Of a stretch of 64,000 nucleotides of DNA, positions 1 through 64,000 are shown one piece after another. The notes under the pieces were generated by a model. The model was not told where the DNA came from, did not search any database, and saw nothing but the letters and a program-made list of their open reading frames with translations. Source of the stretch: Mycoplasma sp. CAG:877 (lineage in GTDB: Bacteria > Bacillota_I > Bacilli_A > RF39 > UBA660); the NCBI GenBank assembly GCA_000433455.1, contig HF992500.1:32293-96292 (forward strand). Reading direction: 5' to 3'. The position numbers and the translations under genes were made by a program. Numbering within the stretch: the stretch's first letter is position 1; each line of letters begins with the position of its first letter.

Positions 1-454
1 AAATAACCAATCGCAAGAGTTTGACTTGGTACAGGAAACTTGTTAGATAAATCAAAGTCTTCACGCCAACCAGACATGTATTCATTGGTTCCTTCATAAG
101 AAATATAAATCCAGTCATTATATTCAAAAGTTATAGCTCCAAATTGTTTTTCAGTATCAACTATTCTTGAATAATTAGTCATTAATATATCTTTAAAGCG
201 TAAAGTGTTTTTTACATTACCAAAAAGATTATGAGCATACTTATAAACATTTAGTTTGTTCTTTATTTTTTCATTTGTAATAACACTAAAATAAGCTTTA
301 CTAACGTTTTCTATAGTATTAGGTAAAATACTAATTACTTCACTAAAATTTAAGTATGATAGCTCTGCTAGTATTAAAGCATCTACATCATTAAATGGAA
401 CTTCATTAAAATCTTTATCTCCATAATATTTACAATAGTCAATAAAATTTGCCA
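1..454 (-). CDS. Mbeg1-like / DUF2974 family protein (alpha/beta-hydrolase-like), N-terminal part only; ORF runs off the left edge
   Basis: My own minus-strand translation from ATG at 454..452 reads MANFIDYCKYYGDKDFNEVPFNDVDALILAELSYLNF...ISYEGTNEYMSGWREDF and stays open to position 1. It is not in the ORF track because it is truncated. The N-terminal pattern matches what I recall for DUF2974. Confidence 0.55.
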
Positions 455-544
455 TAGTATCACTCCTATTATCATTATAACATTTAGAAAATAAAAAGAT
501 AAAGTCTTTTTACTTTACCTTTACCTTTTTATTACATTTATTTA

Positions 545-1180
545 TTATTTATTGCAAGTTGAAGTACAAATATCTTTTTTACAATCTTGCATCATACATC
601 TTAATTTATTTTTTAATCCTTCTAAATCTTCATTAGCCCAGTAGTCAGCTGGTTTTTCATAACCTTTTGTATCCCAAGCAGTTTCATCATCAAAACCAAC
701 AATTTTACCATCTTTTATTGCTATTACTGCAGGTACATAAAGTCTTTTATTACCTTCTTCATCATTTTGTAAGTAGTCAGATAAAATTTCAGTTATTTTT
801 TTGTAGGCATCTGTATTATTTTTACGTTCTTCTAAAATATTTAAATAGTAGATTTTTTCTACTTCTTTTTCTTTTGCTATTTCATTTAGATATGGAACAT
901 AAGCTGTACACCAAGGACATTCTGGGAAGCCTAAGTAAACAATACCTGTACCCTTTTCTAAAATATTTATGATTTGTTCTGGAGTACGATAAACAAAAAC
1001 ATTGTCTAAAGCCTTTCCATCTTCATCTTTTAAGTTATATTCTTTAGCAAATTTTTCACTGTCTGTTAATTTGTTATCATTATTAGTATCAGCTTTCTTA
1101 CTATTTTTTGGATAGAAACAAAATACTCCTAAAATAACTATAACTACTAAAGCAATTATTAATAAACTATTTTTCTTCAT
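545..1180 (-). CDS. Membrane-anchored thioredoxin-fold protein (CxxC = CPWC)
   Basis: N-terminal signal anchor LLIIALVVIVILGVFCF. Redox motif LGFPECPWCTAYVP. C-terminal Cys cluster CMMQDCKKDICTSTC. Confidence 0.75.
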   Translation of the reverse strand: MKKNSLLIIALVVIVILGVFCFYPKNSKKADTNNDNKLTDSEKFAKEYNLKDEDGKALDNVFVYRTPEQIINILEKGTGIVYLGFPECPWCTAYVPYLNEIAKEKEVEKIYYLNILEERKNNTDAYKKITEILSDYLQNDEEGNKRLYVPAVIAIKDGKIVGFDDETAWDTKGYEKPADYWANEDLEGLKNKLRCMMQDCKKDICTSTCNK

Positions 1181-1252
1181 ATTACTTCTCCTTTTTTATT
1201 TATATTTCAATTGTATTAAGAAAAATAGGTCTTTTCAATAAACTTGAAGTTG

Positions 1253-1279
1253 AAAAAAACTCAACATGAGGTTGAGTTT
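1253..1279 (-). terminator. Rho-independent terminator of the cupin gene
   Basis: Stem aaactcaac / gttgagttt (9 bp), loop atgag, followed on the minus strand by a U-run. Confidence 0.7.
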
Positions 1280-1751
1280 ATGTTTTAGTAATATTTATGG
1301 TTCCTTTTGGATGATTTTGGGGTGCGTATATTGAATACAATTTTAATGGAGTATTTCCAATATTAGTGATGTTATGATAAGTACCAGCTGGTATTAAAAT
1401 AGCATAGTTAGAATTTACTTCTTTTTTAAAAGATAAATCATTTTTTGAAGTTCCTAATTCAACTAGGGCATTTCCTTCTTCTAGTTTTATAAATTGATCT
1501 ATGTTAGGATGAACTTCTAGACCAACACTTTCTTTTTGTGGAATACTCATTAGAGTTAGTTGAAGATTATTACCAGTCCAAAGAGTTGTTCTATAGTTTG
1601 GATTTTCTAAAGTACGTTTTGTTAGATTTATAGTACTAGGTGTTGGACCTAGATCGGTTGGGATAGTATTGCTGCGATAGTTATTTGGGTTATGATAGTT
1701 TGAATTATAATAATTATAGGGATTATTATAATTATTTGAATAATAATTCAT
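1278..1751 (-). CDS. Cupin domain protein with Asn/Tyr-rich low-complexity N-terminus
   Basis: C-terminal half has a cupin-like pattern (GLEVHPNIDQFIKLEEG...IPAGTYHNITNIG). The first ~35 aa are almost only N, Y and P. A terminator follows. Confidence 0.65.
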   Translation of the reverse strand: MNYYSNNYNNPYNYYNSNYHNPNNYRSNTIPTDLGPTPSTINLTKRTLENPNYRTTLWTGNNLQLTLMSIPQKESVGLEVHPNIDQFIKLEEGNALVELGTSKNDLSFKKEVNSNYAILIPAGTYHNITNIGNTPLKLYSIYAPQNHPKGTINITKT

Positions 1752-1799
1752 GATATTTTTCCTTTCATATATAGTTTATGTAAAGAGAAAAAATAGTTT

Positions 1800-1829
1800 A
1801 AAAAAAGTAAGAAATTAATTTTTCTTACT
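1800..1829 (-). terminator. Rho-independent terminator of the macro-domain operon
   Basis: Stem agtaagaaa / tttcttact (9 bp). The stop codon lies in the loop. U-run on the minus strand. Confidence 0.65.
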
Positions 1830-2333
1830 TAGTGCTTTTGAATATAATTCATAGTCTTTTTCGGTAAAACAAGAAAATATAACATCAATGTTTTCAGATA
1901 GATATTCTTTTACTGTACTTATAGCAATCTTCATAGCTTTTTCTTTAGGGTAATGATAGATACCAGTACTTATACAAGGAAAAGCAATTGATACTTTTTC
2001 TAAGTTATTTTCTTTTAGATATTTTTGGGCTAGTAAAAGACTATTTTTGTAACAGGAACTTAATAGGTTCCCCTCATTATTATTGCCACCTAGATAGATG
2101 GGACCTACTGTATGAATTATTTTTTTGGCTTTGCAATTATAACCATTAGTCATTTTTGCTTCACCAGTTTTACAACCGTTTAATTTACGACATTCTTCTA
2201 ATAATTCAGGTCCAGCTTTCTTATGGATTGCTCCATCAACACCAGACCCTCCTAATAGAGATGGTCTGGCAGCATTTACTATTATGTCAACATCTAAATC
2301 TACAATATTTTCTTTAGTTACAATTATGGGCAT
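1815..2333 (-). CDS. Macro domain protein (O-acetyl-ADP-ribose deacetylase / ADP-ribose binding, YmdB-like)
   Basis: Motifs [25 protein letters not shown] and [13 protein letters not shown] are typical macro-domain signatures. Confidence 0.85.
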
Positions 2334-2596
2334 TACTTTTTGTCCTTTTTATTTTCTTGTTTTTTAGTTTTTTCGGCTTTTTTTACTTTTTCAGTTTTTA
2401 CTTTTGGAACACTGATTTTAGCTTCTTTTTCTTCATTTTTCTTTTCAGTAAGAGCTCTTTTTACATATAAGCCACCTAGTAAAACTAGTAGTATTCCAAA
2501 GATAATGTATAGTGGAATATTTCCTTTTAGTCCAGCAAGTAAATAAAATAGACCTGCTAGAAAAAATAAAACTGCACAAATAATACTTCTTTTCAT
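2333..2596 (-). CDS. Small two-TM membrane protein with Lys/Glu-rich tail
   Basis: Two hydrophobic segments followed by the charged tail [22 protein letters not shown]. Tightly coupled to the downstream macro gene (1-nt overlap). Confidence 0.5.
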
Positions 2597-2693
2597 AAAT
2601 TTCTCCTATCTTTTTATTTACTTTATTATAACATAATAATTAGTTATTGCATACTAAGAAAAATGGTTGTAGTTTTATAAAAAGAAAGTCTAA

Positions 2694-4508
2694 TTAGACT
2701 CTCTTCCACATTATAGTTAAAACGTTTAGAATAGCTAGTAGTGTTACACCTACATCAGCAAAGACAGCCATCCAGATAGTACTTATACCAAATACTCCTA
2801 GTAGTAAGACAATGAATTTTACAATAAGAGCAAAGATAATACTTTCTTTTACTTTACGTTTTGTTAATTTAGAAATATTATGAGCAGTTTTTATTTTAGA
2901 TAAGTCGTCTTTCATAATAACAATATCACTTGCTTCGATAGCAGCATCACTACCAAGGCTACCCATAGATACACCAATATCAGAAGTTTTAATAACTGGG
3001 GCATCATTGATACCATCACCAATAAACATTACTAGTCCTTGTTTTTGATATTCTTTTATTTTTTCTACTTTATCGATTGGTAAAAGATTATTGTAATAAG
3101 TATTTATTTTTACTTCATGAGCTATTTCTTTAGTTATATCTTCATTATCTCCTGATAAAATCATGATATCTTTGAAGTCTTCTTTTAGGGAACTAAGAGC
3201 ATAACTACTCTTTTTTATACGATCTGATATAACAATACAACCAGCGTATTCATTATCAATTGCGACATAGATAACAGTACCAATAGCTTCTTCTTTAGGT
3301 AGTTCTACTTTGTTTTCTTCCATTAGTTTTTTATTACCAACTAATAGTTCTTTATTTTTTATAGTACAAGAGATACCTTTACCAGAGTATTCTTTATGAT
3401 TAGTGGATTTTTCTAATGGTTCTTTACAGTAATTAACTATAGCCTTAGCAATAGGATGAATAGAATTTGCTTCAGCTGATGCGACTAGAGTTATAAATTC
3501 GTTTTCTTTTAGAGTTTTACTTTCGACTTTAGTTACTTCAAAGACACCTTCAGTAATAGTACCAGTTTTATCTAGAGCAAGATAATCGATATCAGCTAGA
3601 GTTTCTAGTTCTCTACTACCCTTTATTAAGATTCCTTCTTTACTAGCTCTACCAATACCAGAGAAGTAACCTAGTGGTACTGAGATAACTAAGGCACAAG
3701 GACATGACGTTACTAAAAACACTAGTGCTCTATAAACCCATGTTTTAAAATCTCCTACTATTAGAGATGGAACTATAGCAATTATTAAAGCTGATATAAC
3801 TACTACTGGAGTATATATTTTGGAAAATTTACGTATAAAGGTTTCTGTATTAGTTTTTTTGTTGTTGGAGTTTTCAATTAAATCAATTATTTTGCTAGCA
3901 GTAGATGTTTTATAAGTAGAAGTTGCTTTTACTTTTAGTATTGAATCTTTATTAATTGATCCTGAGATAACTTGATCATTAACAGTTGCTTTTCTAGGCG
4001 TTGATTCTCCTGTTAGAGAAGATGTATCTAAGTAACTTGTTCCTTCAATAACAATTCCATCTAGTGGAACTTTTTCTCCTGGTAAGACAACAAATATGTC
4101 ATCAACTTTAGCTTTTTTAATAGATACTTTTTCTATTTCACCATCTTTAAATAAATTAATAGTTTCACTACGTAGGTCCATTAATTTAGTAATAGACTTT
4201 TTACTACTAGCAACAGCAGCATCTGATAAATATTCACCAGTTTCAAATAAGAGCATAACCATGACAGCTTCCATATAACTACCAATAGCGAAAGCTCCTA
4301 GAGTTGCTAGTATCATAAGAAAGTTTTCATTAAAAATATCTTTTTCCTTTAATCCTTCAAAAGCTTCCATATATATTTCATAACTTATAATTATATAACT
4401 TATTACTAATATTATTTCTTTTATAGGACTTGGTAGAAAAATAGAAATTATAAATAGTATGATACTTATTATTATTCTTATTAAGTCTTCATTTAAAATT
4501 TTTTTCAT
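2694..4508 (-). CDS. cadA: Heavy-metal (Cd/Zn/Co-type) translocating P1B-type ATPase, lacking an N-terminal HMA domain
   Basis: CPC metal site VTSCPCALVISVP, phosphorylation motif LDKTGTITEG and hinge FIGDGINDAP. TAATG overlap with the upstream ArsR-family gene. Confidence 0.9.
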   Translation of the reverse strand: MKKILNEDLIRIIISIILFIISIFLPSPIKEIILVISYIIISYEIYMEAFEGLKEKDIFNENFLMILATLGAFAIGSYMEAVMVMLLFETGEYLSDAAVASSKKSITKLMDLRSETINLFKDGEIEKVSIKKAKVDDIFVVLPGEKVPLDGIVIEGTSYLDTSSLTGESTPRKATVNDQVISGSINKDSILKVKATSTYKTSTASKIIDLIENSNNKKTNTETFIRKFSKIYTPVVVISALIIAIVPSLIVGDFKTWVYRALVFLVTSCPCALVISVPLGYFSGIGRASKEGILIKGSRELETLADIDYLALDKTGTITEGVFEVTKVESKTLKENEFITLVASAEANSIHPIAKAIVNYCKEPLEKSTNHKEYSGKGISCTIKNKELLVGNKKLMEENKVELPKEEAIGTVIYVAIDNEYAGCIVISDRIKKSSYALSSLKEDFKDIMILSGDNEDITKEIAHEVKINTYYNNLLPIDKVEKIKEYQKQGLVMFIGDGINDAPVIKTSDIGVSMGSLGSDAAIEASDIVIMKDDLSKIKTAHNISKLTKRKVKESIIFALIVKFIVLLLGVFGISTIWMAVFADVGVTLLAILNVLTIMWKRV

Positions 4509-4804
4509 TACATTACCTCCGATATATGCTCCAAGCCATATTTTAAAATTATTTTTATATGTTCATCACTTATACTATAATATACATTCTTCCCTATTTT
4601 GTCAGTTTTTACTAAATTAGATGTACGTAAGTTTTTTAATTGATGTGAAATTGCTGATTGAGTCATGTCAAGTAGTTCACTTATTTCATTTACACATAAG
4701 GGTTTATTTAAGAGTGCATCTAAAATTCTTAACCTAGTTTGGTCACCAAATATCTTATAGAACTCGCTAAGACCATATAAAAGTTCTTTACTATGTAGTT
4801 TCAT
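4508..4804 (-). CDS. ArsR/SmtB family metalloregulator (CadC-like)
   Basis: 98 aa with winged-HTH pattern FKIFGDQTRLRILDALLNKPLCVNEISELLDMTQSAISHQLKNLR. Sits directly upstream of the P1B ATPase. Confidence 0.85.
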   Translation of the reverse strand: MKLHSKELLYGLSEFYKIFGDQTRLRILDALLNKPLCVNEISELLDMTQSAISHQLKNLRTSNLVKTDKIGKNVYYSISDEHIKIILKYGLEHISEVM

Positions 4805-4871
4805 AATTCACCTCTATATATGATTACTTGTTCATACATTCATAATAATATATGTATATGTTTAAGTCAAG

Positions 4872-4898
4872 AAAAAAAGTATCATAATGGATACTTTA
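4872..4898 (-). terminator. Terminator downstream of the LPXTG remnant, upstream of the ArsR/ATPase pair
   Basis: Stem aaagtatc / gatacttt, loop ataatg, U-run on the minus strand. Confidence 0.6.
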
Positions 4899-4913
4899 CG
4901 TATAGTTAGTCTT

Positions 4914-5198
4914 TTATTTGCAGTTATGTTTTTTATTATATGTTACAAAAGCTATTGTAGATATTGTTATTAGTAATAGACCTATTCCGATATGAATAAT
5001 AATTCCAGAGCCTCCTGTTAAAGGTAGACTTCCTGCTTCTGGCACTTCTATTTCTACTTTGTAATAACCATCTGTTGTGCTTGCTACTGAGCCCGATATC
5101 TTTACTTTCATTGATGTTGTTGGGGCAAGACTATATCCTGATTTTGCTTTGGTATTTTTATCTATATTGATTATACTAATTTTTTTTGGTTTCTTCAA
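4914..5198 (-). pseudogene. Orphan C-terminal fragment of an LPXTG cell-wall-anchored protein (no signal peptide, no SD, TTG start)
   Basis: Ends in a complete sorting signal: LPLTGG, then hydrophobic IIIHIGIGLLLITISTIAFV, then the basic tail NKKHNCK. The frame is closed by TAA only two codons upstream of the TTG, and no RBS is visible. Confidence 0.5.
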
Positions 5199-5233
5199 TA
5201 TTTTTTATTGGACATTTTACGTAAATATGAATA

Positions 5234-5827
5234 TTAAAGTAAAATTATCATTCTAATTAGTTGGATAATAGTTGATAGAATAAAAACTTTTGATATAAAC
5301 ATTATATTATTTAAGTATTTAGTTATGTATTTGTTATCATCTTTTACTAAGTCTATAGCTTTAGTATTTAGATTAGATAGGATATTTTGATATATTAAAA
5401 TTATTATGAATATAATAATACCAATTTTCGCATCCATACTTGTTTTTATTACTAAAGTTATAACAAGTGAAATTATAGGAGTAAAACTTAAATAGTAAAA
5501 ATATGGTATTACTTTACTTAGATATTCAAGAGATGATTCTTTTAATTTAGAATAACCTGATAATAAATAAGCGATGCTTAGAGAAAAATATGATTTAGAA
5601 GAATAAGTTTTTTCTTTTAATTTTATTATTTTTCTTTTTAATTGATACTTGTTTAAAGGATTATCTTTACTTTCTACAAGACGAAGACCATTATCATCTT
5701 TAGTTAATCTTATTACGGCTTCAGAAGCTGTTTCTTGACCATTTTTGCTAGTTAGAGATGAGATAAATATCAAGATATAACATAAGAGTGTTAGAACGAT
5801 GCTTATGATTAATAAAATAGTAGACAT
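5234..5827 (-). CDS. Hypothetical polytopic membrane protein
   Basis: Several hydrophobic segments. I prefer the ATG at 5827 (MSTILLI...), preceded by GGAGAAAG, over the track start at 5845. Confidence 0.5.
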   Translation of the reverse strand: MSTILLIISIVLTLLCYILIFISSLTSKNGQETASEAVIRLTKDDNGLRLVESKDNPLNKYQLKRKIIKLKEKTYSSKSYFSLSIAYLLSGYSKLKESSLEYLSKVIPYFYYLSFTPIISLVITLVIKTSMDAKIGIIIFIIILIYQNILSNLNTKAIDLVKDDNKYITKYLNNIMFISKVFILSTIIQLIRMIILL

Positions 5828-5828
5828 A

Positions 5829-8339
5829 TTACTTTCTCCTTTCAATGATTAATAAAGATATAAAACTAATTAGACCTAGGAAACTTAGGATTAGTCCTTC
5901 TTTTTGTAATGGGGACTTATATACTATTTTTATATTATGATTACCTTTAGGTAATTTAAATCCTAAGAAAGATTTATTTACAATTTGCTTGTCCACTACT
6001 TTATTATCAACAAATACTTTGAAGCCTTCATCATATGGAATACTTGTAACAAAGTAACCAGATTCTTTCATATCTATAGTTCCTTCTATGTTATCTCCTA
6101 AACTTTTATCTTTGTTTGCTACAAAAGTACTTTGTTTATCTATTACTTTAGAGATATCTTTGTAATTTAGTTTGTATGTTTCAATACTACCTATTTTATA
6201 AGTTCCTTTATTGAATTTTAGAACTAGACTATTTAGATCATTATTACTTGATATAACATAATGGAAGATATTGTTGTTGTTTTTATAAGTCCATGTTTTA
6301 CAAGTTCTTACGTTACTAATATTGTTGATAGTTATACGAAGATCTCCTTCTTTACAACTTTGTTCATTTAGAAGTTCAATATTTAAAATTAAGATATCAT
6401 CTTTTAGAGGAGAAGATAAATCTAAGATTAATTTACCATTTTCTTTACTTTTAATTAAAAGATAATCTTTCTTTTGTTTTATAGTTAGATTTTCTTGTTT
6501 AGAGATAGTTGCTTCTAAATTGATCTTTTTAGTTATTTTAGACTTAGTATAATTTGTTTTATCTTTGGTTACTACTCCAGATAAAAGTTTTTCAATATTT
6601 TCTGGATATGATAATTTATCAAACTCTTCTTCATTAGTTATTTTATTAGTACCATAAAATAGTGGTAAGACATTATCATTTTTATAGAAGTTTTTAGTTA
6701 TTTTTTCATAGCCTACAGGAGCATTGTCTTCAGAATAGATGTACTTGATACCCATAAATACTTGAAATAAAATATCATTATTTTGAGCAAGCATTAAGTT
6801 ATTTCTATAAGATAGAGCATTTTTAAAAGTATTTTTATAAAACTCTGTATAAAGAGGATTTGATACTGATGAATATACTGAGTTTTGATTATAACCTATT
6901 TCATATATTTCATTTATATTTTGAAGAGTGTTGTTTAAATTATTAAAACGAACTATGTCTTTTTCTTGTGATAGAATCTTTTTTATATTGGTTGTTAGTT
7001 CAGTATTTTGATTTTGAATAGGAACATAAGTATCGTTGTAATTTGAAATGTTGAAGGTAATAATCGGTACTAGTATTAGTAAGAATATAGTTAGTTTTTC
7101 CTTTATTTTTGAAGTGTTATATAAGTAGATTGTGATGTTAAATAAAAGTAAGTCTAAGTAAATTGCTGGATTATCATATCTTGTGATTATAGATAATATG
7201 ACTAGTATTATAGATATGATTAAAATATTCTTTTGAGGTATTTTTTTAGATAATAATGCCTCAATAAATTGATATAGTAAAAGACATACTATTGGGATAA
7301 AGGGAATAAATACTTTATTTCTAAAATATAAGTTACCATTTAAAAGATAGACAACTATAGGTATATTTAGTAATACTATTAAAGTAATACTTAGAAATAA
7401 GTTATGTTTCTTTTTGGATAATAGTCCTAGTATAACTGAGATGACACTTATAATAGTTAGTCCCATTGTATAGTTACTATATAAGTAGGCATCAACGTTA
7501 AATTTAGGAATTAATCTTGATAAAAAATAGATGTTTGTTGTGGTGGGAAGTTTTGTAGTACGTCCAGTTTTTAAAGTATAGAAAGTTGGTAAAAGTAAGA
7601 CTGAAGCTGATACTATAGCAATTATGATTGGAATTAAAAATAGAGATCCTTTCTTTAGGAAGTCTTTTAGATTGACTGTAGGATTTAATTCTAAGTAGCG
7701 GTATACTGCATAGATACAAATTACTATAATACTTGGTATTGAATAATAGTAACTAATCATAATTATCATAAAAATAGAAAAAGCTACTAGAGACATCTTT
7801 CCTTTTTCTAAATATTTATCTACTCCAATTAGGGCTAAAAATAAAAATGGTAAATAGTTTACAAACATAAAGTGTTTATGTAAGTGAAATAATATTGGAG
7901 CAGAAAAAATAATAAACATAGTTGTTAGAAAAGCTACTTTTTTAGTAGTTTTTGTTTTAAAAAAATAATATGATATTAAACCAGCACTTATAAAAATAAT
8001 ACCATTTAGAGTTATTATATAATCTTTCATACTTACGAATGGTAATAAGTAAGATATTAAAAGTAAGGGGTTTAAAAGACCATAATAAGAAAAGTTATAA
8101 ATATTTTGACCGGCTCCGATAGAGAGAGCAAAACTTGGAAATAAGTTTAGAGTTTTATAAAAGAGTTTTCTAAAGTAGTCTGGAAATATTATATGTTGAG
8201 TAGACCAATCGATACTACTTCCAAAAATAGAATTATCTGGTATTACTAGGAAAATTAAAAGTATAGAGAGAATAGTTATTATAAGATAGTTATAATCAAA
8301 ATCTTTATTTTTTCTTTTATTCACTTTTAGTCTTAACAC
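5829..8339 (-). CDS. yfhO: YfhO family GT-C membrane glycosyltransferase (teichoic-acid / glycopolymer glycosylation type)
   Basis: About 13 TM segments followed by a ~330-aa soluble C-terminal domain. N-terminal SSIDWSTQHIIFPDYFRKLFY resembles the YfhO signature. Confidence 0.8.
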   Translation of the reverse strand: MLRLKVNKRKNKDFDYNYLIITILSILLIFLVIPDNSIFGSSIDWSTQHIIFPDYFRKLFYKTLNLFPSFALSIGAGQNIYNFSYYGLLNPLLLISYLLPFVSMKDYIITLNGIIFISAGLISYYFFKTKTTKKVAFLTTMFIIFSAPILFHLHKHFMFVNYLPFLFLALIGVDKYLEKGKMSLVAFSIFMIIMISYYYSIPSIIVICIYAVYRYLELNPTVNLKDFLKKGSLFLIPIIIAIVSASVLLLPTFYTLKTGRTTKLPTTTNIYFLSRLIPKFNVDAYLYSNYTMGLTIISVISVILGLLSKKKHNLFLSITLIVLLNIPIVVYLLNGNLYFRNKVFIPFIPIVCLLLYQFIEALLSKKIPQKNILIISIILVILSIITRYDNPAIYLDLLLFNITIYLYNTSKIKEKLTIFLLILVPIITFNISNYNDTYVPIQNQNTELTTNIKKILSQEKDIVRFNNLNNTLQNINEIYEIGYNQNSVYSSVSNPLYTEFYKNTFKNALSYRNNLMLAQNNDILFQVFMGIKYIYSEDNAPVGYEKITKNFYKNDNVLPLFYGTNKITNEEEFDKLSYPENIEKLLSGVVTKDKTNYTKSKITKKINLEATISKQENLTIKQKKDYLLIKSKENGKLILDLSSPLKDDILILNIELLNEQSCKEGDLRITINNISNVRTCKTWTYKNNNNIFHYVISSNNDLNSLVLKFNKGTYKIGSIETYKLNYKDISKVIDKQSTFVANKDKSLGDNIEGTIDMKESGYFVTSIPYDEGFKVFVDNKVVDKQIVNKSFLGFKLPKGNHNIKIVYKSPLQKEGLILSFLGLISFISLLIIERRK

Positions 8340-8571
8340 TTTCTAAAGCTTTAGAAAATTGATCAGCACATGATGTGTTTCTAAAACCACATTTTATTCC
8401 AGATAATTTTTTTATAACATCCTCTACTTTTTCTCCTTCTACTAGTTTGCTTACGGCTTTTAAGTTACCGTTGCAACCACCAGTGAAGGTTACATTATAG
8501 ATGTGATCGTTTTCAATATCAAAATCTATATTAGTAGAACATGTACCTTTTGTTTTATAACTGTATTTCAT
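8317..8571 (-). CDS. TIGR03905-type small 4-Cys (TSCPD-like) protein
   Basis: 84 aa with CSTNIDFDIENDHIYNVTFTGGCNGNLKAVSKL...GIKCGFRNTSCADQ, matching the conserved Cys spacing I recall for this family. Confidence 0.7.
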   Translation of the reverse strand: MKYSYKTKGTCSTNIDFDIENDHIYNVTFTGGCNGNLKAVSKLVEGEKVEDVIKKLSGIKCGFRNTSCADQFSKALESVKTKSE

Positions 8572-8584
8572 ATTAACACTCCTC

Positions 8585-9280
8585 TTATTCTGTTTTTGGT
8601 TTAGTATATTTTTTTAAGACATCATCAATTATATCATCAACATCATCTACTATTTTGTCTTTATCAAAAATAGTAAATACAAATAGTCCTAGTAGGACAA
8701 AAATTAGTAATAGTATTATAAATAATGGAACAGAGAAAGTATCAGTTCTAGCAATTGTTGTATCTAGATAACTATTTGTTAAGTAGTTGTCAAAGTTTTC
8801 TTCATTTATAACTATTTCATTTTCAGCTGGCATAAAGTTAGGAAGGTTTTTGATTGCTAGAGCTTTTAACTCTGTGTTTATTACGACTGGGTACCCATAC
8901 ACTTTGATAGGAGTTGGTTCTTTTGTTGTTCTTTCATAAGTATAGTCAATTATGTCTTTAAACTTAGAATAGTCACTATCATTTATAGATATTAAGTATG
9001 TATGCCAAGCTCCAGTATCTTCTTTTTCAATTACAAAGTGAATTGATTTTTTATTTGTGGAATAGTAAGCAAACTTTTCAGACATTCTTGATACTTCAAT
9101 GTATGAATATTCATCAGCTTTAGTTATTTTTTCCCAAGGCTTTATCTCTTCTTTTTCTTGGAATATTTTATAGGCACATACTGATAAGACTGTCATGGCA
9201 ATTAGGTAGACTAAACATAAAAACAGTTTTATGAATATTCTTTTTTCACTCTTTTTCTTTTTGTTCTTTTTTTTACTCAT
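8585..9280 (-). CDS. Hypothetical bitopic membrane protein (N- and C-terminal TM segments)
   Basis: Lys-rich N-terminus, a TM segment, a ~150-aa soluble region, a second TM segment and an acidic tail. No recognisable motif. Confidence 0.5.
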   Translation of the reverse strand: MSKKKNKKKKSEKRIFIKLFLCLVYLIAMTVLSVCAYKIFQEKEEIKPWEKITKADEYSYIEVSRMSEKFAYYSTNKKSIHFVIEKEDTGAWHTYLISINDSDYSKFKDIIDYTYERTTKEPTPIKVYGYPVVINTELKALAIKNLPNFMPAENEIVINEENFDNYLTNSYLDTTIARTDTFSVPLFIILLLIFVLLGLFVFTIFDKDKIVDDVDDIIDDVLKKYTKPKTE

Positions 9281-9301
9281 TTAACTACACCTCGATATGT
9301 A

Positions 9302-10096
9302 TTAACTCTTCTGTTCTTTCTTTTTAGGACTTAGGATAAACTTTTCAGCTAACTTGTATTGGTCTCTATTTTTGATATATAGATATCCTATTATTGAAAA
9401 TACGATTGCTCCTACAAAATTTACAAATAGGTCTTTCATAGTATCTATTAGTCCAATATCTAAATAACCATTTTCTATTACTGTTTCTCTGGTATTATTA
9501 TCACTATAGACAATTGTTTTGTTTATATTGTCAACTACTATGGGGATATTGGCACCTGATTGGTTTAGGGTTACTGATGAGACTTTTGTTACGATACGAT
9601 CTTTTTGCATATCTTTATTTAGAACTCTATCAATTGAGAACTCAGAAAATTCCCAAAGTATACCAATTGTCATAGAAAAACAAATTGATACTAGGGCTAC
9701 AAATGATGCTGACATATCCATGTGAACATATTTATTTCTATTTAAAATATCAATTAGAGAAAAACCAATAGCAGCACAGATAAAACCATTTATAGTATGA
9801 AGCATACTATCCCACTCTTTAATAAGTCCATAGAAATTAGAAATCTCACCTAATATTTCAGAGGCAAAGATAAACATATAAACTATTATTTCTAGAGTTG
9901 ATGGTAATTCAATATTAAATTTTTCAGATATTAGACCAGGTAATGTAAATAATACTAAAGTTAGAACACACAGTAAAACGTTTTCCCAGTTACCTTTCAT
10001 ACCTTGAGCAACCATACAAACAATTACTAAAAATCTTAATAATAGATAAGTTATAAGAGTTTGTTTTGGTTTATTAATTTTCTTTTTTAACTTCAT
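9302..10096 (-). CDS. Hypothetical polytopic membrane protein (possibly DUF2238/YjdF-like)
   Basis: Five to six hydrophobic helices with a ~60-aa soluble insert. The family assignment is only a weak recollection. Confidence 0.5.
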   Translation of the reverse strand: MKLKKKINKPKQTLITYLLLRFLVIVCMVAQGMKGNWENVLLCVLTLVLFTLPGLISEKFNIELPSTLEIIVYMFIFASEILGEISNFYGLIKEWDSMLHTINGFICAAIGFSLIDILNRNKYVHMDMSASFVALVSICFSMTIGILWEFSEFSIDRVLNKDMQKDRIVTKVSSVTLNQSGANIPIVVDNINKTIVYSDNNTRETVIENGYLDIGLIDTMKDLFVNFVGAIVFSIIGYLYIKNRDQYKLAEKFILSPKKKEQKS

Positions 10097-10104
10097 ATTA
10101 CTTC

Positions 10105-11043
10105 CTACTCTTCCTTAAATAATCTATTTATATTTTCTTTGGGTAATAACATTTTCATTTTTCCTGTTACATTAAAGTTTAAAACATGCTTTGAAGTTTT
10201 ATACTCTTCTCCATCTATACACCATGACACTTTAGGTGGATCAAGAAATTCTAACTCAAAATTATCTGTTTGATAATATGTAACATTAGAAATATTTTTT
10301 AGACCATAACGACTTAATTCAAAGAAGGCTTTTAACATATCTTTTTTATTTTTTAGTGGTACTAAGGCTACTTCAAACATGCCATCATTTAGTTTTATAT
10401 CTTCACAATAAATATCATTCATACCAGCAACACGTGATGAGTTTGTTATAAAAAAGTAAGCATAATTTCCGGTGTACTCTTTACCCTCTATTCTATATTT
10501 AATGTTATAAGTATGGATACTATTTCTAAGTTGTTTTAAACCATAGATGATATAGGCTATTTTTCCATACTTCTTTTTTAGTTCTCTTGGAGTATTATAA
10601 GACATATCAATGTAGTCTCCTAGACAGCAAACGTAAATAAATGGTTCATCATTCATGTAGCAGATATCAATTGTTTTTATAGTTCCTGATAAAATTAATT
10701 CTAAATTTTTTATATAATCACTATTTAGTCCATACATGTGACCTACATCGTTTGTTGTTCCCATAGGAAGATTTGCTAAAGTTAGTTTTTTAGTTCTAGC
10801 CATATTTCCAGTAACAACTTCATTTAACGTACCATCGCCACCGGCGCTTATTACTAGATCTATGTCATTCGGAAGATTCTTTACTATTTCTGTAGCATCT
10901 TTAGGTTGTTTTGTGTATTTTATTTCGGCGTCATAACCATATTTTCGTAAAATATCATAAAAGTTCTTTTTACTACCAATGCTTTTTATTTTACCTGATT
11001 CAGGATTCATAATAATAGCACATTTTTTCATGAATAGGTTCAT
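10105..11043 (-). CDS. dagK: Diacylglycerol/lipid kinase, YegS/DagK/BmrU family
   Basis: Motifs IIMNPESGK and ISAGGDGTLNEVV, and size 312 aa, typical of the DAGK_cat family. Confidence 0.85.
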   Translation of the reverse strand: MNLFMKKCAIIMNPESGKIKSIGSKKNFYDILRKYGYDAEIKYTKQPKDATEIVKNLPNDIDLVISAGGDGTLNEVVTGNMARTKKLTLANLPMGTTNDVGHMYGLNSDYIKNLELILSGTIKTIDICYMNDEPFIYVCCLGDYIDMSYNTPRELKKKYGKIAYIIYGLKQLRNSIHTYNIKYRIEGKEYTGNYAYFFITNSSRVAGMNDIYCEDIKLNDGMFEVALVPLKNKKDMLKAFFELSRYGLKNISNVTYYQTDNFELEFLDPPKVSWCIDGEEYKTSKHVLNFNVTGKMKMLLPKENINRLFKEE

Positions 11044-11060
11044 CTCCCTTCGATAGATAT

Positions 11061-11069
11061 ATTATACCA
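11061..11069 (-). promoter_or_regulatory. Extended -10 element (TGGTATAAT) upstream of the lipid kinase gene
   Basis: Read on the minus strand. The -35 is weak. Confidence 0.35.
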
Positions 11070-11140
11070 TTTATTTAAAAATTTACTAGTGGTATAAGAA
11101 AGTTGAGGTTTTTGAAGAAAGTATTGGTTAGTTGAATGTT

Positions 11141-11220
11141 CTAATATGTTAAGTTTTTGACGTTTTTTAACATATTAGTTTGATATGTTAAGTTTTTGAT
11201 ACTTTTTTAACATATTAGTT
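11141..11220. repeat. Two tandem ~40-bp repeat units, each an inverted repeat (A)ATATGTTAA-N14/15-TTAACATATT
   Basis: Unit 1 arms at 11143-11152 and 11167-11176. Unit 2 arms at 11183-11191 and 11207-11216. The units are near-identical (gttaagtttttga...ttttttaacatattagtt). They lie in the divergent intergenic region between the lipid kinase gene and the AT3 gene. Confidence 0.8.
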
Positions 11221-11343
11221 TTGTTTTACACTTATTTATATTTATTATTTATGGTGGATTGCTAAGGAATTTTTATTTAATATATTTTAGTATTTTAATT
11301 ATAGTTTTTGTTTGATATACTTTATTATAGAGGGTGGTTTGTT

Positions 11344-12396
11344 ATGATAAATAAAAATAATAGTCAAAGGGACTATAATATGGACTTACTTAGAATACTT
11401 GCTTCTCTTATGGTTATTGTTATTCATGTTTCTGCTTACAATTTCCTTGATATACCAACTAAAAGTATAGAATGGCTTAGTTATGATATGTATGATAGTA
11501 TAGTTAGAAGCGCGGTTCCTATATTTTTAATGATTTCTGGGGCATTCTTTTTAAATGATAAAATACAAAATAATTTGAAAAAATTATATACTAAAAATAT
11601 TTTTAAGCTGTTTTTGGTATTTGTTATTTGGTCTTTTATATATGCTACATTTTGTGTTTTTACTAAAAGAATTGATAGTAATAACTTTTTAGGTTCTATT
11701 ATAGCAGGACATTTTCATTTATGGTTTATACCTATTATAATAGGCATTTATATTATTTCACCCTTTATATATAGATTTGTAAAAAATAGTGATGAGAAAA
11801 TTTTTAAGTACTTTTTAATTATCTTTATTAGTGCTACTTTATTAAAGACTATTTCATATTTACAATTTTTGCCTTGTTATGAATATATTACACTATTTTT
11901 AGGGTTATTACCTATAGATATCATTTGTAAGCATTATAGTTATTTTATATTAGGATATTTCTTATACAATTATGATGTTTCAAAAAAATTCACTAAAACT
12001 ATTTATATTCTTTCTGTAATTAGTATTTTTCTATGTTTTATAGGATGTTACATATTATCTAGATATTTGGGTTATAATAATTCTGATTTAATGAGTGGAT
12101 TTTCTATATTTACAGTTATTGAAGCAATAGGACTATTCTTGTTTTTTAAGAATCATAGTTTTGATAGTAAAAGTGTTTTTAGTAAAAGAGTCGCAGATAT
12201 TGCGAATTGTACGTTAGGTATTTATGTGATTCATATGTTAGTATTGTATATATTATTTGATTGTAATCTTATTCAAATTAGATCTTTTAATACAATTTTA
12301 TCTGTACCTATTATTTCTATATTGATATTTGTTATATCTTTAGTAATTGTTTACTTAATTAAGAAAATAAAATTTATTGGAAAATGGTTGTTTTAA
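11344..12396 (+). CDS. Acyltransferase family 3 (AT3) membrane O-acyltransferase
   Basis: About 10 TM helices. N-terminal MDLLRILASLMVIVIHVSA is typical of AT3. I start at ATG 11344 (SD AGAGGGTGG upstream) rather than the track TTG 11308. Confidence 0.85.
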   Translation: MINKNNSQRDYNMDLLRILASLMVIVIHVSAYNFLDIPTKSIEWLSYDMYDSIVRSAVPIFLMISGAFFLNDKIQNNLKKLYTKNIFKLFLVFVIWSFIYATFCVFTKRIDSNNFLGSIIAGHFHLWFIPIIIGIYIISPFIYRFVKNSDEKIFKYFLIIFISATLLKTISYLQFLPCYEYITLFLGLLPIDIICKHYSYFILGYFLYNYDVSKKFTKTIYILSVISIFLCFIGCYILSRYLGYNNSDLMSGFSIFTVIEAIGLFLFFKNHSFDSKSVFSKRVADIANCTLGIYVIHMLVLYILFDCNLIQIRSFNTILSVPIISILIFVISLVIVYLIKKIKFIGKWLF

Positions 12397-12434
12397 AATG
12401 AATTTATATATATAAATTTAGCGATAAAGATAAT

Positions 12435-12462
12435 AAAAGAATGACTTTTGTCATTCTTTTAG
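12435..12462. terminator. Bidirectional terminator between convergent AT3 gene and glycopolymer locus
   Basis: Stem aagaatgac / gtcattctt (9 bp), loop tttt, with an A-run on one side and a T-run on the other. Confidence 0.75.
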
Positions 12463-12486
12463 GTTGTATTAAAGTACTTAAACTTT

Positions 12487-14799
12487 TTATTTATATTGGT
12501 TTCCTCTTATTAATTTATAGATTAGTTTTAGACCTGCTGGTATTGATTTAAAGAACATTTTTATAGAACAGATTAGTTCTTTAAACATTCTTTTTATAGC
12601 TCTTAGAAAATCAAGTATAACTTTAGCATCTTCTTTTGCATAACATCTATTTAACATTATACTTATTTTCATTCTTCTTTCTGACCAATTACTTTTCTTT
12701 TTAACTTTATCTTTACCTTCATAATTAATACCAAATTTTGATTCTATATAGGCTTTACAATAGTAATAATAAGCATCATTCATTGTTTCTACTGCAAAGT
12801 TATAGTCTATATAACCATTATCTATAGGTTTAGTATTTTCTTCTTTCTTTATACCTTCATCAATAATCTTTTCAAATTTTTTAACCATTATATCTAGAGT
12901 AAAGCCTTCTTCTATTCTTTTACGACAATTCTTTTTAATTTCTTTTAAATTATTTAAGACTCTATCTATTTCATTTACATATTCTTCTACTTCTTTATTA
13001 TGCACTTCAGGAGTAGCATCTATATTACAATGAACTATACCACCTACTTTATCATTGATTAGTTCAGTTTGACCACCGACATCAGTTGATACTACTGGTA
13101 CTCCCATTGAAAGAGATTCATATGATGTTAAAGCAAGACCTTCTAATGTTGAACAGTTTACAGTTACATCACTTATTGCATATACTTCTTCTGTTTCTTT
13201 TACCATTCCAAGAAGTTTGAAATTTTCATCTACAACAGAAGCTACATTATTCATTAATGGTCCATCTCCAGCAATAACAAAGAAGACATCGTTTCGTACT
13301 TTTAAAAGCTCTTTACATATTTCTACAAACATTTCTGGACGTTTTTCTTCTGATAATCTGGCTATAAAAGTTATAATTTTTTTATCCATCGGTAATTGAT
13401 ATTTTTCTTTTAAGTTGTTTTTATTAAACTTTTTAGGATCATATCTTTTTTCATCAGTACCAATATATAAAGTTTCAGCAGTTTTCTTATTATAATTATT
13501 TACTAATTGACTCTTTGTAAAGTTATTACAGCAATATGTTCCAGTTAGGTACTTATCTACATCCATTGAACATCTAGCAAATCCTTCTCTTGGATCTTTT
13601 AAATCTATTGAGTGAATATAATCTATAAATGGTATTTGTGGATATTTTCCCTTTAAATATGGAACCATGTAATAACCATATTGTGTATTACTTACAACTA
13701 CAGCATCTACTTTTCTGGAAGAAATCATGTAATCTGTAAAGTTAATATAATCAACTGTTTCTAGGAAAGTTGACATATCATATAGTTCTGTTGCAGCCTC
13801 TTCAAATTGTTGTCTTAATGGATTATCATTTGGTAGAGTTGTTAGAACTATAGCTTCATACTTTTCCTTATCTAGACGTTTTATTAATTCTAGATTAAAT
13901 AAGTCTGCTCCTCCTACTACCATCCAAGTTAATAGGAATAAGATTTTTTTCTTTTTTGACTTTTTATATTCTGGTAAAACCATATCTTTATAAGTTTTAA
14001 CGGTTGCGTACTTATTACATTCATGTGGAAATTGAATTATTTCAACATCTTTTTTTATAGTTGCGGCAGTTTCATTAACGTAGCGCATAGCGTTGGTATT
14101 ATTCTTTTTAGCTCTTGATAATTCTCCAGTTGAACTTGTTCTATACCAGAATATAGGAGCATCTACTCTAATTGGTTTTTTACCTTTTGCTAGAAGTTTT
14201 AACCAAAGATTCCAGTCTTCATACATAGCTTTTTCTTTTATGCCAAAGCAACCTACTTCTAGTAAATCTTCTTTTCTTACCATAGAAGCAATACAAATTA
14301 AGTTTTCTATTACTTGTTGTTCAACAGTTAGGTATCTTTCCCAGATGAATTCTCTATCACCAAAGTTTACCATTGTTGTATAAGCAAATGAGGCATCCGG
14401 ATGAGTTTCTAGTGTCCAATATAGACACTCCACCATGGTCTTATCTGGGATATCATCACAATCTAGGAAGAAAACATATTTTGTATCTTTACTGGCTTTT
14501 TCAATACCAAAGTCTCTGGCCATAGATGGTCCTCCATTTTCCTTATGAAAGACTCTTATTCTATCATCCATTTTTTCTAATTCAGCTAGTTTTTTTAGTG
14601 ATTCTTTATCTTTTGAACCATCGTCTACTATTATCCATTCAAAATAAGGATATGTTTGGCTAAATAGTCCATTGGCTGTTTCTATTAAAGTTTTTCCACC
14701 ATTATAAAATGGAGTTACAATACTAATTGTTGGTTTGCTTTTCTTTACTAATTCCCCTATTTTTTCTATTTTATCTCCTGGTCTTTTACTATAATCCAT
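12487..14799 (-). CDS. Bifunctional glycosyltransferase: N-terminal GT2 domain + C-terminal GT4/GT1 domain
   Basis: GT2 motifs ISIVTPFYNGG...WIIVDDGSKD...FLDCDD. GT4 motifs VIAGDGPLMN...EGLALTSYESLSMGVPVVSTDVGG. Confidence 0.85.
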   Translation of the reverse strand: MDYSKRPGDKIEKIGELVKKSKPTISIVTPFYNGGKTLIETANGLFSQTYPYFEWIIVDDGSKDKESLKKLAELEKMDDRIRVFHKENGGPSMARDFGIEKASKDTKYVFFLDCDDIPDKTMVECLYWTLETHPDASFAYTTMVNFGDREFIWERYLTVEQQVIENLICIASMVRKEDLLEVGCFGIKEKAMYEDWNLWLKLLAKGKKPIRVDAPIFWYRTSSTGELSRAKKNNTNAMRYVNETAATIKKDVEIIQFPHECNKYATVKTYKDMVLPEYKKSKKKKILFLLTWMVVGGADLFNLELIKRLDKEKYEAIVLTTLPNDNPLRQQFEEAATELYDMSTFLETVDYINFTDYMISSRKVDAVVVSNTQYGYYMVPYLKGKYPQIPFIDYIHSIDLKDPREGFARCSMDVDKYLTGTYCCNNFTKSQLVNNYNKKTAETLYIGTDEKRYDPKKFNKNNLKEKYQLPMDKKIITFIARLSEEKRPEMFVEICKELLKVRNDVFFVIAGDGPLMNNVASVVDENFKLLGMVKETEEVYAISDVTVNCSTLEGLALTSYESLSMGVPVVSTDVGGQTELINDKVGGIVHCNIDATPEVHNKEVEEYVNEIDRVLNNLKEIKKNCRKRIEEGFTLDIMVKKFEKIIDEGIKKEENTKPIDNGYIDYNFAVETMNDAYYYYCKAYIESKFGINYEGKDKVKKKSNWSERRMKISIMLNRCYAKEDAKVILDFLRAIKRMFKELICSIKMFFKSIPAGLKLIYKLIRGNQYK

Positions 14800-16070
14800 T
14801 ATTTCACTCTCCTTATTTTCTTTGTTATTCTATCTAGTTTGCTATTTACTTTTTTAGGTATATTAAGTTCAAGTTCTTTATATAATCTTTGATTATCTTC
14901 ATACAATGCCTTATTTTCTTGTTCTAACTTCTTAATTTGTTTTATATAAGCATTGGCACTATCAATTATCCCAATTGGATTTAAATCATCTTTAGTCATT
15001 TCTGGTATATCTAAAAAGATACTATTTTCAATTGATAAATTTTCTTTAATATATTTGTAATTTTCTTCTACAATTTCTACTAATTCTTGTTCACTATATT
15101 TAAATAATTCATTCTCATTACTATCAACATTTATTCCCGAAAAGTTTTCCTCCACTATCTTCTTTATATTTTCAGGTGTAACAAAAATCATATTTCCTTT
15201 ATATCCAGATATAATTGTTGGCTTTTTAGATGCTACTGATTCTAAGGCACAACGATCGACTCCTAATAAAATGTCTGCTTTTTCTATATATGGTTTTACA
15301 TTGGAAACGGCTCCTATAAATTCGATATTTTCCTCTTTAAACATTTCCTTTATTTCAGAAAGTATTTCTCCATCGCCAAGTATAGTTAGTCTGACATCTT
15401 TATTATGTGTTTCTTTTATATGCCTAAAGATTTTAACTGCAGTATATATTGATTCTCTTTTATGTTCACATACTCTTCCAAACCAAAGTAAGTTATCAAA
15501 CTTCATATTTATTGTTTTAACTTTTTTATCCTTATAATCTGAAAAGTCTAAACTATTTCTGACTACCATATATTTGGAATCTGGTAATTCAAATAAATAT
15601 TGATGTTCTTCTTTAACATTTTATGTTATAGCAATTATTTTTGATGCACATTGAAAATATATTGGAAATAATGTTAAAAAAATTCTGTAATGGGCCATAA
15701 ACCACTCGCAACTTCCTGGAATTATATTATGTAAATAAGCCACATATCTAATATTATTTCTTAAGGCGATAGGAAGAATATATGGTATGCATGGAAATTG
15801 ATGTACATATATAAAATCAATCTTTTTAGAAAGTATTATTCTTTCTAATTTCAATATTTCTTCCCAATCAACAGCAGTATCTTGAAGCTTAAAGTCAAAT
15901 TCAATCCATTCAATGTTTTTCTTTCCTTTTAGCTTCTCCCGTAATATACCATCTCTTGAGAGAATATAACATTTTATTCCTCTTCTATTAAATTCATTAA
16001 CTTGCGTTAAGGTAAAAGTTTCAACTCCACCAATTCCTAATTGCTCTAAACAAACAAGTGCATTTTTCAT
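14799..16070 (-). pseudogene. GT4 family glycosyltransferase interrupted by a single in-frame TAA (15623..15621)
   Basis: Track ORFs 15621..16070 (GT4 N-domain, LGIGGVETFTLTQV) and 14799..15569 (GT4 C-domain) lie in the same frame. They are separated by exactly 17 sense codons after one TAA: ...IIAIT*NVKEEHQYLFELPDSKYMVVRNSLDF... Confidence 0.75.
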
Positions 16071-18472
16071 TTTTTTCTCCTTTTTCTAATATCTAACTTA
16101 CTTTTTATATTGGCTAGTTTATTTATAAACCTATATCTTTTACTATTACTTATATTTGTTAATTTTTGAGATAGCATCATGATTTTTTCATTTGCTAATT
16201 CTAATTTCTGGGTATTATATGCTTGTTCTAACAATTTAAATGTATTTTCATTTATTTCACTAAAAATTATATTTCTTTCTATTGGTCTTTTCACTGAGGT
16301 TTTTAAAGCTTGATTATATTCTTCTATAGACTTATATTTTGTTTCTTGTAATAAGAACTTATTTTTAACTTTATTAAAAAGCTTAGCACCTTTATCTGTA
16401 TTTATGATTACTGCTGATGTTCCTTTTTTATCAAAGAATTCTTTATGAACATTATATATTCCCCAATAATCACCAAGTATTATGTCAGCAACATTATTTT
16501 TTCCTTTTGCTGGACAGTTATAACAACTTTCTCTTAATATGTAATTGTCTACAAATAAAGACATCATTGGATCGTCTGCAAACTTATAGGCCTTATTTAT
16601 TCTTTTTGTTTTGTATTCAATACTAGCTACATCCCAACCATTAACTTTACTTTTAAAATTTATTTCTTCTATTTCTGTTTCAAAATTTTTTTCTATTTCT
16701 TTTACTCTTTTTTCTACAATATTATCGTTAATTACACCGTGACAAATAACACTTACTGTATATAATTTAGGATATTCTTTGGCCAAGTAAGTTTTTAGTG
16801 CAAGTATTTGACAAGGAGTTCCTGAGAATAATACCTTTTTATTTTCTCCTAAGTCTTTTTTTACATCATTAAAAATTGTTTTGACGTTACTTTGTGAATA
16901 CTTTGAGCCTTGTATTTTTTTGATATCATTAACATTGTCTATTCTAATATGTTCAACTTTTAAAGATGATATTGTTGCTCCATAGACGATACCTTGATGA
17001 GTTAGTATTTCTTTAGCTAAATAGTAGAATACTCCACCAGATGAACTTGATTGTAAAATATCTTTTTCTTTTGACTTTGCTGCATAACACTCTAAAGCTT
17101 TTGTTTGCTGGATATTTTCAATATTACGGCAACATTTTTTTCTACATAGACCACAATTTATACATTTTTTTAAATCTATTTTTGGATATAAAAATCCTTC
17201 TTCATTTTTAACCATTGTAATAGCATTTTTAGGACAGACATTTGCACAAACTTGGCAACCTACACAATCTGTTTTTTTACAAATTTTTTCTTTTTCTAGT
17301 GTTTCTAGTCTTGAACACATATTCTCATATAGCTGTTGTGATTCTTTAATAATTATTAGCATCTTCTCTTTTAGAATTTTTCTAATGTTATTTTGATTTT
17401 TGTTTAGATAATCGAATTTTTCAATTAATGAATCTTTATTTATATCTTCTATTGGTAAAACATAATCTTTGTAGTTTCCAAAGATGTCTTCAGCAATTCC
17501 TCTTGATTTTACGCTATATCCAAGTACTAAGGTTGGGACACAGGTTGAATAAGCGGCAATTGAGGCATGAGTTCTAGCTGCTATTAGTAAACTACATTTA
17601 GAGATAATGTATTTAAGTTCTTTACAATCGTAATTACCTCTTTCTAAATATAATCTTTTTTCGTTTTTATAATCTTCTGCTATTCTATCTAGAATTTTAT
17701 AGTCACTTACTTCTTCTACCATAACGTGTGGTATTAAGCATATTGAATAGTCAGTTTTTTTTAAAATGTAATTTATTAATTCCTTTATATCGTTATAATT
17801 TTCTTCTGACTTTATTGTTAAAGGACTTAAGTTCAGACCAACTATCTTTCTATTTTTATACCATGAGTTTAATTTTACTTCTTTCTTTTTTAGAGAAAAA
17901 GCAGGTTCTGGTATTAACATAAGTTTTTCTTCTGGTATATATTTCTTTATAGCATTATAGCTAATCTTTTCTCTAAGCATCAATAAATCGTATTTTTTTA
18001 AGTTTGTTATAAGATCTAAATCCGTTATTTCATCAAATAGTGAGGCACCAAATAGTACTGTTTTTTTACCTAGTTGTTTTGCTTTGGTGTTAATAGAATA
18101 AATCCACTCATTAACACCATAACAGTAGTTATCACCACCTACATGAATTGCAAGATCTGACTTTTCTAATTCTTTAACTACATCTCTTTGATAAAGCAAT
18201 TCGTAGTTATTATAATCAAAAGGCATATTTTGATACTTTTCTAATTTCTTTTTTTCGCTCTCAGTGAACTCATCATAATTTTGTCTATGATGGTTTATGT
18301 ATTTTTTAATTTTTTCTTTTTTTATTTTCTTATCATTTTCGTAGTCAAATGTTGCTAAAACAATTTCCGCTTCATTAATTTGCTCTATGACAGAGTCAAC
18401 AATAGCTTCACAACCTTTATTTTGCAGTGAACCTATTCCATATAATAATATTTTTTTCTTTTCTTTATTCAT
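16067..18472 (-). CDS. Fusion protein: polysaccharide pyruvyl transferase domain + 2x[4Fe-4S] ferredoxin + FrhB/FdhB-like (F420-hydrogenase beta-like) flavoprotein domain
   Basis: aa 1-390 look pyruvyl-transferase-like (GSLQNKGCEAI, HVGGDNYCYG). aa ~400-450 carry two Cys clusters, CVGCQVCANVCP and CINCGLCRKKC. aa ~455-720 look FrhB-like (GGVFYYLA..., GTPCQILALK, ESCYNCP). Confidence 0.75.
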   Translation of the reverse strand: MNKEKKKILLYGIGSLQNKGCEAIVDSVIEQINEAEIVLATFDYENDKKIKKEKIKKYINHHRQNYDEFTESEKKKLEKYQNMPFDYNNYELLYQRDVVKELEKSDLAIHVGGDNYCYGVNEWIYSINTKAKQLGKKTVLFGASLFDEITDLDLITNLKKYDLLMLREKISYNAIKKYIPEEKLMLIPEPAFSLKKKEVKLNSWYKNRKIVGLNLSPLTIKSEENYNDIKELINYILKKTDYSICLIPHVMVEEVSDYKILDRIAEDYKNEKRLYLERGNYDCKELKYIISKCSLLIAARTHASIAAYSTCVPTLVLGYSVKSRGIAEDIFGNYKDYVLPIEDINKDSLIEKFDYLNKNQNNIRKILKEKMLIIIKESQQLYENMCSRLETLEKEKICKKTDCVGCQVCANVCPKNAITMVKNEEGFLYPKIDLKKCINCGLCRKKCCRNIENIQQTKALECYAAKSKEKDILQSSSSGGVFYYLAKEILTHQGIVYGATISSLKVEHIRIDNVNDIKKIQGSKYSQSNVKTIFNDVKKDLGENKKVLFSGTPCQILALKTYLAKEYPKLYTVSVICHGVINDNIVEKRVKEIEKNFETEIEEINFKSKVNGWDVASIEYKTKRINKAYKFADDPMMSLFVDNYILRESCYNCPAKGKNNVADIILGDYWGIYNVHKEFFDKKGTSAVIINTDKGAKLFNKVKNKFLLQETKYKSIEEYNQALKTSVKRPIERNIIFSEINENTFKLLEQAYNTQKLELANEKIMMLSQKLTNISNSKRYRFINKLANIKSKLDIRKRRKK

Positions 18473-18506
18473 ACCTTGCCCAACCTTTATTATTATTTAT
18501 AAATTA

Positions 18507-18535
18507 ATTATAACAAATTAGTTTATTTAATACAA
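18507..18535 (-). promoter_or_regulatory. Sigma-A type promoter TTGTAT-N17-TATAAT for the pyruvyltransferase/GT unit
   Basis: Exact 17-nt spacing. Lies 35 nt upstream of the start codon and directly after a terminator. Confidence 0.5.
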
Positions 18536-18572
18536 ATTTTTGGACTAAATTGTTGATTTTTAGGAGAAAAAG

Positions 18573-18599
18573 TAAAAAAAAGAATTTTTTACAATTCTT
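18573..18599 (-). terminator. Terminator overlapping the stop codon of the ABC-2 permease gene
   Basis: Stem aagaatt / aattctt, followed on the minus strand by an 8-nt U-run. It splits the locus into at least two transcription units. Confidence 0.6.
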
Positions 18600-19377
18600 C
18601 TACAAATGACTTTTCTAATTTTTTAAATATTAGATAGCCAATTACTAGTATTACTACTGATAATAAGCCCCATAATAATATCATCATCATATCAGGAAGT
18701 GTATGATAATAAAGAATGGAACGATATCCTTCTATTAATTGAGCCATAGGATTTATCTTTAGTACCCATTGGAATTTTTCTGGTAACATATCAGCTTTAT
18801 AAATTACTGGAGTTGCATAGAAAGCTAACATCATTACAACACTTACAAAGTGATCTACATCTCTTACAAATACTGTGATTGCTGATAAGATAAAGTTAAA
18901 TCCTAAAGTTATGATATATTGAATTAATATTAATAATGGTAATAGTAGGACGTGTACTGAGAAGCCTACTCCTGAGAATATTATAAATATAAAAACGATT
19001 ATCATTGTTATTAAAAAGTTTATTAATTGACTTGTTGTTATTGAGATTGGAATTATTTCTCTTGGAAAATAAACTTTCTTTAAGATGTTACCATTAGCAA
19101 CAACACAACCTGTACCAGTTTGGATAGCAGTTGTAAAGAAGTTCCATGGTATTAAGGCTACTATCATAAAAATAGTATAATTATCTACATCTACTCTTAA
19201 GATATATGGAAATACAAATGAGTATACAGCTAGCATTAGTAATGGATTTAAGAATGTCCAAATTACTCCTAGCCATGAACCTTTATATTTACCTCTTATT
19301 TCTTTTTTAATATTTGTTTTTAATAATTCTCTATAGTTATATAATTCTTTAAATACGTTCATTATAATCACCCGCAC
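18589..19377 (-). CDS. ABC-2 type polysaccharide/teichoic-acid export permease (TagG/Wzm-like)
   Basis: 262 aa with six TM helices. N-terminal YRELLKTNIKKEIRGKYKGSWLGVIWTFLNP is typical of ABC-2 exporters. Overlaps the upstream ATPase gene. Confidence 0.85.
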   Translation of the reverse strand: MRVIIMNVFKELYNYRELLKTNIKKEIRGKYKGSWLGVIWTFLNPLLMLAVYSFVFPYILRVDVDNYTIFMIVALIPWNFFTTAIQTGTGCVVANGNILKKVYFPREIIPISITTSQLINFLITMIIVFIFIIFSGVGFSVHVLLLPLLILIQYIITLGFNFILSAITVFVRDVDHFVSVVMMLAFYATPVIYKADMLPEKFQWVLKINPMAQLIEGYRSILYYHTLPDMMMILLWGLLSVVILVIGYLIFKKLEKSFVEEL

Positions 19378-20111
19378 ACTTTCAAGTACTCTTCAAGTAC
19401 TTCTTTGACTTGACCATCTCTATGAACTTCTCCTTCATATAGCCAAATTGCTCTATCACAGAATCTTCTAACTTGGTCCATACTATGAGTAACAATAACG
19501 ATTGTCTTACCAGCATTTTTTAATTCTATTAGTTTATTGAAACATTTATCTTGGAAATGTTGATCTCCAACTGCTAGTATTTCATCAATCAATAGGATAT
19601 CTGCTTCAACGTTTATAGCAACAGAGAAAGCAAGTCGCATATACATTCCTGATGAGTATGTTCTAACTGGATTATCAATAAATTCTTCTAATTCAGAAAA
19701 TTCAATTATTTGATCTAGTTTCTTATCTATCTCTTCTTTTGTTAACCCAAAGATAGAGGCATTGAAATAAATATTTTCTCTACCAGTAAAGTCATCATGG
19801 AATCCAGCACCTAATTCAAGTAAGGATGTTAATTTACCATCTTTGGTTATTTTTCCTTTTGTTGGATAAATGATTCTATTCATTAACTTTAGTAATGTTG
19901 ATTTACCTGAACCATTTGTTCCTATTAACGCTACACTTTCACCCTTTTTTATTTCTATATTAATGTCCTTTAAAACATGTAATACATTATTTTTACTTCT
20001 ATTTTTCTTAGAAAAGAATAATATTTTTTCTTTTAAAGTATTAGCTTTATCATAATAAAGTTTGAAGTCTTTTGAAACATGTGTAACTTTTATCGCTACG
20101 TCTTTTTCCAC
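19368..20111 (-). CDS. ABC exporter ATP-binding protein (TagH/Wzt-like, no C-terminal carbohydrate-binding extension)
   Basis: Walker A GTNGSGKST, signature SSGMYMRLAF, Walker B ILLIDE. GTG start. Confidence 0.9.
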   Translation of the reverse strand: MEKDVAIKVTHVSKDFKLYYDKANTLKEKILFFSKKNRSKNNVLHVLKDINIEIKKGESVALIGTNGSGKSTLLKLMNRIIYPTKGKITKDGKLTSLLELGAGFHDDFTGRENIYFNASIFGLTKEEIDKKLDQIIEFSELEEFIDNPVRTYSSGMYMRLAFSVAINVEADILLIDEILAVGDQHFQDKCFNKLIELKNAGKTIVIVTHSMDQVRRFCDRAIWLYEGEVHRDGQVKEVLEEYLKVCG

Positions 20112-20149
20112 AGTTCTACCTCATTTCTTGTTATATTTCAAACATCTAT

Positions 20150-20178
20150 ATTATACATAAGTATTGCATTTTTATCAA
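20150..20178 (-). promoter_or_regulatory. Sigma-A type promoter TTGATA-N17-TATAAT upstream of the ABC exporter genes
   Basis: Read on the minus strand in the 74-nt gap between the SGNH gene and the ATPase gene. Confidence 0.5.
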
Positions 20179-20185
20179 TATTCTT

Positions 20186-20923
20186 TCACTTTGATGGTTG
20201 TACAATGTACTTCATTCTTTTAGCTGTAACGACTTTATAACCTTCAGGTGACAAGTGTAGACCATCTATTGTGTACTCTAAGTTTAGATTGCCATCAGAG
20301 TCGGTTAATTCATCATACATATCAATGTATTCATAGTTATATGTTTTAGCATTTATTTCTAATTCTTTATTTATTTCCATTATTTTTTTATTTTCTCTTT
20401 TACCAACCATCCAATCTATAACTACATCATTATCTGTTTTATTATTTACAGGATAAATTGACTCAATATATAGTTTAGCATTTGGTCTGTTTTTATGTAT
20501 TTCTCTAGCTATTTTTAATATTCCATATACAATTTCATCACTACTTGAACCAGTTAGATTATTAGTTCCTATCAATAGGAATACTTTAGTAGGATTGTAT
20601 TTATATAAGTCATCTTCAAGATTACCATATACTCCGCCTACAGAGTTTCCACTATGTCCAGAATTTACAACTGGTATGTCAGGATAAAAAGTATTTACAT
20701 TATAAAAGTCAGTAATAGAATCACCAATAAAGACAATATTTTCATATTTATAATCTATCTTTTTATCTTTATCTGTTTTATTACTCTTTGGATTTTCTAT
20801 ACCTGTATATGGTTCCATTCTTTCTATTAATATTAGTCCTAGAGATATGATTGTTATAACTATTAAAAAAATAACTAACCTGATAATTATTTTGTAGTTT
20901 TTATCTGTTGTATCGGTTATCAT
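20186..20923 (-). CDS. Membrane-anchored SGNH/GDSL hydrolase-acyltransferase domain protein
   Basis: N-terminal TM segment. Block I FIGDSITD, block III GTNNL, block V DGLHLSPEGY. Confidence 0.85.
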   Translation of the reverse strand: MITDTTDKNYKIIIRLVIFLIVITIISLGLILIERMEPYTGIENPKSNKTDKDKKIDYKYENIVFIGDSITDFYNVNTFYPDIPVVNSGHSGNSVGGVYGNLEDDLYKYNPTKVFLLIGTNNLTGSSSDEIVYGILKIAREIHKNRPNAKLYIESIYPVNNKTDNDVVIDWMVGKRENKKIMEINKELEINAKTYNYEYIDMYDELTDSDGNLNLEYTIDGLHLSPEGYKVVTAKRMKYIVQPSK

Positions 20924-20925
20924 TT

Positions 20926-21978
20926 TTAATCAATCTCCTTTTTTATTTTGTTAAGAATTGTACTGTTTTTTAATTTACTTGTAACATAGGCATAACTTTT
21001 TTCTAGGAAAATTGCTATAATGGTTGCTAAGACAAAGTTTGTTACTAACATACAAATAAACTTTATTATACTATTATGTAGTGGAAAACGAGCAATTATT
21101 ACGTATAGTAATGATGATGATATTCCTTGAGCAAAATAGTAAAATATAGCATTTTTACCTATATAGTTTATTTTATTATTATCAATTATTTTTAGTTTAT
21201 CTTTTAAATACCAAGTTAGCATAATAGAAAGATTTGAAAAGATTAGATATGGAACACTTGGTGGGAATTTTATATTTTGAATACTATTTATACCAATGTT
21301 TAGGAAATAAAATGTAAGTAATAATATGAGAATGTTACTGGTTTCTAAAATAATTAATTTTTTAGATGAGGTTATCTTTTTCTCATGTGAGATATATCCT
21401 AGTAAATATATAAATGAATAGAATGTTATATATTGTAAACGTACCATTGAACCATTTTGGGCACTTACGTATAAAAATAACATAAGAGTAAATGGAAGTA
21501 TTATTTTAGTTAAAGTTTTGTAGGCATCTTTCTTTAAATAGTAGTTGACGCTACAGATTACTATTGAACATATTACAGATACTGCAATATACATTTTCAT
21601 AAACCAAATTGAACCAGCTACGATTGGTAATTCTTTTGGTTCTTTAAATGTATAAGCTAGCCATGATATTACTTCCGATAGATTTATATGACTTTTGAAA
21701 AAGACTAGTAGTATGATTGTAAAAAATACTAAAAAGTATAACCACTTTTTCCACTGACCTATTATTCCTTTTATATTTTTAATTATAGAGTTAACATAAT
21801 TAAATGATAATCCGGCTAAAAACATAAACACTGGAACATCAACTAGTAAGGTTAGACTACTAAACCATCTTGGTAGATATCCTTCTCCAGACCACCAAGC
21901 AGTATGAATTATAATTATAGAGATGGTTGCTAAACCTCTTAAAAAATCAATATTATTATTTCTAGTTGCTTTTTTCAT
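20926..21978 (-). CDS. Acyltransferase family 3 (AT3) membrane protein
   Basis: About 10 TM helices. N-terminal NNIDFLRGLATISIIIIHTAWW is the AT3 signature. Confidence 0.85.
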   Translation of the reverse strand: MKKATRNNNIDFLRGLATISIIIIHTAWWSGEGYLPRWFSSLTLLVDVPVFMFLAGLSFNYVNSIIKNIKGIIGQWKKWLYFLVFFTIILLVFFKSHINLSEVISWLAYTFKEPKELPIVAGSIWFMKMYIAVSVICSIVICSVNYYLKKDAYKTLTKIILPFTLMLFLYVSAQNGSMVRLQYITFYSFIYLLGYISHEKKITSSKKLIILETSNILILLLTFYFLNIGINSIQNIKFPPSVPYLIFSNLSIMLTWYLKDKLKIIDNNKINYIGKNAIFYYFAQGISSSLLYVIIARFPLHNSIIKFICMLVTNFVLATIIAIFLEKSYAYVTSKLKNSTILNKIKKEID

Positions 21979-21994
21979 TTTAACTCTCCTACTA

Positions 21995-22558
21995 CTATTT
22001 TACATTTATTTCTTCTACACTTTCTTTTTTTACAAGATAAGCATGTTCTGCTATTTTCATAAGTGGCAAATCAGACATTGAATCTGAGTAAAAGCCCGTT
22101 ATTTTTTTATTATTAAATTCTTCATTAAAGCGATGAACTTTTTCTTCACCATAGCAATTTTTACCTAAGAATGTGCCTGTTTTCTTACTTACTTTACTAG
22201 CAATAATTTTTATTTTTAATTTTTTCTCTAATGGTTTTAGTAAAAACTCAGGAGATGCAGATATAATTACATCACTTGTTTTACTTTGTTTTTTATACCA
22301 AGTTTTTATTTTTACTATTTTTTGTTTCCAAAATACTTCTACAGTCTTATCAATATTATCTATTTTTTTTACAAATGAAAAGAATTGTGATTTAAAATAT
22401 TCTTTATCTTTTATTTTTAATTTATATAAAATCATAGCAAATACTTGTTTTGGTAATAGTAAAATAATTGATTTTTTTCTTTTTAAACAAAATAGGTAAA
22501 AATCAATTGACGAATCTCCATCATATATTGTTTTATCAAAATCATAAACATTTAGCAT
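21995..22558 (-). CDS. HAD-IB family phosphatase
   Basis: Motif I VYDFDKTIYDG, motif II IISASP, motif III Lys (GKNCYGEEK), motif IV YSDSMSDLPL. Confidence 0.75.
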   Translation of the reverse strand: MLNVYDFDKTIYDGDSSIDFYLFCLKRKKSIILLLPKQVFAMILYKLKIKDKEYFKSQFFSFVKKIDNIDKTVEVFWKQKIVKIKTWYKKQSKTSDVIISASPEFLLKPLEKKLKIKIIASKVSKKTGTFLGKNCYGEEKVHRFNEEFNNKKITGFYSDSMSDLPLMKIAEHAYLVKKESVEEINVK

Positions 22559-22645
22559 AATAGATTTTTTTCCTCCTATAAGTTCTATCTTTGTATTTAT
22601 CGACGACTTATTTATTTCTTTGGTAGTTCGATATAACTATTTACA

Positions 22646-22654
22646 ATTATAGCA
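22646..22654 (-). promoter_or_regulatory. Extended -10 element (TGCTATAAT) in the 184-nt gap between the UbiA-like and HAD genes
   Basis: Read on the minus strand. No convincing -35. Confidence 0.35.
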
Positions 22655-22742
22655 TATTAAGTAATTATTTCATAAAAAAATGTCGTTTCTTTGACCTTTT
22701 TTAAGCTATTTAACATAGTATTTTGACAAAGTTATAGGCTTA

Positions 22743-23624
22743 TTATAACAAGTACAATAAGCCTCCCATTACTAAAACATATAAAATTACGATCGCTATT
22801 AGTTTTTTGTCTGATAAAACCACTTCGATAGGATCACCGTGTGAGTTTCCTTCAATGTTTAGACTATATAGCTGTAATATTATCATTACTAGTGGTATAG
22901 TCCAGAATAAGTAATCGTTACCTATTCTTGCTACTGTTGCTGGATCAACACACCATAATGTATAAGATACTATAGCTAGTCCTAAGCAAACGTACATATT
23001 CTTGTCTAAGAATTCTTTATTGTATAAACTTAGAACTTTTCTACTCTTGTTACCATTTTTAATAATTTCATTTCTTCTTTTACCAAAGCCTAAGTAGAAT
23101 GATCCAAAGATAATCATTAAGTATAAGAATTTAGAAACTTCTACATCTACAACTACTCCACCATACATAACACGTAAAACGAAACCTGATACTAGTATTA
23201 CGACATCGATGATAGGTTCATTCTTTAACTTTTTACTATATAAAATATTTAGAATTAAGTAAATTAATGGAATTAATATTACAAAGATATTTTTAGTAGT
23301 CTTGAAGAAGAAGACCATTATAATAGCAATTACGATAGCTAGTAAAAGCATTACTATATAGGCTTGCTTTTTACTAACCTCTCCTGATGCTAGAGGTCTA
23401 AATTTTTTTACAGGATGTAATTTATCTTTTTCAATATCACTCATATCATTTAGAATATATACTATTGATGATGTAAAACAGAATACTATAAAGGCAAGTA
23501 AACATGTTAATAAATAATTTAGATTAAAAAGATTTAAACTAAAGAAGATTGGTAAGAAAATTAAACCATTTTTTAACCAATGTTTTGCTCTAATAAGTTT
23601 AATGTACTTTTTCATTTGTTTCAA
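22743..23624 (-). CDS. UbiA-superfamily polyprenyl-phosphate phosphoribosyltransferase-like protein (DPPR synthase / Rv3806c-like)
   Basis: Eight to nine TM helices. LNDMSDIEKDKLHPVKKFRPLASGEVS matches the NDxxDxxxD..HPxKxxRPxAxG region I recall from decaprenyl-phosphate 5-phosphoribosyltransferase. Confidence 0.75.
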   Translation of the reverse strand: MKQMKKYIKLIRAKHWLKNGLIFLPIFFSLNLFNLNYLLTCLLAFIVFCFTSSIVYILNDMSDIEKDKLHPVKKFRPLASGEVSKKQAYIVMLLLAIVIAIIMVFFFKTTKNIFVILIPLIYLILNILYSKKLKNEPIIDVVILVSGFVLRVMYGGVVVDVEVSKFLYLMIIFGSFYLGFGKRRNEIIKNGNKSRKVLSLYNKEFLDKNMYVCLGLAIVSYTLWCVDPATVARIGNDYLFWTIPLVMIILQLYSLNIEGNSHGDPIEVVLSDKKLIAIVILYVLVMGGLLYLL

Positions 23625-25350
23625 CTCCTATTCTCCAGCTATATTTATAGCGCATATTTTCTGTGGTAATGTCTTCTTTGATGGTATAGTTTACACCATT
23701 GTCATTTAAGGTATAGTAATAACCATATAAGTCATGCATACCAGTAAGTTTTAATTTTAAGTCTTTTGTATTTTTCATTTCTTTTATATCTTTTGATATC
23801 TGGCTAAATGTTTCTAGTTGTTTTACATTAATATAAGCATAAGCTAAAGTGTTAAGACATAGTAGTAATAATGATAAAATAGTTATGGCTTTATTTACTT
23901 TTGTTTCATTATATTTTCTTATATATACTAAGGAAAGAATTGCTCCTACTGGGAATAAGTATAGTTGAGGAACATATCTTGCCCACCAGTTTTCACCTAC
24001 TAAAATTGAACTTATGATAATTGCTATTGCTGGTAAATAAATGTATGGAGCAAAAGATTTTTCTTTTCTTATTATTTTTACAACTGAATATATAAGTATT
24101 GGGGTTGTAATTATTACAATTAAGGCAAATAATGGACCAAATCCACCTATTCTTACATCGGGTGCATATAATTCACCAATTTCTGATTTGTATACTTTTA
24201 TTGGTAATTTTAATTGAGGTTCCCTATCTCCATAGACAACATTTTCTGTTTTAGAAAATAAAGATACAACAAATTTTTCGACCATATTTTTATTTTTAAA
24301 AGATTTAGGTTGCATTGTAGTTATAATATCAACTTTATCTTTACCAATGATTGGATATAATGGATTATGATGATCTATAGTGTTTTTTACATAAGAGTTT
24401 AAACCTACAAAGAAGATTGCTGTTACAAAGACAATTATAAAGTTAATAGTAACTCTTTTAAAGATTGTAACAAAGTCTTTATCTTTACGATATTTTATTA
24501 ACCAGTAAAAATAGAATGTTGCGGCTATAACACCTGAACATAATAGACCGGTATATTTAATATTAGTAAAGATTGTACAAATTGATACTAGACATAACCA
24601 AATCCAAATATTTGTCTTTTCTTTAGGATTTACTAGAAATAATAGTAAGATTTCTATTAGGAATAAAATTCCCATAATACCATCAACATAGTATGTAAAG
24701 AATTGAGCTAAAACAATAGGATTTAATACTACTAAACTGGATATTATATAAGACCATTTTTTATCTAGAATTTTTCTTAGAATGTTAAAATTAATAATGA
24801 ATAACATAATAGATAAAATTAGGGTTATACATTTACCACTTTCAATATTTCCTGTCATATTATAAATTGTTGCTGCTACAATCCAAGTGGCTTTTGGATA
24901 ATGTTCAATCCATAAATCTATTTTTACGCCTTTTTCTATTTTTACAACATTATCATTATTTTCTTGGAACTTTCTACTAGTTTCATACATTGGATTCCAA
25001 CCATTTTTTATAAAAGCTATAGCAGTTTTATGATAAGAATTACCATCAACTGTTAAATCGTAAGTCTTATTATAAATAAATGGTACAACTAATAATATGA
25101 ATAAATATATTCCAATTACAATTAGGATATCTTTTGTCTTTTCACTCTTTTTATATAGTAATACGATAATTGGAATTGTTATACTTAATATTTGAATAAG
25201 GCTTAAAGTATTTGCTAGTTTTAATAATTCAAATGCTGTAAATAGTGATAAAACTAGTAAAAAATAACCAGCCAACATTACAAATAAAAGCATAGAGTTA
25301 TTTAATTTGAACTCTTTATTCTTCTTTTCTTTTTCTCTTTTTATTTTCAT
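23599..25350 (-). CDS. Large polytopic membrane protein, candidate GT-C fold glycosyltransferase
   Basis: 583 aa with about 12 TM helices, an acidic first loop (YDLTVDGNSYHK) and a ~80-aa soluble C-terminus. Its 3' end overlaps the UbiA-like gene by 26 nt. The fold assignment is inference. Confidence 0.45.
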   Translation of the reverse strand: MKIKREKEKKNKEFKLNNSMLLFVMLAGYFLLVLSLFTAFELLKLANTLSLIQILSITIPIIVLLYKKSEKTKDILIVIGIYLFILLVVPFIYNKTYDLTVDGNSYHKTAIAFIKNGWNPMYETSRKFQENNDNVVKIEKGVKIDLWIEHYPKATWIVAATIYNMTGNIESGKCITLILSIMLFIINFNILRKILDKKWSYIISSLVVLNPIVLAQFFTYYVDGIMGILFLIEILLLFLVNPKEKTNIWIWLCLVSICTIFTNIKYTGLLCSGVIAATFYFYWLIKYRKDKDFVTIFKRVTINFIIVFVTAIFFVGLNSYVKNTIDHHNPLYPIIGKDKVDIITTMQPKSFKNKNMVEKFVVSLFSKTENVVYGDREPQLKLPIKVYKSEIGELYAPDVRIGGFGPLFALIVIITTPILIYSVVKIIRKEKSFAPYIYLPAIAIIISSILVGENWWARYVPQLYLFPVGAILSLVYIRKYNETKVNKAITILSLLLLCLNTLAYAYINVKQLETFSQISKDIKEMKNTKDLKLKLTGMHDLYGYYYTLNDNGVNYTIKEDITTENMRYKYSWRIGVETNEKVH

Positions 25351-25357
25351 GTTTTTC

Positions 25358-26302
25358 CTACTTTCTATATATTTTACAATATAATTTTGTCAAGAATTTA
25401 CTTTTTTCTATTGTTCTTTTTAAGATACTTCTATTTTTAAAATATTTATTATTTTTATAATCTGGTACTTCTTTTTCTAGATAAGAAAATGCTTCATCAA
25501 TGAAGTCCAAGCCAACATTTTTATCTTTTTGATTTCTTTGTTGAATTGTGTAATTAGTAATTATTCTAACTGTTAATTTATTTATTTCTTCTTGTAAATA
25601 GGCTTCATTTTTAGTATTTTTTCTAATTAAATCAATTATTTTTAAAATATCGAAGCAACGTTTATCTCTAACTGTTGTTTCACTATTACCATGAATTAAA
25701 TAATAATTTAGATACTCATCAACTTTAATTATTTTTCCTGCTTTAGAGAATGCCTCTATTACAAATGGAGCATCTTCATATTTTAAGTTTTCAACAAATT
25801 TAATCTTATTTTTGGTAATTAGTTCTTTCTTATATAATTTGTTCCATGGTGCTAGATTTATTTCATTAACTAGACTCGGAGTTTTTCTAAGTGTTGTTGG
25901 TTTAAAACTTAGTAATTTTATTTTTTCTTCTTCTCCAGAATCATATATTTTATAAAAATCACAGATTGCTAAGTCAGCAGCAGCTTTTTCAGCGTTTTTA
26001 TAAAGAATTTCACAGGCATTATTTTTAAGATAATCGTCACTATCTAAGAACATAATGTACTTACCTGTTGCTTTTTCAATACCAAAGTTTCTTGTTTTAC
26101 CAATACCTTGATTTTTATTTTTGAAATACTTGATCCGGCTATCTTTATATGACTTTATTATTTCTTCGGTTTTATCCGTTGAACCATCATTTACTAGGAT
26201 AAACTCTAACTCTTTTTTTGTTTGATTAATTAGTGAATCAATACACTTGTTTAAATACTTTTCAGCATTATAAATTGGAACAATAACACTTATATCTACC
26301 AT
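25358..26302 (-). CDS. GT2 family glycosyltransferase
   Basis: Motifs ISVIVPIYNAEKYL, ILVNDGSTD and MFLDSDD. Confidence 0.9.
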   Translation of the reverse strand: MVDISVIVPIYNAEKYLNKCIDSLINQTKKELEFILVNDGSTDKTEEIIKSYKDSRIKYFKNKNQGIGKTRNFGIEKATGKYIMFLDSDDYLKNNACEILYKNAEKAAADLAICDFYKIYDSGEEEKIKLLSFKPTTLRKTPSLVNEINLAPWNKLYKKELITKNKIKFVENLKYEDAPFVIEAFSKAGKIIKVDEYLNYYLIHGNSETTVRDKRCFDILKIIDLIRKNTKNEAYLQEEINKLTVRIITNYTIQQRNQKDKNVGLDFIDEAFSYLEKEVPDYKNNKYFKNRSILKRTIEKSKFLTKLYCKIYRK

Positions 26303-26307
26303 AAAAC

Positions 26308-27228
26308 TTACCTCTTTATTAATTTATAATAAACCTTTGGACTTATTTTTAATAATACTCTCTTTACTTTTCTAGGAAGTGTGTCTGTTAAAAGATTATC
26401 AAATACTTTGTTGTTTTTTAGTTTTTTTAGATATATTCGATAGTCTTTATTGTTTAGTTCAGTTATTTTTAATATCATACAGTTAGCAATATAACTTTTG
26501 AAGATTTTCAAATCACCTTTTATTTCTTTGGATTCTTCTAGTAGATTGTTGTAGTGATAATACATATCGTCTACTTTTCTTTTTGTCCAGTCATAGTTTT
26601 TATTATTCATAATACTACCACTACGTCTATAGTAATCATAACCAATATATTTGATTGAGTTTACTTTTTTAGCTTTTAGAATTATTAAAGGCACTAAGCC
26701 AAAATCTTCATGAACAGTTCCTTTCTTAAAGGCAAACTTTTCTTTTTTGTAATAACTCATTTTATAAGCGTAACACCAACAACTATCTATGAAATGAAAT
26801 TTTACTATTTTTTCAAAAGCTTTTTTACCAGTTAAATTTTCAAATGTTTCTTCTTCATATTTTGTAATTTCTTTGTTATCATTAACAGTTTGAATTTGAA
26901 ATCTTATTACGTCCGGATTATTTTCAGTTGATTTATCTAGTTCTTTAAGCAAATCTTTTTCCCAGTAATCATCACTATCTAGAAAAAGTAAGTATTGTCC
27001 GTGAGCTTTTTTTACGCCAATATTTCTAGCTTCACTTACACCTTCATGGGCAGATTTGATTATAGTTAGATCGTATTTTTTTGCTTTTTCAATACTTTTA
27101 TCTGTACAACCATCATCTACTAGTATTACCTCAAAATCTTTAAACGATTGATTAAAAACACTATCTAGACATCTTTCTATGTATTCTTCAACATTATATA
27201 CAGGTATTATTATACTGAACTTTGGCAT
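26308..27228 (-). CDS. GT2 family glycosyltransferase
   Basis: Motifs FSIIIPVYNVEEYI, ILVDDGCTD and LFLDSDD. Confidence 0.9.
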   Translation of the reverse strand: MPKFSIIIPVYNVEEYIERCLDSVFNQSFKDFEVILVDDGCTDKSIEKAKKYDLTIIKSAHEGVSEARNIGVKKAHGQYLLFLDSDDYWEKDLLKELDKSTENNPDVIRFQIQTVNDNKEITKYEEETFENLTGKKAFEKIVKFHFIDSCWCYAYKMSYYKKEKFAFKKGTVHEDFGLVPLIILKAKKVNSIKYIGYDYYRRSGSIMNNKNYDWTKRKVDDMYYHYNNLLEESKEIKGDLKIFKSYIANCMILKITELNNKDYRIYLKKLKNNKVFDNLLTDTLPRKVKRVLLKISPKVYYKLIKR

Positions 27229-29543
27229 TATATCACCCCATCAAATAATTTTTCAAATTCAACTATCCTTGACTTTTGAATTTCTTTAATATCTATAGTT
27301 TTTGTTTTTCTAGGATTTTTCAACTCATTTTCAACATCTTTTAACATTTTTTTCTCATCTGTAGAAATTATTGTAGCATAGTCTTTTCCTATATTAATAG
27401 AATCATCTGAAACATCTATCGTCGTTAGAATTTTTTTGTTTAGAGTAATTGCTTCTAGATAAGTAACCGGAAATCCTTCATAATCAGATGTTAAAATTAT
27501 ATAGTCGGCTAGACCGATGTATGGATAGGGGTTTTTCTTTTGCCCTACGAATATCACTTGTTTTGATAAGTTACTTTTGATGGTTAGATCCTCATACATT
27601 TTTCTATCTGGTCCATCACCTACTATTAATAGATTTACATCAGGTAAATTTTTTACTAAGTTTATTGCTCTTGATACTTTCTTAGAAGAGTCATCTAAGC
27701 GACCAATAAAGACAAATAACTTTTTATTTTTAGGATGTTTTTCAGATATTTTTTCAGTACTTAGTTTTAGTATTTTATCTGGGTTAATAAAGTTATTTAG
27801 AACTAGACATTTGTCTTTTAGATTTGGATATATTTTTAAGAAGTCTTTCATAGCTTCATTAGCAACAAAGATTATTTTTCTATATTCAGTTATATGTCTA
27901 TTATCAAAGAAGTTCATAAACTCTTTCTTATCCTTATATATATACTTGTAATTACTATGAACATAAAAAGCATTATTAGTTGATGCAGTCCTTGCAATTT
28001 TATCAGATGACAAACTATATGTTGTGTAGCAACAACTAAAATCATAATTATGATAGTTTAGTATAGAATAATTTAACTTACGTAAGAAGTTTAGTGCTTT
28101 TCGAATAATAACATTATTATTAGTAGAAACTTTTAACTCCTCTACTTTAACACTTTTATTTACATCTTTTAGAAGTACGCCTTCTTTTTTCTCCATAATT
28201 AAAGTTACATTATATTTATTGTAATTAATATTATTTAATAAATTAATAATAGCAGTTTCTATTCCACCTATTTTTAAGTTGTTTATAGCAAATAATAAGT
28301 CTTTCTTTTCTCTTGGAAATAAATAAAGAAGTAAAATTATTATTAAAAGACTTACTGATGGAGATGTTATTATATGACCAGTAAATAGTGATAAGAATAA
28401 TACTAGTAAGATACTTACATTTAACATGTAAGAGTTAAAATCTAGGCTCTTTTTAGTAGTAGTTGACTTTATTAAGATATAAATATATACAGAGAAGAAA
28501 ATTATAAAACCAATAAGACCATGATTAAAATAAATATCTAGATAGTCCATTTCTATTAGTTTAGCTTGTTTATTACTATCATAATAACCTATTCCAAATA
28601 ATTTATTAGTTATATTAGAATTATCGTAAGTATATTTTCGATCAGTAAAGAAAGTTACACGTTGGCTAAAGATAAAATGATCAATTAAATTACCATTATC
28701 AATAATATCAGTTACATCTTTTATTTTTAAGTAATCTAGATGGACTTTGATATTTTTATAAAAGTTAGTTTTAGGTATTGCTACTAAAAGAGATACTATA
28801 CCAATTACTATTACTAAAAAAGAGGTAAAAATAGTTTTATACTTTTTATTTTTAAAGGACTTGATAATAATCCAAATAAAAGTCATAGCGATTGTGATTA
28901 ATAAAGATAGTAATGGTGTTTTAGTACCAATAGTTAGTATTACTACTAAGTATAGTAATGTATAAATGGTTTTTAAAATAATACCTTTTTTATCATTAGT
29001 TTTATTCATAAATATAATAAATATTATAGGAGTTAAAATAGAAATAATACCAGATATTTCATTGGCAGAATTATAGTAACCTAGAGTACCTGACTTAGTT
29101 ATTTCGTAACTTTTAAAACCAACATGTAAAATCATTGGAATAAAAATACAAATTAAATAAAGAGATAAAATTGTGAATAAAGTTAATTTACTTATTCTTA
29201 TTTCATCTTTTAATTCATATAAAGATATTAATAATAATGGAAAATAAAATACTCTTAGAAGACCTTGTACTTCACCAAATAAATTACTTTTACCAAGTAC
29301 TAGTAAATAAATAATACTATAGATAAAAAATACTAAGTAATATATTAGGGGTACTTTCTTCTTATATATAAAAGTAGTTACTAAGACTATAAAGAATAAA
29401 AATAACATTCTAATAATAATACCTAGAGTTAAATTTAGGTTAAATTCATGTAAACAAATACCAGTAATAAGATCTAATATTGGTTGAATTAAAATAAAGA
29501 TACTTATTATTTTACTTAAATTATTTTTTATTGTTTTACTCAT
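27228..29543 (-). CDS. Fusion: O-antigen ligase/polymerase-like (Wzy_C) membrane domain + C-terminal GT4 glycosyltransferase
   Basis: aa 1-410 have about 11 TM helices with EMDYLDIYFNHGLIGFIIF, a Wzy_C-like loop. aa 415-771 are GT4 (LKIGGIETAIINLLN, FIGRLDDSSKK, SDYEGFPVTYLEAITLNKKILTT). Confidence 0.8.
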   Translation of the reverse strand: MSKTIKNNLSKIISIFILIQPILDLITGICLHEFNLNLTLGIIIRMLFLFFIVLVTTFIYKKKVPLIYYLVFFIYSIIYLLVLGKSNLFGEVQGLLRVFYFPLLLISLYELKDEIRISKLTLFTILSLYLICIFIPMILHVGFKSYEITKSGTLGYYNSANEISGIISILTPIIFIIFMNKTNDKKGIILKTIYTLLYLVVILTIGTKTPLLSLLITIAMTFIWIIIKSFKNKKYKTIFTSFLVIVIGIVSLLVAIPKTNFYKNIKVHLDYLKIKDVTDIIDNGNLIDHFIFSQRVTFFTDRKYTYDNSNITNKLFGIGYYDSNKQAKLIEMDYLDIYFNHGLIGFIIFFSVYIYILIKSTTTKKSLDFNSYMLNVSILLVLFLSLFTGHIITSPSVSLLIIILLLYLFPREKKDLLFAINNLKIGGIETAIINLLNNINYNKYNVTLIMEKKEGVLLKDVNKSVKVEELKVSTNNNVIIRKALNFLRKLNYSILNYHNYDFSCCYTTYSLSSDKIARTASTNNAFYVHSNYKYIYKDKKEFMNFFDNRHITEYRKIIFVANEAMKDFLKIYPNLKDKCLVLNNFINPDKILKLSTEKISEKHPKNKKLFVFIGRLDDSSKKVSRAINLVKNLPDVNLLIVGDGPDRKMYEDLTIKSNLSKQVIFVGQKKNPYPYIGLADYIILTSDYEGFPVTYLEAITLNKKILTTIDVSDDSINIGKDYATIISTDEKKMLKDVENELKNPRKTKTIDIKEIQKSRIVEFEKLFDGVI

Positions 29544-29752
29544 TTTAATATACCTCTTACCGTATGTGGATTTTTATACTTATTGATGTAAATAGATTAA
29601 TGTATTAAACATCCTCTATTTACATAATATCATTTATGAATTGGTTAGTCAAATATTGATATATAGACATTCTTTGACATATTAAGGGTTTGTTAGTGTT
29701 TGTATTTTACAATATTTATTATATAATTATATAAGAAGATGAGGTGGTTTAT

Positions 29753-31633
29753 TTGGCTAAAAGTAATAAGAAGAATGTTCCTTTAAAGGATGTTAATACT
29801 AGAGAAGAAATACGTAAGAAAAAAGATGAAGACTTTGTTAAAAAAATTGAGAAACCTAGTAATAAGAGAAATAGTTGTTTAATTAATATATTATCTATCG
29901 CTACAATGATTAGTTGTTTAGGATATTTTGGAAGTACTATTTTTAAGGGTGAAGGTTTAAAAGATATAGTGTTTGCTCTACTTTTACTTTTATTTACAGT
30001 GTTCTTTATATCTTCTAGTATTACTAATTCTAGTAAGAAGAAAGGTAGTAATATTTTAGCGTTAGTTGTACTTTTTATTTATCAAGTTTTTGGTATTTTA
30101 GTTATGTTTAATATAATTAGCTTACCTACTCTTAAAGTAATGGAAAACTTGGTTGATAAGAGTTTAAGTAGTGCTATTAAATGGACTACGGATAATGATG
30201 TTACTTTGGAACAAGTTTATGAGTACAGTGATGTTGTTTCTGAGTATCATGTTATTTATCAGAGTGTTAAACCTGGTACTAAGTTGAAGAATGTTAAGAA
30301 GTTAGTTCTTTCTATTAGTGAAGGTCCTAATCCAGATAAGGAAATTGTTATTCCTAGTATGATTGGTTGGGAAAGTGAAGATGTATTAAAGTATATTGAA
30401 GAGAATCATTTAAGTAATGTAGTTTTTGAATTTGTTCAATCTTCTTCTAAAGAAAATACTTTGATTGAGCAAAGTAAATCTGGTAATGTTAAGAGAAGTG
30501 ATGAGATTAAGTTTACTTTCTCATATGGAGAAGAACGTGGCTATACTGAAGTTAAAATGAGTGATTTAACTAATAAGAGTAAGACTGAAGCTATATTTTA
30601 TTTAAAACAACATGGTATTAAATATGAGATTGAATATGAATTTTCTGATAAGATTAGTAGAAATAAGGTAATTAGTCAAAATGTTAAACCAGGTGAAATG
30701 GTTACTATAACTGGTGATAATGTTACTACTGTTAAGATTGTTATTAGTAAGGGGCCTAAGATTATAATTCCTGATTTTAAGAAGATGAGTGTTGATGAAG
30801 TTACTGAATGGATTATTAAAAATAAGTTAAAAGTTGAATTTAAGGATTCATACGATGAGGCTATTAAAGAAAATGCTGTTATTTCGGCTAGTCATAGTAA
30901 GGGAGATGCAGTTGAGGAAGGTACTATTATTACAATTACTCTTTCTAAGGGAAAATTAACAATGCCTAGTTTTAATAATTTGAATGAGTTTAGAGAATGG
31001 GCAGATAAATATAATATTAAATATGAAGAACAACATGAGTTTAGTGATGATGTTGCTGCTGGTGACGTTATTAGATATTCTTATAAAAAAGGTGAAACTA
31101 TTAAGAATGGAGACACAATAATTGCTACTATTTCTGATGGTAAAAAGATGAGTGTTCCTAATGTTAAAGGATTAAGTAAAAATGATGCAGCTAATAAATT
31201 AAAGAGTGCTGGACTTAACTATAGTTTTGTATATAAATATAGTAGTTCTGTTGAAAAAGGTAAAGTTATAAGTCAATCTATTAGTGCTGGTTCTGAGGTA
31301 TCTAATGGTACAACTGTTACACTTACTATAAGTAATGGTAAGGCTCCAAGTAATAGTAATGGTGGCGGTAACAATAATAATGGCGGTGGTAATAATAATC
31401 AGCCTTCTACTCCAACTTGCGAGAATAGGGAGTTTTATATTCTTACAGGTAATACTGGAGCTCAAACATTAAGTGCTACTAAAGCTGCTTATCCAATGTT
31501 TACAATAGTTGCTAACTACGTTGATAGTTGTAGTAATGGAGATTCAGTATCTGGTACAGTATGTAATGCTGGTAGTTATGATGGTAGAACACTTTCTACT
31601 TGTAATACAATTAGTTTAACTATTGTTAAATAA
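29753..31633 (+). CDS. Kinase-less membrane protein with six tandem PASTA domains and a Cys-containing C-terminal domain
   Basis: Short cytoplasmic N-terminus, three TM helices and six ~65-aa repeats ending in ISKGPK / LSKGK / ISDGKK / ISNGKA. Then an Asn/Gly linker and a 90-aa domain with 5 Cys. Start moved to TTG 29753 because SD GAGGTG (29741-46) overlaps the track GTG 29744. Confidence 0.8.
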   Translation: MAKSNKKNVPLKDVNTREEIRKKKDEDFVKKIEKPSNKRNSCLINILSIATMISCLGYFGSTIFKGEGLKDIVFALLLLLFTVFFISSSITNSSKKKGSNILALVVLFIYQVFGILVMFNIISLPTLKVMENLVDKSLSSAIKWTTDNDVTLEQVYEYSDVVSEYHVIYQSVKPGTKLKNVKKLVLSISEGPNPDKEIVIPSMIGWESEDVLKYIEENHLSNVVFEFVQSSSKENTLIEQSKSGNVKRSDEIKFTFSYGEERGYTEVKMSDLTNKSKTEAIFYLKQHGIKYEIEYEFSDKISRNKVISQNVKPGEMVTITGDNVTTVKIVISKGPKIIIPDFKKMSVDEVTEWIIKNKLKVEFKDSYDEAIKENAVISASHSKGDAVEEGTIITITLSKGKLTMPSFNNLNEFREWADKYNIKYEEQHEFSDDVAAGDVIRYSYKKGETIKNGDTIIATISDGKKMSVPNVKGLSKNDAANKLKSAGLNYSFVYKYSSSVEKGKVISQSISAGSEVSNGTTVTLTISNGKAPSNSNGGGNNNNGGGNNNQPSTPTCENREFYILTGNTGAQTLSATKAAYPMFTIVANYVDSCSNGDSVSGTVCNAGSYDGRTLSTCNTISLTIVK

Positions 31634-31687
31634 GTATTTTAGAAGTATTTGATTTGGTAATTTGATAAATTTAATTAGTAAATTAAA

Positions 31688-31726
31688 AAGGTTCATACTT
31701 TGGATGGTATGAATCTTTATTTTTGG
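31688..31726 (+). terminator. Rho-independent terminator of the PASTA gene
   Basis: Stem ggttcatac / gtatgaatc (9 bp including one G-U pair), loop tttggatg, then tttattttt. Confidence 0.7.
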
Positions 31727-31905
31727 TCGTTTGCTTTAGTTTTTATAATAATATATACTCTCCTTCTGAACATTTTGTTTGAGTGTCGCCTCTTGTTCTT
31801 TTTTAGAAAGAAGGTAGATATTATGAGGACTAAGACTTTTATTATTAAAGTTTTACGATACATTAGTATCATTTTATTACTTTCTACCTTGTTGGTGTTA
31901 GCGAT

Positions 31906-32002
31906 AAAAAAATAGACACTCTAAGTTAGAGTGTCACAAACCCATTATTGGAGGTGACATTCACTTACGAAATGTTCCTCTTTTTGTACAAGTTTCCCTG
32001 AC
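31906..32002 (-). ncRNA. Candidate ~95-nt small RNA (promoter-like element + internal hairpin with CACCUCC + terminator)
   Basis: Minus strand reads: promoter 32009-32036, an imperfect hairpin GAGGAACAUUUC..GUGAAUGUCACCUC, then the terminator gacactcta / tagagtgtc (31915-31935) followed by UAUUUUUUU. No plausible ORF. This is prediction only. Confidence 0.25.
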
Positions 32003-32008
32003 AAATTT

Positions 32009-32036
32009 ATAGTAACATAAAATAATTTTTTTACAA
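32009..32036 (-). promoter_or_regulatory. Promoter-like TTGTAA-N16-(TGT)TACTAT in an intergenic region with no downstream CDS
   Basis: Read on the minus strand. It would drive the candidate small RNA 31906..32002. Confidence 0.3.
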
Positions 32037-32062
32037 TCTCGTTTTTTGATCTTATAGAAAGT

Positions 32063-32087
32063 AAAAATAAAAAGAGCCTTAGGCTCT
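32063..32087 (-). terminator. Terminator of the glucosaminidase gene
   Basis: Stem agagcc / ggctct with loop tta, followed on the minus strand by a long U-rich run. Confidence 0.6.
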
Positions 32088-35000
32088 AGCTTACTATTAA
32101 TTCGATATTGTTACCATTTTTAGTATCTAGTTTTAGTTGGTAATCTTTCTTATTTATAGTAGTTTTTCTAGCACTTAAGTCTCTTCTTAAATTATCAGTT
32201 AACTCTGATATATCAGTTTTATTAGATGTTGTTGTTACATAGATTGAGTATGTTCCTTTTTCTAATTCACTTATATCGATATTGGCATCATACCAAGCTC
32301 TTGTCTTATCTAGATTATCAGACTCTGGTAAAGCTACTTGATATAGACCTTTTGTTATACTTCCTAAATCAAATGTATATAGCTTTAGGGTATCTTTATT
32401 TTCAAATATTATTTTTCTTTCTACTTTAGCATTTGTAGATAAGTCCATACCATATGAATATGAAACTCCTTTTATATGTAGTTTTCCATTTGTAAATTCT
32501 AGAGTCCTCCAAGTATCGAATTGGTTATAGTAACTACCTACTGTTTTATTAGGAAACTCATCTCTTATATATAATGTTACAGCAGATGTTTTATTACCAT
32601 AATTATTTTTTATAGTTGTTGTTGTTTTTGTTGTTTTATAACCAGTTATTTCTGTTTTATATAGTTTATTTGTTATTAATACTTTACTATATGTTTTGTT
32701 AGATTCTGCAACTGCATACATTGTATAAGTACCTCTTGGAAGAGAATCTGTATCGATATTAATATAGAACCAAGGATGAGTATATTTATGTCCGTCAGGG
32801 GATGGAATTGGTCTTGTTATACCAGTTAAATCGGTTATTCTTGTTGCTTTTTGTTCATATGTTGTACCATCAGTACTAACAAATTGAATTTTATAACTAA
32901 TCTTTTCATTTAAAGTATTATCCATACCTTCTACTGTTAAATAACCTCTTAATTGAAGATTATTACCTACTTCTTTTAAATAGTCAAAATAGAAGTTTCC
33001 TGTTGTTTTAATTAGTTTCTTTTCTGTAACAATTACTTTTATTTCTTTAGTTACTTTATTACCATAACTATCTGCTGCTTCGTAAGTTATTTTATACTCA
33101 CCTATTTTTGTTATATCAACAGTATCAGTAATTACTTTTACATTTTTTGTAATATCTCCATCTTCTGGATCAGTTGCGGTTACTCCATCAAGTCTATTGA
33201 AGTCTTCATTTTGATAAACTGTTTTATCAGAAGCAATTATAGTTGGCAGTTGATTAGCAACTACTGTTACATTTATTGTTTTTACTACTTGTTGATTATA
33301 ACTATCTGTTGCTTGATATGTTACTTGATATGTTCCTACTTTATCAATATCAACTTTATTATCTACAGCTACTACTTCTAGTACGCCATCTTCTTCATCT
33401 GTTGCACTTACTCCTTTTTTAGGATCGAATGGTAGACCTTGAGTTATTACCATATCGTTAGCAGTTATTACTGGTTTTTTATTTTCTGTTACTGTTATTG
33501 TTATTGTTAACTCAGTTGATTTATTCTTACTATCTGTTGCTTGATATGTTACTTGGTATGTTCCCACTTTATCAATGTCTAGGTTTGAATTTAATACTTT
33601 TACAGCAACAGTACCTTCTTCTTTATCAGTTGCACTTACTCCTTTTAATAAATCTATTTTAGTACCTTGAACAATGGTTCTGTTAGAAGCAGTTATGACT
33701 GGAGCATTATTTTCAGTTGTATAAGTTGTAAGATTTAGAGTAAAGTCACTAGTTTGAGCAAGTACCCAACCATAAGAATTAGATGTTCCTGATAAATTTA
33801 GAGGAACTTTATACCATAGACGACCATCTACTGTTTTATGTTCCATTACTGGGATATAAGTCTTATGGAATAAACAAGATACTACATTAGTTGATAATTC
33901 GATAGGTTCAGAGTTTACTTCATTACAATATAGACCAGTTAAATTAGTATAGACATTAGCGTAATCAAATGTCATAAAGTCTAATGTATCTGCACTTACC
34001 CAGTCTTTTTGATCATATCTATAATCAGAAGAGATAAGGTAAGAGACTGCTTTACCATTATTATAAGCTGCAGCATAGACCATTACATATTTATCTTTTA
34101 AAATACTAATTCCTTTTTTGGTTTGAAGAGATGAGTCATAATAATAGTCTGAGTTTTTTGTAGTTTTTGCAACTTTAGGACTTAGAGTATTACCTGCATC
34201 ATATAAGTCATAAATATAATTTTTATCTTGATATTCAGTTACATCATTTGGAGATGTATAACCATTTTTACCGGTATTAATCTTTTTTACATAAGCTGCT
34301 GGTACATAGACATAGCTATTCCAATTATAATTTCCTGATGTTATTTCATTAAAGTTAGCATCAATATTTAAATCACTTGTTACTTTATACCAAGTTGTAT
34401 TACCATTAACATTTTCACCAGTTTTTTCACCTAGAATTATTAATGCATCTCCGGCTTCTGTATAAGTATAGACAAATTTTGAGGTGTTTGAAGCATCACT
34501 CATAGCATTTACTGATGCTGTTACTACTCCTAACTGATAGTAATTATAGTCTTGCATACCTTTAGCTTTATCAAAACTATAATAGTTAGCAGCCATTTTT
34601 TCACTCCAGTATGGGTCTGATGCATATTTTACATTCATACCTAGACGTTTATTACCAAATTGTGAACCAAAGTATTTCCAGCTACGAGGATGAGCAAAGC
34701 CATAAGTTACATAAGTAGAACTATACCCTAGGATACTACTAGCAAAAGCTGCATAATATCTAGCTCCTTCTATTGGATTTGAATCTACAGCGTCTAGGCC
34801 AAAACCATTATTTTTATTGATTGCTAATTTACTACGGCCATTACCAGATTCATTTCTACTTAAACTAAATGTTAATAAGGCATTGGTACCATACTTTTCT
34901 TGAGCATAATAGAAAAATTGTCCTTTACCATATAACCTTGAACTACCTTTATTAGTTGCTTTACCATATGCATCTTGAGTAATACCTAAATTGTTACGAA

Positions 35001-35817
35001 TATATTCATCAATATTTGCTGATGAGTAAGTTGTTCTACTATGATTTGATAAATACATATAGTAATTATAATATGGGTTATTTTTATTTACAGAGTTATT
35101 TCTGTTATTAGCTTTATAATCTTTAATTAGAGTTTGTAAATCTTTGTAAAAGTAATTTCCATCATAACTATAATAAGTACCGGCACTTAACATATCTGGT
35201 TTAGGACCAATTGTTGTACCTAGGGAACCATTATAATACTCTTGAATTTTTGTTATATAATTATGTCTTATATAATCATTAGTTATAGTATATGAACTAC
35301 TTGATTTTACCCAAGTTATTGGGACTATTTCATAATTTCCATATGTAATCCAACCTGTAAAATTAGCAATAGTAACTTTACCAGCCCAAACATTTTTAGC
35401 TTGAGAATAAGCTACATCTACTAAGACTCCATCACTACCACCATAAGAACCATAGTTATTCATGTATGTATAATCATATTTTAAATCAATAGTATCATAA
35501 TAACTAACTGTTCTGTTACCAGAAATACTTAAATCTACTAACGCCATGTTGGCATCAAGTATTCTAGTTATACCATCAAGTTTTGTCATAATAGCAAGTT
35601 CAATTGCTCCATTAGAAGTCATAGCAGCTTTTGCTTCTTCATACGTGTTGTAGCAACCTACATTGGTAATGGTACCATCAGAGGCAAAACTGGCTAATTC
35701 AAAATTACCACATAAGTTACGATTTTTATAATTTTCTGATGAAAAGGCAGAAACATTAATTGTATTTAGAAAAAATAAAGATGTTATAAAAAGTGTTAAA
35801 TAAAAAATTCTTTTCAT
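32086..35817 (-). CDS. Secreted multidomain peptidoglycan hydrolase (N-acetylglucosaminidase domain, three DUF5011/Ig-like repeats, two C-terminal repeats of unknown type)
   Basis: Signal peptide MKRIFYLTLFITSLFFLNTINVSA. Glucosaminidase motifs NALLTFSLSRNESGNGRSKLAINKNNGFGLDA and MNVKYASDPYWSEK. Three repeats of (A/P)xITA...GVSATD.EDG...DKVGTYQVTYQATDS. Confidence 0.85.
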   Translation of the reverse strand: MKRIFYLTLFITSLFFLNTINVSAFSSENYKNRNLCGNFELASFASDGTITNVGCYNTYEEAKAAMTSNGAIELAIMTKLDGITRILDANMALVDLSISGNRTVSYYDTIDLKYDYTYMNNYGSYGGSDGVLVDVAYSQAKNVWAGKVTIANFTGWITYGNYEIVPITWVKSSSSYTITNDYIRHNYITKIQEYYNGSLGTTIGPKPDMLSAGTYYSYDGNYFYKDLQTLIKDYKANNRNNSVNKNNPYYNYYMYLSNHSRTTYSSANIDEYIRNNLGITQDAYGKATNKGSSRLYGKGQFFYYAQEKYGTNALLTFSLSRNESGNGRSKLAINKNNGFGLDAVDSNPIEGARYYAAFASSILGYSSTYVTYGFAHPRSWKYFGSQFGNKRLGMNVKYASDPYWSEKMAANYYSFDKAKGMQDYNYYQLGVVTASVNAMSDASNTSKFVYTYTEAGDALIILGEKTGENVNGNTTWYKVTSDLNIDANFNEITSGNYNWNSYVYVPAAYVKKINTGKNGYTSPNDVTEYQDKNYIYDLYDAGNTLSPKVAKTTKNSDYYYDSSLQTKKGISILKDKYVMVYAAAYNNGKAVSYLISSDYRYDQKDWVSADTLDFMTFDYANVYTNLTGLYCNEVNSEPIELSTNVVSCLFHKTYIPVMEHKTVDGRLWYKVPLNLSGTSNSYGWVLAQTSDFTLNLTTYTTENNAPVITASNRTIVQGTKIDLLKGVSATDKEEGTVAVKVLNSNLDIDKVGTYQVTYQATDSKNKSTELTITITVTENKKPVITANDMVITQGLPFDPKKGVSATDEEDGVLEVVAVDNKVDIDKVGTYQVTYQATDSYNQQVVKTINVTVVANQLPTIIASDKTVYQNEDFNRLDGVTATDPEDGDITKNVKVITDTVDITKIGEYKITYEAADSYGNKVTKEIKVIVTEKKLIKTTGNFYFDYLKEVGNNLQLRGYLTVEGMDNTLNEKISYKIQFVSTDGTTYEQKATRITDLTGITRPIPSPDGHKYTHPWFYINIDTDSLPRGTYTMYAVAESNKTYSKVLITNKLYKTEITGYKTTKTTTTIKNNYGNKTSAVTLYIRDEFPNKTVGSYYNQFDTWRTLEFTNGKLHIKGVSYSYGMDLSTNAKVERKIIFENKDTLKLYTFDLGSITKGLYQVALPESDNLDKTRAWYDANIDISELEKGTYSIYVTTTSNKTDISELTDNLRRDLSARKTTINKKDYQLKLDTKNGNNIELIVS
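33020..33715 (-). repeat. Three tandem ~230-bp coding repeats (DUF5011/Ig-like modules) inside the glucosaminidase gene
   Basis: Repeated DNA blocks such as ctgttgcttgatatgttacttg(a/g)tatgttcc(t/c)actttatcaat at about 33300 and 33535. The protein repeats are listed under the CDS. Confidence 0.8.
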
Positions 35818-35850
35818 GATATTCTACCTCCATTATATTAACTCTATTAT

Positions 35851-35859
35851 ATTATAGCA
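35851..35859 (-). promoter_or_regulatory. Extended -10 element (TGCTATAAT) upstream of the glucosaminidase gene
   Basis: Read on the minus strand, about 35 nt upstream of the ATG. SD GGAGGT lies in between. Confidence 0.4.
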
Positions 35860-35964
35860 TTTTTAGAGTGATAACTTTATTTCTTTGAAGTTATTTATTA
35901 TATTTTGACATTATTTTACAGTGTTTTTAGTATTGTAAAGTTTAGAGATTACATAGTATATAAC

Positions 35965-35993
35965 TTGATATATTGTAAAATTTTGAGTATAAT
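35965..35993 (+). promoter_or_regulatory. Sigma-A type promoter TTGATA-N17-TATAAT for the LCP gene
   Basis: Consensus-like hexamers 35 nt upstream of ATG 36028. Confidence 0.55.
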
Positions 35994-36027
35994 AGTAGTT
36001 GTATAATTTGGATATTTGGAGGCTTAT

Positions 36028-37902
36028 ATGACTAAAGAAAAAGATACTAAAAAGAAACCAATATTAAAGATCATTATTTTGATACTATCTATTATTGCAG
36101 TACTGAGTAGTTGTTTTGCAATATATGAAATATTTATGTTAGCAACAATAGAAAACACTATTAGATATATAGTTATGGGAATCTTGGTACTACTCGATAT
36201 ATCAATTATATTTAAGACTAAAGGTATTTTAAAGAGGCGGCCTAAGAATAAACATTCTAAAAGAATTGGTTATATTATATTTATGATTTTATATACTATT
36301 ATTTGTATTATAGTTGGTTCTATTATATTTTACTTATATGGTAAGTTAAGTAATATGAATAAAAATACTGTTATCTACTCTTCTAGTGTTGTTGTTATGG
36401 CTAATAATGAGGCTAGTAGTATTAATGATATTAAAAGTTATAAGATTGGTGTTTTAGATAAGACTAATAAAAATTCTCCTGATGGTTATATAATTCCTCA
36501 AGAAATTATTAAAGAGAATAAATTATATGATGATAATGAATTAGTTGATTATAGTGATTATCAAACTATGGTTACTGATTTATATGCTAAGAGTATTGAT
36601 GCAATTATCTTACCTACTAATTATCCTTCTATGTTTTCTTCTATTAGTGGATATGAAGAGATTGGTACAGATACAAAGATAATTGTTACTAAAGAAAAGA
36701 AGATGAAAAAGTCAGCAACTAGTGTAGTTGAAAGAGAATCAACTGGTAAGCAAGTTACTGAACCATTTACAATGTTACTTATGGGTATTGATTCTACAGA
36801 TGAAGTACTTGAAAAGAATGCAGTTGCGAATGGTGATACATTAATAGTTGTTACATTTAATCCTAAGACTTTGAATGCTACAATGTTATCTATACCAAGA
36901 GATAGTTATGTACCTATTGCTTGTTGGTCTAATAAAGCGGAAAATAAAATTACACATGCTGCTGGATATGGTAATGATTGTATGATGAATACTATTGAAC
37001 AATACTTAGATATTAATATTGATTATTATGCAAAAATTAATTTTAAAGGATTGGTTAAATTAGTCGATGCTGTTGGTGGTGTTGATATAAATGTTGAACA
37101 AACTCTTTGTACTGATGATTCTTCTCGTGGTGGAGATATTTGTATTAATCCAGGTTATCAAACTTTAAATGGTGAACAAGCTTTAGTTTATGCTAGAAAT
37201 AGAAAGGCTTTAGTTAATGGTGACTTTGGTCGTAATCAACATCAACAAGAAATTGTTATTGCTTTAGCTAATAAGATTAAAACAGTTAATAGTGTTTCTA
37301 AGTTTATGGAGATTTTAGATACAGTTTCTAATAGTTTAGATACTAATTTAACTACTCAACAAATGTTATCTTTCTATAATATAATAAAAGATATAATTAA
37401 GAAGAGTTTATCTTCAGATGAAGCTGATTTAATTAATATTCAACAATTATATTTATCTGGTAATGGTCAAATGATTTATGATGAGAGAATGAGAATGGTT
37501 TTATATGATTTCATTCCTAATGAAAATAGTCGTAAAGATATAGTTCAAGCTATGAAAGAAAACTTAGAATTAGTTGAACATACTCCTATTACAGAATTTA
37601 GTTTTTCAATTAATAGTCCTTATGAAAAAGAAGTTATTGGTAAAGGACCTTATAGAAGTTCTAGTTTATATAATTTAGTTCCTAACTTTATAGGTGTTAC
37701 AGAAGCTCAAGCAAGAACTATGGCTAGTAGAGTTGGATTATCTGTTAAGTTTGATGGAGATTCAACTGGTGTAGTTACAGCTCAAAGTTATCCTGCTTCT
37801 AAACGTGTTGATTTAATCAAGGGTAGTATTACATTAACATTAACTAATAGTAGTAAAAAACCTACTGTTAAAGATGATGATAAAAAAGGCGATGACAAGT
37901 AA
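36028..37902 (+). CDS. LCP (LytR-CpsA-Psr) family glycopolymer-peptidoglycan ligase with a C-terminal PASTA domain
   Basis: Two to three N-terminal TM helices. LCP core LLMGIDS...GDTLIVVTFNPKTLNATMLSIPRDSYV...ITHAAGYG...ALVYARNRK. C-terminal PASTA-like VPNFIGVTEAQARTMASRVGLSVKFDGDSTGVVTAQSYPA. ATG 36028 is preceded by TGGAGG. Confidence 0.85.
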   Translation: MTKEKDTKKKPILKIIILILSIIAVLSSCFAIYEIFMLATIENTIRYIVMGILVLLDISIIFKTKGILKRRPKNKHSKRIGYIIFMILYTIICIIVGSIIFYLYGKLSNMNKNTVIYSSSVVVMANNEASSINDIKSYKIGVLDKTNKNSPDGYIIPQEIIKENKLYDDNELVDYSDYQTMVTDLYAKSIDAIILPTNYPSMFSSISGYEEIGTDTKIIVTKEKKMKKSATSVVERESTGKQVTEPFTMLLMGIDSTDEVLEKNAVANGDTLIVVTFNPKTLNATMLSIPRDSYVPIACWSNKAENKITHAAGYGNDCMMNTIEQYLDINIDYYAKINFKGLVKLVDAVGGVDINVEQTLCTDDSSRGGDICINPGYQTLNGEQALVYARNRKALVNGDFGRNQHQQEIVIALANKIKTVNSVSKFMEILDTVSNSLDTNLTTQQMLSFYNIIKDIIKKSLSSDEADLINIQQLYLSGNGQMIYDERMRMVLYDFIPNENSRKDIVQAMKENLELVEHTPITEFSFSINSPYEKEVIGKGPYRSSSLYNLVPNFIGVTEAQARTMASRVGLSVKFDGDSTGVVTAQSYPASKRVDLIKGSITLTLTNSSKKPTVKDDDKKGDDK

Positions 37903-38035
37903 GACGATGACAAGAAAGATGATTATGGTACTACTGGTGATGAAAAAGATAATGATGGTAAGAAAGATGATCCTGGTAAAGATAATACCGGAGGTACCGG
38001 AGGAGATTCAGAAGGTACTGGAGAATAATAAAAAT

Positions 38036-38072
38036 AAAGAACATTTCAAACTATACGAAATGTTCTTTTATT
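38036..38072 (+). terminator. Rho-independent terminator of the LCP gene, located after the 41-codon post-stop extension
   Basis: 12-bp stem aaagaacatttc / gaaatgttcttt, loop aaactatac, then ttattg. Confidence 0.8.
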
Positions 38073-38159
38073 GTGTAATAAAAACCTACTAAGAATATAT
38101 CATTACTTCATCGTTAATAGATAAATTAAAAGACATCTGATAGAGATGCCCTTTTTTTG

Positions 38160-38786
38160 TTACTTTAATTCTACTAAGTATAATTTTTTATCTTGATTAA
38201 CAAATATTAGTGTTGCTTCATTTTGGTAATTGGCAAACTCACTATCTGTATAATCCCATTTTACTTTTACTTCATATGCATTTTCATCGATAGTATTATT
38301 ATAAGTAAATGTTGTCTTTTCTACACTTTCTACTTCTACTGTATTTACTTCTGGTAGATTTTGTTTTCTATTATTATAAATATTACTTTCTACATATTTA
38401 TAAAAAGTATTTTCAGCATTTTCTAGAAAGTTATTTAAGATATCTGGTTGAACTATATCTACTCCACCAACATCTGTTTTAGCTGTTTTATCTGATAGTG
38501 AATAGAAGTCTACTATGAACATTTCAGCTAGTTTAGATGCATATGCTTCATAATCTACTTTATCACTTTCAAGGATTTTTGCTAAGTCTTTAAATAGTTC
38601 TTGATACTTTTTACTTTTATTATCCTTTAAGACATAACCATAGTCTTTTATTTCTTTTAGGACTTTAGCTTCTTTTATTACTGGTTTACTAAAAAATGTT
38701 TTATAAGTAAATATTCCTGCTACTGCAACTACTAATATTACTATTATGGCGATAAGGGTTATTTTTACTTTCTTTTTTAATTTCAT
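38160..38786 (-). CDS. Hypothetical membrane-anchored extracytoplasmic protein
   Basis: N-terminal anchor ITLIAIIVILVVAVAGIF. No recognisable motif. Starts directly after the stop of the LtaS gene. Confidence 0.5.
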   Translation of the reverse strand: MKLKKKVKITLIAIIVILVVAVAGIFTYKTFFSKPVIKEAKVLKEIKDYGYVLKDNKSKKYQELFKDLAKILESDKVDYEAYASKLAEMFIVDFYSLSDKTAKTDVGGVDIVQPDILNNFLENAENTFYKYVESNIYNNRKQNLPEVNTVEVESVEKTTFTYNNTIDENAYEVKVKWDYTDSEFANYQNEATLIFVNQDKKLYLVELK

Positions 38787-38787
38787 A

Positions 38788-40875
38788 TTAACTTCCTTTC
38801 TCTACTTGTTCTATTGTAACTTTGTTTTCTTCATTTTTTTCTAATAAATTGAAGACAATTATGTCATTTGAAACATCTAGTAAGTTATTAGTGTATTCAG
38901 TATTTTTCTTTATTTCTTCTTCACTTATAGCTTCACCATTTAATGATAAGTACTCTACTTTTTGACTATTGTAATAAGCTTTATTTGTTACCCAGTTACC
39001 ATTAGGGAAACATACTATGTTACTACCTATTACATTAAATATATCATGTCCTAGTTGATATTCATTATAGAAACCAAACATATTACCAAGAGTTGGCATA
39101 GCATCATACATACCCATAACTTCTGTTACTTCCATGTTATACTTTGTTCCAGCCATATCTTTAGTCCAAATTATGAATGGTACTTTTCTACCTAATTCAT
39201 ATTGGTATGAATCATATTCTTTATAGTTTGGATCATCTTTACTTAGAATAGAATTTGTTTCTTTATCATAGTTATATAATAAGTCATAATCTTTTCTTGG
39301 AAGTCTTGCATCATGATCACCATATAATACTACTACTGTATTATCTAATAGACCATTAGCATCTAGGTCTTCAAATAATTGACCTAGAGCACTATCAGCA
39401 TAATGAACTGATTTAAAGTAATTTCCTAGTTTTGTTCCTTCCATATATGGATGAACTACCTCTCCTGTTGTACCATCTTCATTAGTAATTATTTCTTTCA
39501 TGTCAACGGCAAACTCACCATACTTTTCAGTATCTGAGAATGGTGTATGGTTAGTTAACATTATCATTAGACCATACCAGTTATCATACTTTTCATTTAT
39601 CTTTACTAGTTTTGGAATTGATTGTTTAAAGAATTCTTTGTCTGATAGTCCTAAACCAATAGTAGTTTCTGGAGTTACAGTATAATCTTTTTTACTATAG
39701 AATCTTTGATAACCTAGACTATTATGCATAGCACGACGATTCCAGAAGTCTGCATTATTGGCATGCATACTAAATGTGTAATAGCCTTGTTCACTTAATA
39801 ATTTTGGAATAGAATTATAAGTTCTGTCAGAGTATGAAACAAATGCTGTACCAGACTTAGTTGGCATTAGAGATGTAGAGAAAGTTAATTCTGTATCACT
39901 ACTTGTACCAACACTAACTTGTGAGAAATAATTTGAAAAATACATTCCTTCACTAGCTAGTTTGTTTAAGTTTGGACTTACCTCTTCACCATTAAATTCT
40001 AGACCTATTACATTATTTTGCATACTTTCAGCATGAATTACTAAAATATTTTTATTTTTAAATATACCAGTATATTCATTAGTTTTAGGTGTTTCTCTAT
40101 TAGCAAAGTAATCATTAAATGTTTTCTTAGCTTTATCATAACCAAACATTGAATTTAATTTTGGTTGAAGTGATGTTACTAAGTCGTTACTTTGATAAAT
40201 ATAAATACCAAATCTTGTAACTATATATTCTTTATTCCATTGTTTTACAAATCTTGAAACATCTAGAGATGTTAGAGTTACAATAAATAGACCTAATATT
40301 GCTGATCCTGAAATTAAAGTCCCAGTCATTTTCTTTTTACGGGTTGACTTTGACTCAATCTTTTTATAGTAGTTTTTCTTTTTTAGTTTAACATGGACAA
40401 AAATTAAAACAAGTGGTCCAATAACGTATACTAAGTCTTTTAACTGTAAAACATTTTCTACAACTGCATCTCCTACATCACCAATATATTGTGTTAGTGA
40501 TAACATTGATACTGATGCAAAAGATGAATAGAATGTATAATATACAGAGTTAATCATACATATAGCACTTAGGAATATATCCATTATTAGGTAATATGTA
40601 AACCTATTTTTAGGATGGCATAAGTAACCAAATGAACCTAAAATTACTATTACAGCTAAGTCTCCCATAATAGCTTTTATTGACAAATAATTAGCCATTG
40701 AATGAATACAGAAGAATCTTAACATAGTAGCATTTACTAAACAAGTTATTACATATACTAAGAATAATTGATTGTTCTTTATATATTCCCTAATAATATG
40801 ATTTTCCTTGGCTTTAGTTATTGAGTTTTTTACTTTTTTCATTGTATTTTTTAATCTAAATTTAATTCTCTTCAT
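38788..40875 (-). CDS. ltaS: Lipoteichoic acid synthase family protein (LtaS; sulfatase-fold phosphoglycerol transferase)
   Basis: Five N-terminal TM helices plus an extracellular sulfatase domain (ILVIHAESMQN, SQVSVGTSSDTELT, YGDHD). Confidence 0.9.
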   Translation of the reverse strand: MKRIKFRLKNTMKKVKNSITKAKENHIIREYIKNNQLFLVYVITCLVNATMLRFFCIHSMANYLSIKAIMGDLAVIVILGSFGYLCHPKNRFTYYLIMDIFLSAICMINSVYYTFYSSFASVSMLSLTQYIGDVGDAVVENVLQLKDLVYVIGPLVLIFVHVKLKKKNYYKKIESKSTRKKKMTGTLISGSAILGLFIVTLTSLDVSRFVKQWNKEYIVTRFGIYIYQSNDLVTSLQPKLNSMFGYDKAKKTFNDYFANRETPKTNEYTGIFKNKNILVIHAESMQNNVIGLEFNGEEVSPNLNKLASEGMYFSNYFSQVSVGTSSDTELTFSTSLMPTKSGTAFVSYSDRTYNSIPKLLSEQGYYTFSMHANNADFWNRRAMHNSLGYQRFYSKKDYTVTPETTIGLGLSDKEFFKQSIPKLVKINEKYDNWYGLMIMLTNHTPFSDTEKYGEFAVDMKEIITNEDGTTGEVVHPYMEGTKLGNYFKSVHYADSALGQLFEDLDANGLLDNTVVVLYGDHDARLPRKDYDLLYNYDKETNSILSKDDPNYKEYDSYQYELGRKVPFIIWTKDMAGTKYNMEVTEVMGMYDAMPTLGNMFGFYNEYQLGHDIFNVIGSNIVCFPNGNWVTNKAYYNSQKVEYLSLNGEAISEEEIKKNTEYTNNLLDVSNDIIVFNLLEKNEENKVTIEQVEKGS

Positions 40876-40896
40876 ATTTCAACCTCACTAGTATAT

Positions 40897-40925
40897 ATTA
40901 TAGCATTATGATTAGTTTTTTTCAA
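40897..40925 (-). promoter_or_regulatory. Sigma-A type promoter TTGAAA-N17-TATAAT with TGn extension, for ltaS
   Basis: Read on the minus strand, just downstream of the yihY terminator. Confidence 0.55.
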
Positions 40926-40971
40926 TCTATGTAATTATATTAGGCAACAGAGTTGATATTTTTGTATTAAA

Positions 40972-41002
40972 GAAGAAAAAGTACTGTTTTTTAGTCAGTA
41001 CT
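40972..41002 (-). terminator. Terminator of the yihY-like gene
   Basis: Stem agtactg / cagtact, followed on the minus strand by TTTTTCTTCTTT. Confidence 0.6.
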
Positions 41003-41836
41003 CTCTTTTAAATAATTTTTTTCATTTTGATAACTACCAGCATTTATTACTAATCCTAAGACAAATATATAAGATAGCATATATACCCATAGTAATAAAA
41101 TTATAATATTAGAAATACTTCCATAAAAAATATCATATTTAGTAAATGTATCTAGGTAAAATGAATATATTTCTGAACATAATATCCAACTTATTGTAGT
41201 AAAGATAGAACCTTTAGTAGTAGTTCTACTTCCTATCTCTTCATCTGGTGCTATTACGTATATTAGTTTAATATTAAAATAAATTATAATGATACTTATT
41301 GGATACTTTAATAGCTTGTATATTCTATATAATAGTTCTACTGTTACAGAATTATCAAATGATGTACGTAATAAATTAAATATACTATCTCCAAATACTG
41401 GTATTACTAGTAAGAAGAACATTACTTCTACTAGGATTAGAGTCATTAGAATAGCTTTTACTCGACGACTTATAACATCTTTTGGTTTTATTTTATATAT
41501 TTCATTTGACGCTACTATGATTGAATGAGTACCATTTGATGCTAGAAGGAAAGCTGAGAAAAAGAATACTCCTATGTTAAAGCTTAAACCTTTACCAGAG
41601 ATTATTCCTTTGATAAAGTCTTCTACTCCTGAAGGAATAGAAATATTTAGCGCATTTTTTACTATTTCTAAAGAAATAGAAAATTTAGTTGCTAGAGCTC
41701 CTAGAAGAGCTACTATTGGAATAAGGGATAAGACAAAGAAAAAAGCGAGATTTCCAGGTAAAATTCTCATCTCAGGCTTTTTAATTAAATTAATTACTTT
41801 CCTTAAGAAACCTTTTGCTCGCTCCATTCTTATCAA
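40991..41836 (-). CDS. YihY/BrkB (ribonuclease BN-like) family membrane protein
   Basis: 281 aa with six TM helices. N-terminal RILPGNLAFFFVLSLIPIVALL is typical for YihY. Confidence 0.85.
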   Translation of the reverse strand: MIRMERAKGFLRKVINLIKKPEMRILPGNLAFFFVLSLIPIVALLGALATKFSISLEIVKNALNISIPSGVEDFIKGIISGKGLSFNIGVFFFSAFLLASNGTHSIIVASNEIYKIKPKDVISRRVKAILMTLILVEVMFFLLVIPVFGDSIFNLLRTSFDNSVTVELLYRIYKLLKYPISIIIIYFNIKLIYVIAPDEEIGSRTTTKGSIFTTISWILCSEIYSFYLDTFTKYDIFYGSISNIIILLLWVYMLSYIFVLGLVINAGSYQNEKNYLKESTD

Positions 41837-41840
41837 CCTC

Positions 41841-43883
41841 TTATTTTAAATCTTCTTTATTTGCTATCATTTGGATTGTTGCTTCATTTATAGCGTCATC
41901 TAGAGTTTTGATTTTATCTAGAATCATACTATAACCTACTGCTCCACCAAATTCATGTGGTAAACCTTTCATTTCTTTAGCAATTTTCTTAGTATAAGTT
42001 TCTACTTGTCTTTCACTATAACCAACTAAGTAAATTAAGAATTCATTACCATCGGTACGCATGATTTCGCTGTTTTCTAATTGAGTATTTACTAAAATTC
42101 CTGCGGCTTTTATGATTAATTGGTCTCCTTCTTCATGACCAAAATTATCATTAACATATTTTACATTATTTAAATCTACCATTACTATTGCTTGTGGGAA
42201 TACATTACATTCTTCCCATTCAGGCATTTTAGCATTTAAGTAGTTTCTATTCTTTAATGATGTAAGCATATCAGTATATTTGTGTCTTTCACTTGTCTTT
42301 ACTTTCTTTACTTTTCTCTTTTTCTTTAGAATTAAGTAAGCAACTAAAAGTACTGCTAGTGGAATAAAGACAATTGCTAAAACTATAGTGTATACTTGTT
42401 GGAATGTTGAACCTTCTAGAATTGAAGCATGTAAGTTTTCAATTCCAGCATTTCTGTAATTATAATATGAATTAGTATTAATAATGTAATTAAATAAGTC
42501 ATAGAAGGCTTCATTATTCTTTTTAACCATGAATTTATAATCATTTAACATATTATCTAAATATAATAAGTTAAAGTCTTTAAACTTAGTTGTTTGATAA
42601 TTATTATAAATTTCTCTATCTAAAACTATTAGTTTATTACCAGCATTCTTTAATAATTTATCAATAGTGTCGTAACCTTTTATATTAGCACGTGAATTAG
42701 TTGAGAAATAGTTATATAGTGAATCTTCTTTTAACATAACTAAGTCTTGACCTTTTAGACTTTCAAATGAGTTAACAATATGATTATCTTTTTGGTATCC
42801 TAATACAACGTATTGTTCTATAAATGTTGATAAGGTTGCATAGTATTTATCGTTGTTGTAGTTATAATAATCAAAGTAAACATCTATTTCACCTTTATCA
42901 ATAGCTTTTTGTAATTCTTCTTTTGTTTTATATTCTTTATACTTAAAGTTAATATCAGCTAAACGAGCAATACGTTCGATGTATTCTCCAGCTATACCAG
43001 CTAATTTTCCATTTACTAATACTTCATATGGAGTATTAGAAACAAAACCATAAGTATAGTTTTTAGATATTAGGGAAGATTTTTCTTTAGCACTTAGATT
43101 ATTCTTTAATAAGTAATAGTCTAAGTAAGCTTTATTATATTCTTTTGTGTAGGCAGTTAAACGCCATTTGTTATAATACTTTGTTACAATTTTGTTTAGT
43201 TCTTTATTATCATCACTTAGAGTTAGAACTATTTGTTTTTTCATCTCTGTTAAGTAATAATTAATGAAGTACTTGTCTTTTTCAATTGTATAATCTAAGT
43301 ACATAATGTTTGGTACTACTATCATATTTACTTCATCATTATCTAAAGCTGTATATAAGCTTGTAATATCTTTATAAGATTTATATGATAAGTTGTTTCC
43401 ACCTTTTAAGTAGTAACTTATTTCATCGGCGTCTTCTTCAAAAACTCCAAAGATAGTATTACGCATATCTTTAGTACTATTAATTCTTTCGTATGTTTTT
43501 CCAACTACAATATAATTATCATTAAATAAGAATAAGTTATTTTCTTTTAAAGTTGCATCATTATTTAATATTTCAATGCGATAACTATTAGTTGAAGGTG
43601 TAGATGCTTTTAAGTATGGAATTTTATTGAATTCAATACCAACATTTTTTTGGAAGTCATCTAAGAAGTTAAAAACTACTCCTTCACCATTCATTCCATA
43701 TAATGGATAGTCATTTACTACTTCAAAATCATAAGTTTTATCTTTATTTTTTTGAACCCATCTTTTCTCAGATACAGTTAGAGTTGTAGTTTTATCTTCT
43801 TTATTATAATGACGATAAACTACAACAAATAGAAAACTTGCGATTAGAAGTGGAATTAGAATTATTAAAAATTTCTTTTTCAT
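41841..43883 (-). CDS. Membrane sensor: two extracytoplasmic solute-binding-protein-like domains + TM + degenerate GGDEF domain (DGNEF)
   Basis: N-terminal TM, ~470-aa extracytoplasmic region and a second TM (VLAIVFIPLAVLLVAYLIL). C-terminal GGDEF fold has LTSLKNRNYL and VMVDLNNVKYVNDNFGHEEGDQLI, but the active-site motif reads RTDGNEF. Confidence 0.8.
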   Translation of the reverse strand: MKKKFLIILIPLLIASFLFVVVYRHYNKEDKTTTLTVSEKRWVQKNKDKTYDFEVVNDYPLYGMNGEGVVFNFLDDFQKNVGIEFNKIPYLKASTPSTNSYRIEILNNDATLKENNLFLFNDNYIVVGKTYERINSTKDMRNTIFGVFEEDADEISYYLKGGNNLSYKSYKDITSLYTALDNDEVNMIVVPNIMYLDYTIEKDKYFINYYLTEMKKQIVLTLSDDNKELNKIVTKYYNKWRLTAYTKEYNKAYLDYYLLKNNLSAKEKSSLISKNYTYGFVSNTPYEVLVNGKLAGIAGEYIERIARLADINFKYKEYKTKEELQKAIDKGEIDVYFDYYNYNNDKYYATLSTFIEQYVVLGYQKDNHIVNSFESLKGQDLVMLKEDSLYNYFSTNSRANIKGYDTIDKLLKNAGNKLIVLDREIYNNYQTTKFKDFNLLYLDNMLNDYKFMVKKNNEAFYDLFNYIINTNSYYNYRNAGIENLHASILEGSTFQQVYTIVLAIVFIPLAVLLVAYLILKKKRKVKKVKTSERHKYTDMLTSLKNRNYLNAKMPEWEECNVFPQAIVMVDLNNVKYVNDNFGHEEGDQLIIKAAGILVNTQLENSEIMRTDGNEFLIYLVGYSERQVETYTKKIAKEMKGLPHEFGGAVGYSMILDKIKTLDDAINEATIQMIANKEDLK

Positions 43884-44344
43884 TCGGCACTTCCTGTTCT
43901 ATCTTTTGTCCATGTAATACTGTCCTTGCTATGATGACGGTATCCAATAATTGGAAATTCTTCTGATTCTGAATCTTTAGTTATGAATACTTGGAAATCA
44001 TAGTACTTCTTTTCTGCATCACTAAATACTTCTAAAGCTTTATCTCCGTAACCTTTAGCTACTTCTAAAGATACATCTGATGAAACTGTAAGTATTATTT
44101 CAACAGTTTTTCCAGAAATACGAGAAGATACTTTAGTAACAGATTCTTCCTTTAATTTATCTTCAATACTTGCTAGTGTTTTATTAGATATTTTTACTTT
44201 ATCAATACCATCTAGACGATCTCCATAGATTGCTTTACCTGTATTTGGAAATAAAGCATTTTTTACTGGAATTAATAATATTACAAGTAATAGAAAAATT
44301 CCTATCGCTATAAACATCTTTTTATTTTTTTCAATATATTTCAT
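43880..44344 (-). CDS. Hypothetical membrane-anchored protein
   Basis: N-terminal anchor MFIAIGIFLLLVILLIPV. 4-nt overlap with the downstream GGDEF gene. Confidence 0.5.
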   Translation of the reverse strand: MKYIEKNKKMFIAIGIFLLLVILLIPVKNALFPNTGKAIYGDRLDGIDKVKISNKTLASIEDKLKEESVTKVSSRISGKTVEIILTVSSDVSLEVAKGYGDKALEVFSDAEKKYYDFQVFITKDSESEEFPIIGYRHHSKDSITWTKDRTGSAE

Positions 44345-44366
44345 ATCATCACATCCTAGTATTTTA

Positions 44367-44395
44367 ATTATACATCATATATGTACCTTTTTCAA
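44367..44395 (-). promoter_or_regulatory. Sigma-A type promoter TTGAAA-N17-TATAAT upstream of the 154-aa / GGDEF / yihY unit
   Basis: Read on the minus strand in the gatB-downstream gap. Confidence 0.5.
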
Positions 44396-44436
44396 TTAGC
44401 AAATTATTGTTAGGTACTTTGACTTTTACTTAATAA

Positions 44437-45858
44437 TTATTGTAATTCTTCTATAAGTATATTCATGGCTAATTTAGGATTTGCACTACCCTTTGTTTCT
44501 TTCATTACTTGACCCATTAAGAATTTAATGGCACGGTCATGACCATTTTTGTAGTCAGTAACACTTTCACTATTTTCAGAAACAATCTTTTTAATTATTT
44601 CTCTTAGAGCAGTATCATCTGTTATATTTTCAATACCTGATTCTTTAATAATTTCAGAGATTGATTTATCTTCTTCTAGAACTTTATCTAAAATATCTTT
44701 TAAGTTTTTACTAGTTAAAGTATTATCAGATATTTTATTTACTAACTCTACCATACGTTCTTTAGTTAGAGTGGTATTTGTAATTGCTTTTTCATTTTTA
44801 TTTAAGTAAGCGGAAATATCACCTAAAAGTAAGTTACTAGCGATTTTAAAATCTATATCTTCAGTTAATAGAGTATTAAAATAGTCACTTAATGACTTGT
44901 TTTGAACAAGTTTTTTGGCATTAATTTCAGATACATTCTTTTCTATGTAAAGACTTCTTCTTTCATCAGGTAACATTTCGATAGTGTTTCTTACCTCTTC
45001 GATCATGGTATCTGTTAAATATAAGTATGGAATGTCTGGTTCTGGGAAATAACGATAGTCATTACCAGTTTCCTTAATACGCATTAGGACTGTATCGCCA
45101 AGTTTATCATCATAACGTCTAGTTTGTTCTTTAAAAGTTTCACCTTTTTCTAATAGTTCAGTTTGGCGGATAATTTCTTTTTCAATACTTATACCAACAT
45201 TAGAAATTGAACCAATATTTTTGATTTCACATTTAGTTCCGAATGGATCTGTTTCATTTTTTCTAATTGATACGTTGGCATCACAACGCATTGAACCTTC
45301 TTCCATTTTACAATCACTTATATCAGTATAGAATAGTAGTTCTTTTAGTTTTTCTAGATATAGTTTGGCTTCAGTACTACTACTGATACATGGTTTAGTT
45401 ACTATTTCAATTAGTGGAACTCCGGCTCTATTGAAGTCTAGAAGAGTTTTGTCACCTCGATGAGTACTCTTACAAGTATCTTCTTCAATATGCATTTCTT
45501 CTATTTCAATTTTCTTTTTTGTTCCATCGACTTCTATTTCTACATAACCGTCATAACCAATTGGAGTTCTAGCTTGAGTAATTTGGAAGTTTTTAGGATT
45601 GTCTGGATAGAAGTAATTTTTTCTATCAAAGTGCATTTCTTTTCTTATTTTACAATTTAAAACACAAGCTGCTTTTATAGCTAGATTTACGACTTCTTTA
45701 TTTAATGTTGGTAATGTACCTGGATAACCTAAGTCAACTACATTAGTCAAAGAATTAGCCATTTGACCATATCCGTTTAGGGAGTTTGAAAATATTTTAG
45801 TATTTGTCTTTAATTCTACATGGACTTCGATACCAATTGTTGGAATGTAATTAGTCAT
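44437..45858 (-). CDS. gatB: Asp/Glu-tRNA(Asn/Gln) amidotransferase subunit B
   Basis: YIPTIGIEVHVEL, NRAGVPLIEIV and MRCDANVS are classic GatB motifs. I start at ATG 45858 (SD GGAGGTG), which overlaps the gatA stop as ATGACTAA. Confidence 0.97.
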   Translation of the reverse strand: MTNYIPTIGIEVHVELKTNTKIFSNSLNGYGQMANSLTNVVDLGYPGTLPTLNKEVVNLAIKAACVLNCKIRKEMHFDRKNYFYPDNPKNFQITQARTPIGYDGYVEIEVDGTKKKIEIEEMHIEEDTCKSTHRGDKTLLDFNRAGVPLIEIVTKPCISSSTEAKLYLEKLKELLFYTDISDCKMEEGSMRCDANVSIRKNETDPFGTKCEIKNIGSISNVGISIEKEIIRQTELLEKGETFKEQTRRYDDKLGDTVLMRIKETGNDYRYFPEPDIPYLYLTDTMIEEVRNTIEMLPDERRSLYIEKNVSEINAKKLVQNKSLSDYFNTLLTEDIDFKIASNLLLGDISAYLNKNEKAITNTTLTKERMVELVNKISDNTLTSKNLKDILDKVLEEDKSISEIIKESGIENITDDTALREIIKKIVSENSESVTDYKNGHDRAIKFLMGQVMKETKGSANPKLAMNILIEELQ

Positions 45859-47308
45859 GTTTTTCACCTCCATTAGGATTTAAGTCTAAATTTAGTTCTT
45901 TTTCTACGAAACTAGCTAGTTGATACATCTTTGCTTCTTCAAATGGAGCACCAATTATTTGCATACCGATTGGTAAGTTTTCGCTGTTAAAGCCAATTGG
46001 GATACTCATACCTGGAAGTCCGGCCATATTTACTGGTATAGTTAGGACATCATCCATAAATGATTTTATAGCATCATCTAGACCTTTATCTAGTTCATAA
46101 GCAACTGTTGTGTTGTTTGGGCCAATGACTAAGTCGTAGTTTTTAAATGTTTCTAAGAAACTCTTACGCATATCATCTCTTATTTCTAGGGCTTTGTTGT
46201 AATATAGTTTAGCATTTTTACCAGATAATAAATAACTACCAATCATGATACGTCTTTTTACTTCGTCACCAAAACCAATTTTTCTAGTTTTTAGATATAA
46301 GTCTTCGATATCTTTAGGATTTTCATAACTGTAACCGTAACGAATACCGTCAAATCTGGCTAAGTTAGAACTAGCCTCACCCATAGCAATAATTTGATAT
46401 AGGGGAACGGCTTTATCGATATAATTTATATCAACATAGTCGATTGTACAGTTATGTTTCTTTAGTATTTCGATTACTTCATTTAATTTATCTTTTATTT
46501 CTTTATCAATAGCATTACTTACATAGAAGTTTGGAATTGCTATTTTCATGCCATCTATTTTTTCGCCAATTAGTCTTGTAAAATCTTCATTAGTTTCAAC
46601 AGATGTTAAGTCTTTTTCACTTTTTCCACAGATTGTGTTTAAAAGTACTGCATTTTCATAAACATTTTTAGTCATAGGACCGATTTGATCTAGACTTGAG
46701 CCGAAAGCAATTAGTCCATAACGTGATACACGACCATAAGTTGGCTTTAGTCCTACTATGCCACAGAAAGAGGCTGGTTGTCTAATAGAACCACCTGTAT
46801 CTGTTCCTAAGGCAAAAGGTATAATTCGCTTACTTACAGCAGCAGCACTTCCTCCAGATGATCCACCTGGTACTCTTGTTTCATTCCAAGGATTTTTTAC
46901 TGGTCCAAAGAAAGATGTTCTATTAGATGAACCCATGGCGAACTCGTCCATGTTAGTCTTACCAATAATAATCATATTAGCAGCTTTTATTCTTTCGACA
47001 ACATCGGCATCATAGATTGGGTCAAAATTTTCTAGAATTTTAGAAGCAGCAGTTGTACGTAGTCCTTTAGTTAGAATATTATCTTTTAGAGCTATTGGAA
47101 TACCAAATGTTAGAGAATCTACTTCTTTATTTTCTAATTCTTCGGCTTGTTTTAAGGCCTCTTCTTTATTTAGAGTAATAAAGCAGTTTAAGTCTTTGTT
47201 ACTTTCAATTCTTTCAAAGGCTTCTTCTACTAAGTCTTTAGGTGTAATCTTTTTTTCTTTTAATAATTTATTAATTTCAATTAATGATAAATCTAAATAA
47301 TTATGCAC
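45851..47308 (-). CDS. gatA: Asp/Glu-tRNA(Asn/Gln) amidotransferase subunit A
   Basis: Amidase signature GGSSGGSAAAV...GTDTGGSIRQPASFCG. Confidence 0.97.
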   Translation of the reverse strand: MHNYLDLSLIEINKLLKEKKITPKDLVEEAFERIESNKDLNCFITLNKEEALKQAEELENKEVDSLTFGIPIALKDNILTKGLRTTAASKILENFDPIYDADVVERIKAANMIIIGKTNMDEFAMGSSNRTSFFGPVKNPWNETRVPGGSSGGSAAAVSKRIIPFALGTDTGGSIRQPASFCGIVGLKPTYGRVSRYGLIAFGSSLDQIGPMTKNVYENAVLLNTICGKSEKDLTSVETNEDFTRLIGEKIDGMKIAIPNFYVSNAIDKEIKDKLNEVIEILKKHNCTIDYVDINYIDKAVPLYQIIAMGEASSNLARFDGIRYGYSYENPKDIEDLYLKTRKIGFGDEVKRRIMIGSYLLSGKNAKLYYNKALEIRDDMRKSFLETFKNYDLVIGPNNTTVAYELDKGLDDAIKSFMDDVLTIPVNMAGLPGMSIPIGFNSENLPIGMQIIGAPFEEAKMYQLASFVEKELNLDLNPNGGEKHD

Positions 47309-47615
47309 TCATACCACCCTTTTCACTTATTACTACTGGAACAGAAATATAGTTTCCACTATGACGAGGAGCATTTTTTAGAACCTCTTTAGGATTTAGC
47401 ATTTCTCCAGCTACATCATCACGTAAAACACATTTATTTTCAGTTGGACAAATTAACATATCTTCGTCGTATACTTTTACTTCATTTATTTTTTCTATTT
47501 CATTTAAAAGTTTTTTTAATTTTACTTGATACATGGCTATTTCTTCTTCATCTATTTCAATTCTGGCTAGATGAGCAACATGTAAGACTTCTTCTCTTGA
47601 TAATTTATCTTCCAT
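47301..47615 (-). CDS. gatC: Asp/Glu-tRNA(Asn/Gln) amidotransferase subunit C
   Basis: 104 aa with LSREEVLHVAHLARIEIDEEE. Position directly upstream of gatA. Confidence 0.93.
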   Translation of the reverse strand: MEDKLSREEVLHVAHLARIEIDEEEIAMYQVKLKKLLNEIEKINEVKVYDEDMLICPTENKCVLRDDVAGEMLNPKEVLKNAPRHSGNYISVPVVISEKGGMSA

Positions 47616-47641
47616 ACAGAAAGACCTCCTTTAACTTTATT

Positions 47642-47670
47642 ATTATATCATGGATATTTTAAGATGTAAA
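47642..47670 (-). promoter_or_regulatory. Sigma-A type promoter TTTACA-N17-TATAAT (TGa extended) for gatCAB
   Basis: Read on the minus strand, between a terminator and the gatC SD AAAGGAGG. Confidence 0.55.
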
Positions 47671-47683
47671 TTTTTAGTAAGTA

Positions 47684-47711
47684 AGAAAAACAAATGCTAC
47701 TGGAGCACTTG
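47684..47711 (-). terminator. Terminator upstream of the gatCAB promoter
   Basis: On the minus strand CAAGUGCU / AGCAUUUG (8 bp with one G-U pair), followed by a U-run. Confidence 0.6.
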
Positions 47712-47713
47712 TA

Positions 47714-48535
47714 TTATTCTGCAAAACAGTCATTTATATATAATGTATTAGGACTTTTTTCGCTACTTTGTTTATAGTTACTTACTGAACCAATTATGGT
47801 TACTTTTTGGTCTTTGGAAAATTCTTTTTTCTCAGAGTCTTTTGACATTTTACAAACAATATTTAGTGTATAGGCACCATCTGGATCAGTATAACCAAAT
47901 GTTAATTTCTTTTTGTCATAACTTATAAAGTCTCCTGTTACACGTAAGAACTTTTTATTATATTTTTGATAAGTTTCTACAGGATTATTTTTATATTCAA
48001 TGGCTAAGTCTAGTGCAGATATTTCAGTTGGTTCAACATTATATGGCATTGACCAAGTACCAATTTCTGTATCTCTTCTTCCTTGTAATTGGTTATATTT
48101 TATTACTTTGTAGCCAAGTCCATAATATACTTTGGTACTACCATCTTTTAAAGTAGCAGTTTTTATAGCAAAGTATGGACCACGATTATATCTTGAAACT
48201 GATATTATATCTACCGTTACCATAATCATTAGAATTATAAGTGTATAGAAAATGATATTTAAAATTTTAGTTAGTTTAGTTTTTTGATACTTATGACTTT
48301 TTTTATTAGTTAGTTCATAGTCATCTAAATTGTCATTATCGGTGTTATTGTCATATGAAGGCTCATCATATGAATTGTCATCATCTTCAATTATTTCGTA
48401 TTCATCGATGTTATCTAAGTCCATAGACTCATCATAATCTTCATAGGTTATTTCTTCTAAATCTTCTAACTGTTTGTTTTCATGATATTCATCGGCTTTT
48501 ATTGCTTTAATGCCCTTTTTACCTCTTTTTAACAT
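47714..48535 (-). CDS. Hypothetical membrane protein: acidic N-terminus, one TM, C-terminal OB-fold (tRNA_anti-like) type domain
   Basis: Asp/Glu/Asn-rich first 80 aa, then TM ILNIIFYTLIILMIMVTVDIISV. The C-terminus (YQKYNKKFLRVTGDFISYD...VTIIGSVSNYK...LYINDC) resembles the tRNA_anti-like OB domain pattern. Confidence 0.5.
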   Translation of the reverse strand: MLKRGKKGIKAIKADEYHENKQLEDLEEITYEDYDESMDLDNIDEYEIIEDDDNSYDEPSYDNNTDNDNLDDYELTNKKSHKYQKTKLTKILNIIFYTLIILMIMVTVDIISVSRYNRGPYFAIKTATLKDGSTKVYYGLGYKVIKYNQLQGRRDTEIGTWSMPYNVEPTEISALDLAIEYKNNPVETYQKYNKKFLRVTGDFISYDKKKLTFGYTDPDGAYTLNIVCKMSKDSEKKEFSKDQKVTIIGSVSNYKQSSEKSPNTLYINDCFAE

Positions 48536-48563
48536 GCAACCATCTCCTCAGTTTTGTTGATAT

Positions 48564-48592
48564 ATAATACCATTTTTTTATTAAATAGTCAA
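48564..48592 (-). promoter_or_regulatory. Sigma-A type promoter TTGACT-N17-TATTAT for the 273-aa membrane/OB protein gene
   Basis: Read on the minus strand, downstream of the ligA terminator. Confidence 0.5.
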
Positions 48593-48633
48593 TTTTTTAT
48601 AGTGGTCAACTACTGATTTCTTGTCTTAAAATA

Positions 48634-48661
48634 AAACTGGACCTTTTTTAAATTCCAGTTT
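48634..48661 (-). terminator. Terminator of ligA
   Basis: Stem aaactgga / tccagttt (8 bp), loop 12 nt, with A/T-runs on both sides. Confidence 0.6.
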
Positions 48662-48706
48662 TTCATCTTTTCAATTTTATTTAATATATTATTTTTGATG
48701 ATAAGT

Positions 48707-50788
<2,082 letters not shown>

Positions 50789-50808
50789 TCATTTTTGCTT
50801 TTTATTAA

Positions 50809-51723
50809 TTATTCTTCCCAAAGATTACTTGGATATTCTCCACTATCTACTAAGTCTTTTAGAGCTTTTTTAACAGCATCAGCATCTTCTTTATAAGTTA
50901 CTCCGTACCAAGCAGCAGTTGTTTCTAAAACTTCTACGTTTGCGTAGCCGTCTTCTATTGTTTCAAATAAAACATCTGGTATTAAATATTCACATTTTTC
51001 TAAATTATCTTTATTTCTATCAAAGAACTCTGGAAACTTTTCTTCTATGTATGAGAATATACTTGGTGAGAAAAGCATTAAGTTCATAGATACTTTATCA
51101 GTTGGTGGTACTTCGAATGGTTCTTTACCGCTCAATGGTGAGGCGATTAGTTTATCGTCTACTCTTTCGATAACACTTTCTGTTATTTTTGTTAGTTTGC
51201 CATCTGTTACTTCACAAACACCTCTTTTTACAGAACCATTTTCAGTTAGTGTGTTTTTTACAAGATAACTTACTAATCCATATTTGTAAGGTCTTTCATC
51301 ATTCATACTTTCTAGGAAGTTGGCTGCTTTTAAATAAGCATCTCTTCCATAGAAATCATCAGCATTAATGATCGCGAATGGTTCATTTATTTTGTCTTTG
51401 CAGCAAAGTATAGCATGAGCTGTTCCTAAAGGTTTTACTCGGTCTTCTGGAACTGAGTAACCTTCTGGAATGTTGTCATTTTTTTGGAAACAGTATTCTA
51501 CATTGATGTATGGTTCTACTCTTTTTCCAATGGTTTCTTTAAATACATCATAGTTTTCTTCTTTGATTAGAAAAACTATTTTGTTGAAACCGGCTTTGAT
51601 GGCATCATATACTGAGTAATCAATAATGAACTCACCATTTGGTCCTAGTGGAGCAATTTGTTTTAGTCCTCCAAAACGACTACCCATACCAGCAGCCAAA
51701 ATTAATAATGTTTTATCTTTCAT
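50809..51723 (-). CDS. Sugar-phosphate nucleotidyltransferase family protein
   Basis: N-terminal LILAAGMGSRFGGLKQ (the G-x-G-x-R motif of NTP_transferase). 304 aa. Confidence 0.75.
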   Translation of the reverse strand: MKDKTLLILAAGMGSRFGGLKQIAPLGPNGEFIIDYSVYDAIKAGFNKIVFLIKEENYDVFKETIGKRVEPYINVEYCFQKNDNIPEGYSVPEDRVKPLGTAHAILCCKDKINEPFAIINADDFYGRDAYLKAANFLESMNDERPYKYGLVSYLVKNTLTENGSVKRGVCEVTDGKLTKITESVIERVDDKLIASPLSGKEPFEVPPTDKVSMNLMLFSPSIFSYIEEKFPEFFDRNKDNLEKCEYLIPDVLFETIEDGYANVEVLETTAAWYGVTYKEDADAVKKALKDLVDSGEYPSNLWEE

Positions 51724-51745
51724 TTTACCCTCCTAAAATCTATTA

Positions 51746-53848
51746 TTAATTATTAATTTTTGATAATTTTTTGTGGTTTTTCATTAATTTTTTAATACCA
51801 TGTGGATGTTTAAAAGCAACACTAACTAGAGTATTAGTAACTTCAACAACTTTACCAGTACCAAAGGTTTCATGGTAAACAAAGTCACCAACTTTATAGT
51901 CAACGTCTTCTTCTCTAAACATTTCTTTTGTATCAATTTTTTCTTCTTTTTTAGGTATTTCATCCTTAACATTTGTCTCTAGTAAATCTGGATTAATTTC
52001 ACTTATGAAACGACTTACAGGATTAACTTGTTCTTTTCCGAATAAGGTTCTACGACGAGCATTTACTAAATGTAGGTCGTCTCTTGCTCTTGTAATAGCA
52101 ACATAGCAAAGACGCCTTTCTTCTTCTAAAGCAATATTTTCCATAAGAGAATTCATATGTGGGAATAAACCTTCTTCCATACCAATTACAAAGACATGAT
52201 CAAACTCTAGTCCTTTTACAGAGTGAACGGTCATTAGGCTTATACGATTTGGATCGTCTTTATATTCTTCAACGTCACTTACTAAACTAATTTCTAATAA
52301 GAAATCCTCTAGAGAGATTAATCCCTCTTTTTCTTCGAAGGCTTTAGTTATTGACTTGAATTCTTCTAGGTTTTCTAGTCTTACTTCGGCTTCTAAAGTT
52401 TGTTCACTCTCTAATTCTTTTTTCATACCAGAAGCATCTAATACTTTGTCAATCAATTCAGTTAAAGTTAAGTCTTCAGCGACACTTTTTAACTTTTCAA
52501 TTGTCTTTTTAAACTCTAGTTCTTTTCCTGATTCAATCGCATCATAGATACTTATACCTTCAGTATCAGCTTTTATAGTTAAGTTTTCGATTGTCTTTAG
52601 ACCTATTCCACGTTTTGGAGTATTTATTACTCTAAGGAGACTGATATTATCTTTAGAGTTATGAATTAATCTTAAGTATGCAATTAAGTCTTTAATTTCT
52701 TTTCTAGAATAGAAATAGAAACTTCCAATTACACGATATGGTAAATTTTCTTTTAGCATTTCTTCTTCAACGACACGAGACTGAGCATTAGTTCTATAAA
52801 GAACAGCAATATCTTTGTATTCAACATTTCTATTAACTAGTTCTTTTATTTTTCTAATAACGTACTGTGCCTCGTCTCTTTCATTATATGCACGATAATA
52901 TTTAATCTTTTCTCCTGGTCCTTTATTAGTCCATAGATTTTTATCTTTACGATCTCTATTATTTTTAATTACTTGGTTGGCAGCATCTAGGATGTTACCT
53001 GTTGAACGATAGTTTTGTTCCAAAAGAATTGTTTTAGCATCTCTATAATCATTTTCAAAGTTTAAGATATTTTTATAGTTTGCTCCTCTAAAACTATAAA
53101 TACTTTGAGAGTCATCTCCAACACAAGTTATACGTCTATTTTTCTCACTAATCATCTTAGTTAAAATATATTGGGCTTGATTTGTATCTTGATACTCATC
53201 TATTAAAACATATTGATATAAGTTTTGATACTTTTCTAGAACGTCTTGGTGTTCTCTAAATAGTTTTATAGGAAGAATTAATAAATCATCAAAGTCTACA
53301 GAATTATTTTGTTGTAGTTTTTTCTCGTATTTTTCATATACTTTTTGAATTACTTGTTCATAGTCACTTACAGCATATCTTTCATAGGCTTTGGCAGATA
53401 TTAATTCATTTTTACAACTACTTATTTTATTTCTTATGGCTTTAGGATTATATACTTTTGGATCATAATCTAAGTCTTTTATTATTTTTTTTACTACTGT
53501 TAGGGAATCATCACTATCCATAATAACAAAGTTACGGTCGTATCCTAATAGTTCATAGTTTTCTCTTAAAAGCTTTAAACCAAAACTATGGAATGTTGAT
53601 ACTTGTAATTTTCTAGCCTCATCACCAATTAATAAGTATAGTCTGTCACGCATTTCTTTTGCGGCTTTGTTTGTGAAAGTAATTGCTAGAATGTTGTATG
53701 GTGTTGCTAGATGTTCATCTATTATGTATGCGATTTTACTTGTTAGAGTTTTAGTCTTACCAGCACCAGCACCTGCTATTATAAGAAGTGGTCCATCATT
53801 ATATAGTACGGCTTCTTTTTGCTTGTCATTCAAATTATCTAAATTCAT
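51746..53848 (-). CDS. pcrA: ATP-dependent DNA helicase PcrA/UvrD
   Basis: Walker A AGAGAGKTKTL, VLIDEYQDTNQAQY, TVHSVKGLEF and CYVAITRAR, plus synteny with ligA. Confidence 0.95.
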   Translation of the reverse strand: MNLDNLNDKQKEAVLYNDGPLLIIAGAGAGKTKTLTSKIAYIIDEHLATPYNILAITFTNKAAKEMRDRLYLLIGDEARKLQVSTFHSFGLKLLRENYELLGYDRNFVIMDSDDSLTVVKKIIKDLDYDPKVYNPKAIRNKISSCKNELISAKAYERYAVSDYEQVIQKVYEKYEKKLQQNNSVDFDDLLILPIKLFREHQDVLEKYQNLYQYVLIDEYQDTNQAQYILTKMISEKNRRITCVGDDSQSIYSFRGANYKNILNFENDYRDAKTILLEQNYRSTGNILDAANQVIKNNRDRKDKNLWTNKGPGEKIKYYRAYNERDEAQYVIRKIKELVNRNVEYKDIAVLYRTNAQSRVVEEEMLKENLPYRVIGSFYFYSRKEIKDLIAYLRLIHNSKDNISLLRVINTPKRGIGLKTIENLTIKADTEGISIYDAIESGKELEFKKTIEKLKSVAEDLTLTELIDKVLDASGMKKELESEQTLEAEVRLENLEEFKSITKAFEEKEGLISLEDFLLEISLVSDVEEYKDDPNRISLMTVHSVKGLEFDHVFVIGMEEGLFPHMNSLMENIALEEERRLCYVAITRARDDLHLVNARRRTLFGKEQVNPVSRFISEINPDLLETNVKDEIPKKEEKIDTKEMFREEDVDYKVGDFVYHETFGTGKVVEVTNTLVSVAFKHPHGIKKLMKNHKKLSKINN

Positions 53849-53871
53849 TTTCTTACCTACTTCCTTTTTTT

Positions 53872-53900
53872 ATTATATCTTATATTTTAGGTTTAGGCAA
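53872..53900 (-). promoter_or_regulatory. Sigma-A type promoter TTGCCT-N17-TATAAT for pcrA
   Basis: Read on the minus strand, immediately after a terminator. Confidence 0.5.
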
Positions 53901-53928
53901 AGAAAAAGAAGTGTTATTGAACACTTCT
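53900..53928 (-). terminator. Terminator overlapping the stop of the 288-aa membrane protein gene
   Basis: Stem agaagtgtt / aacacttct (9 bp), loop attg, followed on the minus strand by TTTTTCTTT. Confidence 0.7.
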
Positions 53929-54780
53929 ATATAATTCTTGTAATTCTCTATATTTTGCTTGTTCTTTATCTATTCTTTCTTGTCTTTCTTTTTCTTGACG
54001 TTCTTTTTCTTTTTGTTCTTTTAGGATATTTAATAATAATTTATAGTCATCTATTGTTAATAAGTCATCATATTTAGCAGTATTTTCTTTTGGCTCTTTT
54101 TCTACTTTAATTGTATTATTAACAGCTTTTACTTGATATGGTGCCTCAATTGGTTTATAGTTTGCTGGTTTTTTTACGACCTTTTTAACTATAACTTTTG
54201 TAGGTACCTTTTCTTTAAAGAAGTATGGTTTGATGATTTTATAAATTATTAGAAAACAAATCCAAGCTATGAATATAGTACTTGTTAATTCGATTAGGGC
54301 TTGAGCTGTTGTATTTCCATAAACTGATGATTGATTAAAAACGTCTAGATTGTTTTCATTAATTATATTTAAAATTATGATTAAGATATAACTAATTACA
54401 CAATACATTAAAATATTTATTTTCTTTATTATCTTAGGCATTTTCTTACTAAAGACAGTTACTAAGCAAATTACATTAGAGGTGAGTATGGCTGCTAGAT
54501 AGATTGCTAAGTTTGGAAAATAGATGATTATAAATAAATTATTCATCATATAATCCATCATGTTACTTAGATTATCTTTATATACATATAGTACTATACC
54601 TATCAGTATCATATAAATTAAAACGTAGAAAAATTTAACTGGCTTTGCACTTTTTCTATTACTTGTTAAAAGTATTAGTCCTAAAGCAATTACTGCTAAA
54701 AGGATAACAAGATATAGTTTTGATGATTTTGTTAAATTGAATAAGACACTTAGTTTTTCTACAAATGTCAATCTTGCCAT
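53914..54780 (-). CDS. Hypothetical polytopic membrane protein with charged coiled-coil C-terminus
   Basis: Five to six TM segments, then KEQKEKERQEKERQERIDKEQAKYRELQELY. Confidence 0.5.
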   Translation of the reverse strand: MARLTFVEKLSVLFNLTKSSKLYLVILLAVIALGLILLTSNRKSAKPVKFFYVLIYMILIGIVLYVYKDNLSNMMDYMMNNLFIIIYFPNLAIYLAAILTSNVICLVTVFSKKMPKIIKKINILMYCVISYILIIILNIINENNLDVFNQSSVYGNTTAQALIELTSTIFIAWICFLIIYKIIKPYFFKEKVPTKVIVKKVVKKPANYKPIEAPYQVKAVNNTIKVEKEPKENTAKYDDLLTIDDYKLLLNILKEQKEKERQEKERQERIDKEQAKYRELQELYRSVQ

Positions 54781-54803
54781 AACCTCACCCTCTTTTTACT
54801 TTT

Positions 54804-55466
54804 TTAATTATCTGTTACTTCTTGAAGCTCTGCAATGTATACAGTCTGTGTTGTTGATTCATAGTTAGTACAAGTTACTAATGTTAAGGTTGTTTTATTA
54901 TAATCACGATAGATTCCTATTGTACCAACTTTATCTTGTTTATAGATATTAACTATCTTATAAGCATATTTTTTATTTTTGTATGTTACGTAAGCATAGT
55001 CACCTTTTGATAATTTGTATAAATCATTGAAGAAGGCTCTCCAACTATTACCTGAGTGACCTGCTATTATTAGGTTCCCTTTTTCTACATCTGGATAAGA
55101 TGATTCTTTTATTACTAAAATATTTTTATCTATATCGTTTTCTTTAGAATTTTTACTGTAGAAACCTTTTGTTAAATTTATCTTAGGTATATTTAAGTAA
55201 CCAATGTATTCATCTGTTACTTCTTCTTCTACTGTTTCTTCTTCATTATTACGAGTTCCGTCATCTACTATTATGTTATTAGTATTACTTGTGTAGAAGA
55301 CGTTGGCCATATAATCGTAGGCCATAATTTTTTTTGCTTGAATATAGTTATAAGAAAGAAAGAATCCCCCAATTAGTATGACTAACGCACAAATTGTAGT
55401 AGTTACACTAGGAGAGATTCTTGATTTCTTCTTTTTATTTTTTTGCATTCTTATATACAAATCCAA
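54804..55466 (-). CDS. Sortase-family transpeptidase (class D-like), atypical: no Arg downstream of the catalytic Cys
   Basis: N-terminal TM, His motif LIIAGHSGNSW and Cys motif LTLVTCT. The track start is TTG 55466; an alternative ATG lies at 55448. Overlaps the 3' end of the adhesin gene. Confidence 0.75.
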   Translation of the reverse strand: MDLYIRMQKNKKKKSRISPSVTTTICALVILIGGFFLSYNYIQAKKIMAYDYMANVFYTSNTNNIIVDDGTRNNEEETVEEEVTDEYIGYLNIPKINLTKGFYSKNSKENDIDKNILVIKESSYPDVEKGNLIIAGHSGNSWRAFFNDLYKLSKGDYAYVTYKNKKYAYKIVNIYKQDKVGTIGIYRDYNKTTLTLVTCTNYESTTQTVYIAELQEVTDN

Positions 55467-56961
55467 CAGTAGAACCTATTAATAATATACCTATTATAGT
55501 CATAATAATTGAACTTGTTGCTGCTGTATCTGGTACAGGTACTTCTGGATAGTTGTAGAATGTAACTTGATGAGTTGCATGATCTTCATCAATTGTTATT
55601 GTGATAACATCATTACTTTTCTTATAACCAGATGGTGCTTGTACTTCTTCAATTGTATATGTACCATCAGTTAAATCTGTAAATACTTTTGGATCTTCTG
55701 TAGTTTCGAATCTTGCTACTTCTTCTCCTTGAGCATTTTTAACTACTAGTACGGCTCCTGCTAAAGCTTTTCCAGTTGAACCATCAATCTTTGTAATTGT
55801 TACAACATTTGATTTAGCATCATTGTATACTTTTACGGTAATATTTCTATTACTATCTGTAACTGTAAATGATATTGGTTCTTTTAATTTTTTATAACCT
55901 GTTGGAGCTTCTATTTCTTCAACTGTATAACTACCATTTTTTAAGTTTCTAATTACGTGTGCATTTGTTGTTGATTTCCATCTAGTTATTTCATTACCAT
56001 TAGAATCTTTTAATACTAATGTTGCTCCTGCTAAAGCTTTATCTGTTGCTCTATCTAATTTAATAATTGTAATTTTTGATGATGATAGAGTTAATTTAGC
56101 TGTTGCTGAAACATTTTGTGTTTCTGGAGTTAAAACTGATGGATAACAGTTTTGCATCTTACTATTTGTTGGTTTATATTCATATGCTTTATTAACGGTT
56201 CCTGTTGCACTTACAGTAACTGTCATATTTAAGTTTGTATCTTTTACACTTGATGCTGGAATTCTTATTTTAAAACTTTCGGATTTATTGAAAGTTGTTT
56301 TTGAGTTTCCTTTAGCATCTGTTACGATTGTTCCTGTTGGAGCATTACTTACTGAAACTTTGTAAGTACTAATATTTGTAGAAGATACTGTAAAACTTTC
56401 TGATTCAAAATATTTTGAATCGCTAGATAATTGCATTTCACTATTTGATGTTGATAATGAAATACTTGTTTTAGCATATCCATTAGCTTTTGCTTGTTTA
56501 GCTCCAGCTACTAATTCTTTTACATATTTACGGATATTGTTAGGGTCACTTGCTGTTTCCTTAAATGCTCTTGTTAAGTTTGATGAACCAGTAGTATCAT
56601 CTAAATACCACCAAACAGCAGTTTGTGTTATATAATAATCTTTTGATGAGTCTCCTGTTATACTTGCTTTAGGATAACCATGTTCCATTAAGTAAGCAAA
56701 TCCAGCATCTAGTTCTCCAACTAATGTTGCTGTTACATTTTGACTTGTTGATTTGTGATAATCTAAGCAATATACATATTCACCAGATGATAATAATTTT
56801 GTTTTAAATGATAAATCAGCTAAGTATGCAGGTAATTTAGTTCCTGAACCTAGTGAAATAGTTTGTGCTACGGCACTAACATTTAAAATGCCTGTTGCCA
56901 TTATAATTCCAGAGAAAACTATAACAGCTAATAATTTTAACTTTTTCAATATTGATTTCAT
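55435..56961 (-). CDS. Cell-wall-anchored adhesin: thioester (TQXA) domain + Ig-like region + two CnaB/SpaA-type repeats + non-canonical VPDTA sorting signal
   Basis: Signal peptide MKSILKKLKLLAVIVFSGIIMATGILNVSAVA. Thioester Cys context EYVYCLDYHK and Gln context YYITQTAVWWY. Two repeats of LAGAxLVxK...G(S/T)YT(V/I)EE(I/V)(E/Q)AP(T/S)GYKK. C-terminal PVPDTAAT, hydrophobic segment and KNAKK. I start at ATG 56961 (SD AAAGGTGA). Confidence 0.85.
   Translation of the reverse strand: MKSILKKLKLLAVIVFSGIIMATGILNVSAVAQTISLGSGTKLPAYLADLSFKTKLLSSGEYVYCLDYHKSTSQNVTATLVGELDAGFAYLMEHGYPKASITGDSSKDYYITQTAVWWYLDDTTGSSNLTRAFKETASDPNNIRKYVKELVAGAKQAKANGYAKTSISLSTSNSEMQLSSDSKYFESESFTVSSTNISTYKVSVSNAPTGTIVTDAKGNSKTTFNKSESFKIRIPASSVKDTNLNMTVTVSATGTVNKAYEYKPTNSKMQNCYPSVLTPETQNVSATAKLTLSSSKITIIKLDRATDKALAGATLVLKDSNGNEITRWKSTTNAHVIRNLKNGSYTVEEIEAPTGYKKLKEPISFTVTDSNRNITVKVYNDAKSNVVTITKIDGSTGKALAGAVLVVKNAQGEEVARFETTEDPKVFTDLTDGTYTIEEVQAPSGYKKSNDVITITIDEDHATHQVTFYNYPEVPVPDTAATSSIIMTIIGILLIGSTVGFVYKNAKK
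55545..56085 (-). repeat. Two tandem ~270-bp coding repeats (CnaB/SpaA-type domains) inside the adhesin gene
   Basis: The protein segments SKITIIKLDRATDKALAGATLVLK... and NVVTITKIDGSTGKALAGAVLVVK... are collinear. Confidence 0.8.
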
Positions 56962-56979
56962 AATTTTCACCTTTCCCCT

Positions 56980-57021
56980 CAAATGTGGCTATATTATACC
57001 ACATTTGCTATTTTTTTGCAA
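56980..57021 (-). promoter_or_regulatory. Promoter TTGCAA-N17-TATAAT of the adhesin-sortase operon with a perfect 9-bp inverted repeat (CAAATGTGG-N10-CCACATTTG) bracketing the -10 box
   Basis: -35 at 57016-57021, -10 at 56993-56998, inverted-repeat arms at 56980-56988 and 56999-57007. Confidence 0.5.
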
Positions 57022-57032
57022 GTTTATCTTGC

Positions 57033-57569
57033 CTATAATATTTCTTTTTCATAAATTATACGGTCATTAATATCAGCAATTGTAAATTTATTGTCATCAA
57101 TAACCATATAACTTGCTGGTTCTTTACCTAAAGGTAGTGAAATAGAACCAGGATTGATATAGGTAGTTGTACCAATTGTTGTAATTTCAGCAATATGGGT
57201 ATGGCCTAGAAGTAAAATGGAATTCTCTTTAGACCAGTGATTCTTATTATATATATGTCCATGAGTTAAGTAAATAGTTTTATCATTTATTTTAGTACTA
57301 AAATAACCAGGAATAATATCAAATGGTTCCTCATGAATATCTAAATACTCATCACAGTTTCCTTTCATACAAATCATTTTGTCAGAAAAAGAGTCTAAAA
57401 AATCTCTTACATATTCAGGATCATAATCCTTAGCATCTTCTCTTCCGTAGTTGTAATATAAATCCCCTAATACTATTAAAAGTTCACATTTTAATTCAAT
57501 AAATCTATCTTTAATTAAAGGTAAATTTGTCTTGATACCATGTATATCTGAAATTACTAATACTTTCAT
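57033..57569 (-). CDS. YfcE/MJ0936 family metallophosphoesterase
   Basis: Motifs MKVLVISDIHG, LGDLYY, GNCD and LTHGH...GHTH. Confidence 0.85.
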   Translation of the reverse strand: MKVLVISDIHGIKTNLPLIKDRFIELKCELLIVLGDLYYNYGREDAKDYDPEYVRDFLDSFSDKMICMKGNCDEYLDIHEEPFDIIPGYFSTKINDKTIYLTHGHIYNKNHWSKENSILLLGHTHIAEITTIGTTTYINPGSISLPLGKEPASYMVIDDNKFTIADINDRIIYEKEIL

Positions 57570-57648
57570 ATTTTCTCCTTTCTTTCTACTTAATAATATA
57601 ACACAAAACGACTATTATTCATATAATATTTTAGTTGAAAGGAGATTT

Positions 57649-58647
57649 ATGAAAAAGAATATTTTATATTATTGTTTGTTTTTTGCTTTAGTTTTTCTAA
57701 TGGTAGGTTCCCTATTTTTAGATTTTAACCATTCTAAGAAAAATGAGAATAAAAGAACAAAAGTGACGTTGGCAGAGGTTGCCCATACAATTTTCTATGC
57801 TCCACAGTATGTTGCTATTGAAAAAGGTTATTTTAAGGAAGTTGGAATTGATATAGATCTTATCTTAACTGCTGGTGCTGATAAGGTTACAGCGGCTGTA
57901 TTATCGGGTGATGCTGATATTGGTTTTTGTGGAAGTGAGGGAACAATTTATGTTTATAATGCAAAAGAAAAAGACTATTTAAAGACTTTTGCACAACTTA
58001 CACAAAAAGATGGATCATTCTTAGTATCTAGAGAAAAAATTGATAATTTTACTTTGAATGATTTAAAAGGAAAAAGTGTTATTGGAGGACGTGCTGGTGG
58101 TATGCCAGAGATGACTTTTGAATGGGCACTTAAACAGAATGGAATTGATCCAAAAAATGATTTAGAGATAGATACTTCTATTGCTTTTGCAGCAATGGGT
58201 GGAGCATTTATTTCTGGTCAAGGAGACTTTGTTACATTATTTGAGCCTAATGCCTTAGAAATAGAACAACAAGGCTATGGATATGTTGTTGCTAGTATAG
58301 GAGAACTTGGTGGAGTTGTGCCATATACATCTTATTCAGCACGAGAAAGTTATATTGAGAAAAATAGTGAATTGATTAGTAATTTTACAAAGGCAATTCA
58401 AAAAGGATTAGACTTTGTACATAATAGTTCTGATAAAGAAGTGGCAGAAGCAATACTTAGTCAATTTCCTGATACTTCACTAAATGATTTAGAAAAAGTA
58501 GTTGCTAGATATAGAAAGATAGATGCTTGGCCTAAGACTACTAAATTTAGTGAAGAATCATTTGACCATTTACAAGATATTATGATAGATAATGGTGTTT
58601 TAAATAGTAAAGTTTCATACGATGAATTGATTTATAGTGAGAAGTAA
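57649..58647 (+). CDS. ABC-transporter substrate-binding lipoprotein-like protein, NMT1/THI5 (SsuA/ThiY-like) family; orphan (no adjacent permease/ATPase)
   Basis: Signal sequence MKKNILYYCLFFALVFLMVGS. VAHTIFYAPQYVAIEKGYFKEVGIDIDL is typical of NMT1-like binding proteins. ATG 57649 is preceded by GAAAGGAG; the track N-terminal extension is rejected. Confidence 0.75.
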   Translation: MKKNILYYCLFFALVFLMVGSLFLDFNHSKKNENKRTKVTLAEVAHTIFYAPQYVAIEKGYFKEVGIDIDLILTAGADKVTAAVLSGDADIGFCGSEGTIYVYNAKEKDYLKTFAQLTQKDGSFLVSREKIDNFTLNDLKGKSVIGGRAGGMPEMTFEWALKQNGIDPKNDLEIDTSIAFAAMGGAFISGQGDFVTLFEPNALEIEQQGYGYVVASIGELGGVVPYTSYSARESYIEKNSELISNFTKAIQKGLDFVHNSSDKEVAEAILSQFPDTSLNDLEKVVARYRKIDAWPKTTKFSEESFDHLQDIMIDNGVLNSKVSYDELIYSEK

Positions 58648-58674
58648 GAAAAGTTAGATTGATTTATAAATAGA

Positions 58675-58710
58675 AAAGCTCGTTTCTAAAACATGGAGAC
58701 GGGCTTTTTA
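58675..58710 (+). terminator. Terminator of the substrate-binding protein gene
   Basis: Stem agctcgtttc / gagacgggct (10 bp with two G-U pairs), then ttttt. Confidence 0.65.
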
Positions 58711-58873
58711 GTTAGGTGATGTTTTTTGCTATATTGGCTTGTACCAATATTTTTTAAATGCATAGAAATTTATTTTAAACAATATTAGTAATCTCTTATA
58801 TTTACCTATTTGTATTTAATACTTTATAAACTGTCCAACTTTTTGAGTTCAGTTCACTGGTATATAGTACTAT

Positions 58874-59905
58874 TTATGAGTTCTCTTTTAGGAGAGAAAT
58901 AATAGGTTTTTGATTTTGTTTTCTTAAACTTAGTATGCAAATTATGATTAGTAGTATAGAAATGGGAATTATAATTAATAGTATTATCACCATAAATTCA
59001 AGGTGGTTTAAGTAGGTCTTTGAGATTAAGTGAAACTTGGTTAAAAATGTATATACTATACTTAGAATAATATATATTAAGAGTGAATTTTTTATATTTT
59101 CTTTGCTTATACTTAAGACTAGTAATTTTAAAATTTTTGAATTATGAAAACCATATATTTTTAGGAGAGCTATATCTTTACTATTAGTATTTATTAAGTC
59201 TTTTGTTAGAAGTGTTAGAGTGTTTATTATTAGTAAAATTATTAGTACTTCCCCTATCAAGAATACTTTTAAGATAAGATTATACATTTTAATATTTTGT
59301 TGGTTTGAGTCATTTTGAATTAGTACTTCACAGTTATTTTTTGACAGTTCTTTAGAAACATAATTTATATTATTATAATCATCAACTATAATATTAAATT
59401 CATTTTTAGAAAGTCCTTTATTTAGCTTTTTCATAAACTCTTCTGATACAATTATTTCATTTGTATTAAGATATTTATTATCGTGTTTACCTACTACTTT
59501 GAAGATATACTTTTCGTTATTTAGGTAAAGTATTATTGAATTTGACTTTATGTCGTTTGAGACTATAACTTGATTAGACGATAAGTTTGATGTATGTACT
59601 TTCGCAAAGTTTAAATTGTAGTAGTTTAAGACATATTTACTGTTGTTAGTATCAAACATTATAGTACTTGGGTAGTACTTTGAAACTGAAGTGATGTGAT
59701 TTATTTTATTTAGACTATTAATATTTTCTGTAGTGCAGCCGATAGTTAAAACTCTATTTTGTAGTTTGTTTTTAATAGTAGAAGTATATATATTGTTAGT
59801 ATAATAATGACTAGTAAGTAGTACTATTAAAATTATGTTTGTGAAGATGTAGAGAAAATAATATTTTTTATTACTTTTATTTTTTCTTGTGATAATGTTT
59901 AGCAT
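58874..59905 (-). CDS. FtsX-family ABC permease (type VII / MacB-LolC-like topology), shorter paralogue
   Basis: TM1 (YFLYIFTNIILIVLLTS), a ~170-aa extracytoplasmic domain, then three C-terminal TM helices. Confidence 0.7.
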   Translation of the reverse strand: MLNIITRKNKSNKKYYFLYIFTNIILIVLLTSHYYTNNIYTSTIKNKLQNRVLTIGCTTENINSLNKINHITSVSKYYPSTIMFDTNNSKYVLNYYNLNFAKVHTSNLSSNQVIVSNDIKSNSIILYLNNEKYIFKVVGKHDNKYLNTNEIIVSEEFMKKLNKGLSKNEFNIIVDDYNNINYVSKELSKNNCEVLIQNDSNQQNIKMYNLILKVFLIGEVLIILLIINTLTLLTKDLINTNSKDIALLKIYGFHNSKILKLLVLSISKENIKNSLLIYIILSIVYTFLTKFHLISKTYLNHLEFMVIILLIIIPISILLIIICILSLRKQNQKPIISLLKENS

Positions 59906-59906
59906 A

Positions 59907-61127
59907 TTACTCCTTTATACTTTCGATTATGTTCATATTAAAGACTTTTTTATTATAAATACTTGTAGAAATGTTATATGTAAGAGCTATTACTAGAATT
60001 GATAAAACTATAGAACTACAGTCTATACAAATTGGTATTTTAGAAAATATTAATGGTCTAAAATAAATAATTGTTTTATAGATAATTTGAAATATTGTAA
60101 TAGATATAATAATTATAAGAAAAATTATAAGGACTAAAAAGTTAGTATTTAGATAATTTAATTTTTCTATATCTTTGTTCTTGTATCCAATAGTTCTTAA
60201 AATATTGGTATTTATTATGAGTAGATTAAGATTCTTTTCAGTTATATAAATAATCGTTATAAAAGAAAAGATTAGGCATAGTATTGTTACTACATAGACT
60301 ATGGTATTTAAAATATCTATTAGAGAATAGTCAAATTCTAAAATTCGGCTACTATTATATTTTCTTAGAGAGTTTAACTCATTGATTACTGAATCTACAT
60401 TGTTTATTGAATCTACTTGAACTACTATTGAGTCAATTTGATTTGATAAATCTACATTTTCATAGGTATCATTATATATTTCTCCTAATAAATTATAGTC
60501 GCCATAACAACTTGATTCGTCAAGATAGGCTTTACTGTTTTTATAGGTTCCAACTATTTTTAATTTTGTTGTTTTCATTTCTAGTTCATCTGTATTTTCA
60601 TTTATTATCTTAGGATATTCTACTACTATTTCTTGGCCTATTAGTTTTTTCATAGTTATGAAGTCTTGCTTTTTTAGATTTTTATTGGCACCAATATTTT
60701 CTGATGGATAAAATATTTCCGGACAAACTATTTCATTTTTATTTTGAATACTTTTACCAGCTGTTACTGGTGGATGAGTTTTATTAGTACTTCCAGTTAG
60801 AGAAAAGTCTCCAGAAAAATATTTGTTTTTGGTAGTTAAGATTGTGTAATAAGCAGTATCACTAAATACGGCATCTACGTGATTTATCTTTTTTATTTCA
60901 TTAATGGCAGTTTCTTCTTCTGTATCTTCGTTTCTAAGTACTGATATTGTTCTATAACCAGGATCTTTCTCAATACCAGCAATGAAATATGTTTCAATAG
61001 TCTTTTTGTATGAAAAAATAAAGATTATAGTAAGGGCTAGAAAAAATAATATAATTATTGTTTTAGTATTCCTTTTTTCTCTTAGAGTATTTGTTAAAAC
61101 GTAGTCTTTGTAAATATCCTTATGCAT
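59907..61127 (-). CDS. FtsX-family ABC permease (MacB/LolC-like topology)
   Basis: TM1 (TIIILFFLALTIIFIF), a ~230-aa extracytoplasmic domain, then three C-terminal TM helices. 8-nt overlap with the ATPase gene. Confidence 0.75.
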   Translation of the reverse strand: MHKDIYKDYVLTNTLREKRNTKTIIILFFLALTIIFIFSYKKTIETYFIAGIEKDPGYRTISVLRNEDTEEETAINEIKKINHVDAVFSDTAYYTILTTKNKYFSGDFSLTGSTNKTHPPVTAGKSIQNKNEIVCPEIFYPSENIGANKNLKKQDFITMKKLIGQEIVVEYPKIINENTDELEMKTTKLKIVGTYKNSKAYLDESSCYGDYNLLGEIYNDTYENVDLSNQIDSIVVQVDSINNVDSVINELNSLRKYNSSRILEFDYSLIDILNTIVYVVTILCLIFSFITIIYITEKNLNLLIINTNILRTIGYKNKDIEKLNYLNTNFLVLIIFLIIIISITIFQIIYKTIIYFRPLIFSKIPICIDCSSIVLSILVIALTYNISTSIYNKKVFNMNIIESIKE

Positions 61128-61800
61128 TTTTTATAATCTCCAAACTTCCATTTTTCATTTTTAAAACTACATCAGCATAGTTTAGGGCCTTACTATTATG
61201 ACTTACTACAATTACACATTTACCGTCTTTAACTATCTTTTTAAATGTTTGATAAATCTTTTCTTCGTTTTCTGAATCTAGAGAGGCAGTTGGCTCATCG
61301 GCTAAGATTATACTTGGATTATTGGCAAGAGCACGGGCAATAGAAATTCGTTGTTGTTCTCCTCCAGATAACTCTTTTGGAAAATGATTTTTTCTATGTA
61401 ACATGTCTACTTGTTCTAGTAATTTTTCTCCTTCTTGTAAACGTTCTTCTTTTGACATTTTAGATAAGTATAAAGGTACTATTACATTTTCTAAGGCTGT
61501 TAAATTAGAATTAAGATATATTTGTTGGTAGATAAAGCCAATATTTTCTTTTCTAATATCAGCAAGATGATTACTTGATAAATGACTTACATCTTTATTA
61601 TTTATTTTTAGTGTTCCAGAAGAAAAGGTATCTATAGTTCCTACACATTGTAAGAGAGTTGTTTTGCCAGAACCACTCTTTCCAGTAATTACATAAAACT
61701 TACCAGATTCAAATTTAAAATTTACATTGTTTACGGCTGTTATTTCTTCTTTATTTTTGATATATGTTTTAGTGCAAGAATTTAGTTCAATATTAATCAT
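61120..61800 (-). CDS. ABC transporter ATP-binding protein (MacB/LolD-like)
   Basis: Walker [10 protein letters not shown], signature [15 protein letters not shown], Walker [17 protein letters not shown] upstream. Confidence 0.9.
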
Positions 61801-61817
61801 TATGACCTCCGATTTAA

Positions 61818-61847
61818 TAATAGGCCGAATTTATATCGGCCTATTTA
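61818..61847 (-). terminator. GC-rich hairpin between the small-protein gene and the ABC ATPase gene (leaky terminator / attenuator candidate)
   Basis: Stem ataggccga / tcggcctat (9 bp), loop atttata. The tail on the minus strand is only moderately U-rich (UAUUAAAU). Confidence 0.45.
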
Positions 61848-61862
61848 TTTACATTATATTTT

Positions 61863-62294
61863 TTAGTAACTTTGCATTTTTACATAATCGGAATTTACTC
61901 CTGAGTAATATGCACCAGTACCACCACTACCAGTTGCGGCATTTTCAAATGCACTAAAACTATATAGCTTTTTACCAGAGCCTATATTTCCCATATAGGT
62001 TGTTGTTGTATTTCCAAGTGACAAACTTGCTACCTTAGTTGCCTTGCTGTTAAAATCTCCAAATATTCCTTTTGTTCCAATTTTGATTACTAATTTTTGT
62101 GAAAGTTCAGGAGCTGGAAATTAATCTGCTCTTATACTAATTTTGTGATTTGTGTTCGTATAATCTCTTACAGCTCCTGTATGTGTTGACCCTGGTGAAA
62201 TATATAATGTACTTGTATACGATGCTGCGGCTGCTAATGTTATTATAGGAATCAACATAATTGTTGCTCCTAATATTGCTATTTTTCTTTTCAT
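61863..62294 (-). pseudogene. Small secreted Ser/Thr/Gly-rich protein gene (142 sense codons) interrupted by one in-frame TAA (62123..62121); absent from the ORF track
   Basis: My translation reads MKRKIAILGATIMLIPIITLAAAASYTSTLYISPGSTHTGAVRDYTNTNHKISIRAD*FPAPELSQKLVIKIGTKGIFGDFNSKATKVASLSLGNTTTTYMGNIGSGKKLYSFSAFENAATGSGGTGAYYSGVNSDYVKMQSY*. It has a clear signal peptide, and 85 further codons stay open in the same frame after the TAA. Confidence 0.65.
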
Positions 62295-62410
62295 TTTTTT
62301 CTTTTCCTTTCTTATTTTTATTAAATAGTACTACTTTTACCTCCTTTCTATTGTGCGATGCAAATCCTTACGCATGCACTGTAGTACATAATACTTCACT
62401 CTTCTTACTT

Positions 62411-62775
62411 TTAAATTGTTATGTCTACACCTTGCATTGCATCATAAATATTTTGGGTGCTTCCATTAAATAAAAATACGTGACCATATCCAAGATATGA
62501 AAAGCTGGAATTTTGGCTGACTGCTAAAGTTGGGTTACTAGATGATATTTTTGGAGTAATATTTAAACTTAAACCACTTCCATTAAAGTATGCACTAATG
62601 ACATCATAACTTCTTACACTTGTATTACTTAGCCATGTTAACGTGGCAGAAACATAATACATGCTTGTGCATGAGGATGCTATTTTTAATTGATTGTTAC
62701 TGTTGTATGAATACTTCCTCTTGTTGTTGTGCTACTACCTATTATTGTTTTTTTGTAACTTCTTGATTTTTTCAT
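62411..62775 (-). pseudogene. Diverged paralogue of the 61863..62294 small protein; start codon and body are in different frames and the signal-peptide core is missing
   Basis: ATG 62775 opens MKKSRSYKKTIIGSSTTTRGSIHTTVTIN*. The -1 frame is open from 62731 (..KRKYSYNSNNQLKIASSCTSMYYVSATLTW...) to the stop at 62411. The track shows only the last 83 aa. It has collinear motifs with the neighbour: R.Y(S/T).N(S/T)N, then 43 aa, then LSL, then 18-19 aa, then SFS. Confidence 0.5.
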
Positions 62776-62810
62776 ATTCTCTTTTCTTGTCCTTATTTTA
62801 ATATATTAAT

Positions 62811-62844
62811 AAAAGAAAAGACTAGAACTTGTTAAGTTCTAGTC
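62811..62844 (-). terminator. Strong rho-independent terminator directly after the XRE regulator gene
   Basis: 11-bp perfect stem gactagaactt / aagttctagtc, 3-nt loop, followed on the minus strand by TTTTCTTTT. Confidence 0.8.
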
Positions 62845-63934
62845 AGGATAGTAGGTATTTATTTAGGTAATTATCGGTAAAATTTCGATGTAGAGTGTCA
62901 TCTTTATCAGATGAAGATTCTTTAGAAGTAATTTTTGTATTAGTTGACTTTTGATAAAACAAATGATTTGTTTCTAAGAAATAAAACCACTCTTCTTTTT
63001 GATTATCTTCTGTTTTGATGACTTCTAATTGTTTTTCTTCTTCAAAATATACGAAGATAAGATTAGCAGTTTCATAGATATAACCATCCCTATCTTTTTT
63101 GCCTTTATTTTTGATACTTTCAATTATATTCTTTTTCTCTGGAGTTAATTCTGATTTAGTAGTTTTTGAAGAAGTACCATCTGATATTTTAGTTTTCTTT
63201 TGAAAGATAATGTTATTATTTGAAAAGTCTTTTGTTACATTTAATTTTATTGTTTCTTTTTGGGAGTTAGAAAAAGTTATTTGGAGATATAAATTTTTAA
63301 TTATAGTGTTTACTTTGTTAAATGGGAAATAAGCATCATAACCATAATAGTCAGTTAGGAGAAGGCTTTCCGACTCTGTTTCAACAAGTAAGTAGTCTTT
63401 GTTTTTTATCTTGTAATATAATTTTATTTTGGATATTTTTACATTTGGTTCATGAGTTATTTCACCTAATCTAAAATATGTCTTTTGTCTTGTTGTGATA
63501 AAAATACCATTGGTAGTTGCGAAGTTTTTTCCTTCGCCATCTACTCTATAAACTTTTATAGAATTATAGGAGTTAAGAAAATAATATGATAAAAAGGTGA
63601 TAAGTAGTATTAATATTACCGCTGTAAAAGTAAGAGATATTTTCTTAATTTTTTTACTTTCTTCGTTAGTTTCGTCTAATATATTTAGAGTTACTTTTTC
63701 GAGTGTTTTTATGCTCTTTTTTGGAATTTTTTCTCCGGCTAATATTTCATTAATTGATACAGCGAATATTTCACTTAGTTTTATTAATACGGAAGAGTCC
63801 GGAATAGTTATTCCTCGTTCCCATTTACTTACTGCTTGTCTACTTATAGGAATCATGTCGGCTAATTGAGTTTGACTGAGATTCTTTTTCTTACGTAAAC
63901 TACAGATAAACTTACCTATTTTTTGTTGGTCCAT
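62843..63934 (-). CDS. Membrane-tethered XRE-family transcriptional regulator with ~240-aa extracytoplasmic C-terminal domain
   Basis: HTH_3 motif IGKFICSLRKKKNLSQTQLADMIPISRQAVSKWERG, a single TM (ISLTFTAVILILLITFLSYYFL) and an uncharacterised C-terminal domain. Ends in TGA and is followed by a strong terminator. Confidence 0.85.
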   Translation of the reverse strand: MDQQKIGKFICSLRKKKNLSQTQLADMIPISRQAVSKWERGITIPDSSVLIKLSEIFAVSINEILAGEKIPKKSIKTLEKVTLNILDETNEESKKIKKISLTFTAVILILLITFLSYYFLNSYNSIKVYRVDGEGKNFATTNGIFITTRQKTYFRLGEITHEPNVKISKIKLYYKIKNKDYLLVETESESLLLTDYYGYDAYFPFNKVNTIIKNLYLQITFSNSQKETIKLNVTKDFSNNNIIFQKKTKISDGTSSKTTKSELTPEKKNIIESIKNKGKKDRDGYIYETANLIFVYFEEEKQLEVIKTEDNQKEEWFYFLETNHLFYQKSTNTKITSKESSSDKDDTLHRNFTDNYLNKYLLS

Positions 63935-63969
63935 ACTTTTTCTCCTCTTGGGTCTTTTTGTATGAGTTT

Positions 63970-63998
63970 AGTATACTATGCTTTAATCTTTTTTTCAA
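63970..63998 (-). promoter_or_regulatory. Sigma-A type promoter TTGAAA-N17-TATACT for the XRE regulator gene; the -10 lies within a 10-bp palindrome TAGTATACTA
   Basis: Read on the minus strand, with SD AGAGGAG downstream. Confidence 0.45.
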
Positions 63999-64000
63999 TT

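Follow-up and report, generated by a model that had tools for sequence, protein, structure and literature searches.

The 64,000-nucleotide window of Mycoplasma sp. CAG:877 that we analyzed (contig HF992500.1) raises the question of what reaction is carried out by a single polypeptide that joins a pyruvyl-transferase-type domain to an iron-sulfur flavoprotein. The reading frame in question, P0001, occupies positions 16067..18472 on the minus strand and encodes 801 amino acids with no internal stops. Its product consists of a pyruvyl-transferase-type domain, a two-cluster ferredoxin domain, an FrhB-like flavo-iron-sulfur domain and a basic helical tail. The initial annotation had described the same single 801-residue frame, leaving its strand unstated, and had quoted four motifs, all of which we located in the translation: GSLQNKGCEAI (residues 13-23), HVGGDNYCYG (110-119), CVGCQVCANVCP (403-414) and CINCGLCRKKC (437-447). 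Its three domain assignments agree with the results from Pfam, from an AlphaFold2 model (mean pLDDT 92.1, pTM 0.84) and from Foldseek, and in the domain scan that it had suggested PF04230, Fer4, PF04422 and PF04432 all exceeded their gathering scores in P0001.

The N-terminal half is a member of the PS_pyruv_trans family (PF04230; residues 18-320, 17513..18421, minus strand). The Pfam match has an E-value of 2e-27 and a score of 97.1 bits against a cut-off of 25.3, and it covers positions 1-279 of the 280 in the profile. In the model, which is confident, this half assumes a two-lobed GT-B-like fold with an interlobe cleft that reaches approximately residue 345, and Foldseek relates it to the GT-B enzymes BshA and the UDP-GlcNAc 2-epimerases with TM values of approximately 0.6-0.7 normalised to the target. 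The PS_pyruv_trans columns that are invariant across 43 fusions include N18, G20, E22, G112, D114, R167, H249, K287 and R300-T301-H302. In Pvg1p, R217 and the R-x-H triplet R337-L338-H339 have been modelled as contacts to phosphoenolpyruvate (PMC6801904); by motif pattern, their counterparts in P0001 may be the invariant R167 and R300-T301-H302. P0001 shares the PF04230 family, the GT-B-like fold and, by pattern, a conserved R-x-H motif with CsaB, WcaK, WcfO and Pvg1p, but these enzymes stand alone and close a cyclic ketal, whereas the transferase of P0001 is joined to a reductase.

The domain could nevertheless be an ordinary ketal transferase of the CsaB/WcaK type, with the Fe-S flavoprotein serving some other purpose, such as redox sensing that gates pyruvylation or the reduction of another sugar. 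All biochemically characterised members of PF04230 form ketals (PMC6801904), and the best NCBIfam match of the N-terminal half is CsaB, although at 63.4 bits it lies far under the equivalog cut-off of 213.1; the WcaK equivalog cut-off (399) was also not reached, at 24.6 bits. On the other hand, the genome, which is 94% complete at 1.41 Mb, contains no match to PF00395, so that the SLH-domain proteins that would bind a CsaB-type ketal are absent from it. Together with the gene arrangements described below, this makes an ordinary ketal transferase an unlikely explanation.

A linker of three helices (346-358, 360-379 and 381-395 according to DSSP; pLDDT above 90) spans residues 346-395 (17288..17437, minus strand) and connects the transferase to a 2x[4Fe-4S] ferredoxin domain (residues 398-450; 17123..17281, minus strand). 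Fer4 and Fer4_7 match residues 402-449, the latter with 32.9 bits against a cut-off of 27, and PDB profiles match polyferredoxins and NuoI. The two CxxCxxCxxxCP motifs (C403/C406/C409/C413 and C437/C440/C443/C447) are invariant in the 43 fusions. They are followed, in the correct order, by FrhB_FdhB_N (PF04422; residues 462-530; 16883..17089, minus strand; E = 2e-8, 34.7 bits against 22), which aligns with 8rja_E and FrhB chains and carries conserved SSSGG and GSKY(S)QS motifs, and by FrhB_FdhB_C (PF04432; residues 545-712; 16337..16840, minus strand; E = 2e-23, 83.6 bits against 23.3). Four more cysteines, C554 (in GTPCQ), C577, C650 and C653, are invariant in the fusions, which suggests that they probably hold a third [4Fe-4S] cluster adjoining the flavin site. 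The GTPCQI and C..C motifs align with those of 8rja_E, and C577 meets no cysteine in that chain. The polypeptide ends in helices 733-742, 745-775 and 778-800 of the model and a basic tail (residues 733-801; 16070..16276, minus strand). The net charge of the final 30 residues is +11, the homologous tails have a net charge of at least +4 in 39 of 43 cases, and a conserved NSKR(W/Y)K motif recurs in them. This tail probably makes a membrane or partner contact.

Foldseek matched the FrhB-like half to 8rja_E, 8riu_B, FrhB (6qii_B and 4ci0_C), Fsr (7np8) and plant HCAR (5dqr) with a probability of 1.0. Its fold is that of FrhB, FdhB, the N-terminal half of Fsr, the F420-reducing Fwd/CODH subunits (8rja_E, 8riu_B) and HCAR, with TM values of approximately 0.62-0.65 normalised to the target; the GTPCQ and C..C cluster motifs are common to the family, and Fsr and 8rja_E also have an N-terminal ferredoxin domain. 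Enzymes of the FrhB family exchange hydride with F420, or, in the case of HCAR, reduce a side group of chlorophyll, whereas in P0001 the partner is a sugar-modifying transferase and the genome shows no F420 pathway. The C-terminal half could still be a true F420-dependent oxidoreductase whose F420 comes from elsewhere, as its top fold and sequence matches (8rja_E, 8riu_B, FrhB and Fsr) are F420-reducing proteins and the genome encodes a protein of the F420-ligase family PF01996. However, in this genome no FO synthase exceeds the cut-off (CofH scores 24 bits, and 374 are required), and a CofE equivalog is likewise missing. The argument of the initial annotation against F420 therefore stands, and the absent pathway indirectly disfavors F420 as the substrate of this half. 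Moreover, the same module is present in antigen clusters of E. coli and Klebsiella, which are not known to produce F420, and the family includes HCAR, which uses ferredoxin and FAD. We consider a role for F420 highly improbable. The genome does encode pyruvate:ferredoxin oxidoreductase, which is a plausible source of electrons.

The fusion is not an assembly artefact, because intact copies are found in the genomes of relatives and in 30 of the 80 best related loci. In the same genus, the genomes of four other species carry the full-length fusion without stops (95, 85, 50 and 50% identity). Full-length homologues number in the hundreds, and the best 120 protein clusters among the matches listed are all approximately 800 residues long with both families present. 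When the 80 best related loci in genomes of named species were compared, the two halves lay within 8 kb of each other in 74: 30 were fused, approximately 18 were adjacent and approximately 20 were separated by just a Wzx flippase gene. This comparison of fused and split arrangements, which the initial annotation had proposed, agrees with its remark that separate genes lying side by side commonly encode the two functions. Its use of the fusion as a Rosetta stone is sound, but the fusion is neither new nor rare, since it belongs to a large and widespread family; accordingly, the value lies in the family and not in the single copy of P0001.

Both the same and the reversed domain order occur (P0149, P0158, P0211), which implies independent fusions. 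Since the halves are fused in both orders and co-located at 74 of the 80 loci, they are more likely to act one after the other on a single substrate than to be an ordinary ketal transferase with a functionally separate flavoprotein. At the remaining six loci, the gene for a close relative of the transferase has no FrhB-like neighbour inside 8 kb, and no other reductase was found near the transferase in the two of these that we inspected. Hence, the transferase subfamily is not strictly tied to a reductase, and these six related transferases are a point in favor of ketal formation. Triple fusions with GT4 or GT2 were also found (P0135, P0144, P0152, P0141 and P0129; GT4 is fused onto the same two-half module in the first three), which indicates action on a freshly glycosylated, lipid-linked acceptor.

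The genes around P0001 place it in a glycan operon. Directly upstream is an ABC-2 permease (18589-19377, minus strand; Pfam ABC2_membrane), and beside it an ABC ATPase (19368-20111, minus strand; Pfam ABC_tran); the two would indicate that the polymer is exported by the ABC-transporter route. An ABC transporter stands next to the fusion in approximately 15 of 21 loci of close homologues (at least 44% identity), and the remainder are mostly on short contigs. On the other side, the start of a GT4 glycosyltransferase gene (14799..16070, minus strand; Pfam) overlaps the stop of P0001 (ATGA). A single in-frame TAA at 15621-15623 breaks the reading frame of this gene. The gene is followed by a conserved gene for a two-domain GT2+GT4 glycosyltransferase of 770 amino acids (12487..14799, minus strand; Pfam), copies of which, 38-86% identical, adjoin the fusion in the close clade. 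This clade retains a three-part cassette consisting of the ABC transporter, the fusion and the GT2+GT4 enzyme. P0001 itself is the only PF04230 gene and the only PF04432 gene in its genome.

Lactic-acid ethers on sugars other than muramic acid have been seen in bacterial antigens for about fifty years. Examples are Klebsiella K22, K37 and K66, E. coli O58, O69, O124, O146 and O150, Shigella dysenteriae types 3 and 5, and the exopolysaccharides of Butyrivibrio. Among E. coli antigens with lactyl ethers are O69, whose O-antigen cluster contains an FrhB-like gene and a pyruvyl transferase gene, and O124/O164, whose cluster contains an FrhB-like gene and a PS_pyruv_trans gene. According to a review, O69 and O124 bear lactyl groups, and pyruvate ketals are found only in O112ac, O149 and O156 (PMC7685785). 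K66 is the only Klebsiella K type with an FrhB-like gene and a transferase gene as a pair; the genes found in K66 only include a “coenzyme F420 hydrogenase” (HG203) and the pyruvyltransferase wcqF, and its polymer bears beta-Glc-O-lactyl as the acidic substituent and lacks a pyruvylated sugar. In the clusters for ketal-bearing polymers the transferase is alone: the O149 cluster of E. coli UMNK88 lacks such a partner, with no PF04432 match in the whole chromosome, and wcaK, for the colanic acid ketal, has no FrhB-like neighbour. The pair therefore marks lactyl ethers in enterobacteria, which, like the presence of the pair in K66 with no ketal sugar, speaks against ordinary ketal formation. Klebsiella K22 and K37, which carry GlcA-O-lactyl (4-O-lactyl-GlcA), likewise pair a transferase (the pyruvyl transferase wclZ) with a flavin reductase, but there the reductase has a nitroreductase fold with FMN and no Fe-S. 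The E. coli plasmid pBDSF8-3_3 has a transferase and nitroreductase pairing beside an FrhB-type pair.

The enterobacterial pairs resemble P0001 in having the same PF04230 and PF04422/PF04432 modules in a glycan locus, and their FrhB-like proteins share the core and the long C-terminal helical extension, so that the alignment continues to residue 800 of P0001. They differ in that transferase and reductase are encoded by two genes, between which wzx sometimes lies, in that assembly follows the Wzx/Wzy route instead of the ABC transporter of the P0001 locus, and in that their FrhB-like proteins lack the two-cluster ferredoxin domain and have one CxxCxxC motif only, whereas P0001 has both clusters. 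The homology is remote. The FrhB-like half is approximately 22% identical to the enterobacterial proteins (E = 1e-7 and 4e-7), and BLAST gives no significant alignment between the transferase half and the O69 transferase; it is therefore the possession of the same two Pfam families, and not orthology, from which function is transferred. The initial annotation had raised as one possibility that an enolpyruvyl group is transferred and then reduced to a lactyl ether, and the comparison, although correlative and across remote homology, supports this proposal: because the pair goes together with lactyl ethers in enterobacteria, the same reading is suggested for P0001. It had also held that the role of the FrhB-like partner is not established. 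This is probably not wholly so, as, according to its title, a 2006 paper confirmed genetically two glucolactilic acid genes of Shigella boydii 17. In the literature that we searched, we found no assayed enzyme for the lactyl ethers of non-muramic sugars. We rate P0001 as a variant of a genetically known system.

On this basis, we consider it likely that P0001 is a single-chain, two-step lactyl (1-carboxyethyl) ether synthase that modifies a lipid-linked glycan of the wall while this is still on the cytoplasmic side, prior to export by the ABC transporter. For the host organism, the substrates and product, the order of the steps, and the identity of the flavin and of the electron donor are inferred as follows. 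In the first step, as its family suggests, the N-terminal domain would join phosphoenolpyruvate to one sugar hydroxyl with release of phosphate, yielding an enolpyruvyl (carboxyvinyl) ether. In the second step, no ketal would close onto a second hydroxyl; instead, the flavin in the FrhB-like domain would reduce the C=C bond. Electrons would enter from a low-potential donor, for example ferredoxin reduced by pyruvate:ferredoxin oxidoreductase, and may pass through the two ferredoxin clusters and the probable third [4Fe-4S] cluster to FAD, which would deliver hydride at the site where FrhB proteins bind F420.

MurA and MurB transfer an enolpyruvyl group from phosphoenolpyruvate and reduce it through a flavin to a D-lactyl ether (PMC6801904), and the chemistry proposed for P0001, enolpyruvyl transfer to a sugar hydroxyl followed by flavin reduction, is the same. 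The proteins are unrelated, as P0001 has no EPSP-synthase fold and no match to FAD_binding_4 or MurB_C (Pfam, Foldseek). MurB uses NADPH, whereas the electrons of P0001 would enter via the Fe-S clusters, and the acceptor of MurA/MurB is a nucleotide sugar, whereas that of P0001 is probably a lipid-linked glycan. The acceptors of CsaB and WcfO are lipid-linked (PMC6801904). The genome has one ordinary gene of the EPSP-synthase fold (MurA or AroA), away from P0001, and P0001 is therefore a separate system.

The same lactyl ether might also be reached through a cyclic pyruvate ketal, which the FrhB-like domain would reductively open to the ether and a free hydroxyl. We know of no enzymatic precedent for the reductive opening of a ketal. 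Such a route fits every correlation of gene structure presented above, as well as the known ketal chemistry of PF04230 (PMC6801904). In contrast, MurB, in which a flavin reduces an activated C=C bond, is a direct precedent for the other route, and HCAR, a relative of FrhB among the Foldseek matches, is a reductase that depends on ferredoxin and not on F420. Our data fit both routes equally; on these precedents, we give the opening of a ketal little probability and favor the direct reduction of an enolpyruvyl ether.

With both proposed steps and an electron-entry domain in one polypeptide, P0001 is a convenient object for in vitro chemistry. The gene structures suggest a general rule, in which a transferase with an FrhB-like or nitroreductase partner would make a lactyl ether and a transferase alone would make a ketal. 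If this rule is true, the genomes of many gut anaerobes could be read for the presence of lactyl ethers, and the name “coenzyme F420 hydrogenase beta subunit” could be put right in numerous database entries.

Finally, in the close clade with the three-part cassette, whose GT2+GT4 enzyme is polymerase-like, the lactyl ether might not decorate every repeat but cap the non-reducing end, thereby halting elongation of the chain and labelling the glycan as ready for export, a speculative reading by analogy that we regard as doubtful. Chain terminators of the WbdD type cap the non-reducing end and consist of a modifying enzyme, a coiled coil and a membrane-binding C-terminal helix. The fusion, with its C-terminal helices and basic tail, would then act as WbdD does with methyl phosphate in E. 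coli O9a. P0001 has helices at 745-775 and 778-800 and its strongly basic tail beside an ABC transporter. However, the helix has little length, and with a maximum of 0.36, where the mean over the protein is 0.23, its hydrophobic moment does not stand out. Because a lactyl cap would need low-potential electrons, such a mechanism would tie the chain length or export of the wall glycan to the redox state of ferredoxin in the cell.

Translation of the minus strand at 16067-18472 gave an open reading frame of 801 residues with no internal stop, P0001, in which all four motifs quoted in the initial annotation were found. The Pfam scan placed PS_pyruv_trans at residues 18-320, a two-cluster ferredoxin domain at residues ~398-450, FrhB_FdhB_N at residues 462-530 and FrhB_FdhB_C at residues 545-712, each above its gathering score, and so upheld the three domain assignments of the initial annotation. 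The ketal-forming enzymes CsaB and WcaK gave only matches below threshold to P0001 (NCBIfam). The AlphaFold2 model, built with 43 homologues as input, was confident throughout (mean pLDDT 92, pTM 0.84). When the model was compared with the PDB using Foldseek, the N-terminal half matched GT-B enzymes, as expected for the PS_pyruv_trans family. The hits of the C-terminal half all belonged to the FrhB family: the F420-reducing subunits 8rja_E and 8riu_B, FrhB itself, the sulfite reductase Fsr (N-terminal half) and HCAR, a plant enzyme that depends on ferredoxin. The model shows long helices over the C-terminal 70 residues, which run into a highly basic tail (+11 over 30 residues). In 39 of the 43 homologues this tail likewise has a net charge of at least +4 and a recurring NSKR(W/Y)K motif.

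The initial annotation had allowed that resequencing might reveal a stop or frameshift and hence two genes. A sequencing or assembly artefact is excluded as the source of the fusion, because intact copies occur in many independent assemblies. An exhaustive profile-free search returned 8132 representative proteins with E up to 1e-30, many of them full-length fusions, and the best 120 protein clusters listed were all ~800 aa long with both families present. Related loci numbered at least 598 in species genomes. Among the best 80 of these, 30 carried clean fusions, hosted by Erysipelotrichaceae, uncultured Bacilli, many Clostridia, Muribaculaceae and one Moraniibacteriota genome. The halves were neighbouring genes in ~18 of the same 80 loci, in keeping with the earlier statement that separate adjacent genes are common; they were separated by a Wzx flippase gene alone in ~20 and lay ~5 kb apart on opposite strands in 3. 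Cultured bacteria with the split pair include Ruminiclostridium cellobioparum DSM 1351 and Thermoclostridium caenicola DSM 19027 (loci L154 and L176). The transferase had no FrhB-like partner in 6 of the 80, and at two such transferase-only loci (L160 and L180) no neighbouring reductase of any family was found. The opposite domain order, ferredoxin-FrhB-transferase, was also found, as were triple fusions in which a GT4 or GT2 domain is added. Within the window's genus the fused gene was present in 4 of 20 other species genomes, a patchy occurrence of the kind expected of a surface-glycan accessory gene. The fusion finding is real and coherent. One JGI gene call, P0272, is a stand-alone 423-aa "hypothetical protein" that is 97% identical to P0001 residues 392-760; it may be a split variant or an alternative start call.

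In an alignment of 43 fusions, all eight ferredoxin cysteines were invariant, and so were C554, C577, C650 and C653 in the FrhB-like part. Three of these four lie in GTPCQ and C..C motifs that align with the FrhB-family chain 8rja_E. The four additional cysteines and this motif alignment point to a third [4Fe-4S] cluster besides the ferredoxin pair, so that P0001 probably carries three [4Fe-4S] clusters and a flavin, instead of the two clusters previously proposed. The transferase half showed an invariant R167 and an invariant R300-T301-H302 in the same alignment; in the PF04230 member Pvg1p, the contact with PEP has been modelled as an R-x-H triplet (PMC6801904).

The organism's own genome (1.41 Mb, 94% complete) encodes pyruvate:ferredoxin oxidoreductase, and P0001 is its only gene with PF04230 or PF04432. 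Neither an FO synthase nor a CofE equivalog was found in this 94% complete genome, which agrees with the earlier view that F420 is not used; we judge F420 dependence of P0001 unlikely on this ground. A 396-aa protein (G000:C7, L197:1471-2661, plus strand) did match the F420-ligase family PF01996 with an E value of 1e-51; compared with the profile, it contains a long insertion. Given the lack of both F420 genes, we take its sequence to be that of a paralogue. A CsaB-like role for P0001, anchoring SLH proteins, was ruled out because no SLH domain was found in the same 94% complete genome.

To relate genes to products, we turned to organisms whose polymer structure has been determined and whose genes are known as well. 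In all cases that could be checked, a transferase with a flavin reductase accompanied a lactyl ether, whereas a transferase alone accompanied a ketal. The lactyl ether of Klebsiella K22 is named in the title of a cited paper, and the title of a 2006 paper by Senchenkova reports two genes for glucolactilic acid as genetically confirmed. The names lgaA and lgaB proved wrong for the glucolactilic-acid genes, as their matches were legionaminic-acid genes. For Campylobacter N-glycans, a preprint describes a proposed glucolactilic acid that accompanies a gene for a pyruvyl transferase within the pgl operon. In the Klebsiella capsule-locus catalogue, HG203 ("coenzyme F420 hydrogenase") and the pyruvyltransferase gene wcqF occur together in K66 only, and the pyruvyl transferase gene wclZ occurs with a nitroreductase gene in K22 and K37 only. 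The K-antigen composition table, with columns counted by hand, lists a beta-Glc-O-lactyl side chain for K66, beta-GlcA-O-lactyl for K22 and K37, and a pyruvylated sugar for none of the three.

A PF04432 survey of 401 Enterobacteriaceae genomes gave 2 matches, and these genes were used as queries against 5426 complete E. coli genomes. FrhB-like genes were found there in four settings: the O69 and O124/O164 clusters (named according to NCBI annotation), an IAI1-type cluster and a small plasmid. In all four, a PS_pyruv_trans gene was either the direct neighbour of the FrhB-like gene or separated from it by one gene. A review of E. coli O-antigens (PMC7685785) lists lactyl groups in O58, O124, O146, O69 and O150, and pyruvate ketals in O112ac, O149 and O156. 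As a negative control, the O149 cluster of UMNK88 has a pyruvyl transferase without an FrhB-like gene, and no PF04432 match was found on the entire chromosome. Likewise, WcaK, the ketal transferase of colanic acid, had no FrhB-like neighbour in the O69, O124/O164 and IAI1 strains examined. In E. coli TUM18780 (O124/O164), the annotation divides the pyruvyl transferase that adjoins the FrhB-like gene (L115:10095-11230) into two ORFs, at 10095-10505 and 10529-11230, so that it may be broken in this strain.

The IAI1-type cluster contains the pair and was left out of the gene-structure correlation; we know of no structure for its polymer. It is the galF-gnd cluster of IAI1 (L205; NC_011741.1, 2158297-2182333), is common to IAI1 and seven other complete genomes, has no serogroup name, and encodes a flippase, the FrhB-like protein, a pyruvyl transferase, EpsG, a GT2, galE and a further glycosyltransferase. 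By the gene-structure rule, its polymer should contain a lactyl ether. The plasmid, pBDSF8-3_3 (L213; NZ_JBTWTU010000003.1), is 25 kb long and rich in insertion sequences, and has two adjoining lactyl-type modules, one with a truncated nitroreductase and a pyruvyl transferase and the other with a flippase, an FrhB-like gene and a pyruvyl transferase.

The initial annotation suggested, as one possibility, that the fusion makes a lactyl (1-carboxyethyl) ether rather than a pyruvate ketal. That proposal is supported by the way in which the pair tracks lactyl ethers in enterobacteria. Judged by sequence, the enterobacterial genes are linked to P0001 through the family pair and not by orthology. 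The reductase halves of P0001 and E. coli are ~22% identical in an alignment that covers the core and the C-terminal extension, the transferase half gave no significant BLAST alignment with the E. coli O69 transferase, and the E. coli FrhB-like proteins are without the two-cluster ferredoxin domain present in P0001. The six related transferases that lack an FrhB-like partner also limit the comparison. The proposed reaction is genetically indicated; the P0001 copy itself adds little beyond one more family member and its ABC-transporter setting.

In the mechanism that we propose, the transferase domain would move PEP onto one hydroxyl of a lipid-linked sugar, releasing phosphate and leaving an enolpyruvyl ether, and reduction of the enolpyruvyl double bond by the flavin in the FrhB-like domain would then yield a 1-carboxyethyl ether. 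A low-potential carrier would supply the electrons, for which the genome's pyruvate:ferredoxin oxidoreductase is a plausible source, and the three clusters would conduct them to the flavin, with F420 unlikely to take part. The own genome has one separate gene with the EPSP-synthase fold (MurA or AroA), so P0001 would provide the organism with another way of making a sugar lactyl ether, by a non-homologous enzyme.

P0001 belongs to a single long operon on the minus strand that serves a wall glycopolymer. In transcription order, the first gene (27228-29543) encodes a 771-aa protein in which an O-antigen-ligase-like membrane domain is fused to a GT4 glycosyltransferase; it is followed by two GT2 genes, a gene for a 583-aa protein, genes for UbiA, HAD, acyltransferase-3 and GDSL proteins, an ABC ATPase and an ABC-2 permease, P0001, a GT4 and a 770-aa GT2+GT4 protein. 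In most loci of the close clade (at least 44% identity), the fusion stands between the genes for the ABC ATPase and permease and that for the GT2+GT4 protein; remoter relatives lie in Wzx-type loci. The neighbours kept in the close clade raise the possibility, which we consider rather improbable, that the lactyl group is here a chain-terminating end cap.

The GT4 gene directly downstream (14799-16070, minus strand) has a start that overlaps the P0001 stop. It is one frame of 423 codons with a single in-frame TAA at 15621-15623, which divides it into a piece that matches the N-terminal GT4 domain and a piece that matches the C-terminal one. A pseudogene, a variant of this strain or an error of assembly may explain the break. 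The tail of this GT4 showed no significant similarity to that of P0001, the two having in common only a short NSK...basic pattern. The genes for the HAD phosphatase, the UbiA-family prenyltransferase and the 583-aa protein, which had no Pfam match, stand side by side (21995-25350, minus strand), in a layout reminiscent of systems that make a polyprenyl-phosphate pentose donor and use an extracytoplasmic transferase; a YfhO gene (5829-8339) lies farther downstream.

Follow-up and report, generated by a model that had tools for sequence, protein, structure and literature searches.

The decaprenyl-phospho-arabinose pathway of mycobacteria comprises the DPPRS Rv3806c, the PAP2 phosphatase Rv3807c, DprE1/DprE2, Rv3789 and GT-C enzymes of the Emb/Aft type. 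Three-component hexose glycosylation of O antigens and teichoic acids is accomplished by the GtrABC and CsbB-GtcA-YfhO systems. In Citrobacter youngae, a pathway was shown biochemically that combines a UbiA-type polyprenyl-phosphoribose synthase and a HAD 'PRP' phosphatase with a flippase and a GT-C enzyme (Kelly et al. 2024, PMC11127046). Its O1/O2 parts are ORF15 (PPPRS-PRP), ORF14 (MATE flippase) and ORF12 (GT-C/GT136), and the O1 system is Wzm/Wzt-dependent (PMC11127046). According to alanine mutants of ORF15, Asn and three Asp residues are required for in vitro activity; slight in vivo activity was left in D251A, and Arg and Glu mutants were still active (PMC11127046). Epimerases diversify the donor, and in published systems their genes are clustered with the module (PMC11127046). 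Predictions of the pathway extend to Gram-positives (Bacillus sp. NP157) and to one phage in which PRP is a separate protein (PMC11127046).

The window (the whole 64-kb stretch of DNA that was analysed) contains a three-gene cassette within an ABC-transporter-type wall-glycan locus of an uncultured gut Bacilli bacterium. This would be a known pathway type, here with an unannotated family of predicted membrane glycosyltransferases. Most likely, the products of the three adjacent genes convert PRPP to a lipid-linked ribose donor and, on the outside of the membrane, transfer the ribose to a polysaccharide of the cell wall. We give a probability of about 0.7 to the reading that the cassette is a glycosylation module with polyprenyl-phosphate-pentofuranose as donor, corresponds in type to that of Kelly et al. 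2024 and is located in an ABC-transporter-dependent wall-polysaccharide operon. An earlier inspection of the bare letters (referred to as sequence-only reading) had proposed the three ORFs, all of which were found in place on the minus strand, and a comparable pathway, which is supported by the grouping of the UbiA protein, the GT-C model, the HAD motifs and the lack of a DprE1/DprE2-like ORF among those scanned. It had also stated that the chemistry was not known to be characterised in low-GC Gram-positives. As a claim of novelty, this was overstated in view of the Citrobacter work and the predictions for Gram-positives (PMC11127046). The pathway type is not known to have an experimentally characterised member in Bacillota.

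The UbiA-superfamily protein (22743..23624, minus strand), a predicted polyprenyl-phosphate 5-phosphoribosyltransferase (PPPRS/DPPRS-like), has 293 aa counted from a TTG start and carries LNDMSDIEKDKLHPVKKFRPLASGEVS. It matched Pfam UbiA (8e-22), and its top NCBIfam models were those for decaprenyl-phosphate phosphoribosyltransferase (NF008977, 3.8e-64; NF008978, 7.7e-61), with bit scores just short of both equivalog cutoffs (216.9 versus 234 and 205.8 versus 207, respectively). The best NCBIfam model for quinone, heme or other prenyltransferases scored 1.6e-16 or worse. Alignment with Rv3806c of M. tuberculosis (PDB 8j8j) extended over the full length (residues 7-288) with E 2e-36, compared to 1.6e-5 for the next-best UbiA structure. 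The motifs NDxxDxxxD..HPxKxxRP and KRxxE were retained, and N59, D60, D63, D67, H70, K73, R76, P77, G81, K182, R183 and E186 were conserved in at least 95% of 57 UbiA homologues. Residues equivalent to those of the NDxxDxxxD and KRxxE motifs were the ones replaced by alanine in ORF15 (PMC11127046). Judged by these profiles (1e-61 to 1e-64 against at least 1e-16 for others), the protein is placed with DPPR synthases rather than with MenA, UbiA or CyoE, as had been supposed. An ATG at 23615 is preceded by AGGAG 9 nt upstream and is more likely the true start than TTG 23624. With this start, the overlap with the GT-C gene would therefore be 17 nt instead of the 26 nt given in the sequence-only reading.

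The stand-alone HAD-IB phosphatase (187 aa; 21995..22558, minus strand) was recognised by Pfam HAD (2e-18) and TIGR01490 (HAD-IB, 3e-25), and weakly by the HAD portion of NF006088, a fusion model (E 0.0027). D6/D8/T10, S100/S102, K140 and D159/D163 were shared by 90% or more of 45 homologues. We propose that the putative enzyme is a phosphoribose 5-phosphatase (PRP) acting on polyprenyl-P-ribose-5-P. A PAP2 phosphatase was not found among the window ORFs scanned. The expected HAD-IB gene with four motifs downstream of ubiA was thus present with all its catalytic motifs, with the correction that the two genes are separated by an AT-rich spacer of 184 nt (22559..22742, minus strand), compared to 0-25 nt in relatives, where the genes abut. 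An extended -10-like TGCTATAAT is located in the spacer together with a GGAGG RBS, and the spacer may serve as an internal promoter; the promoter scan as a whole did not exceed chance.

The third gene (23599..25350, minus strand) codes for a 583-aa polytopic membrane protein of an unannotated family, the proposed pentofuranosyltransferase. No match by sequence was obtained in Pfam, NCBIfam or PDB. Its ~12-13 hydrophobic segments (~13 TM helices in the AF2 model) agree with the ~12 TM segments counted before. An acidic loop is conserved as well, but it comes after TM3 and not after TM1, as its earlier description as first loop had implied. The N-terminus is Lys-rich, which indicates a cytoplasmic start, and by the positive-inside rule residues 94-167 represent the first large outside loop, carrying the conserved YDxxxDGNxYHK. 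The AlphaFold (AF2) model had a pLDDT of 85.7 and a pTM of 0.90, and its confident Foldseek matches were all GT-C enzymes, as the sequence-only reading had anticipated. Top matches were AftA (8if8), STT3 (6s7o) and ArnT (5f15) with probability ~1.0, modest TM-scores of 0.36-0.45 and E-values near 1e-3; further matches comprised AglB, ALG9/12, EmbB, Pmt, PimE and AftD. From this model, the protein is predicted to be a GT-C-fold glycosyltransferase. Foldseek gave little support to a Wzy/WaaL-type polymerase or ligase (WaaL 7tpg, probability 0.08, TM-score 0.19) and a transporter (probability 0.1 or less). D102, Y106, Y151, K265, R400 and R458 were invariant in 45 diverse family members; of these residues, D102 lies in the first large loop outside the membrane and probably serves as catalytic base. 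The C-terminal domain of the model is mixed alpha/beta and has only ~50 aa. The family comprises ~2,900 clusters at 50% identity and ranges over gut Bacilli, Mycoplasmatota-like lineages, Clostridia, Saccharibacteria, Flavobacteriales and Rhizobiales. Weak PMT_2 or STT3 matches were seen in some family members, and sporadic weak Wzy_C matches in a few.

Homologues of the 583-aa protein and their fetched flanks in 79 genome loci were used to evaluate gene linkage. A UbiA homologue was present in the flank in 59 of the 79, on the same strand in every case (59/59), and was adjacent (within 400 nt) in 47, across distant phyla; HAD was present in 44. This association of GT-C and UbiA genes is far from chance. 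Nine ORFs in related loci were HAD-GT-C fusions, and homologous HAD domains were also fused to other polytopic membrane proteins, with HAD-GtrA fusions in L016, L043 and L052. In a Rhizobiales genome (L070), a family member adjoins an ORF15-type HAD-UbiA fusion (NF006088, 542 bits). Cultured bacteria that carry the cassette include Lachnospiraceae bacterium YSB2008, Pseudobutyrivibrio ruminis AD2017 and Lawsonibacter sp. LCP25S3_F5. Nine loci with complete flanks had a GT-C homologue without a UbiA gene, so that the family may also serve other donors, or the partners may be encoded elsewhere. Furthermore, a YfhO-type GT-C enzyme is also encoded in the window, and other lipid-linked sugar systems are therefore probably present in the organism. 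Both observations would fit a purely operonic adjacency, in which the GT-C enzyme takes another lipid-linked donor (e.g. C55-P-hexose made elsewhere) and the UbiA/HAD pair makes a prenylated or phosphoribosylated product that serves another purpose. We regard this as very improbable given the adjacency in 47/79 loci of distant phyla, the direct fusion of HAD to this GT-C family, the PRPP-specific DPPRS motifs of the UbiA protein and the lack of a GtrB/CsbB-type synthase in the operon (Pfam, translations).

Upstream of the cassette, two GT2 glycosyltransferases of 314 and 306 aa are encoded (25358..27228, minus strand; Pfam Glycos_transf_2, 4.5e-41 and 2.7e-33). Their translations are devoid of TM segments and hydrophobic C-termini, which characterises them as putative cytoplasmic Leloir enzymes building the backbone and not as GtrB-type lipid-sugar synthases. 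Since these adjacent GT2 proteins lack TM anchors, no gene for a lipid-sugar synthase other than ubiA adjoins the GT-C gene. The conserved operon starts with the gene for a protein of 771 aa in which an O-antigen-ligase-like membrane domain is fused to GT4 (27228..29543, minus strand; PF13425, 2.5e-47; Glycos_transf_1, 3e-19); this gene precedes the cassette in many loci of Bacilli MAGs. On the other side, an Acyltransferase-3 membrane protein (350 aa, PF01757, 6.7e-14) and an SGNH/GDSL protein (245 aa, PF13472, 5.5e-19) are encoded at 20186..21978 (minus strand) and were retained downstream of HAD in 17 and 11 related loci, respectively. They are probably a two-part O-acetylation system acting on the exported glycan. 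A Wzm/Wzt-type ABC-2 polysaccharide exporter follows (18589..20111, minus strand), assigned from the translations, with a polytopic permease of 262 aa and an ATPase of 247 aa with Walker-type motifs; the pair was kept in 24 related loci. A LytR-CpsA-Psr (LCP) family protein with PASTA domain (36016..37902, plus strand; PF03816, 1.2e-45) is a candidate ligase joining the finished polymer to peptidoglycan. The window also codes for LtaS-like, sortase and pilin genes.

These latter genes bear on the acceptor. Starting from the same C55-P-pentofuranose donor, the GT-C enzyme might not add single side-chain residues to the polymer of the locus but act on a different acceptor (e.g. peptidoglycan, lipoteichoic acid or a surface protein), or it might polymerise pentofuranosyl chains like Emb/Aft. 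AftA is the best structural match, EmbB and AftD match too, and two or three GT-C-like paralogues in many related loci hint at more than one transfer step. This alternative is nevertheless unlikely: a single GT-C of this family is present in the window, and its gene sits between those of the polymer GT2 enzymes and the exporter. In addition, the GT2 nearest to it is fused to GT-C in L013 and L015, and position and fusion thus tie the GT-C enzyme to the polymer of the locus.

The pathway requires a flippase, but none (GtrA, SMR, MATE) was found among the Pfam-scanned ORFs of the window, and a GtrA HMM built from related loci reached only E 0.06 when run against every reading frame of 50 aa or more in the window. 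GtrA is located beside the cassette or fused to HAD in ~13 related loci. Consistent with the sequence-only reading, DprE1 (FAD oxidase)- or DprE2 (SDR)-like genes were not found among the window ORFs scanned, nor were GalE-like genes. In the 79 related loci, no FAD-oxidase or SDR epimerase gene recurred beside the cassette; the recurrent SDR genes were rml genes. As an epimerase is missing from the cassette here and from most related loci, the sugar is most simply D-ribofuranose, and we predict transfer of ribofuranose. In an alternative that leaves the pathway unchanged, C55-P-ribose would be epimerised before flipping by DprE1/DprE2- or GalE-like enzymes encoded outside the window, and arabinofuranose or xylofuranose would be transferred. 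Donor diversification by epimerases in Kelly et al. (PMC11127046) and a Rhizobium leguminosarum plasmid locus (L083) grouping HAD-UbiA, GtrA, FAD oxidoreductase and SDR are in line with this, and 64 kb of the present genome were inspected. We consider it improbable, because published systems cluster their epimerase genes with the module, whereas the cassette has none and none recurs beside it in relatives.

For the preferred ribofuranose pathway, the following course is proposed. At the cytoplasmic face, the UbiA protein would transfer 5-phosphoribose from PRPP to undecaprenyl phosphate, as suggested by the strong homology to Rv3806c and the conserved catalytic residues. The HAD-IB enzyme would then remove the 5-phosphate to yield C55-P-ribofuranose, a step suggested by gene linkage and domain fusions. 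Flipping of the lipid-linked sugar to the outside would be accomplished by a GtrA-family protein in related loci and here by a flippase encoded elsewhere in the genome. The 583-aa enzyme, whose fold was taken from the model and whose acceptor and chemistry are deduced, would place the pentofuranose onto the polymer, which would be built by the neighbouring GT2/GT4 enzymes and exported to the outer side of the membrane by Wzm/Wzt. Finally, the decorated and probably O-acetylated polymer would be joined to the wall by the LCP enzyme.

More tentatively, and at somewhat less than even odds, the 583-aa protein may represent a large unannotated GT-C family that is specialised for polyprenyl-phosphate-pentofuranose donors and distinct from GT136, with the HAD-GT-C and HAD-GtrA fusions marking a membrane-organised complex for donor synthesis and transfer. 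In the GT136 founder ORF12, 11 TM are present, the catalytic Asp directly follows TM1, and a beta-rich CBM of ~150 aa forms the C-terminus. The 583-aa protein differs from it in its ~13 TM, the loop after TM3 and a ~50-aa C-terminal domain in place of a large beta-rich CBM. ORF12 (AWU66543-type) was assigned to the EpsG family by CDD (PMC11127046); an EpsG match was obtained for 2 of the 45 members of the present family and was weak (E 0.0024). If such a specialisation holds true, Bacillota would for the first time be seen to have a way of adding ribofuranose to wall polysaccharides, and a new CAZy family would be established with this family as its founder.

Compared to the mycobacterial pathway, homology of the first enzyme extends from end to end, and the logic of a lipid-linked pentofuranose donor used by an extracytoplasmic GT-C enzyme, with AftA as closest structure, is shared. 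The present locus differs in that HAD replaces the PAP2 phosphatase, DprE1/DprE2 were not found among the window ORFs scanned, a C55 lipid is probably used instead of C50, and a single GT-C stands in place of an arabinan-type polymerisation machinery. Its predicted architecture corresponds to that of GtrABC and CsbB-GtcA-YfhO, in which the lipid-linked sugar is made by a cytoplasmic synthase, flipped by a small GtrA-type protein and transferred to a finished polymer by an extracytoplasmic GT-C. There, however, the donor is made by a GT2 using UDP-sugar, whereas a PRPP-dependent UbiA-family enzyme and a phosphatase would make it here, and the predicted sugar is a pentofuranose.

Within Bacillota, the eps cluster on plasmid pF27D of Lactococcus cremoris F.2.7 (NZ_CP068515.2) encodes a hypothetical 462-aa membrane protein, DPPRS, HAD-IB and GtrA. 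It shares the split layout of UbiA, stand-alone HAD-IB and GtrA in an exopolysaccharide cluster. Its UbiA protein is 43% identical to that of the window and exceeds the NF008978 cutoff (229 versus 207). In contrast to the window, the cluster is Wzx/Wzy-type and plasmid-borne, and the large membrane protein beside its DPPRS is without detectable sequence similarity to the GT-C enzyme described here. A literature search found no experimental characterisation of this cluster.

In comparison with C. youngae O1/O2, HAD is separate here and fused to UbiA there, and the MATE flippase has no counterpart in the window, GtrA-family proteins being found in relatives. The host is of the Gram-positive-type Bacilli, and the acceptor would therefore be a wall polymer and not an O antigen. 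With functions that are predicted for the present locus, both combine a UbiA-type synthase that depends on PRPP and has identical catalytic motifs with a 5-phosphatase of the HAD family and an adjacent GT-C-fold transferase, placed in a Wzm/Wzt (ABC-transporter) polysaccharide locus; as in the Ribf version of C. youngae, the cassette has no epimerase.

A long operon on the minus strand occupies 12.5 to 29.5 kb of the window (G+C content ~27%). The first gene in transcription order codes for an O-antigen-ligase-like domain fused to GT4 (27228-29543). Genes for two soluble GT2 enzymes follow at 26308-27228 and 25358-26302, and then come those for a polytopic membrane protein of 583 aa (23599-25350), a UbiA-superfamily protein of 293 aa (22743-23624) and a HAD protein of 187 aa (21995-22558). 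Farther along the strand are genes for an acyltransferase-3 protein paired with an SGNH protein, for an ABC exporter of the Wzt/Wzm type and, at the operon end, for a pyruvyltransferase-FrhB fusion and then more GT4/GT2 enzymes. In the fusion (801 aa, 16067-18472, minus strand), a polysaccharide pyruvyltransferase domain (PF04230) is joined to a 4Fe-4S dicluster and to N- and C-terminal domains like those of FrhB/FdhB, which make up an F420-hydrogenase-like redox module; the fusion also stands at the operon end in at least six related loci. Two consecutive minus-strand ORFs separated by 51 nt hold the halves of a GT4 enzyme, the C-terminal 256 aa (Glycos_transf_1) at 14799-15569 and the N-terminal 149 aa (Glyco_transf_4) at 15621-16070; they could be a frameshifted gene, a split gene or an assembly error. 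Scanning the AT-rich operon for promoters and terminators gave no more matches than expected from shuffled sequence, and a tRNA scan of the window found none.

Elsewhere in the window, an LCP ligase, an LtaS-like enzyme, a sortase with a pilin and a YfhO protein are encoded, and the organism was therefore taken to be walled, of the Gram-positive type. Divergent from the glycan operon lies a gene for a 629-aa membrane protein (29744-31633, plus strand) with five PASTA domains and, near its C-terminus, a Gly/Asn-rich stretch (~535-555) followed by a Cys-rich tail; a kinase or transpeptidase domain was looked for in this protein and none was detected. Many related loci from Bacilli MAGs share the divergent layout. 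A minus-strand gene situated between those for the PASTA and LCP proteins (32086-35817) encodes a secreted protein of 1243 aa in which Ig-like segments recur.

The UbiA protein was assigned by profile and structure-sequence comparison. Two NCBIfam decaprenyl-phosphate phosphoribosyltransferase (DPPRS) models matched at 3.8e-64 and 7.7e-61 and the HAD-UbiA fusion model NF006088 at 3.9e-50, whereas models of quinone, heme and archaeal-lipid prenyltransferases reached 1.6e-16 at best. Mycobacterium tuberculosis Rv3806c (PDB 8j8j) aligned end to end (E 2e-36; next UbiA structure 1.6e-5). The sequence-only reading, which had called the protein DPPR-synthase-like and not of the quinone or heme type and had quoted a peptide that was indeed found in it, is borne out by these scores. 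Among 57 homologues, N59, D60, D63, D67, H70, K73, R76, P77, G81, K182, R183 and E186 were at least 95% conserved, matching the N247/D248/D251/D255 and R366/E369 positions of the Citrobacter youngae synthase ORF15. In ORF15, alanine replacements at the Asn/Asp positions abolished in vitro activity, with D251A keeping some in vivo, and R366A and E369A were still active (Kelly et al. 2024, PMC11127046). The start codon is probably ATG 23615, with AGGAG 9 nt upstream, which gives an overlap with the 583-aa gene of 17 nt in place of the 26 nt previously reported.

Domain models and a homologue alignment placed the HAD protein in HAD-IB with all four motifs, as had been stated before. Its gene is separated from ubiA by a 184-nt spacer (22559-22742); in close relatives the two genes abut (gap 0-25 nt). 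The spacer holds an extended -10-like TGCTATAAT and might serve the HAD, acetylation and exporter genes as an internal promoter.

The 583-aa protein had no match in Pfam, NCBIfam or PDB sequences, family profiles included; a PDB sequence search with the protein and two family profiles gave nothing meaningful, and only fold comparison was informative. Pfam scans of 25 and 45 family members yielded sporadic sub-threshold matches (PMT_2, DUF6056, STT3, EpsG, Wzy_C), and every homologue is annotated as a hypothetical protein. A confident AlphaFold2 model built with 25 homologues (pLDDT 85.7, pTM 0.90) was compared with the PDB using Foldseek, and all confident matches were GT-C enzymes (AftA, STT3, ArnT, AglB, ALG12/ALG9, EmbB, Pmt, PimE and AftD), in agreement with the earlier description of the protein as GT-C-like. 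TM-scores against these structures were modest, at the 0.36-0.45 commonly seen when GT-C families are compared with one another. Identification as a Wzy/WaaL enzyme or as a transporter was rejected, WaaL and transporters having Foldseek probabilities of 0.1 or less. From the Lys-rich N-terminus and the charge distribution, loop 94-167 is predicted to lie outside the membrane. Within this loop is DGNxYHK, a motif whose D102 and Y106 were invariant in 45 diverse family members; R400 and R458 (in WWARY) were invariant as well. This pattern would fit a catalytic base and phosphate-binding residues. The family comprises 2,899 representatives of 50%-identity clusters at E ≤1e-3 and 1,648 at E ≤1e-30; a large family of Pfam-less, uncharacterised GT-C proteins is now linked to pentofuranose donors.

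For the homologue survey of the 583-aa protein, one genome per species was scanned, which yielded 79 loci from Bacilli, Erysipelotrichaceae and 'Tenericutes' gut MAGs, Clostridia (including cultured Butyrivibrio, Pseudobutyrivibrio, Lachnospiraceae and Lawsonibacter strains), Saccharimonadales and other Patescibacteria, Flavobacteriales and Rhizobiales. In Hadza gut metagenomes, a contig (CAKPMY010000011.1) of an uncultured Bacilli MAG encodes a 583-aa protein and an adjoining UbiA ORF identical to those of the window. A UbiA homologue was present in the flank in 59 of the 79 loci, always on the same strand and within 400 nt in 47; HAD was present in 44. Of the 20 loci lacking a UbiA gene, 11 are cut short by contig ends. 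In many loci, two or three GT-C-like paralogues surround one ubiA gene. Gene fusions were also found: HAD is fused N-terminally to the GT-C family of the 583-aa protein in nine ORFs (747-774 aa), to GtrA (L016, L043 and L052) and to two or three further polytopic membrane domains that lack a Pfam model (classes of 695, 681 and ~700 aa; one DUF6056-like, one weakly PMT_2-like). At least four kinds of HAD fusion partner were thus seen, for example in the relative loci L002 (7135-9222), L035 (11928-13973), L014 (10548-12656), L016 (7275-8303) and L052 (7000-7980). Free-standing GtrA genes adjoin the cassette in further loci, and the GT2 neighbour is fused to GT-C in two (L013 and L015). In a Rhizobiales locus (L070), a GT-C of the 583-aa family adjoins an ORF15-type HAD-UbiA fusion (NF006088, 542 bits), a direct connection between this family and synthases of the published type.

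In the most economical reading, the UbiA protein, judged by homology and conserved motifs, would convert PRPP and C55-P to C55-P-Ribf-5-P, from which the HAD protein, by linkage and fusions, would remove the 5-phosphate. The donor would then be flipped outward; relatives encode GtrA for flipping, and no flippase gene was found in the 64-kb window. Finally, the GT-C enzyme, its fold being a model prediction, would move the sugar onto the Wzm/Wzt-exported polymer, which we infer to be the acceptor from the operon and the GT2-GT-C fusion. The adjoining GT2 enzymes were rejected as GtrB-type lipid-sugar donor synthases because TM anchors are absent from them. The window's second GT-C enzyme, a YfhO-family protein (836 aa, 5829-8339, minus strand; PF09586, 1.4e-63), has no GT2 or GtrA partner adjoining; its gene implies another lipid-linked-sugar glycosylation system, whose flippase the cassette might share. 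Neither DprE1/DprE2-like nor GalE-like genes were found among the window ORFs scanned or recurring beside the cassette in related loci, which agrees with the earlier remark that the window shows no DprE1/DprE2-like oxidoreductase and makes ribofuranose the default prediction for the sugar. Epimerases encoded elsewhere, outside the window, could possibly alter the donor sugar; in Citrobacter-type systems they are optional (Kelly et al. 2024, PMC11127046). A lipid-linked ribofuranose pathway was also the interpretation of the sequence-only reading, and each computational test proposed with it came out in its favour.

Should this be right, pentofuranose derived from PRPP decorates the wall polysaccharides of many uncultured Bacilli of the gut and of several Clostridia cultured from rumen and gut, a large family of Pfam-less 'hypothetical' membrane proteins gains a function, and the 2024 Citrobacter paradigm reaches Gram-positive wall polymers. 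Pentofuranoses are strongly antigenic and, to our knowledge, absent from host glycans. Cassette carriers in culture, suited to checking the prediction, are Lachnospiraceae bacterium YSB2008, Pseudobutyrivibrio ruminis AD2017, Lawsonibacter sp. LCP25S3_F5, Butyrivibrio sp. MB2005 and, with its plasmid pF27D, Lactococcus cremoris F.2.7.

The same logic was demonstrated for Citrobacter youngae O antigens, in which ORF15, where a HAD 'PRP' domain and a UbiA-type synthase are fused, converts PRPP to polyprenyl-P-Ribf, the flippase is the MATE protein ORF14, and ORF12 is a GT-C enzyme, the founder of GT136 (Kelly et al. 2024, PMC11127046). The supplement of that study names candidate systems in a Gram-positive, Bacillus sp. 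NP157, and in a phage whose PRP is a protein of its own, with transporters of the MATE or SMR type; the accompanying commentary makes the Gram-positive point again. A phage tblastn search gave one match, an unannotated 6.6-kb scaffold (MT837543). The pathway idea being published, the chemistry is not new and no new principle is revealed; full-text literature searches found no later work and, for Bacillota, no characterisation. Interest remains in the uncharacterised GT-C family, the HAD-GT-C and HAD-GtrA fusions, the absence of a flippase from the window and the lack of a Bacillota example in the literature. In architecture, the 583-aa protein differs from GT136/ORF12: a large CBM at the C-terminus is lacking, and the predicted catalytic loop comes after TM3.

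Polyprenyl-phosphate phosphoribosyltransferase (PPPRS) loci of Burkholderia multivorans and Rhizobium leguminosarum contained no member of the 583-aa family (HMM --max, E up to 1; hhalign probability <0.1). The Rhizobium leguminosarum Vaf10 plasmid (NZ_CP016289.1, 8019-13764) encodes a HAD-UbiA fusion, GtrA, an FAD-binding oxidoreductase, an SDR and a hypothetical 518-aa membrane protein, a compact cluster resembling a full set of genes for making a lipid-linked arabinofuranose donor and transferring the sugar. In PLSDB, HAD-UbiA fusions were found on 88 plasmids, 36 of them from Rhizobium. On the EPS plasmid pF27D of Lactococcus cremoris F.2.7 (NZ_CP068515.2, 10599-13718), a 462-aa hypothetical membrane protein is followed by genes labelled by NCBI as 'decaprenyl-phosphate phosphoribosyltransferase', 'HAD-IB family phosphatase' and 'GtrA family protein' (83 aa). 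No member of the 583-aa family was found on pF27D, and the large membrane protein beside the synthase has no detectable sequence similarity to it. Since the Lactococcus, R. leguminosarum and B. multivorans membrane proteins lack detectable sequence similarity to the 583-aa family, the donor module pairs with several GT-C families; PPPRS modules would appear to recruit GT-C proteins that are mutually without detectable sequence similarity. The pF27D module, which sits in a Wzx/Wzy eps cluster of a cultured dairy Lactococcus, has the same split organisation as the cassette in the window and suggests that L. cremoris F.2.7 may make a pentofuranose-containing EPS.

Follow-up and report, generated by a model that had tools for sequence, protein, structure and literature searches.

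A composite locus in Mycoplasma sp. CAG:877: a regulator cassette beside a possible bacteriocin-like secreted protein with a type VII ABC transporter, decaying in this lineage

The window, a stretch of 64,000 nucleotides of contig HF992500.1 (positions 32,293 to 96,292) from Mycoplasma sp. CAG:877, contains a group of genes and RNA signals, all on the minus strand, which are listed with their window positions in table 1. All those named in a first-pass annotation are present where it had placed them; its grouping of them into a single module fails. The locus is a composite of two uncharacterised cassettes lying side by side, each of which is conserved alone in low-GC gut Firmicutes. Unit 1 encodes an XRE-HTH regulator that has one transmembrane (TM) helix plus an ectodomain, and then a secreted protein, A. 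Unit 2 encodes a small secreted protein, B, and downstream of it a MacB-type ATPase and two FtsX permeases that are paralogues of each other.

Table 1. Features of the locus, in window positions
Feature	Position	Strand	Description
Promoter-like site 5' of the regulator gene	63970-63998	-	TTGAAA-17-TATACT, 10/12 match, ~30 nt upstream of RBS AAGAGGAG
Transmembrane XRE-family transcription regulator	62843-63934	-	363 aa, intact; HTH_3 match E=4.5e-16
Intrinsic terminator 3' of the regulator gene	62810-62844 (hairpin 62844-62820)	-	11-bp perfect stem, 3-nt loop, T run
Pseudogene of protein A	62411-62775	-	tblastn, three-frame profile search, DNA alignment to L007 and L026
Promoter-like site, putative B transcript	62388-62415	-	TTTAAA-16-TATTAT, 9/12 match, just 5' of the leader hairpin
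Leader of B mRNA	62339-62379	-	stem-loop 62379-62353, then SD-like GAAAGGAGGT 62348-62339
Gene of protein B	61863-62294	-	143-codon precursor with signal peptide; in-frame TAA at codon 58 (62123-62121)
Hairpin between the B and ATPase genes	61819-61845	-	10-bp perfect stem, weak U tract
ABC ATPase, MacB/LolD/FtsE type	61120-61800	-	226 aa; PF00005 E=1.6e-32
FtsX/MacB-type permease 1	59907-61127	-	406 aa; hydropathy, orthologues with PF02687
FtsX/MacB-type permease 2	58874-59905	-	343 aa; hydropathy, PF02687 on record in relatives

The regulator has the layout that had been proposed for it, with an N-terminal HTH_3, one hydrophobic/TM helix at residues 99-117 and, judging from hydropathy, a C-terminal ectodomain of ~246 aa. 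A profile search of the PDB with an alignment of 24 family members recognised the HTH alone, and the ectodomain matched no known domain. One-component transmembrane transcription regulators (PMC10269533) share the N-terminal helix-turn-helix, the single TM helix and an extracytoplasmic sensor domain, whereas the present protein is set apart by its unmatched ectodomain and by being almost invariably paired with secreted family A. The strong terminator described after the regulator gene is borne out (folding energy -13.9 kcal/mol, z=-5.2), and an equivalent hairpin lies 3' of the regulator gene in L007, L026, L013 and L105. The promoter described in front of the gene exists as a sequence match, but such matches are not enriched over shuffled sequence in AT-rich DNA (33 found, 34.3 expected), and therefore its function as a promoter is plausible only. 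A search for a shared operator found none.

The two small proteins had been described as paralogues, which is ruled out: BLASTP gives no alignment between them, and comparison of the two family profiles aligns signal peptides only, with a probability of 16%. The 83-aa ORF (62662-62411) is the remnant of an unrelated secreted protein A of ~240 aa. It covers positions ~95-150 and 200-241 of the A profile in the three-frame search and aligns to the intact A of L007 (tblastn E=2e-23) with an internal gap of 51 residues. The ATG at 62775, which is followed by a short out-of-frame ORF (MKKSRSYKK...), ends the stretch of DNA that aligns up to the start codon of A in L007 and L026. The remnant lacks the signal peptide, the N-terminal helical domain and the core that bears the invariant YASYQHA motif. 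The conspecific contigs L001-L004 carry it in identical form, and wherever a conspecific contig covers this site, A is a pseudogene. Protein A has no match to a curated family, and Foldseek places it, weakly, among CnaA-type adhesin and pilin domains. It is grouped with the regulator and not with the transporter because in 71 of 83 loci, most of which lack the ABC genes, the two genes are neighbours on one strand.

In Unit 2, the best NCBIfam matches of the ATPase are LolD (215 bits), DarD, the Lcn972-group ATPase (191 bits) and FtsE; none of these matches reaches its family cut-off. The end of the ATPase gene, with its stop codon, overlaps the beginning of the permease 1 gene. Permease 1 has four TM helices with an extracytoplasmic domain of ~235 aa between TM1 and TM2; permease 2 has three clear C-terminal TM helices by hydropathy and is 36% identical to permease 1 over the C-terminal 135 residues. 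The proposal of one ATPase with two FtsX permeases is upheld by the ORFs, the topology and the orthologues, but the window proteins themselves score 15.9 and 13.3 bits against PF02687, below its cut-off of 25.5, as do the permease 2 orthologues of L007 and L010 (21.5-24.3 bits). The FtsX assignment is made on topology and because orthologues pass PF02687: the domain is found on the permease 1 orthologues in L007, L020-L022 and L105, the FtsX orthologue of L007 reaching 28.8 bits, and has been recorded for permease 2 in L020, L021 and L022. The order of secreted protein, hairpin, ATPase and two different FtsX permeases is strongly conserved in relatives and is kept across the B family of ~119 clusters; wherever the flank of a B locus is long enough, the ATPase and two FtsX-type genes lie 3' of B. 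This is so in L001-L006 (the window species), L007-L009, L010, L014-L016, L020, L021, L022, L026, L084/L087 and L105-L107, and synteny holds over B identities down to ~35%.

Protein B carries a type I signal peptide and neither a lipobox nor an anchor; like A, it contains no LPXTG, SLH, LysM or other anchoring motif. The mature protein is cationic (~119 aa, 12.6 kDa, computed pI 9.5), and the median pI over 107 family members is 9.0. The AlphaFold2 model is a beta-sandwich of the jelly-roll type (pLDDT 78.9), and B is predicted to be a Sec-secreted jelly-roll protein. The fold and profile searches that had been suggested found nothing similar to B, in sequence or in profile, in Pfam, NCBIfam or the PDB, whereas Foldseek returned generic jelly rolls only, at weak TM scores (0.3-0.5, none above 0.5), among them Bacillus endospore appendage subunits and phage tail-tip proteins. 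Purifying selection acts on B, and mature B, 64-72% identical in L007 and L010, is better conserved than its permeases.

The RNA signals around B are consistent with strong expression. The candidate promoter of the B transcript precedes a leader in which, as had been noted, a hairpin is followed by a Shine-Dalgarno-like sequence with no start codon after it. L007 and L010 also have AAAGAAAGGAGG, 77-82 nt before the start codon of B, and a non-initiating upstream GAAAGGAGG is conserved in three lineages. The leader is likely to stabilise the mRNA at its 5' end in the manner of STAB-SD, a concept described for Bacillus thuringiensis cry3A, in which a strong SD-like sequence without a start codon also stands in the 5' leader of a highly expressed gene (PMC4113751); the likeness of the B leader is one of sequence and position. 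The hairpin between B and the ATPase gene (-15.9 kcal/mol, z=-3.3) is present as described, although with a stem of 10 bp, not 9 bp. Hairpins 3' of B occur in seven lineages (L007, L010, L014, L020, L021 and L105 besides the window) with a different stem sequence each time, and this hairpin probably acts as a partial terminator or by stabilising the 3' end, which would let B exceed the transporter. The high-expression signals with a leaky terminator proposed earlier thus recur in relatives, and the recurring hairpin, together with the upstream non-initiating GAAAGGAGG, suggests that more B is produced than transporter.

That the locus is decaying in this lineage is indicated by the deletion-riddled pseudogene of A, by the nonsense codon in B, seen in this assembly only, and by a relative (L013, 83% permease identity) in which A and B are lost and the regulator and permease 1 are truncated. 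Truncated 248-aa permease variants are also on record. The statement that both small-protein genes are inactivated is true of this assembly, and the A remnant is found throughout the conspecific contigs, but the TAA in B is a single TCA to TAA change where five conspecific contigs (L001-L005, at least 99.9% identical) all read TCA for Ser. Intact copies do exist in relatives, as a complete 143-aa B gene in L001-L004, with Ser at codon 58 in L005, and as an intact A in L007. The stop codon in B is therefore private to this assembly and could even be an assembly error. Apart from this codon, six independent assemblies agree fully or almost so in the regulator, the ATPase and both permeases, all of which are full length.

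Several known systems resemble Unit 2 in part. Lactococcin 972-type operons (lcn972; scbABC) likewise begin with a Sec-dependent, unmodified beta-sandwich protein followed by genes for a membrane protein and an ABC ATPase, are often under quorum-sensing or dedicated regulators, and have natural variants that lack the bacteriocin and keep the downstream genes (PMC11796350). On the other hand, homology between B and lactococcin 972 could not be detected (hhalign probability 0.3%), and mature B is almost twice the length of Lcn972 (66 aa). In Lcn972 loci one large DUF1430-type membrane protein precedes the ATPase, whereas here the ATPase comes first and two 4-TM FtsX permeases follow; its 191 bits compare with a cut-off of 254.85 for TIGR03608. 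LolCDE, the type VII ABC extractor of lipoproteins in Gram-negatives, also combines one ATPase with two paralogous, non-identical 4-TM MacB-type permeases bearing large extracytoplasmic domains, and LolD is the best-scoring NCBIfam model of this ATPase, but 215 bits is below the LolD equivalog cut-off of 307.75 and the conserved partner here is a non-lipidated secreted protein. Moreover, the hosts appear to be monoderm Firmicutes, since sortase and pilin genes are present in the window and sporulation genes in relatives, and therefore no LolA/LolB route is expected. YknXYZ (which acts against SDP), AS-48EFGH and BceAB are ABC systems of MacB/FtsX architecture directed against own or foreign envelope-active peptides (PMC5985334). 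Unit 2 differs from them in having no 10-TM BceB-type permease and no two-component system, and in pairing a heteromeric permease set with a dedicated secreted protein of ~140 aa; no YknX-type membrane-fusion adaptor was seen in the gene lists.

What, then, could the locus do? We tentatively read Unit 2 as encoding a novel bacteriocin-like protein that depends on Sec and is paired with type VII ABC self-protection, in a locus that is decaying in this lineage; to this reading we give somewhat less than an even chance. B would have a promoter of its own and a stabilised mRNA leader, be exported via Sec and leave the cell as a cationic beta-sandwich protein of ~12.6 kDa, and the hairpin 3' of B would pass only part of transcription into the three transporter genes. 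The ATPase and both permeases would form a heteromeric, MacB-like type VII machine that spends ATP on keeping B off the producer's envelope, or otherwise handles B at the outer membrane face. Unit 1 would provide a one-component regulator, anchored in the membrane and sensing through an extracellular domain, and its cognate secreted protein A, and where the units adjoin the regulator probably controls Unit 2 as well. The earlier analogy with bacteriocin-plus-immunity loci gains circumstantial support from the cationic nature of B, from the precedent of scbABC and from context. The flanks of Unit 2 differ in every lineage; in L020, the LytTR, kinase, AgrB and AgrD-like genes of an Agr-type quorum-sensing system lie directly upstream and a VanZ-like gene directly downstream, VanZ-like genes adjoin the unit in L007 and L014 too, and serine recombinases, a tyrosine integrase and Rep genes adjoin the cassette in L010 and L007-L009. 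The remark that no known bacteriocin is similar holds, at the level of sequence and profile, for lactococcin 972, and its dedicated transporter families show no such similarity either. The higher conservation of B than of its permeases weakens the toxin-immunity reading. In diversifying toxin-immunity pairs the toxin is usually not more conserved than its partner.

The same conservation, and the constant company of B and transporter, would suit a B that works outside the cell as an accessory to a detoxifying type VII ABC transporter, or captures substrate for it, with the XRE-TM protein as sensor, comparable to the envelope-stress and antimicrobial-peptide resistance modules BceAB/YxdLM-YxeA or YknXYZ. 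MacB/FtsX-type ABC genes do mediate peptide-antibiotic resistance in Gram-positives (PMC5985334), and the neighbouring VanZ-like genes agree with such a role. We consider it unlikely, given the type I signal peptide without lipobox or anchor, the conserved hairpin that splits B from the transporter genes together with signals for much higher expression of B, the missing two-component system and BceB-type permease, the truncation of B in this strain beside intact transporter genes, and the Agr-type system above the cassette in L020, which is typical of secreted effectors.

It is improbable that A and B are structural proteins of the surface or matrix, the beta-sandwich units from which a fibre, sheath or coat is made, with the FtsX-type ABC as a mechanotransmission device for release or assembly at the outer membrane face, as FtsEX acts with wall hydrolases or LolCDE with lipoproteins. 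The appendage, tail-tip, adhesin and pilin neighbours in Foldseek, the strong-expression signals and the purifying selection on B would fit abundant structural proteins, but every structural match is weak and generic, anchoring motifs are lacking in A and B, A mostly occurs without the ABC genes, and the genes have a patchy, island-like distribution and are easily lost inside a species group. Another reading, compatible with any of the others, concerns present activity and not the identity of the system: the locus may now be an inactive remnant in this genome, whose intact regulator and transporter genes have not yet degraded. The A pseudogene, the B nonsense codon, the losses in L013 and the truncated permeases agree with it, yet we assign it a low probability, as the uniform full-length regulator and transporter genes and the conspecific contigs that read Ser in B argue against it.

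Returning to the bacteriocin-like reading, Lcn972-like loci couple a Sec-dependent beta-sandwich bacteriocin to two presumed immunity/transport genes, the immunity role of the FtsX-type genes being presumed, and in pneumococcal scbABC the bacteriocin has been lost and the transporter genes kept, 27.5% of strains retaining only the latter (PMC11796350). MacB-type transporters are also known to shield Gram-positive producers from their own toxins, as YknXYZ does against SDP, and as AS-48EFGH does (PMC5985334). The proposal that this genome lost the toxin and kept the immunity is in line with the pneumococcal precedent, although the loss of B comes down to one base private to this assembly. In this strain both secreted-protein genes are broken, and the regulator and transporter genes are intact.

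The module is a cassette of the regulator and protein A lying beside a cassette of protein B and the ABC genes. The ORFs that the first-pass annotation placed on the minus strand at 58874-63998 are present as described, and the RNA signals that it listed, namely the regulator terminator, the hairpin 3' of the small ORF and the leader hairpin, are all real. The promoter-like hexamers at 63998-63970 are likewise present, though matches of this kind occur no more often than in shuffles of this 27%-GC DNA. The view that all these genes form one module could not be upheld. In a census of eighty metagenome loci with A together with the earlier loci, based on local HMMs and all-against-all clustering, the regulator (recognised by its ectodomain) is located immediately upstream of A on the same strand in 71 of the 83 loci, and in most of the remaining ones the contig ends near A. 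Since ABC genes are absent nearby in most of these regulator-A loci, two adjoining cassettes have to be distinguished. Where a regulator-A locus does have ABC genes, a small secreted protein is also present, either B or a B-like protein missed by the HMM. The full six-gene arrangement recurs intact in the relatives' and metagenome loci L007, L026, L084/L087 and L105-L107, and a rearranged version is seen in L023/L032 (7001-14022), where the regulator, A, ATPase and FtsX genes are followed by those of a B-like protein (143 aa) and a membrane protein (368 aa) and then by a second ABC set, the ATPase of which is a pseudogene split into 157-aa and 75-aa pieces. No shared operator was found among the promoter regions of the regulator, A and B.

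Genes and RNA signals of the locus in the window
Feature	Position	Strand	Description
Regulator, 363 aa		minus	N-terminal HTH_3 (Pfam, E=4.5e-16); one hydrophobic helix, residues 99-117 (hydropathy); ~246 further residues
Regulator terminator	62844-62820	minus	11-bp stem, -13.9 kcal/mol, z=-5.2
83-aa ORF	62662-62411	minus	Remnant of A
B leader	GAAAGGAGGT at 62348-62339	minus	Hairpin at 62379-62353, then GAAAGGAGGT; start codon absent after it
B ORF, 143 codons	62294-61863	minus	Signal peptide; in-frame TAA at 62123-62121
Hairpin 3' of B	61845-61819	minus	10-bp stem, -15.9 kcal/mol, z=-3.3
ABC ATPase	3' of B	minus	Best NCBIfam models LolD, DarD, Lcn972-group ATPase, FtsE, MacB
Permease 1, 406 aa		minus	Weak FtsX match; MacB-like hydropathy with four TM helices and a ~235-aa loop
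Permease 2, 343 aa		minus	Weak FtsX match; three clear C-terminal helices (hydropathy)

The two small ORFs had also been regarded as paralogues, which is ruled out by the lack of any BLASTP alignment between them and by the profiles of A and B, which align in their signal peptides only (hhalign, probability 16%). In L007 a 239-aa secreted protein A is encoded between the regulator and B, and it matches the window by tblastn with E=2e-23 and a 51-residue gap. According to a three-frame profile search, positions ~95-150 and 200-241 of the A profile survive in one frame of the window, while nothing is left of the signal peptide, the N-terminal helical domain or the core that carries the invariant YASYQHA motif. 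The DNA of the window can be aligned with L007 and L026 over a stretch that begins at the 3' end of the regulator gene and includes the start codon of A; the window ATG at 62775 lies at the end of this stretch, which suggests that the original start codon of A is kept there. The ORF that starts from this ATG is now short and out of frame (MKKSRSYKK...). The same hairpin is found 3' of the regulator gene in L007 and L026, so that a rearrangement that moved the terminator is ruled out.

The A family comprises 253 clusters at 90% identity (word-indexed search, E<=0.01) and contains no Pfam domain. The AF2 model of A (pLDDT 86) consists of a small N-terminal domain of helices and a sandwich of the Ig-like type, the latter with weak likeness to CnaA-type adhesin and pilin domains. 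Its partner has the HTH_3, single TM helix and C-terminal domain of transmembrane XRE one-component regulators. The domain after the helix is conserved in 24 aligned members and, given the cytoplasmic HTH, is predicted to be extracytoplasmic. The constant pairing of regulator and A suggests an unexplored link between a membrane-anchored transcription factor and a secreted protein. As to the surroundings of these loci, L024 (2031-5175) and L023 represent the same regulator-A-ABC locus in two samples, and just upstream of it L024 has an inserted prophage end that encodes a CHAP/CW_7 endolysin, a tail protein and an RVT_1 reverse transcriptase. Beyond the right end of the window, contig L001 of the same species (1712-7069) carries, immediately 5' of the regulator gene, an arginine deiminase operon (ADI, ornithine carbamoyltransferase, carbamate kinase and a DcuC-type carrier) and the gene of an uncharacterised 217-aa polytopic membrane protein. 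Just downstream of the module, at 53914-56982 on the minus strand of the window, lies a sortase-dependent pilus or adhesin cluster. It encodes a sortase (54804-55466), a 515-aa protein that combines TED thioester and SpaA/Cna-B domains with a VPDTA-type sorting signal, and a 288-aa protein for which Pfam gives no match.

An exact-protein look-up with the 406-aa permease placed the same locus on eleven contigs, six of which were retrieved (L001-L006, human-gut metagenome assemblies among them) and are 99.9-100% identical to the window over the 5.2-kb module. All five contigs that cover the stop codon of B have TCA (Ser) in place of the TAA of the window, and four of these five contain a complete, intact 143-aa B gene. 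Because Ser is found in every one of these sister contigs, the stop codon is a single-base change private to this assembly, either a nonsense allele or an assembly error in a gene that is intact elsewhere. The earlier statement that both small proteins are inactivated thus holds for A, which is a pseudogene in the species (the remnant is identical in L001-L004), whereas the interruption of B is confined to this assembly. Decay is also seen outside the species. In L013 (CAVKYO010000010.1), a relative with 83% identity in permease 1, the 5' part of the regulator is missing and permease 1 is truncated; the regulator terminator directly precedes the RBS of the ATPase gene, and therefore A and B are absent there. 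Truncated 248-aa permease variants are also on record. The L013 contig was the sole one obtained from the scan of genome contigs; it is labelled as an Acidaminococcus fermentans MAG, yet has 25.8% GC, and is very probably mis-binned. In L014 (2259-3004) A is missing and the regulator gene is split: a 145-aa piece retains HTH, TM and the beginning of the ectodomain, and an 80-aa ORF is the other piece. This looks like another decayed state of the regulator-A cassette beside an intact B cassette.

The first-pass annotation had asked whether synteny is conserved in relatives, and for the B cassette it is. The order B, ATPase and two FtsX-type genes is kept wherever the flank suffices (L007-L010, L014-L016, L020, L021, L022, L026, L084/L087 and L105-L107), and the flanks of the B locus are different in each lineage. 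In L020 (5041-11696) an Agr-like quorum-sensing set, consisting of a LytTR regulator, a HATPase_c_5 kinase, AgrB and a 46-aa AgrD-like gene, is located directly upstream of the cassette and a VanZ-like gene directly downstream; VanZ-like genes adjoin the B locus also in L007 and L014, and serine recombinases, a tyrosine integrase or Rep genes are found near it in L010 and L007-L009. A hairpin 3' of B is present in the window, L007, L010, L014, L020, L021 and L105, each time with a different stem sequence. Upstream of the B start, at a distance of 52-82 nt, a non-initiating AAAGAAAGGAGG is present in the window, L007 and L010. In having an SD-like sequence without a start codon the leader of B resembles the cry3A stabiliser (STAB-SD; PMC4113751), a likeness known here from sequence. 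A conserved upstream mini-ORF behind the orphan SD is ruled out, as no start codon is conserved among the window, L007 and L010. Within the ABC part, the first of the ATPase/permease gene junctions overlaps and the second is a one-base gap.

Eight homologues of B were found by the word-indexed search, and 119 clusters (counted at 50% identity) by a full HMMER profile search of 1.84 billion representatives at E<1e-3. Searching with permease 1 by word index returned close relatives alone, and a metagenome scan with the close B alignment found no loci. Nearly all B members are 130-150 aa long and share a signal peptide, a conserved mature start (YTSTL..S..S...G..R.Y) and a conserved C-terminus (GSGK.Y.F ... 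V.M.SY). In the window species the K-rich N-terminus and its hydrophobic stretch end at AAAA-S, and the mature protein has 119 aa, 12.6 kDa and a pI of 9.5 (family median 9.0). Residue pattern and AF2 model (pLDDT 78.9) point to a Sec signal peptide, helical at 2-20, followed by a mature part that forms a nine-strand beta-sandwich. Foldseek against PDB and BFVD returned generic jelly rolls alone at TM <=0.5, including CBM36, PirA, the C-terminal domain of C. perfringens enterotoxin, endospore appendage subunits and phage tail-tip proteins; as A (against PDB) and B alike gave generic beta-sandwiches only, the matches were not used to propose functions. Signal-peptide proteins of 146 and 136 aa adjoin ABC genes in L083 (9754-10194) and L085 (12720-13130) and are missed by the B HMM at 1e-4. 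The small partners probably form a wider family than the 119 clusters counted above.

No model of Pfam or NCBIfam matched the B family above threshold, and its profile gave nothing meaningful against PDB sequences. More generally, A, B and the ectodomains of the permeases and the regulator match no known family in Pfam, NCBIfam, PADLOC, PHROGs and PDB sequences, and in these libraries the matches at the locus are limited to HTH, ABC_tran and weak FtsX. Three protein families, those of A, of B and of the regulator ectodomain, are thus defined that lack a match in the curated libraries searched; having clear genomic partners, they are directly testable.

The ABC part belongs to a known superfamily. 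The ATPase (PF00005, E=1.6e-32) falls into the MacB/LolD/FtsE clade and misses all NCBIfam equivalog cut-offs, so that membership of the type VII (MacB/FtsX) ABC transporters applies at the superfamily level only. Hydropathy topology and the PF02687 matches of orthologues give the permeases the type VII plan of four TM helices, with TM1 and TM2 separated by a large extracytoplasmic domain. PF02687 is below threshold in the window permeases themselves (15.9 and 13.3 bits), above it in the L007 orthologue of permease 1 (28.8 bits) and recorded for both permeases of L020-L022; by orthology and paralogy, permease 2 of the window is probably of the FtsX type as well. MacB_PCD had no match in the Pfam scan of the window proteins. 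As in LolCDE, there is one ATPase with two different paralogous permeases, judging from gene order and cross-matching HMMs. However, the ATPase scores 215.4 bits against a cut-off of 307.75 for TIGR02211 (LolD), and an outer-membrane lipoprotein pathway would not be expected in the hosts, which appear monoderm from their sortase and pilin or sporulation genes. BceAB has a single 10-TM permease and a cognate two-component system, whereas the window locus has two separate 4-TM permeases and neither histidine kinase nor response regulator. The LolCDE-like layout recurs here in bacteria that appear to be monoderm, always with a ~140-aa secreted protein.

Lactococcin 972, whose family is marked by antimicrobial activity through binding of lipid II, was the bacteriocin with which the locus had been compared. 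Homology of B with it is ruled out: none of 107 B-family members matched the Pfam model (PF09683), one had a sub-threshold match to TIGR01653 (E=0.004), and hhalign of the B profile with the 2LGN sequence gave a probability of 0.3%. The partner genes differ too, since the permeases do not match the TIGR01654/DUF1430 membrane-protein model and the ATPase reaches 191.1 bits against the TIGR03608 cut-off of 254.85. With family membership rejected, the comparison is limited to the way in which such loci work. Lactococcin 972-type loci combine a Sec-dependent beta-sandwich bacteriocin with presumed immunity/transport genes, and 27.5% of pneumococcal strains keep the latter alone (PMC11796350). These loci would be the nearest functional analogues, and the MacB-type self-protection systems YknXYZ and AS-48EFGH (PMC5985334) would also be close.

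What function, then, does the B cassette perform? Its anatomy would fit an abundant secreted product and a dedicated type VII ABC machine co-expressed at a lower level: on the one hand a putative promoter of its own, a probably stabilised leader, a small cationic protein with predicted Sec export and a conserved hairpin, on the other hand an ATPase gene tightly coupled to the genes of two permeases that are paralogues. That the locus works like a lactococcin 972-type locus, by analogy, has a little less than an even chance in our judgement. The broader proposal, which we make tentatively, is that the bacteriocins of gut Firmicutes may include an unrecognised class represented by B, cationic beta-sandwich proteins of ~12 kDa that are secreted by Sec, with a heteromeric LolCDE-like type VII ABC transporter for self-protection. 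The transmembrane XRE regulator and A may, in this proposal, be a signalling pair of a new kind, in which a membrane-anchored one-component regulator has a protein ligand and which can be connected to the B system. Mature B is conserved better than its permeases, which fits ill with a classical toxin-immunity arms race.

B could instead be an accessory partner of a detoxifying transporter, a reading that we consider unlikely, or a structural protein of the cell surface that the ABC complex handles, which seems quite improbable. A similarly low probability is given to simple loss of function in this genome, an explanation that accords with the A pseudogene and the B stop codon, has the intact B genes of the sister contigs against it and is compatible with the other readings. 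The window copy is a degraded example of a locus for a secreted protein and putative ABC self-protection with a membrane-anchored one-component regulator. If the bacteriocin reading is true, human and animal gut Firmicutes would carry an unannotated class of protein antimicrobials together with its self-protection machine, and the LolCDE-like heteromeric type VII ABC architecture would have acquired a new role in monoderm bacteria. Loci of this kind would then shape competition at the strain level, and the broken copy of the window and the intact sister copies would constitute a natural pair of non-producer and producer.
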